DNA from: Nemertoderma westbladi
Taxonomy: Eukaryota > Animalia > Xenacoelomorpha
Assembly (NCBI GenBank): GCA_032718475.1
Contig: JAUCBJ010008429.1
Span: 1-45,400, forward strand
Length of the DNA: 45,400 nucleotides
Reading direction: 5' to 3'
Of the stretch, positions 1 to 45,400 are shown in pieces (within the stretch, counting starts at the first letter, position 1; every line of letters begins with the position of its first letter). The position numbers were made by a program, and so were the translations under genes. Below the pieces are notes generated by a model. The model was not told the DNA's origin. It saw only the letters and a program-made list of their open reading frames with translations, and did not search any database.

Positions 1-599
1 GAAGGCAACGACGCGAATCAATATTGATGGTGACAGATGGTCATTAAACACCTCGATTTAGCACCGGAATTTGGCATTTTTTAATTGCCTCCGAGATGTG
101 GCCCGTAGCCCAGGCTAGGGAGGAGTTAGCCGAGGACTATGCTTCTCCTACTACTGGCGAGTTTCAATACAGATACGACCAATTTTACCCGGTTGCTATG
201 GAAAAGTCACCCTGTTACTAGGGAAGTAGTGAATTCTTTTGGTACAAACGCTTAGATTAATGTACACATTATTTTTACATGTATAGTGAAATTTTCATGC
301 TTTTCTCCTGCAATTACCTTAAGTCACCCCATTAATATAACAACATTTCATTTCTTCAGTACTGTACAGTATGCCAGTACAGCCTGACAGCTAAGTAAGA
401 TAAGACATTTAGGACATTGGATAAGAGATGTAAATATATAATGAAAAGCAACAAAACAAAATAACTGTAAAAACTTCCGACATCAATAAAAAAATATATA
501 TTACTTATTGATTGATTGAATGATATATATTTATTTCTATATCCAGTAAATATATTTATTATATTATCAAAGTTTATTAGAAGTATTGTAGTTACAGAT

Positions 600-1320
600 G
601 GTGGCTGAGACTGGGAAGACCCATTACGTCTTCCACCCTTTAGTGTAGTTAGGTATTGAGTATCATACTTCCGGGGCCCTGACCCTTATTGATTGTCTGG
701 TAAGTTGTAATCGCCTGCGCTGGAGTTTACATTTATTATTGGTTGCATGACGTGTGTTATGAGTGTGGGTGGTATTGGTCAGTGTTAACAGGTTTGGTAA
801 GATGTCTTGCAGATGGTTAAAAGTAGTAGAACCAATTGTTACAACTAAACGTTTACACCGCTCTTGTAGCTGTTGTAATGTTTTTAGGGTTAGAGTTATG
901 CTAGTTGTTTTTTGTTTCGGTTGTGTCGATGACCTTGTCTGAAGGTATTGTTTGTTTTCTGGTATGTTTCTTCATTTTCCTTTGTCATGTTGTGTGTGGA
1001 TGCTGCCCAGACAGCCGTACAGTAATTTAGTTAGGAACCTACCATTGTATTATATAGTAGAATTGCTACATGAGGTGTGATGAATTTTTTAATTCTGTTC
1101 ACAATACCTACTGTATGGATCTGCTTAGGTTAGATTGTATTTGTTGAAATATGAAATAATATAATTCGATTTTTCGAAAATTCGAATTCGGATAATATAA
1201 TTCGTTTTTGATACGTTCAGGGAGAATCTGTTCAATTGAAACCATGCATTTAATTTTGTAAGTTCATTGTTAGTGTCAGTAATTACGTAGGAACCGATAG
1301 ATTTAAATAGGTTGTCGTTT
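600..1320 (-). mobile_element. Degenerate CR1/L2-group LINE fragment (RT C-terminal half)
   Basis: Manual minus-strand translation gives NNELTKLNAWFQLNRFSLNVSK, LNYCTAVWAA and HTHNTRH...SIRVRAP, typical late-RT/C-terminal LINE motifs, broken by stops and frameshifts. Boundaries approximate. Confidence 0.6.
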
Positions 1321-1324
1321 GGTG

Positions 1325-1450
1325 CCTTTCTTTTTCTGTGCTTTTTTTCGTGCTTTTTTTTACTTTTTTGTGCTTTTTTTGTGCTTTTCTTGACTTTTTT
1401 GTGCTTTTTTGTGCTTTTCTTGACTTTTTTGTGCTTTTTTGTGCTTTTTG
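1325..1450. repeat. T-rich simple repeat (TTTTTTGTGC-like)
   Basis: Directly visible. Confidence 0.85.
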
Positions 1451-2117
1451 TAGTATTTAGTAGGACCCGTTATATTCAATAACTGTGATACAATACTGCA
1501 ATAGGCATATCAGCATGACTGCAGTACTGTATTATTCAGCAAAACATGTGTAACATTAAGTCATGTTTTAATTTAACTAGACTCTTTGGACGTGACGTGC
1601 TTAGTGCCGTAGTGTATTTGAATTGAATCTCTTCTTGTCAGCTTGTCTTGTGTAGGTACGGTAGTACGGTCATACTGTCATACCTGTCAGTTACCGGATA
1701 CGGTACAGCGGTAGGTACCGTCAGACCGTGCTGGCAGACTGGCTTAGGCCAAGGCCTTGGTAGGCCTTAGTCTGTTAGTAGGCCTTGGTTTAGCTGTTTA
1801 GGCTTACCGACCGTACGCAGCGGGCTGGCGGGCAGTCTACCTGTCATCATTGCTGGGGTCAGCGAGATAGCAAAATGTGTTTGTTCTGTAGTTCAGCAGT
1901 GTGCTGTTATACCTCTTCAATATCAGAATATACTGATATATAAAAAGTGTATAGGCCTACATTACATAATACAGTAAATATACTTAAATAAATTAATCTA
2001 TGAATCATACTGTAGTTTAATTTTAAATTACATAAGATAGCGCTAGAGGCGCCAGATTTTCACATCTCTAGTTCTGTAGTTGGCCTCGCAGGTTGACAAG
2101 AGTGGCGGCCCAAACCC

Positions 2118-2337
2118 TAATTAAAGCAGTAATTTAACCCTAACACCAACCCAGCCAACCCTAAGTCATGAGGCTCTAATCTAATAATTTTTGTCAGTTT
2201 GTGTAATTTCGGAAATTACTACTACCGGACCGGTACGGTAATACTGTAATAGGCCTAGCAAACAAAAAGTCAGAAATTCCACAAAATTTCTTAGATTAGA
2301 GCCTCATAGGGTTAGGGTTAAATTACTGCCTGAATTA
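2118..2337. mobile_element. Small MITE-like inverted-repeat element
   Basis: GCAGTAATTTAACCCTAAC...ATGAGGCTCTAATCTAA is mirrored by TTAGATTAGAGCCTCAT...GTTAGGGTTAAATTACTGC. Confidence 0.55.
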
Positions 2338-2715
2338 TGTTTTGACCAACAAACCCTAACCTAAAAAACAAACCAATATATGTAGTAAATATAACGCTGT
2401 ATGTTTTCCATATAAAAAGTGGCGTCTGTAGTCAGTAGTGTGATAGTGGATAGAGCCTAAGATACAAACCAATATAGGTCCTATTGCCTCCCCTAGCTGT
2501 ATAGGCCTATACAACAAAATGAAATGAAACCAACCCAACAACCAAATATAAATTTCAACAACTAATTTCTGAATTTTGAACACAAATTACTGATGTAGGC
2601 TATATTATTAGTTGATACCGAACTGCCGAAACTCTGAAAGTACATGTATTGTACAAGTGCATGTAAATTGTATATGTAAAATGTATATTGTACATGTACA
2701 AGTACATGTAAACAC

Positions 2716-2961
2716 GGACTGGTAGATCTTGAGAGCGCCCAGTACTTTTCTGAGCCGCCTCGTTCAGGTCTGAGAGGCCACAACCAAAAGCTTTTTGTAC
2801 CTCGCTGTCGGCTGCAGATATACAAACATTATTTTTCAAATCGTGTTGTGCCGCTCTGGAACTCCTTGCCGTCTGAAACTGTTGGTGCAAAATCAATTTC
2901 AATATTTTCTCATTTGCTACTTGATTTCGATTTTATGCCTTTCTGTAACTTTGATATCTGA
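2716..2961 (+). mobile_element. 3' end of a CR1-type LINE ORF2
   Basis: Translates to GLVDLESAQYFSEPPRSGLRGHNQKLFVPRCRLQIYKHYFSNRVVPLWNSLPSETVGAKS, matching the (T/L)RGH..KL...FSNRVV..WN.LP CR1 C-terminal signature. Confidence 0.75.
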
Positions 2962-3511
2962 TATTATTACTTTATCTGATATAATTTAATTATTGTTCAT
3001 ATCATCCATGGTCCAAATTTTAGTTTTACTTATACCCAATTTCTTACCGTCCGTGAGTGTAGCTGAAATGATTTTATTTCTGAAAATTTTTATAAATCCG
3101 TTTTTCTTCAAAATTGTTATTGCTGTTTTTACATGTGTTTTCATTGTATCGTCCGAAATTCTACATCCTACTGTATGTATACTCATAAATCTACTGTATG
3201 TATAGTGAACTTTAAACCTACACTGTAAGTGCCTGGTGCCTAGTGGTGGTCTCCCTCTAACGTGTTTTATTTGTTTGTATAAATTGTTGTATTTTTTACC
3301 ATTAAAGAGCGCTAATAATAATAATAATAATATTTTATAAATTTGTAAAAAAACCATGACTAAAATAGCAGAATGAGAATAGTATCAAAACAAATCATAT
3401 AGTCAGTGTCAGTTATTATTACATTACTCTACAATTAGACGATTGCTAAGGACAGCAATTACACTGATAAAATGGAATAAAATCATTTCACAAGACTGAA
3501 ACGTTTGTTAA

Positions 3512-4977
3512 CCTTCATATGTGTGCCTAAAAGTGCCATTTCCTCCACCTGGCAGCCTGGGGTCGTTTTTGACCCCATTCAGTTGAATGTGATTTTCCCC
3601 CCAATATATGGTAGGGTGGTAGGCCTACAGTTTCCTCATGTCTTTATTATGTTACACTCCCCAAAAAAGTGATCCTTGCCAAAATTGAATTGCCATTGAA
3701 TTGATTGCCAAAATTGAACAATGTCTAGATGGTCCACACTCACACTAAGCACATGGCCAGTTCCCGCCCTTCGCGCAAGTGAGTCATATTCCCCATTTTT
3801 GCGATGATCAACTTCTAGTATTCCTACTGCATTGATATCGATTTAGTTGATGTAGATACCTTCAAAACAAGCATAGAACGAATAGTTTTTGAGATATTGC
3901 AGAAATTGTGAAGTCCGGCACAAGTCAACCAACATTAACTAATGCCTTGCCTTGATGCAATATTGACAAAAACACTAATATATAGGGCCTAATGATTCTT
4001 CTAATTATTTCAAGGCATCTAGAATTGACAGATAACTGCAATGATTAATTCAGGGGATGTAGATACCGTACTTTAAAAATATGAGTTGAGTCATTAGTTC
4101 TCGAATTATTGTACGAAATGTCTGGACTAGGTCAATTCAATCAATTGGTGGACCTTGCCTTGACATTTTGTACAATAACTCGAGAACTAATCACACAACT
4201 AATATTTTTAGAGTGTCAACATCACCTAAATTGATCATTGCAGTTATGTGTAAGTGTAAGTTCTGGATGCCTTGAGATAATTAGAACTTAGAAGTAGAAT
4301 TTTTAATGTATTTGTCAATATCGCATCAAGGCGCTAATGTTGACTTGTGCCGGACTTCACACATTTTCTGCAGTACCTCAAAAACTATTCGCTCTATGCT
4401 TGTTTTGAAGGTGTCACCAACTAAATCTTTCATTGCGGTTCTAACATCTAATTAGCATAATATCAATGCAGTAGGAGTACTAGAAGTTGGTCATCACAAA
4501 AATTGGGAATGTCACTCACTTGCGCTAAGGGCAGGAACTGGCCATGTGCTTAATGTGAGTGTGGGAACCCTCTAGACATTGTTCAAATTTCACAAAATTT
4601 GGCATGGAACACATTTTTGGGGAGTGTAACATAATAAAACTACGTTATATCTAGAATACCAATTGAAAAAAGGGGCAGGTGAGGTGATGCACCCTAACAC
4701 ACTAACCGGTATTCGATTTTATCAGTGGTGTAGGCTAATTATTGACCCTAGGTGGTCACAGTGAGTGTTGCTCCAAAAGCGGTTATTTTTATATCAAATA
4801 GCTACCGGTAAACAAAACAATTATTCATGGTATTTCATATGCTAGGTATTACATGGGCTAGGAAGGTAGGCTACTGTGAAGTTCAGAACCCCACACTGCC
4901 ACATACAACTATTGAAGAAAAAATTCGAGATTTAGGTCACTGGGGTCTTTTTAGACCCTAGATGTACATAAGGAAGG
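3512..4977. mobile_element. Putative non-autonomous piggyBac-like element
   Basis: TTAA|CCTTC...GAAGG|TTAA ends with imperfect TIRs, and subterminal GGGGTC-N-GACCC palindromes at about 3560 and 4942. Confidence 0.45.
3643..4638. mobile_element. About 1-kb imperfect palindrome (foldback/MITE)
   Basis: TTTATTATGTTACACTCCCCAAAAA at the left end is mirrored by TTTTTGGGGAGTGTAACATAATAAA at the right. The arms pair with mismatches to a centre near 4140. Confidence 0.85.
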
Positions 4978-5523
4978 TTAAATTCGTAACTACCTGTAAT
5001 AAACAAAATAAAAAAAACACTACCTACCGGTACCTAATTTAGCGTTTAGATCAATAAAAAGCGGAAACTAACACGATACAAATATAAACGCCCTGATTAA
5101 CGATTGCGCCATGAACAATTGTTACTTGCGCCCTGAACAACTGTTACTAACTGATGGGGCGCGTTATAAATACATTATTATTATTATTATTATTATTATT
5201 AAATATGATAAAAAAAAACGTGGTTAAATTAAAATAGGGTATACATATATACCGTAATACAAATCACATGATATATAATTAAATAAAAAACAATGTTAAT
5301 TAAATAAAATAAAAAATAAATGAAACAAATCAGTTTGTGGGGGGGGGGTTAGTTCATAATTTCTAAGTCTCGTAATTCGGTCCACCATGAGGGTGTGAAT
5401 TAGAATTTGAGTGGCCAATTTTTTACTCTTTTCGATTAGTAGTGTTTAGTTTTCCGGTAGTGTAGGCATTTAAGTTGCCGTTTTCATAACATCTTATAAT
5501 CGGATAATATATGCGGGTGCGCC

Positions 5524-7407
5524 ATGGGTGACGGCCTCGCTATAGAAGTGCGAGGTAGCAATGGCGCTTACTATAAGGCCAACGTTCAGGAGGTTTACAG
5601 AGAGGAGGAGAAAGTCCTGGTAACGTTCGAAGGTGATTGGCAGGCCCCGAGACAAATCCCCTTCTCGGAGGCCCGTCTACCCCCGGCACCTACCCCGACC
5701 GACGGCCTGATGGACTTCAAAGCCGGCGACAACGTGGACGTGTTCTCTTCGAGCAGCGAAGACCCCTGTGGCTGGTGGACCGCGCGGATAAAGATGTGTA
5801 AAGGAGACTTCTACGTGATCGAGTACCTAGGATGGGAGAACACCTTCTCTGATATCGTATCGAAGGACCGTTTGCGACCTCCCAACCCTAACAAACAGTT
5901 GATGCGTTCGCAGTTGTTCTCCTGCAGTATCTCGGTCCCCGACGATCTCCGCGCCCTTGTCGATGACGATGAACACGCTCACGATAACTTCAAGCGATCC
6001 TGCGGGAGTTGCCACATGTCGTACAGCCGGGCTGACGGGACGCTCATCGTCACCGCGTTCAACCCGGATACAATCCGCTACGCCAATCTCGTCGCCGACA
6101 TGCACTTTCGGAGTTTGCGCAGTAAGGTGGTGCTGCAGAGTCGGATAGCCGAGGCGCAGAGCGCGCTGGAGAACACGAAGTTACCCGGGGGCGCGGAGAG
6201 CGGTTGCTCGGAGCAGTTCGCGGTGCGACCGGAGCTGATGGGATTGGCGATCGGGACCCACGGAGCCAACATAACCGCGGCGAGGAAGATCCCCGGGGTC
6301 ACGGACATCACGCTGGACGAGGACTCCTGTATGTTCCGGATCCACGCGGAGAGCCAGCAGGCGGCGACAGCGGCGCGCTCCCTGTTGGAGTTCGCGGAAG
6401 AGACGATCCGGGTGCCCCGGGGGTTGATAGGGAAGGTTATAGGGAAGAATGGGAGGGTCATACAGGAGGTTGTGGATCGTTCCGGGGTCATTCGGGTGAA
6501 GATAGAAGGGGATGAGGTGGAAGGGAGTAGAGAGGATGGGTTGATCCCGTTTACGTTTATAGGGACTCGGGAATCGATTGGGAACGCACAGGCAATGATT
6601 GGCTATCATATGAGTTACCTAAAGGATGTTGAACAGATTCGCGATCAGAAGGTTCATTTGGATGCGTTGCTACGAAACGCCGGGGTTAATAACGGGCCGC
6701 AAGGGTACGCGGCTGGGTATTACGAGAGTGATAGGGGTATGGGGGGAGGCGGGGGGTACGGGAGGGGGAGGGGAGGCGAAGGAAGACGTGCGGGGCCGGT
6801 TGGAGGGGTAGGGGGCAGAGGGGGGGATGTGGAGGAGGAAGGGGGAGCCGTGGGAGGCGAGGGCGTTCATCGGAGGGGGAAGGGGTGGGATAATAGGAGG
6901 AGGGTTGCGGACGAGGAGCGAGTTGTTATGGATAGCGAGGGGGGCAGGCCGAGAGGGGGGTCTAGGGGGCGTGGTGGGGGGCGAGGGGGGCGTGGGAGGC
7001 GGGACGGTCGAGGGGGGAGGGATGAGGCCCCCGCCGTGGAGGGGGAGGGGAGAGGGGCGAGCGACGATCGGAGGGGGATGCGGGGGGAAAGAAGGGATGG
7101 AGGGCGCGGGCGGGATGGGGGTCGGAGGGGGGAAGGGAGCAGTAGAGGAAGGAGGGATGGTGGGAGAGGGAGTCGGGAAGGGGGGAGAGGGGGTGCGGAT
7201 GAGAAAGGGGGGAAAGATGAGCATAACGCGTGGGGGGCGGCCCCCCAGGCGACGGGGGACGGATATTCGGCGTTGGATAAGGGGGACGGCCATCCGCCCC
7301 CTGACCCCGCCGGCAAACAGAAGTCGTCCCCACTCCCGGACAAGGAGGGAAAGACCCCGGAATCGAAGGATAAGGGACCCGCGGTGGTAAACGGTACCGG
7401 TAATTAA
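5524..7407 (+). CDS. FMR1: Fragile X protein family member (FMR1/FXR), single exon, 627 aa
   Basis: N-terminal [13 protein letters not shown] and PCGWW tandem Agenet/Tudor domains, KH1 [13 protein letters not shown]2 [16 protein letters not shown]-rich tail, GCCATGG Kozak context. Confidence 0.95.
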
Positions 7408-7670
7408 ACGGGCACCCCGCACCCTAAAGGCTCAACCTCGAGGTGAAAAGGATAGTGACTTTTTATAAGGAGAGTGGATGACTTTAATTATTATATATCT
7501 ATCTATTGAGACTTTCTACCAATTATTATCTGACACATCCCAATTAAGATTATTAAATGAACACGTCATAATAATAATATAGTAACGTATCAACATTATC
7601 TTCATTTCTAATACGATATTTTGTGAATTAGTCTGCTTTATAGATTATTTTACTTACACCGGTTGAGGTT

Positions 7671-7676
7671 AATAAA
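7671..7676 (+). promoter_or_regulatory. Candidate FMR1 polyadenylation signal
   Basis: AATAAA about 260 nt after the stop, followed by GT-rich sequence. Confidence 0.4.
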
Positions 7677-8589
7677 GATTGTGTAAGTATCGTTTGTTTT
7701 ATGTAGATGAGGCATTTCTCTGTGAATCTATGTCCATTTATTTTGAGAGGTTAGCTAGGATGTCTCGCAGAAGAAACTTTTTGGTGAGGGAACAGTATGT
7801 TATTTAGATGATTGCGGTTTTATGGTAGTAGCGAGGCCAGATTTGTGACAATTTACCATCTTTAACGGTTTATGTTTGTTAAGGTGACCATAGTTTGTAA
7901 GTCGAACTCTTGTGAGAGAATATGAAGTATATTTAGTTCAGAGAGTTCTACTGATATAAACGTTTAATAATTTATTACGTTTAGAAAAGTGTCTAGTAAA
8001 AGATCAAAGACTCTTTATTTTATTGTTGTACACAATGTGTTTATAATTGTGGTCTGGCATTTCTAAATATCGTGACGTATTATGCAACCCCATGAATTCG
8101 TGTTTTTTTCGTGGATGGAATATTTCATTTTTTGGAATATTTTCAGCTATCTATATACCTTTGTATTATAATATATTGGTAATGTACTGATTTATTTCAA
8201 TCAATAACTGATAAAAATATGTTTAGGAGGTGAATTTAAATCGCAATTAAGAACAGATGTTATACGTATTTCAAGTAACCAATTAACAATTGCCCGTAAA
8301 CTGAATTCACTTAATTAGTGGTAAATAACAGATCTTCAGTAGGGTGATAATTATATATTTACTAAACCGATATATTGCTGTGCTGGTAGTATCTGGCTTA
8401 TCGGCCTCAATTTTTGTATCTTATTTGTATGTCTGTATGTCTGCAATCACCATCATAATCTACGTAGGTTTGTGTGTTTGTTTACCTAAACCAATAATAA
8501 GCAATGGGAATTTTCAAGTATTTTAAAGTGAATATTCGGAATTATTAATTATATAATCCTTTCGCAAATATCTTATTTTTATCGTGACG

Positions 8590-11500
8590 GTTTCACTCCG
8601 GCATTCACCAAGTGAGGGTGTAGTAGGCCAGAATGGCCTCATATCTGACTCCACTGCGACACCCACCCAGGGTGTGGTATTTGCCCGAGAGCTGACTCGG
8701 CAAAAAAGCACCCCCCAACCCCCACTATGGATTACATTAGTAATGCGGAGGTCCGGCCACTAGAGGCCAGTGGAATTACTGGACACAATCGGCCTCACAG
8801 GCGTCAGTTATCTCCTGAACTGTTGCCAACAATTCTTTGAGTCCCTTTCCTGATGACCTTTCTGGCCCAAACCCTGGGTCACCAGGGAGGCCAGATTGTG
8901 AGGGGGGGAAGGATTCTGGAGTTAGAGGCTACTCTCATGTTCCACCCCGACCAACAAAGCCATTGGTGAATCTGAGGCAAGTCACCCTAACACTCGGGTC
9001 CCCAATGCGACAATGTGAGCTGATTGTCTTGGCAGATAAGCTTTCTCTTAGCGCAGTGGGTGTTCAAGAGCACCGAATGCAGACTGGACAGACTGATGAG
9101 GTTCTGATTAAGGACAGGGGGGCGGTTGGCGACTCGCCCTCGCGTCAGCAGATGATAGTGGCAATGGTAGAATTGGTCTATTGATGAATCCAACTGCAGA
9201 TGCAGCATTGGACAAAATAGACCAAATCTCTAACCGCATCATCCGTTGCCACTTCTCATGTTGTGGAAGACTCGCTAAGAAGTTTCCTAAGGTGGTTCTG
9301 ATTGTGTGCTACTCTCCAACTAGTGTTGCCCCTGTAGAGGAGGTGGAAAATTTCTACCACAATCTACAAGCAGCCACTGATGGAGTGGATCAGCATGCAT
9401 TCTTAACATTCCTGGGAGACTTTAATGCAAGTCTGCATCAATCACCTACATCGCCCTGGGTCTATAGCAATAGTGTTAACCGAAATTCCGTCCATCTTCA
9501 GGATTTTATCCCTGGAAATGGATTGTTTTCGGTTGGAACCCAGTTCAAGAAGCGAACTGGAAAGCTATGGACTCATAGTGGACCCAGTGGTCACAAGTCC
9601 CAGATAGACCATATTCTGTTTCGTAGGAAATACAGGAGCTATATATACAAGACTGTAATGCATTTACACTTCGACCCTTCTCCAGTGATCACCGCCTTAT
9701 TGTGGCCAAGGTAAGACTTAGTCTACGTGCTAGCAGAACAACGAAATCTCCCTTGCCGCGGCATGACTGGTCCTCTCTGTTGCAACAGCCAAGTGTGAGA
9801 TCCAGCTTCACACTACAGCTGAGCAACAGGTATGAATGAGGTTCTTGCCTCTGAGGCGGCAGATCACTGTGAGGGCTATACTGCCTTCACAGAAGCAGTT
9901 AAGTTAGCAGTTGCAGAAACAGTTCCGGTATACCCTCGAAACAGGAAAAGGGCCCCCTGGACTGACAACAATATTCAGAAGTGCCGAAATGACCTCTATA
10001 AGGCGCAGAAAGAGTCCCGACTCAAACAGACTACAGCGGCCAAGAATACAGTTAGGGCTGCATCTAGGTCCCTGAACAGGCAGTACTCTGTTAACAGGTT
10101 GATGCCATCAATGATTCTGACGACTGCAGGCAATCATCCCGGGCATGGAAATCGATCAACTTGCTTATTGGGCGGAAAAGCCAACCAACCATCAAGGTTA
10201 AGGCTGAATCACCAGCCGATCGCCTTAATGGTTGGAAGGCCCACTTTGAAAAGCTCCTTAATAATGACAGGGTATTCCCTGATAACTTTATAGAAGTAAA
10301 AGTGTCTGAGTCTGTACTCCCAGATATTCCCATTGGCGATATCTCCTTTGCAGAAGTGAAGGCTACTGCAAAGAGCATTAAGACCAATCGTGCCAGTGGA
10401 GTAGATGGTGTTCCCCCTGAGGTCTTTAAAATACCTGAGTGTTTAAAGCTATCTATCCCATCATAGTAGACACATGTACCGAACAACAAGAGTCCCACAA
10501 GAAATGAAAACAAATAAGTTGGTGCCAGTTCTTTTCGGGGAATCTCATTGATCTCGATTGCTGCAAAGCTATACAATAGAATTCTATTAAATCGCATCAA
10601 GGATCCCATTGAGAAACTGCTCCGTGGAAATAAGAATGGGTTCCGTAAAGGTCGTGGGACCATGGAGCCCATTTTGGCACTTAGAAGGATAATTGAAGAG
10701 TTATCAAAAAAAGAAAGACAGGCATCTGGCTGTTATCTTTGTTGATTTCTTCAAGGCCTTTGATTCAGTCTCTCGCTCACGTATGTTCAGCATACTTTCA
10801 TTATGTTGGATTCCTGATGAAATTATTGCAGCAATCAGATCAATATACGATGGTTCGACATTTGTGTCTACAGTTGACGGTGACACATAACCATTTTGAA
10901 GTGTTATGGGGCGTCCTCCAGGGAGACACACACCATTCTTGTTCATATTTGTGGTTCACTAAGTTCTACGCATGTCCTTAGATCATCATAATGATGATGG
11001 GGTGATGATAACTCCTCCTACTGGCTCCAGAAGTCGAGGAAATCCTGCCAAGTACCTAACTGATCTAGACTTTGCTGATGACTTAGGAGTGCTCTCAGAA
11101 TCACTAGAGGGAGCCCAACGGCTGCTCAGCTCATTAGAACATGCTGCTTCTAGTGTTGGTCTTTTTATTAACTCCAGAAAGGTTACCTGGGATCATGGAT
11201 CCGGAAGTCAGGTGAGGACCTTCGAATACGCAAGGGAAAGTCATGGGCAGCCTTGAATGGGCTTTCCAGGATGTGGAAGTCACCGAGAATTAATCGGAAA
11301 CTTAAGGTGCGATTATTAAGAGCAGCAGTAGTTCCAGTACTCCTCTATGAGAGTGCATGCTGGGCTCTAACTGCTGAGGACACCAAATCTCTGGATGGCA
11401 CATTCACAAGAATGCTACGCCGGGTTCATTATGTCAAGTACAATGCACACATCTCCAACCAGACACTATTTAACATTGGAGGTGTCTCATTGGTTCCCCC

Positions 11501-11692
11501 AAGCTTGTCACTAGAACAAAATCGCCTCCGCTTAGCAGGACATTGCTTTCGCCGTGAGGACCAGCCAGTGCATAATCTTGTAATTTGGCATTCTCATGGA
11601 GTGAATAAGCATGGTGGACAGCCCATGACTTTCTTCAGGCGCAACTTAAAGGACACGGGCCTTGAAGATGCGGATGATCTAGATGTCATGGT
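8590..11692 (+). mobile_element. Degenerate RTE-clade LINE (AP endonuclease + RT), 3' end missing
   Basis: APE motifs VGVQEHR, YSPTS, LGDFNA, SQIDHIL; RT motifs FVDFFKAFDSV, GVLQGD, LDFADD; C-terminal RLRLAGHC. Many frameshifts. 5' boundary approximate. Confidence 0.9.
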
Positions 11693-11900
11693 ACCAAGTG
11701 AGGATGCATCCTTCCATAAACTAAGTGAGGGTGTGTCCTTCCATAAACCAAGTGAGGGTGTGTCCTTCCATACACCGAGTGAGGGTGTGTCCTTCCATAC
11801 ACCGAGTGAGGGTGTGTCCTTCCATACACCAAGTGAGGGTGTGTCAAGTGAGGGTGTATCCTTCCATACACCAAGTGAGGTTGGTGTCTTTCCATACACC
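11693..11900. repeat. 27-bp minisatellite (CCAAGTGAGGGTGTGTCCTTCCATACA), about 7 units
   Basis: Directly visible. Confidence 0.95.
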
Positions 11901-12322
11901 GAATGTGGTCTTCAGGTGCCAGGAGAGGTCTGATTTCCAGATGGTATCCAATTTTTATAGAGTTACGTACGTTTGTCTCAGCCTTCCGAACTTCTATGAT
12001 TTTTTTGCTGCTCTCTATCTATGACCAAAGTACTGGAAATCGTCAAGTTAGCTTATTTTATATATTTTTTGTAAATTCATCTGTATCTCCCAAGAAACCT
12101 GGCGTTTCTTGGGAAAAACCGATATTTCGTGACTGTTCCTAAAATTTAATTATGAATTTCATTTAGTTTATATCGGTTATGGGAAACTGTTGTATAAGAA
12201 TAATTATTATACAACAGTTTCCCATAATTACCATAATCTTAATTATTAAGAAACAGGTTCCACATTCTTCACGTAATATTTCCGTAGAATTTTAAGGACG
12301 CGAAATATTATTGGTTGTTTAG

Positions 12323-12550
12323 GAGTTTGATATAGATTCCAACAATGGGCGACCAACGCAACACGATTGCAATCTACAGCTGTCCCAGTGTGGGCCTGCT
12401 AGCCAATCAGTGGAACCGCAGCTGATCCCACCAATGGAATCGCAACACCCTCCAGTTATTCGGCCAATAGAACCCCAACATATACCAGGAATTCCCCCGT
12501 TTCCGAACTTCAATATTCCCTCACAGGATCTCCAGTCATTACAGTATCAT
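12323..12550 (+). CDS. ZSWIM8: ZSWIM8 exon (P/Q-rich region, EFDIDS...LQYH)
   Basis: ttgtttAG acceptor, GTAAGT donor, 228 nt open, phase 0-0. The P/Q-rich content fits the region preceding the conserved C-terminus. Confidence 0.7.
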
Positions 12551-12772
12551 GTAAGTATATCATGTACATAATTATGTTATCATACAGTATAATAAATAAT
12601 TAAGCATATTTTCTGCCCTGTTTTACCTATCAATATATTGCCTACTAAATTACCCAATCAATCCCACCCAACTATCTATCTGGTATACATACATACATAC
12701 AGTCCGGCCGCCAAGTCTCATCCTTCATGTTAGAATGACGTCATTATTATTGTTCCCTTTGTTTTTGATTAG

Positions 12773-12928
12773 ACTTCTCTCGAGTACGTTCAGCAACAGA
12801 TGCACAATCACGTTCAGCAGAGTTTATATGACCAATTGGGGCAGCCGGCCCCGTCTATAGTTGCAGCCAATCAGCATCCCGTATGGCCGGGTGGATATGC
12901 CTCTACAGCGCCCACCCAATCGCAGCAG
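12773..12928 (+). CDS. ZSWIM8: ZSWIM8 exon (TSLEYVQQQ...TQSQQ)
   Basis: Pyrimidine tract + AG, CAG|GTAAAA donor, 156 nt open, phase 0-0. Confidence 0.75.
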
Positions 12929-13085
12929 GTAAAACTATCTTATGGCTTTCCTATATTACAGTAGGTATTGTTATTAATGTGATAGGCAATGGGAAATAAA
13001 TGCAAATAAAATAAAGGCTATCAATTGCCTGAACAATGAATACATCCCACAGTGTTTACAAATCTGGCCCCATCAAAGGAGAGTT

Positions 13086-13345
13086 CTAAGGCGCCGGGTG
13101 ATTGGTTATCATCACACTTCACCCTAAGGCGTGCGGTGATTGGTTATCATCACACTTCACCCTAAGGCGTGCGGTGATTGGTTATCATCACACTTCACCC
13201 TAAGGCGTGCGGTGATTGGTTATCATCACACTTCACCCTAAGGCGTGCGGTGATTGGTTATCATCACACTTCACCCTAAGGCGTGCGGTGATTGGTTATC
13301 ATCACGCTTCACCCTAAGGCGTGCGGTGATTGGTTATCATCACAT
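13086..13345. repeat. 38-bp minisatellite, about 7 units
   Basis: Unit CTAAGGCGTGCGGTGATTGGTTATCATCACACTTCACC. Confidence 0.95.
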
Positions 13346-13613
13346 TCCATCATCCGTTAGTTATACTAGACCAACTGTTAGCCGATAGATTAATTTTGCT
13401 AAAAATCATATTGATGAAGTTTGAAGTTATAACGTTTTTCGTTTGAAAATTTTTGTTTTGATTTGATGAAATGGATGTAAAGTTAATGTACATATTTCCA
13501 AAACTTTATTTTATCAGACAAAATATCACCTTTAAGGAAAACGCTTAAAGCAACTGAGAGGTCTACTTTGAAGTACCGTAAGGAATTCAGATATTTAAAC
13601 TCCTATTATGACA

Positions 13614-13734
13614 CAGTCAAGGTTGAAAGCCTGGGTTGGGCTAGACTGCAGTATTTAAGAGGGGGTATGGGGGGGCCCCATACCCCCTCTTAAATACTGC
13701 AGTCTAGCCCAACCCAGGCTTTCAACCTTGACTG
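13614..13734. repeat. Perfect 59-bp-arm palindrome with 3-nt loop
   Basis: CAGTCAAGG...TATGGGG ggg CCCCATA...CCTTGACTG. Confidence 0.95.
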
Positions 13735-13840
13735 GGTGATAAATGGGAACCAAGGTATTGGGAAAGAGTGTGGAAGGCTTTACCCCGATCACACCGATGG
13801 TGGTGAACAGGCATTCATTGTCTTTATGGACCTAATAGTT
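13690..13840 (+). mobile_element. SINE body lacking its tRNA head (Deu/Nin-like central domain)
   Basis: Similar to the reverse complement of 42076-42260. CCCAACCCAGGCTTTCAACC...GATAAATG resembles the Nin/Deu SINE domain. Confidence 0.6.
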
Positions 13841-13920
13841 TACAGTTGAATTTTTTAACTTATTTGACTCATTTACTCTAGTCATTATTGGTGTTATGGG
13901 TGAATGAGTGGTTTCATGTT

Positions 13921-14037
13921 ATTATAAATTTTTGATTGGGCACAGCTTGTGCAAAGTCGGCAATGACGTCCAGGTGGGATCGAACTGGTAACCTCCTAAT
14001 TGGAAGTCTGATGGTCTAACCATACAGCTAGCGGCTC
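13921..14037 (-). mobile_element. tRNA-derived SINE head
   Basis: Minus strand has an A-box-like TAGCTGTATGG, a CTTCCAA loop and a B-box AGTTCGATCC. Confidence 0.65.
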
Positions 14038-14166
14038 AGGTAAAAGATAGACCTGGAAATACTATCTGATACCTTGTATGTCCGCAATTTACCTCCTCAT
14101 GGCCTCCCATCTGTCAATACCATCATATGCTGCCACTTTTGTCAACCCTACCTGACTTCGCCTTCT

Positions 14167-14263
14167 TAGAGCGTCATACTTCCAACCCGGATGTTACCAG
14201 TTCAATCCCACCTGGACGTCATTGCCGACTTTGCAAAAGCTGTGCCCAACAAAAAGTTATAAT
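14167..14263 (+). mobile_element. Second copy of the same SINE head, inverted relative to 13921-14037
   Basis: GTTACCAGTTCAATCCCACCTGGACGTCATTGCCGACTTTGCA is nearly the reverse complement of the left copy. Confidence 0.65.
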
Positions 14264-14311
14264 TGACTCTAGTTGGTAGTGGTACTCCAGTATTCCAATT
14301 ACTTCCTTTAG

Positions 14312-14477
14312 ATGAGCGCCTACGAGCAATATTTAATGTCGGCGTATAGAACTGGGATCCTCGCGTTGGAGACATTGGCTCGACGGAATCAGGACGAGCG
14401 ACCGCAGCTTAAGTTTGCTAAGAACCCGCCCTACGCCGAAAACGTTAAGTGGTTGATGGAGATTGCTAATAAATTGG
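14312..14477 (+). CDS. ZSWIM8: ZSWIM8 exon (MSAYEQYLMSAYRTGILALETLARR...PPYAENVKWLMEIANKLG)
   Basis: Matches the conserved ZSWIM8 C-terminal AYRxGxLALE.L.RR...PPY...VKWL...A.KLG motif as I recall it. AG and GTTAGT borders, ends in phase 1. Confidence 0.92.
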
Positions 14478-14797
14478 GTTAGTTTGCTAAACCGAACCAC
14501 TTAATTTAGTTAGTTTGGCAAAGCCGAACCACACACTACATTAGGTTAGTTTGCCATCTAGGCCAATAAATTATGTTAGTTTGTCATCTGTACCAATAAA
14601 TATATTAGTTTTCCATCTGGGCCAATAAATTATGTTAGCTTGCAATTTGGGCCTATAAATTAGGTTAGTTTGCCATCTGGGCTATTAAATTAGGTTAGTT
14701 TGCCATCTGGGCTATTAAATTAGGTTAGTTTGCCATCTGGGCTATTAGATTAGATTAGTTTGCCATCTGGGCTATTAAATTAGATTAGTTTGCCATC
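14478..14797. repeat. 30-bp minisatellite, left part (degenerate toward the exon)
   Basis: Unit GTTAGTTTGCCATCTGGGCTATTAAATTAG. Confidence 0.95.
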
Positions 14798-16881
14798 GTA
14801 CTCACCGGTGGGGGGCGGAATCTCGGTTTCTGACGGGGTATCTTACTCCTGGAGTTGCTCTCTATTCCGTCCAACTTGGCGAGACTCTGTTTTGAAAACA
14901 TCGAGTCATTCATGGCTTCGGAGATATCGTCCAGGAATGCCGACATTTCAAGGAAGCTAGGATCTCGATCTGGATGTCTGCGCCGGAGATCTACGCATTT
15001 ATAAGCCCACTTACTTTGTAGCCATCCGGGGAACTTCCGGGCGATCTGTCGGAGGTTTAGAATGTTGTTCACCTGGTCCTCCTTATTCAAGGGTTTCAGA
15101 GTATAGTAGGCATCCTTCATAGAGTCGGAGAATTCCTGGATGTTCTGTGGGTCCCCTAGTGATCCCGCGTCCTGTATCAGTCTCTCTAGAGTTTTATTAA
15201 TTATAGTTCCGGTATTTCCGTATCTTTTATCTAGAGTTTTCCATGCGTCATAGTATGCCTCATGAGAACCTCCCTCAAAACACGCAATAATTCGGCGTGG
15301 TTTGTCACCCAGGTATTGCGATAAATATACCAATTTCTGTGCGTCGGCTATGTCCGTTGATCCAATCTGCGCAAAGAACTGTTTCTTGAATCTGAGGTAA
15401 TCGACGGGATCTCCTTCGAATGTGCGGATCTCCATCTTGGGCATGGCAAGGCGGTTTTCCAACGCCCGGATAATACCGACATCGTCTGAACTGGAGTGAC
15501 TCGGAGGGTTATAGTTATTGGCACTCACTCCCATACTCGATGGATCAATGATAGATGGAGTTTTAATGATGACGCGACTACGGGTTTGTGGTGTGGATGT
15601 AAATGGGTTGTTGGATCGGGGAGTGGCGTCCCGTTCCGAGTCCCTTTCAGGCTCGTACTTGGGTACACTCGTTGTCGTGGGGTTGGATGGGAAACACGGT
15701 TCCTCATTTTTCAGCGTAACCGGTGGGGGATGGAACACCGGTGCTTGTGCCGATAACGTAGACTGTATGATAGGCGGGATCTCGGGTTTCGGAAGTTTTG
15801 CCGCTGTTGGTGTAAATGACTTCTCTAACTCCGGTACCGGGATTGGTTCATATTCCTGATCTATTTCCCTTTCCCAGTCCTCGTATAGTTGGATATCTCG
15901 TTCTATAAGTGCGGCTTCATATTCCGCGAGTTTCGCAATATCCGCATTCTTTTTGTGGATGAGAATCGCTTGGGCCTCGGCGTGTTGTTTACGCATTTCT
16001 GCTTCCCATTTACGTTGTTCGATCTCTTGTTTGGCTTCTCGTTCACGTTGTTCAGCTTCCTGTTTGGCCTCTCGTTCACGTTGTTCAGCTTCCTGTTTGG
16101 CCTCTCGTTCATGTTGTTCAGCCTCCCTTTTGGCCTCTCGTTCACGTTGTTCAGCCTCCCTTTTGGCCTCTCGTTCACGTTGTTCAGCCTCCTGTCTATG
16201 TTGTTCGGCCCGCCGTTCGACCTCTTGTTCGGCCTCCCGCTTTTGCATTTCGGCGGCTAATATGTCTTGCTCGGTTTGCAGTTGAACGTACTCATCTTCC
16301 ATCCGAGCTTTGAGGGCTAATGCCTTCTGTTCTCGTAGCTGATCTCGGAGTGGCGGCCCCCCTTGAGAACTGCGCGCTGAGCCGGATATCTCGCTCCTAG
16401 CGCTGGAGCGCTGGTGTCTTGAGGACCCCGTTTTCTTTCGATGAATTGTGGTCCTGGTATTGGAGGTTCGCACCGATTCTGCGTCTGTTCTTTCAGCTCT
16501 CTTGTAGTACTGTTCTTCGTAGCCTCTCACGAGGCTAAGGGTCCTCCGGTGTTGTTTGCGGAATTCGTCTAGGCGTGCAACGTGTTCTTCCAATTTGGGA
16601 TAATTTACCTGGTCGGTGGCGGGGATGAGTTCTTGGTACGCCTGTATCATTCTCTCATATCTTTGTAAGATATTTCGGATACTCTGAAGCTGAGTTTGTA
16701 TCTCGTTGAGGGGGGTTTCGACTCCCTTGAGTTGTTTCTCTATACGTTGGTAGGCTCGAGTGACTCCGCCTTTGAGAGCACCTAGTCGACGAGCCATGTT
16801 CTTGATGTTCGGTACCTCGTCGGTTTCGGAGTCTGTGTGGTGATCCATCTCATCGGTATCGGATACGTTATTTGTCGTCAT
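14785..16881 (-). pseudogene. gag: Truncated gag of the second internal copy (open for 698 aa, ends in the minisatellite)
   Basis: Near-identical to 29606-27517. FEGDPVDYLRF and QKLVYLSQYL are Pao gag motifs; EAEQREREAK(R/Q) 33-bp repeats. Confidence 0.9.
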
Positions 16882-17069
16882 TGTAGCGCCTCGTCGATAG
16901 CTAGATAGGCGATGTCGTAAAACAGTTCCTCGTAGGTATTGTACTCAGCTTGGACCACCCGAACGGTAATCCTGAATCGTCCGACGTTCGTTCCTTGTAC
17001 TTCAACCTCGACGTGCCAGATTCCTGGCTCAACTTGGATTATATCAATGGGTGTGATCGATACTTCCAT
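16878..17069 (-). CDS. 63-aa ORF of unknown function overlapping gag by ATGA (copy 2)
   Basis: ATG start; its stop overlaps the gag start; protein-like amphipathic pattern. Confidence 0.5.
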   Translation of the reverse strand: MEVSITPIDIIQVEPGIWHVEVEVQGTNVGRFRITVRVVQAEYNTYEELFYDIAYLAIDEALQ

Positions 17070-17616
17070 TCCCTGTTAACAACTCTCCAAATATGTGATC
17101 TGCCGACTACGAGTTGGTTAGATCGAGTTTGTTGATTAATTAAACCACGACTTAGTCTTAACTCAAATACCAGAGTTACCTCGTAGTGGGTGCTGGCAAG
17201 CACGTAGAGAGTTTTGAAGAGTATTTGTAGGATTCTCAACTTCCACCAGTTGAAGTTGGCCGCGTTTTATTCTCAATTTTGACACCCTGTCAAAATTGAC
17301 CGAATTATTCTCAATCTTGTTGCCGTTATCCCGACACCAGGGGGGGAAAAACGCCGATGCTGGAGGCGGGGCTTTACAGACCACGGAGTCCCGGCCAGTC
17401 ACCGGATATTGATTGTGGAGAAGGAGGAATTTCTTAGATGCAGGATTGCGGTTGAGAAAAAGCTGCATTGGTTGGATATATTCTTTAATGTAGTTAACCC
17501 TGTTACAATCCTGATTGAGAATAATTTTGGGCTTCCCCAAATCAATATACACCAAATATTCACAATAATTATACACGACAATATAAATCCCTACAGTATA
17601 TTATTTAATTACCCAC

Positions 17617-18813
17617 TGTTCGCTCAGATTTTAGCCTAACTAATGTTCCCCAGATTTTCCCTCGGTCCTAGTCTTGATGCCGTAGTGTCGGTGTCGGTCG
17701 ACCCTGTCGCGTGTCCGTTCCACCCCTCCCGAAACCCGAAGGGATCAATCATCGAGAACCAGCACGGCTTGGCTAAGGGTCGGTCCAGTCGGTAGACTCT
17801 GTCGCGTATCCGTACCACCCCTCTCGAACCCCGAAGGGATCGGTCATCGAGAACCAGTACGGCTTGGCTAGGAGTCTGTCGTGTCGGTGGACCCGTTCGC
17901 GTGTCCGTCCCACCCCTCACGAACCCCGAAGGGGACAATCATCGAGAACCAGTACGGCTTGGCTAGGGGTCCGTCGGTTCATCGCAGAAACCCAACCACC
18001 TAGGCTTTCCGAGTCCCTTTCAGGCTCGTAGTCGCTTCGGCAGCCGAGAAACTGCTCCGAACAGTCGGTAGGCCGGTAGAGTCCAGTCCTTTGTCTTTCG
18101 ACCCCGTCGCGTGTCCGTCCCACCCCTCACGAACCCCGAAGGGAACGATCATCGAGAACCAGTACGGCTTGGCTAAGGGATCTGTCGTCGGTCCCGTCGC
18201 AAATCCCTGGTACAAGCAGCCGGCGTTCCGATGTCCTTTTCAGGCTCGTAATAACTGCTGTTGACCAGAGACCGCTAAGGGCAGTCCTCGTCAAACCCTT
18301 CCTCTGTTAGTCGGTAGACCCTTTCGCGTGTCCGTCCCACCCCTCACGAACCCCGAAGGGAACGATCATCGAGAACCAGTACAGCTTGGCTAGGGGTCTG
18401 TCGTGTCGTTTCCCGTCACAAGTCCCTGACACAAGCAGCTGGCGTTCCAATGTCCTTTTCAGGCTCGTAATAACTGCTGTTGGCCAGGGACCGCTAAGGG
18501 CAGTCCTTGTCCTTTAGGCCTGGCGCATTACCAAATCCACCTCTACAGGCAGCAGGAAGTTGGCCAGGGCCTAATAGTAATCAGGCTAACCTGAATACTG
18601 CTTGAATTTTCCATCCCCCCTTGGCCCTTATAAACATGAAATTAGTCCCGTACCCTGTAAGTCGCCCCAAAGTTCGCCCATAAATCGCCCCCAGTTTATA
18701 GAATGTGCCCAAAACCCATGGTCCCGCACCCAGTAGTAATATCGGAATAATCATTTTAAATTAATACAAAAAATATTCAACTCGCGTTATAAAAAGTTGA
18801 AATACCGCGAACA
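17617..18813 (-). repeat. 3' (shared) LTR, 1197 bp
   Basis: TGTTCGC...GCGAACA inverted termini, preceded on minus by the PPT. The 17617 end is inferred only from the terminal inverted repeat. Confidence 0.85.
17696..18403 (-). other. Five copies of a ~90-nt candidate structured RNA motif in the LTR (also 30420-31127)
   Basis: Covarying closing stem, C(UUCG)G hairpin and a possible pseudoknot. Confidence 0.6.
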
Positions 18814-18822
18814 GTCCCCCCA
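18814..18822 (-). other. Polypurine tract
   Basis: Minus strand TGGGGGGAC abuts TGTT of the LTR. Confidence 0.75.
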
Positions 18823-18986
18823 ATGACCTTCGTGAGGTCTATCGGTAGATTGAGTTTGCGTAGGTCATTCCCAATATAAAAAACCCAAATTTAATATTGC
18901 ATAGTTTTAATTAATTTGGCCTAGAGTTTATATATATATGTATAAAAATAAATGTTCGATAAATGTTCCTGGAATATCCCGATCCA

Positions 18987-21613
18987 CTATTTCTTTCTCT
19001 GATACGCCTTTCGCCTCTTCGCCCGTCGGCTCTCGTCGATCGCTATAGCTGGTAGAGGAGCGTCAACATCCATCGTGAGCAACGCTTCGGCTTGTCTCCT
19101 GGCGGCTCTTCCTTTCGATGGCATCGGGATCATATCGGTTCGTCGTTCCAACTCGGAGTTGCGAGCCTCGAGGAACCACTCTCCGTCACCGAACTCCTCT
19201 TTATACGAGTATAAGCGTCTAATGACTTCGAATGGGCCGAATAATCCAGCGCTCAGCAACAAATCCACGTAATGGAAAGGCAGCGTGGCAGACGTGTGGA
19301 GGCGTTCCGGGAAGGAGAAATACCCGCACGCCATCTCCTGCGCGATATTCCGAGCGTTTCTCCGAACCTTGGTCTTTATGTGGCTGTTTGCATATGTTTC
19401 AAACATGACCATATTTCCCATAGCGGTAATGTCTTTGGGAGGACATTTGATATAGCAGCGGGGGCTAGAGGAATGTCCACAGAAACCGCACGTGGTGCAG
19501 AGGTTATATAGGATCGGACAGACGGAAACGTCGTGACCCGATGTCGCGCAGTATGGGCAATCCAGTATGGGAGTATCCCGAGGAGCTGGAGGCACGAATC
19601 GGTAACCCGATTCCTTCTACCGCGTGGGCACTGCTCCGAACCACAGTCACCGCACACCTCCAATTGCATCTCTCGACCGGGGAATATCGGAATCGGGACG
19701 CCGACGTAATACTCGAGTCGTCGGTCGCTCTTCTGAATATTCGCGGTGGTCGGTAGCCCGCGGAAGGCTGGGCTTTTGCGTAGTAGGTCCTCGCTACTAT
19801 AACCTTCTTTGTGTCCCGTCGGTCTCAACTCGGACGACCGTTTCTGGCGGTGGATCCATTCGGTTTGCTCGGCGTACCAACGGGTTAGTGGCATAGGATC
19901 CTGAGGAACGGAGGGTGTAGTAGCCACCGCTGGTCGGCGAAGAGGTGCCGGGGTTTTCGACGGAGGGTTTCCGAGGAGATCGTCGGGAGTCGGCGCAGCG
20001 CTGGGGCCCTTCTCGACCAATATCGCTGAGCGGGTCCGTTGATTGCTGGTACTCGGAATCTCCGACGACCAGTCTTCGCCACCCGGGAAAGGATACGGGG
20101 ATAACCTTTGGCACGTATCGCCGAAGTCGTTTAACGCGAAGGTAGTAACCAACTCCCTCACAGGGCTACCGAAGCCGAGTGGTGAGGAAACGCCCGCTTC
20201 CGTCGTTGGTTCGGTGGAGGCAACCCGTTTGGCGGCCGGTTGGTAAGCGGCCTCCGGCTCGAGTTGTCGCTTCGGGGTGGAGAGTAGAACACCCTCATTT
20301 AGCCATATTTCTTCCCCTTCCGAAGAAATCAGAGGCTCCTCCGCACCGAGAAGTTCGGTAATCGTAGGGATGTCGTAAGGTCCGCTCTCGTCCCAGGAAT
20401 CGATAACAGCGAGTGTTTTAGTCTCTCCCGGTGTGATGTTCTCGACCGCTTTGAACGCGTGGTTTATAACCTCGTTCCAGTCGTAGTCGATGAAGGAAAG
20501 AGGAACCGCCGTAATAAGGTTATCGAGAGTTTTACAGATAAACTTAGCGACGGTGTAGCACTCCATAACGACGTAGACATAGTTCCGTCGATCGGGATTC
20601 TCCCACCTTTGGTGTATCGTCCACTTCCGATCAACGTCCTTCCATCGACCCTCTCGCTCGCTCTTTATTTCTAATCCCGGGTATCCACCATATATTTTAT
20701 TATAGTCCCGGAATTTCTGGGGTTTGAAGTCGATGCCGCCGTTTAGCACAGCGAGGTAGCCGATCCCGGATTTCGTCGGTCTCACCTCTTGGAATCCTCG
20801 CATGAACTCGGCGAATCGTAACCAGGCTAGTAGCGTTTGAGTGTCGACGCAATGGCTAAGGGCGTTGAGGTCGTCTCGTCGGTTTCTTCCTGAAGGAGCG
20901 TTCGCGTAGTCGTTCCGGACGTCCGCCTTTATATCCGACCCGATTTTAATGACGTCGAAGTCGAAGAGGATCTTTTGGATTTCCGGAGGTAGCAACCAGA
21001 TCGCTCCGGCTGCCTGCACTTCCTGTCTGGGTGTCGGAAATATTCGACACACCAATACCAAACCGTCCAGGGTTCCGAGGACGACGACCAAGGATCGACC
21101 GTATTCTTTCGCCCCATATTTTTCTTGGTAGTCGTCGCGATTTTGGATGGTCGATATACGTTCCTCTCGAAGCATCGCCGTACACTCCGACAGGTTTCCC
21201 CAGTGGGCGAGGTACGTACTCTTGTCGTCGACGAAACTTTGACATCTCGCCAACGTAATCGCTTTCGAGGTGGGCGTCGCGTTTCCCTCGTTGTCGTAGA
21301 TCAAACATCGGGATCTGTAGACGCTCTGCCGGAACGTTTCCCAAAACGACGAATCGTCCCCTCCGGTTGCCTTTGCGTTCCGAGTTCTTTTCAGTCTCGT
21401 ACTAGCATCGGCTAACCGGAGGGCTCGTAGATTCTTGGAATCCGGTCCCTCTCGCCCGGTGAATTTAACGACTCGCACGTTCTTATTTAGCAGGGTGCTC
21501 CAATTTGTATCAAAGTCAGGGGATCCAGGTTGCGAATATTCCAGTAGATCTATCGTGTTACGTAATTCGCCGATAATTTGGCGATTTGGGTCCATATTTA
21601 CGATTATGTCCAT
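18987..21613 (-). CDS. Accessory ORF: DEDDy-like 3'-5' exonuclease, P/S/T-rich linker, CCHC knuckles; one frameshift near 19615; about 875 aa joined
   Basis: ExoI IYDNEG, LPPEIQKILFDFDVIKIGSDIKAD (ExoII), VDTQTL, GIGYLA, RW...YVVME (ExoIII); CPYCATSGHDVSVC and CTTCGFCGHSSSPRC. Confidence 0.75.
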
Positions 21614-22198
21614 TACAAATTAGATCAGTTAATTATAAGTCCAGAAAGTCTGAAACTATAGTGATTGCAGAATAATTCAGTTCAGTTTATTAAATAACAT
21701 TGCTATATAGGCATCTATCATCTTATTGCTAATACATTCAGCATTTACAGTTACTATAACTATACATTAATATCCAACCAGTTTTTATGACTTTTTATGT
21801 CCTTTCTTTTTTCCAATTCTTTTCTTCAGACTTTTTTTTATACCTTTTTTTTGTCTTTTTTTCATTTCTCTTTATTATTTCATCTCATTTCATTTATTTC
21901 AACATATTTCAACACATTTATTTCCACCATTTATTTCACATTTCATTTATTTCCACATATATTTCATCATTTAGTTCCACCATTTATTCTCAATTTTGTT
22001 TATTTCCACATCATCATTGGGGTTATAGCCCCCCGGCTATCATCATTTGTTATAAGCGCAGCACCAGGGTGCGCATCATTACATTTTCATCATCATACGC
22101 GTCACCATTCAGGTTTATAGTAGAGTTGTCTGATTCTTTTCATCGTTTCCAACTACATTCAATCATCTTCTTTGGTTAATCTTTGTCGTGGAAGGGGT

Positions 22199-22610
22199 GT
22201 TACGTGGCAATCTGGGATCTACAGCTGGGCTAGTTACACCGCCTACGCCCCAAACTGCGCACGTAACGGACAATGAAGACGCTGGGAGTGAAGTCACGTG
22301 GAGTGCACCAGGGACCCACCAGAATAACACTCCCAGCAACATAAAGCTCAGTCGACGAAGTCATGTGGGATGGGGTTACGCAACATTCTGGGATCTACAG
22401 CTGGACTAGTTACACCGCCTACGCCCCAAAATCCACGCAACGGTCCCACCAGAATAACGCGACTGAGAAACATAAAACCCTCTATCGTCGAAGTCATGTG
22501 GATGCACCATGGACCCACCAGAATAACGGGATAGAGGGGGTGTTGCGCGGCAATCCGGGATCTACAGCTGGACTAGTTACACCGCCTACGCCCCGAACTG
22601 CGCACGCAAC
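22199..22610 (-). other. Array of two interleaved structured RNA motifs (3 copies each) between pol and the accessory ORF
   Basis: Conserved internal loops closed by stems with compensatory changes. Confidence 0.7.
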
Positions 22611-22888
22611 GGACAACATAACATACTGCGATGAATACAATGAATTCCACTTCAAATCTTTTCCATTTCCAATAATCCAATATCGTTGGTCCCGATGACC
22701 AAAATCAGGGTAAACAATGCATAAACGACCCTGCGTCAGTCGAAACATCTGCAGGGTGACGCTGGACTCCACATAACACACGAGGAAACACAAATACCAT
22801 TGCGTGGTTACAGTTGGTTTAAGGGGGGTCCATTTTCATTGTCGATAAATCACAGTTTAAAAGAGTTTGTCAACAGGATGAGAAGGGT

Positions 22889-25800
22889 TTACACGCATTT
22901 GTAATTGTCACCAATGTCTGCAGCAGGATCTTGAGTAGGGAACTTATCACCTCTCGTAGAATCACCGCTGTCATTGCCTTCAAGAAGGCACAGCCTCTGG
23001 ATAGGGAGTTGGTAGTGGCCCTTTGCCGTTCGTATCGTCACAGTCCTCACAAGTCCGTCTTTACTCGGATGTATTGTCACAACTCGCGCCATAGGCCAGT
23101 GGATGCGGTCTTTAAGATCTTCTTTTACTAGTACCATGTCGCCAACTTCGACATTCCTGTAGGTGTTGTTCCACTTCCTCCTGGTCCGGAGGGTTATGAG
23201 GTACTCCTGGGCCCAGATTCTCCACCAATGCGCTGCCAACGCTTGGGCCTTCTTCCAGTTTGTATGTCTCGCAATATCGTTGGGATCCGGAAACATTGTC
23301 TCCGGGAGAACGTGAGTTTTAGGTCTCCCCAGTAGGTGATTAGGAGTAAGGGGCTCCAGGTCTGTGGGGTCGTCGCGGATAGGGACAATGGGTCGGTTGT
23401 TCAGGGTAGCCGTGATCTCGCAGAATGTTGTGCGGAGGGTGTCATGGGTTACCCGGGTGTCTCCTAGAGCGACGCGCATGGATCGTTTCACTAGGTCGAT
23501 CAGTTTCTCCCATACCCTGCTCGTATGGGGTGCTAAGGGGGTCTGGAAGTGCCACTGTATCTGGTGTTCCTTCCAGACTTGGGATGCGGTGTTATCGGTA
23601 AACCATCCCTCGATCGCCTCTCTAAGTTCTCTTTCTCCTCCCACAAAGTTTGTGCCGTTATCGGAATACATGTGACGACATGTCCCATTGCTTGCCACGA
23701 ACCGACGCAGAGCGTTGATGAATGCGTGTTGTGTAAGGTTCACCACAATGTCTAGGTAGATTGCCCTAGACCTAAGGCATGTAAATATGGCCCCCAGCAT
23801 TTGATGTTGGATCGTCGTTCGATGACTGTAAACGGACCGAAACAGTCCACTCCGGTGACGTAGAATGGTGGGGAATCGGGCTGTAGACGGGTGGCTGGTA
23901 AGTCGGCTATCTTTTGTGTGAGTGGTGGCGCTAGATATCTTCTGCAGACAAAGCAACGTTTCAACACTTTCCGGATCAGTGGCTGGATGTGTGTGATCCA
24001 ATATCTTTGTCTTATATTAGCTATAATCCAGTTTTGTCCTGCGTGATGGTTCTCCTCGTGACATTGTTGAATTAATAGCTTGGCTAGTGTTGAAGTTCCG
24101 GGCAGAAGCGCCGGGTATTTAACCTCATATTCGACCGGGGCGTTTGCCATCTGGGTATTCAGTCGGATCAGTCCGTCCTCTCCCATCATTGGTCTCAGTT
24201 GGTAGACTGGGCTATCCGGTTTCAAGGTCTTGCCCGCACTGAGTTGTTCCCACTCATCGGGGAAACTTTCTCTCTGGACATATCCAACGATACACTTCTC
24301 CGCGATAATGAGTTCTTGTATACTCCGTTGAACTATCGGCTTGTTGTTTTTCCACCGTAGGAAGTTGCGAAGGGTTATAATGTGGTGGATGAGCCGTCTC
24401 ATTGATGAGGTTCGCTCGATCAACAGATGTAAAGACGCCGCTGGTTGCATGATCGTCGCAACGTTATAGTGCCTGCCCGAGTCCTTTGCAGGCTCAGTCA
24501 GACAGCTATAAATTTCCACTGCGTTGCTTCTATGGACTTTACGGATCTCTTTATTGTCCTCGGAGTATTTTCCGCTATCGAGTTCGGGGTTGAATCGGGT
24601 ACTCCATGTTAATTGTGGCTGCTGTAGGAATTCCGTGCCTGTAAGCCAGAGTTTACTTTTACTGAGTTGTTTTGGGGTGGCGCCTCGGCTTGATAAGTCC
24701 ACTGGATTTTCTTTCCCGTTCACATGGTGCCACTGTTCTCGGCCAGTACACTGTTTAATCTCCGTGGCTCGGTTCGCAACAAACGTAGTGTGACGCTGTG
24801 ATGGAGAGTGGAGATAATAGGGAACTATACTCGAATCGACCCAGAAGTGTTGAGACTCGATGGGGATTCGTAGGTTCCGCATGACCATGCGATTCTGTCT
24901 TACTGCCCAAACTGCAGCCTGTAGCTCGAGTCTTGGAATCGTTGCTACGGATTCCCCGGATACTGTCTTGGCTTTAGAAAATAAGAAGCTCGTATCGCCG
25001 TTTCCATCGTTGCTGAGTCTTCATAAGAAGGTGACTACGCCAATTCCGGTATTCGAAGCATCCGAGAAGGTATGGAGCTGGAAGATATCGGTGGGTAGTT
25101 TATCGAGGAAGAACGGTCGAGGTATCCGCATAAGATGTAGGTGTTCGAGCTGCTCCGTCCATTTTCTCCATTTGACGCTGAGGTGTGGGGGGAGTTCTTC
25201 GTCCCATCCCAGTCCTTCTATCCACATTTCCTTAATCAGGTTCATTCCGGCCATTCCGGCATTACTGGAGATATGAAATTTAGTGGGTCGAAGATGGCGC
25301 TTTTTATCGACAAACATCCCCTTTTTGTCATAGGCTTGGGTAGGGGTTTATATTTGAAAATGAATTCGTCTGATTCTATGTCCCATTCAATCCCGAGTAC
25401 ACGGTGTTCCACATCCTCCGAATACATTTTGTTGTTTTCCAGTCGGATGTCCTCCGGAAACTTTTCCATAAGTGTTTTGTCGTGGGATCTGAACTTCACG
25501 AGCGGAAAACCTCCTTTCTTTAGACATTCTACCATCCCCATTGCTAGCCGATATGCCTCGTCCACATTATCTGCGCCGGCGCATCCATCGTCCACGTAAA
25601 AGCATCGTCGGATGGTTTCTATTACGGTTGGAGGGAACTCGTTTTCGCACATAGTTGCCGTCCTCTTCAGCATGTCACTGCATGCTACCGGCGAGTCCTT
25701 AGCGCTGAAGATCCTGACGACCATACGCATTATGTCTACGTCCTTTATTGTGAGTTGACTAATCTCCTGTTGAGTTAGTGTTTTATCCGTCCATAGGATA

Positions 25801-28800
25801 CGTAGACAGTATGAGTCTCTTGGTAGCGTACGAACTTGATGAAACATGGCCTTGATGTCGCAGGTGAATGCTACCCGGTTTTCCCTGAACCTGATCAATA
25901 CGCCGATGAGTGTACTATATATGTTGGGTCCCGTGTAAAGCTGACTGTTTAGGGATTCGCCCTGGTACATAGCGGCGGCATCATTTACCACTCGGATTTT
26001 CCCACCCTTCCGGGCTTCTACCACATAGTGGGTTGGGAGATAATATGTTCTTTTACCACCTTGCAGTTCATTCCGTGGTACCATTTCTGCTAATCCATCG
26101 TCGAGATATCCTTGGATTACGGTATTATATTTCTCCTTTATCTCGGGTTAGTCATTCAGCCGGCGTAGAATCCCCTTAAGTCGCCTAAGTGCCATGCTGG
26201 CGTTGTTTGCCATTGGTTTGTTTGGGTCCTTCCATAACATAGGTGAACACCAGTGTCCGTCTTTGAACGTGGCTTGGTCGAGAACGTCCATACAATATTG
26301 ATCCTCTTCGGACGGGTTTTCGTCCTTTTCAGCGAACTCCTGGGTCTCTAGATTAAAATATTTCGTCATCTCTTGTTGGGTTTTCTCGGTCTCCAGAAAC
26401 AAATCCTCGTCAAGGTCCGTAGCTGAGCAATAACCCACGGAGGTTGCATTCTCTTTAATCTGACATTTGGGAAGGTAGGTATAGGTGTCAGTAGTTTCTT
26501 CCTTAATGCCGCAGAGTGTCCATCCCATTATTGTTCGTTCAGCATAAAATCCGTCATCCTGTTTTATAGATCGGGCGATATCTCCGGTGGGGATGTGTAG
26601 TTCCGGTGTATCAAGTCCGATCAGTAGGGTGATGCGGTTTACGTCCAACTGCGGACACCTCAGATCTACATCGTCTCGGTCCAATTGTATGAGGGGGGCG
26701 TACTCGGCCGATTGTCGGAACCGCACTCGGAGGTCTGTGTGTACCAAGGCGTTCTTGATGGTTAACTTAACCGTTTCGTAGCCCTTCATCACTCCTTCCA
26801 TCTGGAGTTGCACCTCCCCGGACTCTACCTCTCTGTTATCGGTGATGGTTTGTATGGGCCGTTTACAAGGTTCATATTCTAGGCCGAGTTGCTCGAGGAA
26901 ATCCCGGTCGATGATGGTTCCGTCAGACCCGTTATCAAGGAACGCGAGCGTCGTCAGGGATTTGCCGACTCCTTGAATCCTTACTGGGATTACCTTTGCG
27001 AAGACCATGTAGCGGCGATTTATAAGATTAATCGTGGCTGAAATATTTGTTACTTGTGGTGTATCGGTAGAGATTTTAAACGGGTTGGTTTCTCTCCGTT
27101 GGGTTGTCCGGGTTCCTTTGAAAACGTGGTTCGTTTCTCCTCTTCGCTTGGCTTCGATCCGAAAGGGGAGGGTAGTGAAATCGAAGTTCGCGGGGATGTG
27201 GAGGAGCGTGTGATGACGTTGGTCGTTACAGACGGCACAGCACGATCTTTGGTCGCAATCCCGAACATAGTGACCTGTTCCAAGACACCGGAAGTATCCT
27301 CGGTGTTTCATTATCGCCTCGAAGCGTGGGACGAGTTCGGCGAACTGAAACTTCCTGCAGAATTCCACTTTATGTTTCTCTCCACAGAAGAGACAGAGGA
27401 GGGAGTTTGTGATGCCTTCCCTCTCGGGTGCCCAATTCGCAAGGTAACACGCCCATTCCTCGGTGGATGTCGGTTCCTCGTAGTCTTCGTCGTTGGAATC
27501 CTCGGCCATGGTGATGGCCATCGTACTCACCGGTGGGGGGCGGAATCTCGGTTTCTGAGGGGGTATCTTACTCCTGGAGTTGCTCTCTATTCCGTCCAAC
27601 TTGGCGAGACTCTGTTTTGAAAACATCGAGTCATTCATGGCTTCGGAGATATCGTCCAGGAATGCCGACATTTCAAGGAAGCTAGGATCTCGATCTGGAT
27701 GTCTGCGCCGGAGATCTACGCATTTATAAGCCCACTTACTTTGTAGCCATCCGGGGAACTTCCGGGCGATCTGTCGGAGGTTTAGAATGTTGTTCACCTG
27801 GTCCTCCTTATTCAAGGGTTTCAGAGTATAGTAGGCATCCTTCATAGAGTCGGAGAATTCCTGGATGTTCTGTGGGTCCCCTAGTGATCCCGCGTCCTGT
27901 ATCAGTCTCTCTAGAGTTTTATTAATTATAGTTCCGGTATTTCCGTATCTTTTATCTAGAGTTTTCCATGCGTCATAGTATGCCTCATGAGAACCTCCCT
28001 CAAAACACGCAATAATTCGGCGTGGTTTGTCACCCAGGTATTACGATAAATATACCAATTTCTGTGCGTCGGCTATGTCCGTTGATCCAATCTGCGCAAA
28101 GAACTGTTTCTTGAATCTGAGGTAATCGACGGGATCTCCTTCGAATGTGCGGATCTCCATCTTGGGCATGGCAAGGCGGTTTTCCAACGCCCGGATAATA
28201 CCGACATCGTCTGAACTGGAGTGACTCGGAGGGTTATAGTTATTGGCACTCACTCCCATACTCGATGGATCAATGATAGATGGAGTTTTAATGATGACGC
28301 GACTACGGGTTTGTGGTGTGGATGTAAATGGGTTGTTGGATCGGGGAGTGGCGTCCCGTTCCGAGTCCCTTTCAGGCTCGTACTTGGGTACACTCGTTGT
28401 CGTGGGGTTGGATGGGAAACACGGTTCCTCATTTTTCAGCGTAACCGGTGGGGGATGGAACACCGGTGCTTGTGCCGATAACGTAGACTGTATGATAGGC
28501 GGGATCTCGGGTTTCGGAAGTTTTGCCGCTGTTGGTGTAAATGACTTCTCTAACTCCGGTACCGGGATTGGTTCATATTCCTGATCTATTTCCCTTTCCC
28601 AGTCCTCGTATAGTTGGATATCTCGTTCTATAAGTGCGGCTTCATATTCCGCGAGTTTCGCAATATCCGCATTCTTTTTGTGGATGAGAATCGCTTGGGC
28701 CTCGGCGTGTTGTTTACGCATTTCTGCTTCCCATTTACGTTGTTCGATCTCTTGTTTGGCTTCTCGTTCACGTTGTTCAGCTTCCTGTTTGGCCTCTCGT

Positions 28801-29606
28801 TCACGTTGTTCAGCTTCCTGTTTGGCCTCTCGTTCACGTTGTTCAGCCTCCCTTTTGGCCTCTCGTTCACGTTGTTCAGCCTCCCTTTTGGCCTCTCGTT
28901 CACGTTGTTCAGCCTCCTGTCTATGTTGTTCGGCCCGCCGTTCGACCTCTTGTTCGGCCTCCCGCTTTTGCATTTCGGCGGCTAATATGTCTTGCTCGGT
29001 TTGCAGTTGAACGTACTCATCTTCCATCCGAGTTTTGAGGGCTAATGCCTTCTGTTCTCGTAGCTGATCTCGGAGTGGCGGCCCCCCTTGAGAACTGCGC
29101 GCTGAGCCGGATATCTCCCTCCTAGCGCTGGAGCGCTGGTGTCTTGAGGACCCCGTTTTCTTTCGATGAATTGTGGTCCTGGTATTGGAGGTTCGCACCG
29201 ATTCTGCGTCTGTTCTTTCAGCTCTCTTGTAGTACTGTTCTTCGTAGCCTCTCACGAGGCTAAGGGTCCTCCGGTGTTGTTTGCGGAATTCGTCTAGGCG
29301 TGCAACGTGTTCTTCCAATTTGGGATAATTTACCTGGTCGGTGGCGGGGATGAGTTCTTGGTACGCCTGTATCATTCTCTCATATCTTTGTAAGATATTT
29401 CGGATACTCTGAAGCTGAGTTTGTATCTCGTTGAGGGGGGTTTCGACTCCCTTGAGTTGTTTCTCTATACGTTGGTAGGCTCGAGTGACTCCGCCTTTGA
29501 GAGCACCTAGTCGACGAGCCATGTTCTTGATGTTCGGTACCTCGTCGGTTTCGGAGTCTGTGTGGTGATCCATCTCATCGGTATCGGATACGTTATTTGT
29601 CGTCAT
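22889..29606 (-). pseudogene. gag-pol: gag-pol polyprotein with in-frame stops (28041, 26148, 25021) and frameshifts (about 25270 and 23790)
   Basis: Three Cys/His knuckles, protease FLDNGS, RT YVDD, RNase H FSDAS/PRLEL, integrase HHCC + DDE, Pao C-terminal WPMARV..HP..DG.VR. Confidence 0.95.
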
Positions 29607-29794
29607 TGTAGCGCCTCGTCGATAGCTAGATAGGCGATGTCGTAAAACAGTTCCTCGTAGGTATTGTACTCAGCTTGGACCACCCGAATGGTAATCCTGA
29701 ATCGTCCGACGTTCGTTCCTTGTACTTCAACCTCGACGTGCCAGATTCCTGGCTCAACTTGGATTATATCAATGGGTGTGATCGATACTTCCAT
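29603..29794 (-). CDS. 63-aa ORF overlapping gag by ATGA (copy 1)
   Basis: Same as 16878-17069 with one V/I difference. Confidence 0.5.
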   Translation of the reverse strand: MEVSITPIDIIQVEPGIWHVEVEVQGTNVGRFRITIRVVQAEYNTYEELFYDIAYLAIDEALQ

Positions 29795-30340
29795 TCCCTG
29801 TTAACAACTCTCCAAATATGTGATCTGCCGACTACGAGTTGGTTAGATCGAGTTTGTTGATTAATTAAACCACGACTTAGTCTTAGCTCAAATACCAGAG
29901 TTACCTCGTAGTGGGTGCTGGCAAGCACGTAGAGAGTTTTGAAGAGTATTGTAGGATTCTCAACTTCCACCAGTTGAAGTTGGCCGCGTTTTATTCTCAA
30001 TTTTGACACCCTGTCAAAATTGACCGAATTATTCTCAATCTTGTTGCCGTTATCCCGACACCAGGGGGGGAAAAACGCCGATGCTGGAGGCGGGGCTTTA
30101 CAGACCACGGAGTCCCGGCCAGTCACCGGATATTGATTGTGGAGAAGGAGGAATTTCTTAGATGCAGGATTGCGGTTGAGAAAAAGCTGCATTGGTTGGA
30201 TATATTCTTTAATGTAGTTAACCCTGTTACAATCCTGATTGAGAATAATTTTGGGCTTCCCCAAATCAATATACACCAAATATTCACAATAATTATACAC
30301 GACAATATAAATCCCTACAGTATATTATTTAATTACCCAC

Positions 30341-31537
30341 TGTTCGCTCAGATTTTAGCCTAACTAATGTTCCCCAGATTTTCCCTCGGTCCTAGTCTTG
30401 ATGCCGTAGTGTCGGTGTCGGTCGACCCTGTCGCGTGTCCGTTCCACCCCTCCCGAAACCCGAAGGGATCGATCATCGAGAACCAGCACGGCTTGGCTAA
30501 GGGTCGGTCCAGTCGGTAGACTCTGTCGCGTATCCGTACCACCCCTCTCGAACCCCGAAGGGATCGGTCATCGAGAACCAGTACGGCTTGGCTAGGAGTC
30601 TGTCGTGTCGGTGGACCCGTTTGCGTGTCCGTCCCACCCCTCACGAACCCCGAAGGGGACGATCATCGAGAACCAGTACGGCTTGGCTAGGGGTCCGTCG
30701 GTTCATCGCAGAAACCCAACCACCTAGGCTTTCCGAGTCCCTTTCAGGCTCGTAGTCGCTTCGGCATCCGAGAAACTGCTCCGAACAGTCGGTAGGCCGG
30801 TAGAGTCCAGTCCTTTGTCTTTCGACCCCGTCGCGTGTCCGTCCCACCCCTCACGAACCCCGAAGGGAACGATCATCGAGAACCAGTACGGCTTGGCTAA
30901 GGGGTCTGTCGTCGGTCCCGTCGCAAATCCCTGGTACAAGCAGCCGGCGTTCCGATGTCCTTTTCAGGCTCGTAATAACTGCTGTTGACCAGAGACCGCT
31001 AAGGGCAGTCCTCGTCAAACCCTTCCTCTGTTAGTCGGTAGACCCTTTCGCGTGTCCGTCCCACCCCTCACGAACCCCGAAGGGAACGATCATCGAGAAC
31101 CAGTACAGCTTGGCTAGGGGTCTGTCGTGTCGTTTCCCGTCGCAAGTCCCTGACACAAGCAGCTGGCGTTCCAATGTCCTTTTCAGGCTCGTAATAACTG
31201 CTGTTGGCCAGGGACCGCTAAGGGCAGTCCTTGTCCTTTAGGCCTGGCGCATTACCAAATCCACCTCTACAGGCAGCAGGAAGTTGGCCAGGGCCTAATA
31301 GTAATCAGGCTAACCTGAATACTGCTTGAATTTTCCATCCCCCCTTGGCCCTTATAAACATGAAATTAGTCCCGTACCCTGTAAGTCGCCCCAAAGTTCG
31401 CCCATAAATCGCCCCCAGTTTATAGAATGTGCCCAAAACCCATGGTCCCGCACCCAGTAGTAATATCGGAATAATCATTTTAAATTAATACAAAAAATAT
31501 TCAACTCGCGTTATAAAAAGTTGAAATACCGCGAACA
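30341..31537 (-). repeat. 5' LTR, 1197 bp
   Basis: Near-identical to 17617-18813, with a sharp junction to the minisatellite at 31537/31538. Confidence 0.85.
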
Positions 31538-32373
31538 GGGCTAATAAATTAGGTTAGTTTGCCATCTGGGCTATTAAATTAGATTAGTTTGCCATCTGGG
31601 ATATTAAATTAGGTTAGTTTGCCATCTGGGCTATTCATTTAGATTAGTTTGCCATCTGCGCTATTAAATTAGATTAGTTTGCCATCTGGGCTATTAAATT
31701 AGATTAGTTTGCCATCTGGGCTATTAAATTAGATTAGTTTGCCATCTGGGCTATTAAATTAGATTAGTTTGCCATCTGGGCTATTAAATTAGGTTAGTTT
31801 GCCATCTGGGCTATTAAATTAGGTTAGTTTGCCATCTGGGCTATTAAATTAGGTTAGTTTGCCATCTGCGCTATTAAATTAGGTTAGTTTGCCATCTGGG
31901 CTATTAAATAGGTTAGTTTGCCATCTGCGCTATTAAATTAGGTTAGTTTGCCATCTGGGCTATTAAATTAGGTTAGTTTGCCATCTGGGCTATTAAATTA
32001 GATTAGTTTGCCATCTGGGCTATTAAATTAGATTAGTTTGCCATCTGGGCTATTAAATTAGATTAGTTTGCCATCTGGGCTATTAAATTAGATTAGTTTG
32101 CCATCTGGGCTATTAAATTAGGTTAGTTTGCCATCTGGGCTATTAAATGAGGTTAGTTTGCCATCTGGGCTATTAAATTAGGTTAGTTTGCCATCCGGGC
32201 TATTAAATTAGGTTAGTTTGCCATCTGGGCTATTAAGTTAGATTAGTTTGCCATCTGGGCTATTAAATTAGGTTAGTTTGCCATCTGGGCTATTAAATTA
32301 GGTTAGTTTGCCATCTGGGTTATTAAATTAGGTTAGTTTGCCATCTGGGCTATTAAATTAGGTTAGTTTGCCA
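31538..32373. repeat. 30-bp minisatellite, right part, about 28 units
   Basis: Same unit as 14478-14797. Confidence 0.97.
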
Positions 32374-32458
32374 AATTCAACCAATGAAAAAAAGATAAAT
32401 TAGCGGAATTTTCTCTGGACCAATAAATCATATATGCCTCTGTTTTTATCCTCTTTAG

Positions 32459-32673
32459 GCTACGAACATCTCCAACAGTTCTGTGTTTCCGCTGTGTCTG
32501 CCATCGTGAGCCCCTATATGCTCCAAGACATCGCCATCAGGGTCGCTGGCTTTATGACCGATATGAACGCCGGAACCACATTGGCCGGAAACCTTCGGAG
32601 CCATTTCTTAGTGCCCGTCGTACACAAATGCATTCATTACTTCACCGTCTTCATTAAACAACGATTACACCAG
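32459..32673 (+). CDS. ZSWIM8: ZSWIM8 penultimate coding exon (GYEHLQQFCVSAVSAIVSPYMLQDI...KQRLHQ)
   Basis: Phase-1 start matches the 14477 donor. QFCV.A....SP..LQ.I motif, ctctttAG and GTTTGT borders. Confidence 0.92.
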
Positions 32674-33058
32674 GTTTGTCAACCATTTCTCTCCCAAAAA
32701 TTAGTTTTTAAAACTTGTGGACAAAATTTTGAAATATTGATCAGAAGTGTAATAATATTAATAAAGTATAAATGTTTTCTTTATTTTGGGCAAATGCGGA
32801 GTTACATATTGAGTGGAGCAAAAAAAAAATGAGAAATAGTAAGTAATTGCGAGTAAAAGGCGTTTAAAATGTAAACCTTCCCGCGCGAAAATTCGAAAAT
32901 TTCCATGGAATTCTCTCAAAATGCAAAATTATTGGAAGTGTGGCTGTTTCAGACTGTAACACTACTTACTACCAATGGTTGTTTATTTATTTATTATATT
33001 TTTACGACAATATTACTTGTTTTTATTGCTAGAACGATCCTTAAACGTTGTCTTTCAG

Positions 33059-33250
33059 GTCGCTCCGAACGACTACGACGAACTCATTGCGATTATCATC
33101 ACCGCCCGCGGCGCTTTCAACATGTCCGCCGATGGAATGAACCAATTCAACCAATTAATGCAGTTTATATATAAAAGTAAATCGTGTAGGAAGGAACTAT
33201 GGCAACGATTATATACAAGTTTAGCTTCGGGGAAGATTCCGGGAAATTAA
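33059..33250 (+). CDS. ZSWIM8: ZSWIM8 last coding exon (VAPNDYDEL...KELWQRL...GN*)
   Basis: P.DYD......AR.AF.....GM.QFN......SK...KELWQR terminal motif, ctttcAG acceptor, TAA. Confidence 0.93.
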   Translation, partial: VAPNDYDELIAIIITARGAFNMSADGMNQFNQLMQFIYKSKSCRKELWQRLYTSLASGKIPGN

Positions 33251-34450
33251 TATGGCGGGAAATGCATCTCTTTGTTACCTGGCAACGATTGGATGAATCT
33301 TTTGTTTATTGCCAGGCAACGATTGGGTGTATCCGTTTGTTGCCTGGCGACCATTATTTGTTTTTGTTTGTTGCCTAGAGACAGTAACGGTTGAGGTGGG
33401 GTGCAATAATTGATATCATGGTGACAGTAACAATAACACCTTATTTATCATTAGGTTAGATATAATAGTGCATGAAGGTTGGATCAGCTGTTAGTACTCT
33501 CAAATAATCTCCTTACCCCACCTTTTTAAGGTGTCTAATTTTATGCACTACTTTCGCTTTATTTTCGCAAATCTTTATGCACTTTGCATTGTGCACTATG
33601 CACCTAACATATTGCATTCCGACACTTTCTTTTTAATCGCACCGTTCGAGATTTGGGATTATCATTTGATTTCCTACAGACCGACAGACTGTCATTACAA
33701 TTTTAGACGAAATCCTTAGACTTTACTGGCGGCACTTTATTTATAGAATTGTCCGACGGTTCTTGTCTTTTAGCAAGTATTTTAGACTGTACAGTTGTTA
33801 TGGTAGGGTGTTTGTTTTATTTGCAGCTTATTTATTAGTAACTAATTTATTAACATTTGTCAACTAATTACACTAAATTACTCGGAAGGAAATATTATAT
33901 TATTGTTCAAGCACGTTAAGTAATAACCTCCTGTAATTAATATTCAAGGACCGGTCTATATAAAAAATATATTTCATATAGTAATAGCTCAACAGTTAGT
34001 AGCGCCTGTTTTGCAAAAGTTTGAAATATTTTATTTACGCCCACGCAGGCCAGTCATAAACAAGCAGAAACATGATTGGCGCAAGTTTGTGATGCTGCCT
34101 CCCATGATAGAGATTAGTTACAGAACAGTACATCCATCTCTTTTCATTATATCGTTACTTCTTTCTCCTATTGGGATTTCTAGATGTAGTTAACGAGCTT
34201 GAATAATTAAATTATATTTCTTTATAATTAATAAATATTGCAAATGTTTCAGTTTTATTTATTGTGAAACAAATTTTGTAATCTTTTATTTGGATTTATT
34301 TAAGTTGTTCGGCGGGTTTTTCCTTTTTCTTAGTTTATTTAATATTTATTATTAAACTGATATAAATATGTAGTTTAAATAGAATTTGAATTCTTTATTA
34401 TTTTTTTTAATTTAATTCTAAAGGTTAACTGTATAACGTATCGTTAAGGT

Positions 34451-34521
34451 AACACCTCGTTACTAAGACAACACCTCGTTACTAAGACAACACCTCGTTA
34501 CTAAGACAACACCTCGTTACT
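34451..34521. repeat. 19-bp tandem repeat, about 4 units
   Basis: AACACCTCGTTACTAAGAC. Confidence 0.9.
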
Positions 34522-34552
34522 TAATAATAATGTTGAACGAACTTTATAGATC

Positions 34553-37500
34553 GTTGTACACCACTGTGTACAGTCAGATAGTATATACATACAGTTGTAC
34601 ACCACTGTGTACAGTCAGATAGTATATACATACAGTTGCACACCACTGTGTACAGTCAGATAGTATATACATACAGTTGCACACCACTGTGTACAGTCAG
34701 ATAGTATATACATACAGTTGCACACCACTGTGTACAGTCAGATAGTATATACATACAGTTGCACACCACTGTGTACAGTCAGATAGTATATACATACAGT
34801 TGCACACCACTGTGTACAGTCAGATAGTATATACATACAGTTGCACACCACTGTGTACAGTCAGATAGTATATACATACAGTTGCACACCACTGTGTACA
34901 GTCAGATAGTATATACATACAGTTGCACACCACTGTGTACAGTCAGATAGTATATACATACAGTTGCACACCACTGTGTACAGTCAGATAGTATATACAT
35001 ACAGTTGCACACCACTGTGTACAGTCAGATAGTATATACATACAGTTGCACACCACTGTGTACAGTCAGATAGTATATACATACAGCTGTACACCACTGT
35101 GTACAGTCAGATAGTATATACATACAGTTGCACACCACTGTGTACAGTCAGATAGTATATACATACAGTTGCACACCACTGTGTACAGTCAGATAGTATA
35201 TACATACAGTTGCACACCACTGTGTACAGTCAGATAGTATATACATACAGTTGCACACCACTGTGTACAGTCAGATAGTATATACATACAGTTGCACACC
35301 ACTGTGTACAGTCAGATAGTATATACATACAGTTGCACACCACTGTGTACAGTCAGATAGTATATACATACAGTTTTACACCACTGTGTACAGTCAGATA
35401 GTATATACATACAGTTGCACACCACTGTGTACAGTCAGATAGTATATACATACAGTTGCACACCACTGTGTACAGTCAGATAGTATATACATACAGTTGC
35501 ACACCACTGTGTACAGTCAGATAGTATATACATACAGTTGCACACCACTGTGTACAGTCAGATAGTATATACATACAGTTGCACACCACTGTGTACAGTC
35601 AGATAGTATATACATACAGTTGCACACCACTGTGTACAGTCAGATAGTATATACATACAGTTGCACACCACTGTGTACAGTCAGATAGTATATACATACA
35701 GTTGCACACCACTGTGTACAGTCAGATAGTATATACATACAGTTGCACACCACTGTGTACAGTCAGATAGTATATACATACAGTTGTACACCACTGTGTA
35801 CAGTCAGATAGTATATACATACAGTTGCACACCACTGTGTACAGTCAGATAGTATATACATACAGTTGCACACCACTGTGTACAGTCAGATAGTATATAC
35901 ATACAGTTGCACACCACTGTGTACAGTCAGATAGTATATACATACAGTTGCACACCACTGTGTACAGTCAGATAGTATATACATACAGTTGCACACCACT
36001 GTGTACAGTCAGATAGTATATACATACAGTTGCACACCACTGTGTACAGTCAGATAGTATATACATACAGTTGCACACCACTGTGTACAGTCAGATAGTA
36101 TATACATACAGTTGCACACCACTGTGTACAGTCAGATAGTATATACATACAGTTGCACACCACTGTGTACAGTCAGATAGTATATACATACAGTTGCACA
36201 CCACTGTGTACAGTCAGATAGTATATACATACAGCTGTACACCACTGTGTACAGTCAGATAGTATATACATACAGTTGCACACCACTGTGTACAGTCAGA
36301 TAGTATATACATACAGTTGCACACCACTGTGTACAGTCAGATAGTATATACATACAGTTGCACACCACTGTGTACAGTCAGATAGTATATACATACAGTT
36401 GCACACCACTGTGTACAGTCAGATAGTATATACATACAGTTGCACACCACTGTGTACAGTCAGATAGTATATACATACAGTTGCACACCACTGTGTACAG
36501 TCAGATAGTATATACATACAGTTTTACACCACTGTGTACAGTCAGATAGTATATACATACAGTTGCACACCACTGTGTACAGTCAGATAGTATATACATA
36601 CAGTTGCACACCACTGTGTACAGTCAGATAGTATATACATACAGTTGCACACCACTGTGTACAGTCAGATAGTATATACATACAGTTGCACACCACTGTG
36701 TACAGTCAGATAGTATATACATACAGTTGCACACCACTGTGTACAGTCAGATAGTATATACATACAGTTGCACACCACTGTGTACAGTCAGATAGTATAT
36801 ACATACAGTTGCACACCACTGTGTACAGTCAGATAGTATATACATACAGTTGCACACCACTGTGTACAGTCAGATAGTATATACATACAGTTGCACACCA
36901 CTGTGTACAGTCAGATAGTATATACATACAGTTGTACACCACTGTGTACAGTCAGATAGTATATACATACAGTTGCACACCACTGTGTACAGTCAGATAG
37001 TATATACATACAGTTGCACACCACTGTGTACAGTCAGATAGTATATACATACAGTTGCACACCACTGTGTACAGTCAGATAGTATATACATACAGTTGCA
37101 CACCACTGTGTACAGTCAGATAGTATATACATACAGTTGCACACCACTGTGTACAGTCAGATAGTATATACATACAGTTGCACATCACTGTGTACAGTCA
37201 GATAGTATATACATACAGTTGTACACCACTGTGTACAGTCAGATAGTATATACATACAGTTGCACACCACTGTGTACAGTCAGATAGTATATACATACAG
37301 TTGCACACCACTGTGTACAGTCAGATAGTATATACATACAGTTGCACACCACTGTGTACAGTCAGATAGTATATACATACAGTTGCACACCACTGTGTAC
37401 AGTCAGATAGTATATACATACAGTTGTACACCACTGTGTACAGTCAGATAGTATATACATACAGTTGCACACCACTGTGTACAGTCAGATAGTATATACA

Positions 37501-37876
37501 TACAGTTGCACACCACTGTGTACAGTCAGATAGTATATACATACAGTTGTACACCACTGTGTACAGTCAGATAGTATATACATACAGTTGCACACCACTG
37601 TGTACAGTCAGATAGTATATACATACAGTTGCACACCACTGTGTACAGTCAGATAGTATATACATACAGTTGCACACCACTGTGTACAGTCAGATAGTAT
37701 ATACATACAGTTGCACACCACTGTGTACAGTCAGATAGTATATACATACAGTTGCACACCACTGTGTACAGTCAGATAGTATATACATACAGTTGCACAC
37801 CACTGTGTACAGTCAGATAGTATATACATACAGTTGCACACCACTGTGTACAGTCAGATAGTATATACATACAGTT
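34553..37876. repeat. 41-bp satellite, about 81 highly homogeneous units
   Basis: GTTGCACACCACTGTGTACAGTCAGATAGTATATACATACA; decayed units continue to about 38600. Confidence 0.98.
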
Positions 37877-37939
37877 ATATTATTATAGAGTTGTACACAG
37901 TCATAAATTATGATACAGTGTTGTTCACCAGAGTTCAGC

Positions 37940-38375
37940 TAGTATTTAAACGGGATCCCGAACCCGAAAACCGGGATCCCTGTGAAAATCCCCATCCCGA
38001 CCTTTTTTTTGGAGCGGGATCCTGAATTATAAATAGTAAATTTCTTGAATATTCGATGAATAGTTTGTAGTTGTACCAGGACAGAACTGTATTGATTAGG
38101 CAAAATATTAAATTGTCGGATATCTGGATGTCAGTAAACCGTCCAGTAATCAACTATAAATAAATATTGATATAATAATTTTATCTTACTAATATTTCAG
38201 CAGCGTGAAATATAGTGATAGCATATTGCCAAAAAACCGCTTTATACTAACACAGCAATGTAATACTGAAATCTTTAAGAACATTTTTATTCAAAATTGC
38301 AATCCCGATCCCGAAAATCGGGATCCCGGACCCGATCCCAGAAATCCCGAAAATTCGGATCCCGTTTAAACTCTA
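37940..38375. mobile_element. MITE with TAG..TTTAAACGGGATCC TIRs and ATCCCG subterminal repeats (hAT-like)
   Basis: Inverted termini visible; TSD not clean. Confidence 0.65.
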
Positions 38376-39006
38376 GTACAGACATATAATACAGCTGTAG
38401 GCCCACTAATATCCATCCATAAACTAGGCTGCAACCTGTCTACTGTCATACAGTCATAAATACAGTTATTTGTACAGTGTGCAGTCAGAATTCAATTGTA
38501 CATTTGTGTACATCCATATATTAAAGTTATACACCAGTGTACAGTAATATAATACAGTTATATACTGCTTACAATGTGTTACCAGTGGATAATATGTACG
38601 AAATTTTCTGGTTAGACTTTCGTATTTTGTTTTCAGCTCAATATTTGCTATGATCGCTCTCTAGTTGAGGATAATATATTTGGATGAAATATATTTAATA
38701 CTAATAGGTTGTAAATTTAAATATATGCGATTTAATTTATAATATTTATTGAGTTTACTTGTTTTTGTTTCAGTTTAGGTCAGTTTTTGGTCTGTAATGG
38801 TTATTTTTTTACTACCTCGTTTTTTGTTCCTTAGACTTAGAAAGTGTATTTATTTATTGGTTCGACTTTCTGTTCTAATTTAATTCATTCATAACTGAGT
38901 GTTCAATATATTATATTGGTACTTACCAATTGAGAGTTATTACTTTCTAGGAATCGCTAATTGTAATAATAATAACGAAATATGATAAGGATCTAACTTT
39001 CAGACA

Positions 39007-39183
39007 TATCGCCCTCTAGCGGCAGACTGGAGAACTGCATATGGATTAGCTTCCTATTAAAAACACGGCTAATGGTCGAGTACATATCTGCAAAGTTCCA
39101 GCTTGCAATGGATTAAAAGCAAAGAACCGTGTGGATATATAATGTTCAGCATGTAGCCCTCTAGCGGGAGACTACTGAACTGA
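39007..39183 (-). promoter_or_regulatory. Two tandem CTCF-like sites
   Basis: Minus strand TGCAGTTCTCCAGTCTGCCGCTAGAGGGCGA and TCAGTTCAGTAGTCTCCCGCTAGAGGGCTA. Confidence 0.5.
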
Positions 39184-40139
39184 TGGTTTCTGAAAGTCTC
39201 TCTAGAATCTCAACTTATGGTCCTCCCGTAAATCCTTACAAATTTTCGCCTCGACTTCTCGAAAAGGTATCCGCCAATTGCACAATCTTGCTTCTTTTCA
39301 GTATGGTGGATAGGCCACGACTTTCTTCAGACGCCTCTTAATCTTTAAAAAGGACACAGGCGTTGGACATGTTAGATTGGTGGATAATTTCGCGAATGCC
39401 GATTATTGATACCCCTTGTCAACTCCCGGGAGTTCACACATGGGGTCCCACAGGGGGTTGGTTAGCTGTCGGACGACTTTAATATTCTGAATTTATAAAT
39501 TGCTAATTATTAAAAAAAAACGCATTGGTATTATGGATGCATACACCGAGCAGGACCAGAAACTAAAATACAACTTAGTAGTTAATATGTTTTGAAAGTT
39601 AATTATTTTGATTTTATCAATGTTTTCAATTCCCTCGAACCATTTAATTGTGAAATTTTTGCCAAATTGACCATTAATATCGGGCTAAAAAGGTAAAAAA
39701 GTTATACAAATATACATTTGAATATTATACCAAAAACATCCTTACACCAGTATCACAATCTTACCAAAAACAACATTTTTCAAAGAAATTAATTAATAAC
39801 AATATGTTAAAAATATTGCAAGCAGAGTGATGAGCAATTCAAGAACACGGTTACTACTGTATAAACATATTATTACTTCACCCTTCCGTGAAACACGGAA
39901 AATATACCAAAGAGCTAACTTTGCAAGCTAACTCGTGGTCCTTGCAATCTGAAACTTTGTCAAAACCTTTTTTAGACCATTTCCAACAAGTTAGCATTTT
40001 ACCACTTTTGCAGTCCAGTGTGTCATGTGTATGAAAAACTTGGCCCCCCTTAGCGGCATTATGGGAATTGGTACTTTTCAAACACACTTAAACACTCAAG
40101 AGTATCGAATGGCCATAATGCTAACTTACAAACACACTT

Positions 40140-41720
40140 CTTACACTTACATTCCATTTGTACCAACTACCAAGTGTTAAATGATTATATAAGAGCGCAA
40201 ATACCCTAATACGCTTACTCGCTGAATGTTGATTGCGAATACCCCTCCGTTTCGCGAATAGCCAATTTCACACTTATTACCTAATAATAAAAGCGTTTGC
40301 ATAAACTCCGGGAGCGCTAAAGTCTTAACTTATTACTTTCCTTTTAGATGGCCTTTGAAAGTACTCTATACAATGTTATAACCCGATAACTGTGTATTGT
40401 CATGGAAACGTAATGGTTTCTTACCTGGACATCCATACAATGTATTTCAATTTATTGCACAGGCGACATATTATTATGTAGTGAGTGATTGCCGTGAAAT
40501 GGAAAACCTAGACATTGACAATCGTTATTTCAAAATTCATCCGGTCCAATTGTTGAGATACCCCAAATTGAGGTTCTAAATTTGTGAAATTATTCGTGCT
40601 ATTTGTTTTTATGTAGAGTAATGCGTAATTTTATTCCACAAAGATGCCTTTTATATCAGGTAAATTGCAATAATTGGTGCATTATAAGGCTACATAAGCG
40701 TGCGCTATTTTTATGAAAATTAACAACTTGACAGCCATTGATTGTAGGCTAAGTGTTAGATTATTTAGTTGATGTACCAATTGCAATTAGTTGCTTAAAA
40801 AGGATATGAATTTTATTAATATTCCTAAACATTACAATGTTAACGCTAATAATTAAGCGTTCAGAACGTCGTTAAATTGACATAATTTAACAAAATGGCC
40901 AACATAATTTTGTGAAAAGGGGTCACTGTCAACATTTATGAATGAATGTCCCTTATATATTATAGAAACATACCCCGCCACCCTCGCTCGGTACATAAAT
41001 ACTGCTTATGTGAAACTTTTCACACAATGATGTAAAATAGATATTGTTTCAATTTTATCCATGTACAGTAATTGCAGGAAAAATAATACAATCCAATTAT
41101 TATTCGTGTAGCATCAGTTATAAATCGGTAAAATATGAAAGTTTGTTTACATAACTCATTACGTCGGTTTTTCTGACTTTTATTGTCTGCTATATTTTTA
41201 TTTTTTTTACCTATCAATAATTATTTTTACTTTCTCTCGTGTTATTTTAATTTTTGTTGAATAATCAATCACACTTATATTCAATTTGTACTAAGTGCTA
41301 AATGATTATAAGACCAAAATACCATAATACGCTAACTCGCTGAATGTTGATTGCGAATACCCCTCCGTTTCGCGAATAGCCAATTTCACACTTATCAATA
41401 ATTAATAATAAAAGCGTTTGCATAAACTCTGGGAGCGCTAAAGTACCCGATAACTTTGTATTGTCATGGAAACGTATTTTAATAGATTTTTAACTGCACA
41501 TTGACAACTAGTCTAATGAAACATAGGCAAACCGAAATTTATTCCCAGACTGAACGAATAAGAATGGTGAAATGGAAAACTTACACCATGACAGACAATC
41601 GTTATTAGAATATTTCCTCGTTTAGTCTATTATTGTTGAGATATACTAAAATACATAACGCAAACTCAAACTGTAGCAAATTTAATTTGGATTGTAAATT
41701 GATGAAATTAATTAGTGAAA
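40140..41720. repeat. Diverged direct duplication (about 40140-40590 vs 41270-41720)
   Basis: Shared ACTCGCTGAATGTTGATTGCGAATACCCCTCCGTTTCGCGAATAGCCAATTTCACACTTAT and further blocks. Confidence 0.85.
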
Positions 41721-42075
41721 CAATGTGTCGGATTAATAATTAACAATTGTTAAAATGCGAAACAATTAAAATTCACTATAATGATAGGCTGCTCAGAGTA
41801 ACTTAAACCCACATAAATAATTCCCTTGAGTGAATTCTAACCGCGTAGGAAAATTTAATATAAAAATGTTAATTATGCGATCATTTGGGTAATTTTTATC
41901 TTATGAAAAGATAATTAAAGGAGTCATAGTGAAATTCTCATATTAAAGTAACGTTTCAAAACCAATCTGGTAATTCTAAAGTGCCGGGGGAAAACTTAAC
42001 ACAAGAATTGGAGCCGCACCTAACTAATATATCATGGACACTGATAAAATACAAGAAATATAATAATAATTATGA

Positions 42076-42359
42076 ATGGGAGAACCTTTTAGGCTCATTA
42101 AGCCAAGGAATTCCTGTTCACCACCATGGGTGATCTAGATCTTCCACAGTAAACCCTTCCCTTCCACTCTGTTTCCCAAGTTGCCTTGGTTCTCATTAAT
42201 CTACCACTGAAAGATGAAAGCCAGGGAGGGTTGGGCTAGGCTGCAGCATTTAAAGCACTGTGCCCAAACAGTGCTGCCCCATCTAAGGATCGAACCAGGG
42301 CCCCCTAATTGGAAATCCAGGAATGTCACCACTAGACCAACCTGCTACTTCCCATAATT
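42076..42359 (-). mobile_element. Full-length tRNA-derived SINE with 18-bp TSD
   Basis: A box TGGTCTAGTGG and B box GGTTCGATCC on minus; ATATAATAATAATTATGA at 42058-42075 and 42360-42377. Confidence 0.8.
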
Positions 42360-42399
42360 ATATAATAATAATTATGATGACACAGATCATGATTTGAAG

Positions 42400-43420
42400 T
42401 CTTATTGGTAGTCCTTCAGGGTGACACACTTGCACTATTCTTATTCGTAATTGTGGTTGATTGTGTTCTACGCATGTCCTTAGACCATCTTTAAAGATGG
42501 GGTAATGGTAACACCCCCTACTGGCAAAAAAAGTAGAGGAAATCCAGCAAAGTACCTTACTGATCTTGATAACTTAGGGGTACTGTCAGATTTACTAGGG
42601 GGAGCCCAAAGGCTCCTCTACTCATTGGAGCAGGTTGCTTCTAGTGTTGGTCTTTTTGTAAATTGAAAGAAGACCAAAATCATGACAGTCAACCTAGACA
42701 GCCCTTAATAAATGTCTGATCGGAAGGGCATAAGCTCTAAGGATGGCTTGCTTGAGCACGAGGATGAATTCTGCTACTTGGGATCATGGATCACAAAGTC
42801 AGGTGAAAACCTTCCGATACGTAATGGAAAGGCATGGGCAGCGTTAAATAGTCCAGTCCGTCCAGGATTTGGAAGTCCCATAGAATAAGACAGAACCTTA
42901 ATGTTCGATTATTTATGGCAGCAGTAGTACCAGTTCTCTTATATGGGAGTCCAAGCTGGACTCTAACTGCAGAGGACACCAAATCTCTGGATGGTACTTT
43001 CACAAGAATGCTGCGCCGGGTTCATTGTGTCAAGTACAATGAACACATCTCCAATCAGACTCTATACAACATTGGATGCGTTCCATTAATCTCCCCTAGC
43101 TTGACACTTGAACGGAACTGCCTCCGCTTTGCAGGACATTGCGTTCGCCGCGAGGACCAGCCAGTGCATAATCCTGTGCTTTGGCGCCCTCGTGGAGTGA
43201 ATAAGCATGGTGGACAGCCCATGACTTTCTTGAGACGCATCTTAAAGGACACTGGCTTCGAAGATGCGGAATATCTAGCAAATGTCATGGGTGATAGGGA
43301 GTTGTGGCGGCGCATTTTTGTCACCAAGACGGCACAGCATTCTTAATATATATGTAATATATATATGATGCAGCTGCAATGCAGCTTGCCGATCGTAGTT
43401 GTAGTAGTAGTCTAGTAGTA
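42400..43420 (+). mobile_element. 5'-truncated RTE-clade LINE related to 8590-11692, ending in a (TAG)n-like tail
   Basis: AAVVPVLLYG..WTLTAEDTKSLDGTFTRMLRRV shared with the 11253 ORF. Confidence 0.9.
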
Positions 43421-44256
43421 TGATGAAAAATGTGAAGCATTAGTTGCAACACTAACTGAAATATGACTCATCCCATTGCACTGATTCAAATGACCTTGAC
43501 TAATAGGAGCTAGGCTACGGCAATTTTGATATTTTGTATCTCTTAGAATTTTCCAATGAGTCTTTTTCCCAAGTTTTGTTTTGGATCCGTTACTGTAAAA
43601 TTATCCATTATAATATTTAATATAACATTCCCTTGCAATAAATAGACCTGTAAACTGATCTCTGATGTTTTCAAAAGCCTTTTTAATACCTCCCGTAACT
43701 ACTGTAATCTTTGACAAGTTTTTCTGATAAATGAAAATTACGGTTCCCAAAAATCAGGTATCCCGATTGCCAAAGTAGGGATCACTGAGCCAAATTACAG
43801 AAATACTTAATATTTGATCATGTTAAACACTAGTTTGCAGTTAGTACAACATGAATAAACCATGCAGTTAGGTGTATAATAATACTGTTCGGGTTTGCAG
43901 TTAGCTCAACATTAATTAGACCATGCAGTTAGGTGTATAATAATACACCTAGAGGCAGCTCTCTAGTGATCAGTTCATTATCAATTTGTCAGGCGAAGAA
44001 CTACTTGTCCCTCGAGACCAAGATAAGAACTTTCGCAGATTCGATTCCCATTTGACCCTTGACCTGTGTTCTTAATAAACAGTCACTGTCGTGGAATGGA
44101 ACCATTTTTGGAAGGGTTAGTTTATATTTATCCAAACATGGTTTATTTAACACAATTATTCACATTTAATGTGCGGGTGTAACAAATATTTTTATTTAGA
44201 AAATAGTTTGTTGATTTACGTTATCCTAATAATTCTCTATAAAATTAAATTGAAGG

Positions 44257-44345
44257 CTACTACTACGATCAGCATGCTGCATTGCTAGATCATCCTCATC
44301 TTCAAGCACAGTGTCTTTTAAGATGCGTCTCAAGAAATTCGTGGG
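44257..44345 (-). mobile_element. Short 3' fragment of the same RTE LINE
   Basis: Reverse complement matches 43220-43280 and 43377-43410. Confidence 0.7.
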
Positions 44346-44699
44346 TCAGAAAAAGCAGATAGCTGACGACAAAAAACTCAAAAAGTTGAAAAGTGTTGGA
44401 TGATGGAACTATTTACGTCAACATTTTACAAACATGATCGAAATACTAATTCTTTTTGTATAATTTATCTATGAAACGCAATCTTTAATTTCAGTTCAGA
44501 AAATAAAGTAAATGTTTAATTAATCCTTCACGTAATATCAATAAATTATTATCAGATATTAATGGTATCATCAATAAAAAGTTAGCTTACTTTATAACGA
44601 AATGGCTTTATATATAGATAGATATAGATATATATATATATATATATAGATGTATAGGCTACTGTATATAGCTTACAGATAACGAAAAAGAGCCCTTAC

Positions 44700-44995
44700 T
44701 TACCCGTTGCTAGGGCGAAAGTCATACCCGATATAGTGGGGTGGGTGTTGGTCACATAGCCCCAAACTTGTTAGTTCAGCCGTTGCTAAGGAGAAAATCT
44801 ATGTTGCTATGGTAACTGACTTAAAAATGTGTCCATTAAACTCCCCATACACGATATAGTACTGATTTCTGTTGATCCAATGGCCACAAAGTTGTTTGTT
44901 TACCCATTGCTAAGGAGAAAGTCACTGTTGCTATGGTAACTGTGACTTAAAAATGTGTCCATTAAATTCCCCATACACGATATAGTACTGATATG
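44700..44995. repeat. About 124-bp duplicated unit with GTTGCTATGGTAAC palindromes; related sequence at 186-225
   Basis: Directly visible. Confidence 0.75.
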
Positions 44996-45400
44996 TGTTG
45001 GTCTCATGATCATAGAGTGAAATGAAGTAACACTTCCTACTTGGCCTCTTATTTTTTTGATGGCAGCTCTGTGTCCAGGCCTGTTATTTTATGAAGGCCC
45101 TGCCTTAACCAATATGTAGACAGCTATCATTATGTTGCATTCTACCAAACCATGCGCTTTAAGTAGATACCTCATAATCCTATGTAACCTACCTAATACA
45201 ATTATACCATTCAGTATGTAGACACATGACCACTCATGGGATTTCCCTATCAACTTCTCCCAACCTTATAACCCAACCTGCAACCCTATATTTGTACTTT
45301 AGATTGACAGCTTACAACTAACTCGGTGTACTTTCCCTATCACAATTACCTTACAGTTATACACGTACATACATACACGTTAACCTTTCTGGGATTCACC

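What the first reader, a model, noticed from the sequence alone, without database searches (positions are those of the whole stretch)
18987..21613. Bel/Pao retrotransposon carrying a DEDDy 3'-5' exonuclease / zinc-knuckle gene in the env position
Seen: between integrase and the PPT, in sense orientation, an ORF with D107-x-E109, the LP..I..IL.D..V.KIG..I..D231 block, VDTQ, GIGYLA and W...Y347xxxE351, then a low-complexity linker and Cys/His knuckles. No signal peptide or TM helix is evident, so it is not env. Known: this motif series typifies the WRN-exo/EXD2/Mut-7(Nibbler)/RNase D group; Nibbler and Mut-7 act in small-RNA trimming or silencing; LTR-element RTs lack proofreading; nidoviral ExoN and arenaviral NP use DEDD nucleases for proofreading or dsRNA removal. 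Inference: a retroelement-encoded anti-silencing or cDNA/primer-processing nuclease. I know of no description in Bel/Pao but cannot check the literature.
Basis: partly seen in the sequence, partly recalled or inferred. Interest (0 to 1): 0.88.

Follow-up and report, generated by a model that had tools for sequence, protein, structure and literature searches.

The report
Bel/Pao retrotransposon with exonuclease third gene
A broken copy of a multi-copy Bel/Pao jumping gene in an animal genome carries, where retroviruses carry their envelope gene, an extra gene kept by selection that likely encodes a nucleic-acid-trimming enzyme with zinc knuckles, a kind of cargo described in print for other retrotransposon groups but not found by our searches for this one.

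Summary
Largely confirmed. A 14.3-kb Bel/Pao element (minus strand, LTRs from 31537 and 18813) holds a third gene between integrase and the polypurine tract. It lies in two frames (21613-19376, 19616-18987); both match one 648-aa relative (P0001), so it is one gene, frameshifted in this decayed copy. The window protein itself hits no Pfam, NCBIfam or PDB exonuclease, and the bare DEDDy motif is common by chance. The assignment comes through three distant relatives: their blocks place ExoI at D107/E109, ExoII at D231, ExoIII (weakly) at Y347/E351; the family profile matches known DEDDy domains (hhalign 84-94%), and a partly confident model of P0001 ranks human EXD2 first in two fold searches. 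Other copies in three studies differ mostly at silent sites (29 of 38 shown), so the gene is selected cargo. Activity and substrate are untested; I favour RNA 3'-end trimming against small-RNA silencing (0.4) over end-polishing in reverse transcription (0.3). DEDDy ORF3s are published for rotifer Ty3/gypsy-like and Athena elements, and this scan noted Rrp6-like ones in Gypsy elements of other genomes; none was found for Bel/Pao. New variant of a known kind.

The parts
29975..31537 (-). 5' LTR (about 1.56 kb, starts TGT; 3' end placed at the CA before a TGG, tentative); holds 95-bp and 219-bp internal repeats
29955..29972 (-). candidate primer-binding site (begins TGG); cognate tRNA not identified
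   Evidence: one of two CA..TGG sites between 30450 and gag
26148..29606 (-). gag (DUF1759, Cys/His boxes) and aspartic protease; in-frame stops at 28041-28043 and 26148-26150
22889..26147 (-). pol: RT (YVDD), RNase H (Peptidase_A17), Integrase_H2C2, rve, DUF5641; broken by a stop at 25021-25023 and frameshifts near 25242-25347 and 23752-24016
22191..22616 (-). three copies of an ~83-nt predicted hairpin in the pol-ORF3 spacer; 3 of 25 pairs show a two-sided change
   Evidence: (z -3.3 and -4.6 for the two copies folded with shuffles)
20489..21376 (-). ORF3 DEDDy-type exonuclease domain (aa 80-375): ExoI D107/E109, ~50-aa insertion, ExoII D231, ExoIII Y347/E351
19376..21613 (-). ORF3 first frame (745 aa): exonuclease domain, Pro/Ser/Thr-rich linker, first CxxC; the tail after the frameshift is out of frame
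18987..19616 (-). ORF3 second frame (209 aa stop to stop): CX2CX4HX4C knuckle, a further C/H knuckle and a C-terminal block shared with P0001
   Evidence: zf-CCHC_4 E 1.7, not significant; E 1e-9 to P0001
18814..18821 (-). polypurine tract
17251..18813 (-). 3' LTR (6 differences in 1562 bp from the 5' LTR)
14792..17250 (-). second, truncated internal copy (leader and gag) sharing the 3' LTR, ending in 30-bp satellite

Best explanation
This is a decayed copy of a multi-copy Bel/Pao LTR retrotransposon whose third gene, kept by purifying selection, likely encodes an EXD2/WRN-type DEDDy 3'-5' exonuclease with zinc knuckles that would trim RNA 3' ends for the element's benefit, most likely to blunt small-RNA silencing. 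Shown: element anatomy, ORF3 inside the LTRs in the env position, two frames that match one relative, excess of silent differences among copies. Predicted: RNase H-like DEDDy fold with D107, E109, D231, E351 binding two metal ions and Y347 as the 'y' residue. Inferred: ORF3 is made from its own (spliced or internally started) message, since it is a separate gene 1.27 kb behind pol with a TTTCAG just upstream; the CCHC knuckles on a flexible linker hold single-stranded RNA and feed its 3' end to the nuclease; the target is host-made silencing guides or their element-derived precursors. The reason for preferring counter-defence is comparative, not direct: DEDD nucleases recur as optional cargo in elements with unrelated replication chemistry (LTR, Penelope-like, DNA transposons), and most Bel/Pao elements replicate without one.
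For: Bel/Pao domains DUF1759, Asp protease, Peptidase_A17, Integrase_H2C2, DUF5641 in order. Three relatives among 1.84 billion representatives (E 1.6e-6 to 3.1e-4); P0001 matches both frames (7e-16, 1e-9). ExoI block of the three relatives scores 20.7 at D107 against -2.3 for the next of 181 places; 0 of 2000 shuffles reach it. Family profile: top of 2 PDB matches is human EXD2 (E 0.67), ExoII D on D and ExoIII Y/E on Y/D; hhalign to 7 DEDDy domains 93.7%, to the 5 not picked with a family motif 83.5% (score 44 against at most 19.6 in 60 column shuffles). Model of the P0001 domain: Foldseek top hit EXD2 (E 1.4e-3), most listed rows DEDD-family; VIA top hit EXD2, Z 7.8, rmsd 3.0, 88 aligned. 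Atlas: P0001's best three clusters are PF01612, the first with zf-CCHC in 61% of members (score 0.86, a lead only). Reads: 1368, 699 and 10 contigs of three studies lie on the domain; 29 of the 38 coding differences shown are silent against 23-32% expected (p at most 2.3e-8), none alters a catalytic residue.
Against: No direct Pfam, NCBIfam or PDB hit to an exonuclease for the window's own protein; alone it scores only 62.7% against the DEDDy alignment, and family against RNase D + Pol I only 24%. The fold rests on the relative P0001, with mean pLDDT 48 and only the N-terminal half above 60; Foldseek E is above 0.001 and Z is under 8, with ribosomal eL38-type chains at Z 6.2. ExoIII placement is weak (433 of 2000 shuffles reach it), the last acid is E, and MAFFT and hhalign put the ExoI of the relatives on D160/161 instead. 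Nothing here tests substrate, activity or expression. Only 40 of 144 difference rows were shown, chosen by support, and there is no like-for-like pol control. Mature piRNAs are 2'-O-methylated and resist such trimming (recalled). The genomic context of P0001-P0003 is unknown.
Confidence: 0.4

Rival explanations
1. The same DEDDy nuclease works inside the particle on reverse-transcription intermediates: it would polish the 3' ends of strong-stop DNA or finished cDNA (removing untemplated bases before strand transfer or integration) or trim the tRNA primer, carried in by nucleocapsid-like knuckles.
For: A canonical CX2CX4HX4C knuckle, the motif of Gag nucleocapsids; nearest fold EXD2 discriminates DNA and RNA by metal (PMC6648332 abstract) and acts on RNA-DNA hybrids (PMC13425236, listing only); 3'-end processing roles are proposed for TE-borne DEDD nucleases (PMC5408684, PMC3706591, PMC9587614 passages).
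Against: It is a separate gene, not part of Pol; Bel/Pao elements are described with gag, pol and at most env (PMC8742986), so these steps run without it elsewhere.
Confidence: 0.3
2. The domain has the fold but little or no catalysis and serves as an RNA-binding adaptor, as EXD1, Maelstrom or Egalitarian do, perhaps reading the conserved hairpins upstream of ORF3 for transport or packaging.
For: D-to-E at ExoIII in the window protein, P0001 and P0003, and at ExoII in P0003; ~50-aa insertion after ExoI; EXD1 and Egalitarian are among the fold hits; three hairpins with two-sided changes lie in the spacer.
Against: All four acidic positions and the tyrosine are kept in 4 of 4 proteins that are only 27-32% identical; dead derivatives usually lose them (recalled).
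Confidence: 0.15
3. A proofreading helper for RT that lets the element carry a long genome, as nidoviral ExoN does.
For: The element is 14.3 kb with 1.56-kb LTRs, above the 4.2-10 kb and 0.2-1.2 kb given for Belpaoviridae; Pol A proofreading domains are in the same superfamily.
Against: Not fused to RT; much of the extra length is ORF3 itself, spacer and repeats; rotifer elements of ordinary size carry DEDDy ORF3 too; 14 kb is below the sizes at which RNA viruses need ExoN (recalled).
Confidence: 0.08
4. The DEDDy likeness is chance or ORF3 is a neutral passenger captured by this copy.
For: No significant direct family hit; bare motif in 16% of shuffles.
Against: Silent-site excess; presence in many divergent copies in three studies with almost no contigs running into unlike sequence in X1 and X3 (share 0-0.01); four methods converge on PF01612/EXD2.
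Confidence: 0.07

Closest known systems
DEDDy-exonuclease ORF3 of bdelloid rotifer Juno and Vesta LTR retrotransposons and Athena/Terminon elements (Rodriguez, Kenefick, Arkhipova 2017, PMC5408684; abstract, Results 3.1-3.4, 3.6 and Discussion passages read; supplements not opened)
   Same: Env position after pol, no TM or coiled coil, DEDDy family, catalytic residues kept with one D-to-E change, function untested.
   Different: Those carriers are rotifer LTR lineages with dUTPase and Penelope-like elements, not Bel/Pao (the word Pao as a whole word has 0 occurrences there). Their motif is DEED, here D-E-D-E. Here the nuclease is joined by a long linker to three C/H knuckles and is too divergent for Pfam. 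That paper found ORF3 variation mostly neutral (tested on env and GDSL ORFs); here the silent-site excess is strong. Sequence kinship to the rotifer ORF3s was not tested (sequences not at hand).
Human EXD2 / WRN-exonuclease / Nibbler / Mut-7 group (PF01612, DEDDy)
   Same: Top hit by profile, Foldseek and VIA; same ExoII K-x-G-x5-D and ExoIII W...YxxxD/E spacing.
   Different: About 18-20% identity; cellular genes; EXD2 has an N-terminal TM anchor (PMC6648332 abstract); rank among DEDDy subfamilies is not resolved at this divergence, so the donor is unknown.
Env-bearing Belpaoviridae (Tas, Cer7; PMC8742986 whole text, PMC554778 passages)
   Same: Bel/Pao gag-pol, third gene in the same position.
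   Different: Their third gene is an envelope glycoprotein; this one has no signal peptide or TM anchor and has a nuclease fold.
DEDD nucleases of DNA transposons: Dada (DEDDy, PMC3706591) and KolobokD (DEDDh, PMC9587614); passages read
   Same: Mobile-element-borne DEDD 3'-5' exonuclease, proposed to process 3' ends.
   Different: DNA transposons; in Dada the domain sits inside the transposase.

Membership tests
Bel/Pao (Belpaoviridae) | gag-PR-RT-RH-IN order with Pao-type domains | tested here: met
   DUF1759 5.7e-15, Asp_protease_2 2.6e-5, YVDD, Peptidase_A17 3.5e-14, Integrase_H2C2 3.3e-9, DUF5641 2.4e-29; RT piece had no Pfam hit
Bel/Pao (Belpaoviridae) | two direct LTRs (TG..CA) and a PPT before the 3' LTR | tested here: met
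   TGT starts at 31537 and 18813, PPT 18821-18815; 3' end of the LTR tentative
Bel/Pao (Belpaoviridae) | PBS complementary to a host tRNA (Arg or Gly in the ICTV profile) | tested here: inconclusive
   candidate TGG site at 29972; no host tRNA set at hand
Bel/Pao (Belpaoviridae) | RT phylogeny within the family; target-site duplication | not tested
   no tree built; the far end is truncated, so no TSD can be read
DEDDy 3'-5' exonucleases (PF01612/EXD2/WRN) | ExoI D-x-E at the end of beta1 | tested here: met
   D107/E109, block score 20.7 vs -2.3, 0 of 2000 shuffles; global aligners chose another register
DEDDy 3'-5' exonucleases (PF01612/EXD2/WRN) | ExoII acid six residues after the G of K-x-G | tested here: met
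   D231; aligned to the EXD2 aspartate; best-conserved block
DEDDy 3'-5' exonucleases (PF01612/EXD2/WRN) | ExoIII YxxxD | tested here: inconclusive
   Y347xxxE351: E for D; best of 107 places but 433 of 2000 shuffles reach the score; profile aligns it to EXD2 ExoIII
DEDDy 3'-5' exonucleases (PF01612/EXD2/WRN) | RNase H-like fold | tested here: inconclusive
   met for the N-terminal half of the relative P0001 (Foldseek E 1.4e-3, VIA Z 7.8, rmsd 3.0, 88 aligned); the window's single-sequence model was unusable (pLDDT 32)
DEDDy 3'-5' exonucleases (PF01612/EXD2/WRN) | Pfam PF01612 gathering score | tested here: not met
   no hit for the window protein; P0001 domain 14.2 bits against 23.6. This bears on the Pfam model, not on the superfamily
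DEDDy 3'-5' exonucleases (PF01612/EXD2/WRN) | two-metal 3'-5' exonuclease activity | not testable with these tools
   needs an assay
env (envelope glycoprotein) | signal peptide, ectodomain, C-terminal TM anchor | tested here: not met
   hydropathy scan: only aa 174-192 is high and maps to a beta-hairpin; second frame at most 1.24
Rotifer retroelement DEDDy ORF3 pool (Juno/Vesta/Athena) | clusters with those ORF3s rather than with cellular DEDDy proteins | not tested
   their sequences were not fetched

The most novel reading that the evidence does not exclude
A lineage of Bel/Pao retrotransposons encodes its own active suppressor of small-RNA silencing: a deeply diverged, knuckle-guided DEDDy nuclease family (window ORF3, P0001-P0003) that turns the host's piRNA-trimming chemistry against it, the retrotransposon counterpart of viral DEDD counter-defence nucleases, and part of a nuclease cargo picked up independently by at least three retroelement classes.
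Probability: 0.3. Interest if true: 0.8.

Novelty: new variant of a known kind. Interest (0 to 1): 0.52.

Why it matters
Animal retrotransposons are not known to carry many enzymes aimed at host silencing, and the role of TE-borne DEDD nucleases has been open since 2017. This case extends the cargo from rotifer elements to a second LTR superfamily, adds an RNA-binding knuckle module, and gives what the rotifer study lacked: evidence that selection keeps the gene in a multi-copy family. The unbroken nuclease domain can be assayed directly, so the question of what such nucleases cut (small RNA, cDNA ends, hybrids) becomes testable.

Tried and rejected
Direct family scans of the window ORF3 found no exonuclease: Pfam, NCBIfam, PDB sequences (best were a linker protein and DJ-1 at E 0.2-3, rejected). 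Word-indexed homologue searches gave 0 of 2776 and 0 of 1480 candidates and, with the 4-sequence profile, only 2 of its own members among 7997; longer and shorter forms were not searched. Full-length alignment A1 against PDB: 0. Related loci: none in viral contigs or metagenome contigs (0 of 133 and 0 of 145 stretches); with the domain alignment 1 of 34 viral stretches, a phage Pol A exonuclease. No phage tblastn match. Single-sequence AlphaFold model unusable. No Rfam match in 14400-32400. No RNA holder listed; X5 (RNA only by guess, other organism label, depth 3-6) is not used as evidence of expression. Depth was not used as copy number or to rank genes. No whole genome is held, so copies could not be assembled or counted. 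Exact look-up of four window proteins: none in the collection. My long motif regex was circular and is discarded. Whether the ORF3 frameshift is private to this copy could not be read: 12 of 111 indel rows were shown. LTR identity is not taken as the insertion age, because the repeat extends 2.46 kb into leader and gag and may be a later tandem duplication. Look-ups of earlier findings by sequence or relatives gave nothing.

Full report
Observation. The window holds a Bel/Pao LTR retrotransposon on the minus strand. An LTR begins TGT at 31537, at the edge of a 30-bp satellite; gag, protease, RT, RNase H and integrase follow (Pfam DUF1759, Asp_protease_2, Peptidase_A17, Integrase_H2C2, rve, DUF5641), then a 1.27-kb spacer, the gene in question, a polypurine tract and a second LTR starting TGT at 18813. 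Behind that LTR the leader and gag repeat and break off at 14792 in the same satellite: a 4023-bp repeat with 14 differences. The unit from LTR to LTR is about 14.3 kb, above the 4.2-10 kb of the ICTV profile (PMC8742986, whole text read). This copy is decayed: three in-frame stops and two frameshifts in gag-pol.

The third gene lies in two frames, 21613-19376 (745 aa) and 19616-18987 (209 aa). The motif alone proves nothing: 3271 of 20000 shuffles hold it, and Pfam, NCBIfam and PDB sequence searches give no exonuclease.

Relatives. An unindexed search of 1.84 billion representatives found three proteins (P0001-P0003, E 1.6e-6 to 3.1e-4, 31-32% identity), each a single unnamed ENA sequence. 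P0001 (648 aa) has the whole architecture and matches the first frame at 7e-16 and the second at 1e-9. The two frames are therefore one gene, nuclease-like domain, low-complexity linker, C/H knuckles and a conserved C-terminal block, interrupted here by a frameshift between about 19640 and 19565. Their genomic context could not be fetched.

Is it DEDDy? Four lines converge, none strong alone. (a) The 4-sequence profile returns 2 PDB sequences at E up to 10; the first is human EXD2 (E 0.67), matched in order at ExoII and ExoIII. P0001 has a weak PF01612 hit (E 0.04). (b) hhalign against 7 Pol A and RNase D exonuclease domains gives 93.7%; without the two picked through a family motif 83.5%, score 44 against at most 19.6 in 60 column shuffles; against RNase D and Pol I alone only 24%; the window protein alone 62.7%. 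(c) An AlphaFold model of the P0001 domain (4 sequences, mean pLDDT 48, N-half 60-75) ranks EXD2 first in Foldseek (E 1.4e-3, most listed rows being EXD2, RNase D, RICE, EXD1, Egalitarian, Rrp6, Klenow, WRN, Nibbler) and in VIA (Z 7.8, rmsd 3.0, 88 aligned; ribosomal chains follow at 6.2); viral hits are mostly Pol A and 3'-5' exonucleases. (d) The Atlas gives PF01612 clusters for P0001, all ten best family hits in one clan, top score 0.86, a lead only. Global aligners put the relatives' ExoI on D160/161, which would make the window protein degenerate; an ungapped scan with the relatives' 20-residue block settles on D107/E109 (20.7 against -2.3; 0 of 2000 shuffles), implying a ~50-aa insertion after ExoI. 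ExoIII at Y347/E351 is the best place but not significant alone (433 of 2000). I put the DEDDy assignment at about 0.9 and catalytic activity at about 0.7. It is not env: no signal peptide is evident and the one hydrophobic window maps to a beta-hairpin.

Is it real cargo? Six of 7 listed runs hold part of the stretch, in 4 studies; one may be the window's own source. I laid 4 of them. In X1 and X3 contigs cover all 30 bins of the element, ORF3 as well as gag-pol, and the share running on into unlike sequence is 0; they are short, so no single contig links ORF3 to pol. On 20400-21700, 1368, 699, 10 and 3 contigs were laid, many only 80-95% alike. Of 144 difference rows the 40 best supported were shown; 2 lie upstream of the ORF and were dropped; of the other 38, 29 are silent against 23-32% expected (binomial p at most 2.3e-8, rough dN/dS 0.09-0.15), and the only one in a catalytic codon is silent. 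In the whole-element table (40 of 1361 rows; 35 coding) gag-pol rows were 2 silent of 16, linker 4 of 11, second frame 0 of 2 and nuclease domain 5 of 6; those rows are mostly changes private to this decayed copy, so they are no like-for-like control, and they give no sign of selection for the knuckle part. Its conservation rests on P0001.

Mechanism. Shown: anatomy and selection. Predicted: fold and catalytic set (D-E-D-E plus Y). Inferred: a separate message (spacer with three conserved hairpins; a TTTCAG about 40 bases before the ORF), RNA binding by the knuckles, 3'-end trimming. I commit to trimming of silencing-related RNA (0.4), because DEDD nucleases recur as optional cargo in elements with unrelated replication chemistry while Bel/Pao replication does not generally need one; end-polishing during reverse transcription is close behind (0.3); a dead RNA adaptor (0.15) and proofreading (0.08) are less likely. 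No result here separates the first two.

Comparison with the known. PMC5408684 (abstract, Results 3.1-3.4 and 3.6, Discussion passages; supplements not opened and could hold the ORF3 sequences) describes DEDDy ORF3s in rotifer Juno and Vesta LTR elements and Athena elements and discusses RNA 3'-end processing and silencing; reviews repeat it (passages of PMC6431247, PMC6338049, PMC5718144). Dada and KolobokD DNA transposons carry DEDD nucleases (passages). For Bel/Pao I found no such report in searches (listings of at most 20; the slash form of the name cannot be searched as a phrase); the word exonuclease does not occur in PMC3118150, PMC2774666 or PMC554778 nor in the ICTV profile, and once, for a LINE endonuclease, in PMC11662393. 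Malik et al. 2000, Ganko et al. 2001 and the Terminon paper are not held, and Repbase, GyDB and Dfam could not be searched. I have an unverified recollection that a C. elegans Cer element of the BEL group was drawn with an exonuclease-like domain in Malik et al. 2000; if so, the Bel/Pao novelty shrinks further. This scan noted Rrp6-like ORF3s in Gypsy elements of other genomes, none like this sequence.

Verdict. Real, selected, non-env cargo of a Bel/Pao family, very likely a diverged EXD2/WRN-type DEDDy nuclease with zinc knuckles; function untested; a new variant of a kind known from rotifers. Interest 0.52.

Noticed in passing
window 22191-22616 (-): Three copies of an ~83-nt hairpin in the pol-ORF3 spacer, z -3.3 and -4.6, 3 of 25 pairs with two-sided changes, invariant core; no Rfam match. 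Possible packaging, localisation or expression signal.
   Followed up: partly
window 14792-18813 and 27517-31537: 4023-bp repeat (LTR, leader, gag) with 14 differences: a tandem element sharing one LTR, truncated, with 30-bp satellite on both sides (14465-14797, 31538-32373).
   Followed up: partly
window 17693-18511 and 30417-31235: The LTRs hold 95-bp and 219-bp internal repeats; one unit folds at z -2.2, another does not (z 0.8); a contig in X5 shows an LTR lacking much of this part.
   Followed up: partly
window 5524-7407 (+): Intron-free 627-aa FMR1/FXR-like ORF (Tudor/Agenet, KH0, KH, RGG tail), GC 62%; a retrocopy or an intronless gene.
   Followed up: no
window 19376-21613 vs gag-pol: ORF3 has higher GC3 (0.60 vs 0.50-0.55) and CpG o/e (1.25-1.54 vs 0.82-1.08) than gag and pol, in line with a separate origin.
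   Followed up: no
window 18776-21739 in run X4: Summed contig depth over ORF3 is about 3-5 times that over pol and gag in X4 but not in X1 or X3; may be a search artefact or ORF3-bearing derivatives lacking gag-pol.
   Followed up: no
window 9184-11933 and 42393-43346: Decayed LINE-like element (EEP endonuclease E 8.5e-5, RT-like pieces) and a second fragment 78-83% alike.
   Followed up: no
window 34553-37876: 41-bp satellite, 81 copies, 99% alike.
   Followed up: no
window 3643-4638: About 1-kb element made of nested inverted repeats, MITE- or foldback-like.
   Followed up: no
window 32434-32832 (+): Exon-sized ORF matching ZSWIM4-8 C-terminal domain (E 4.4e-13), a likely host gene piece next to the satellite.
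   Followed up: no
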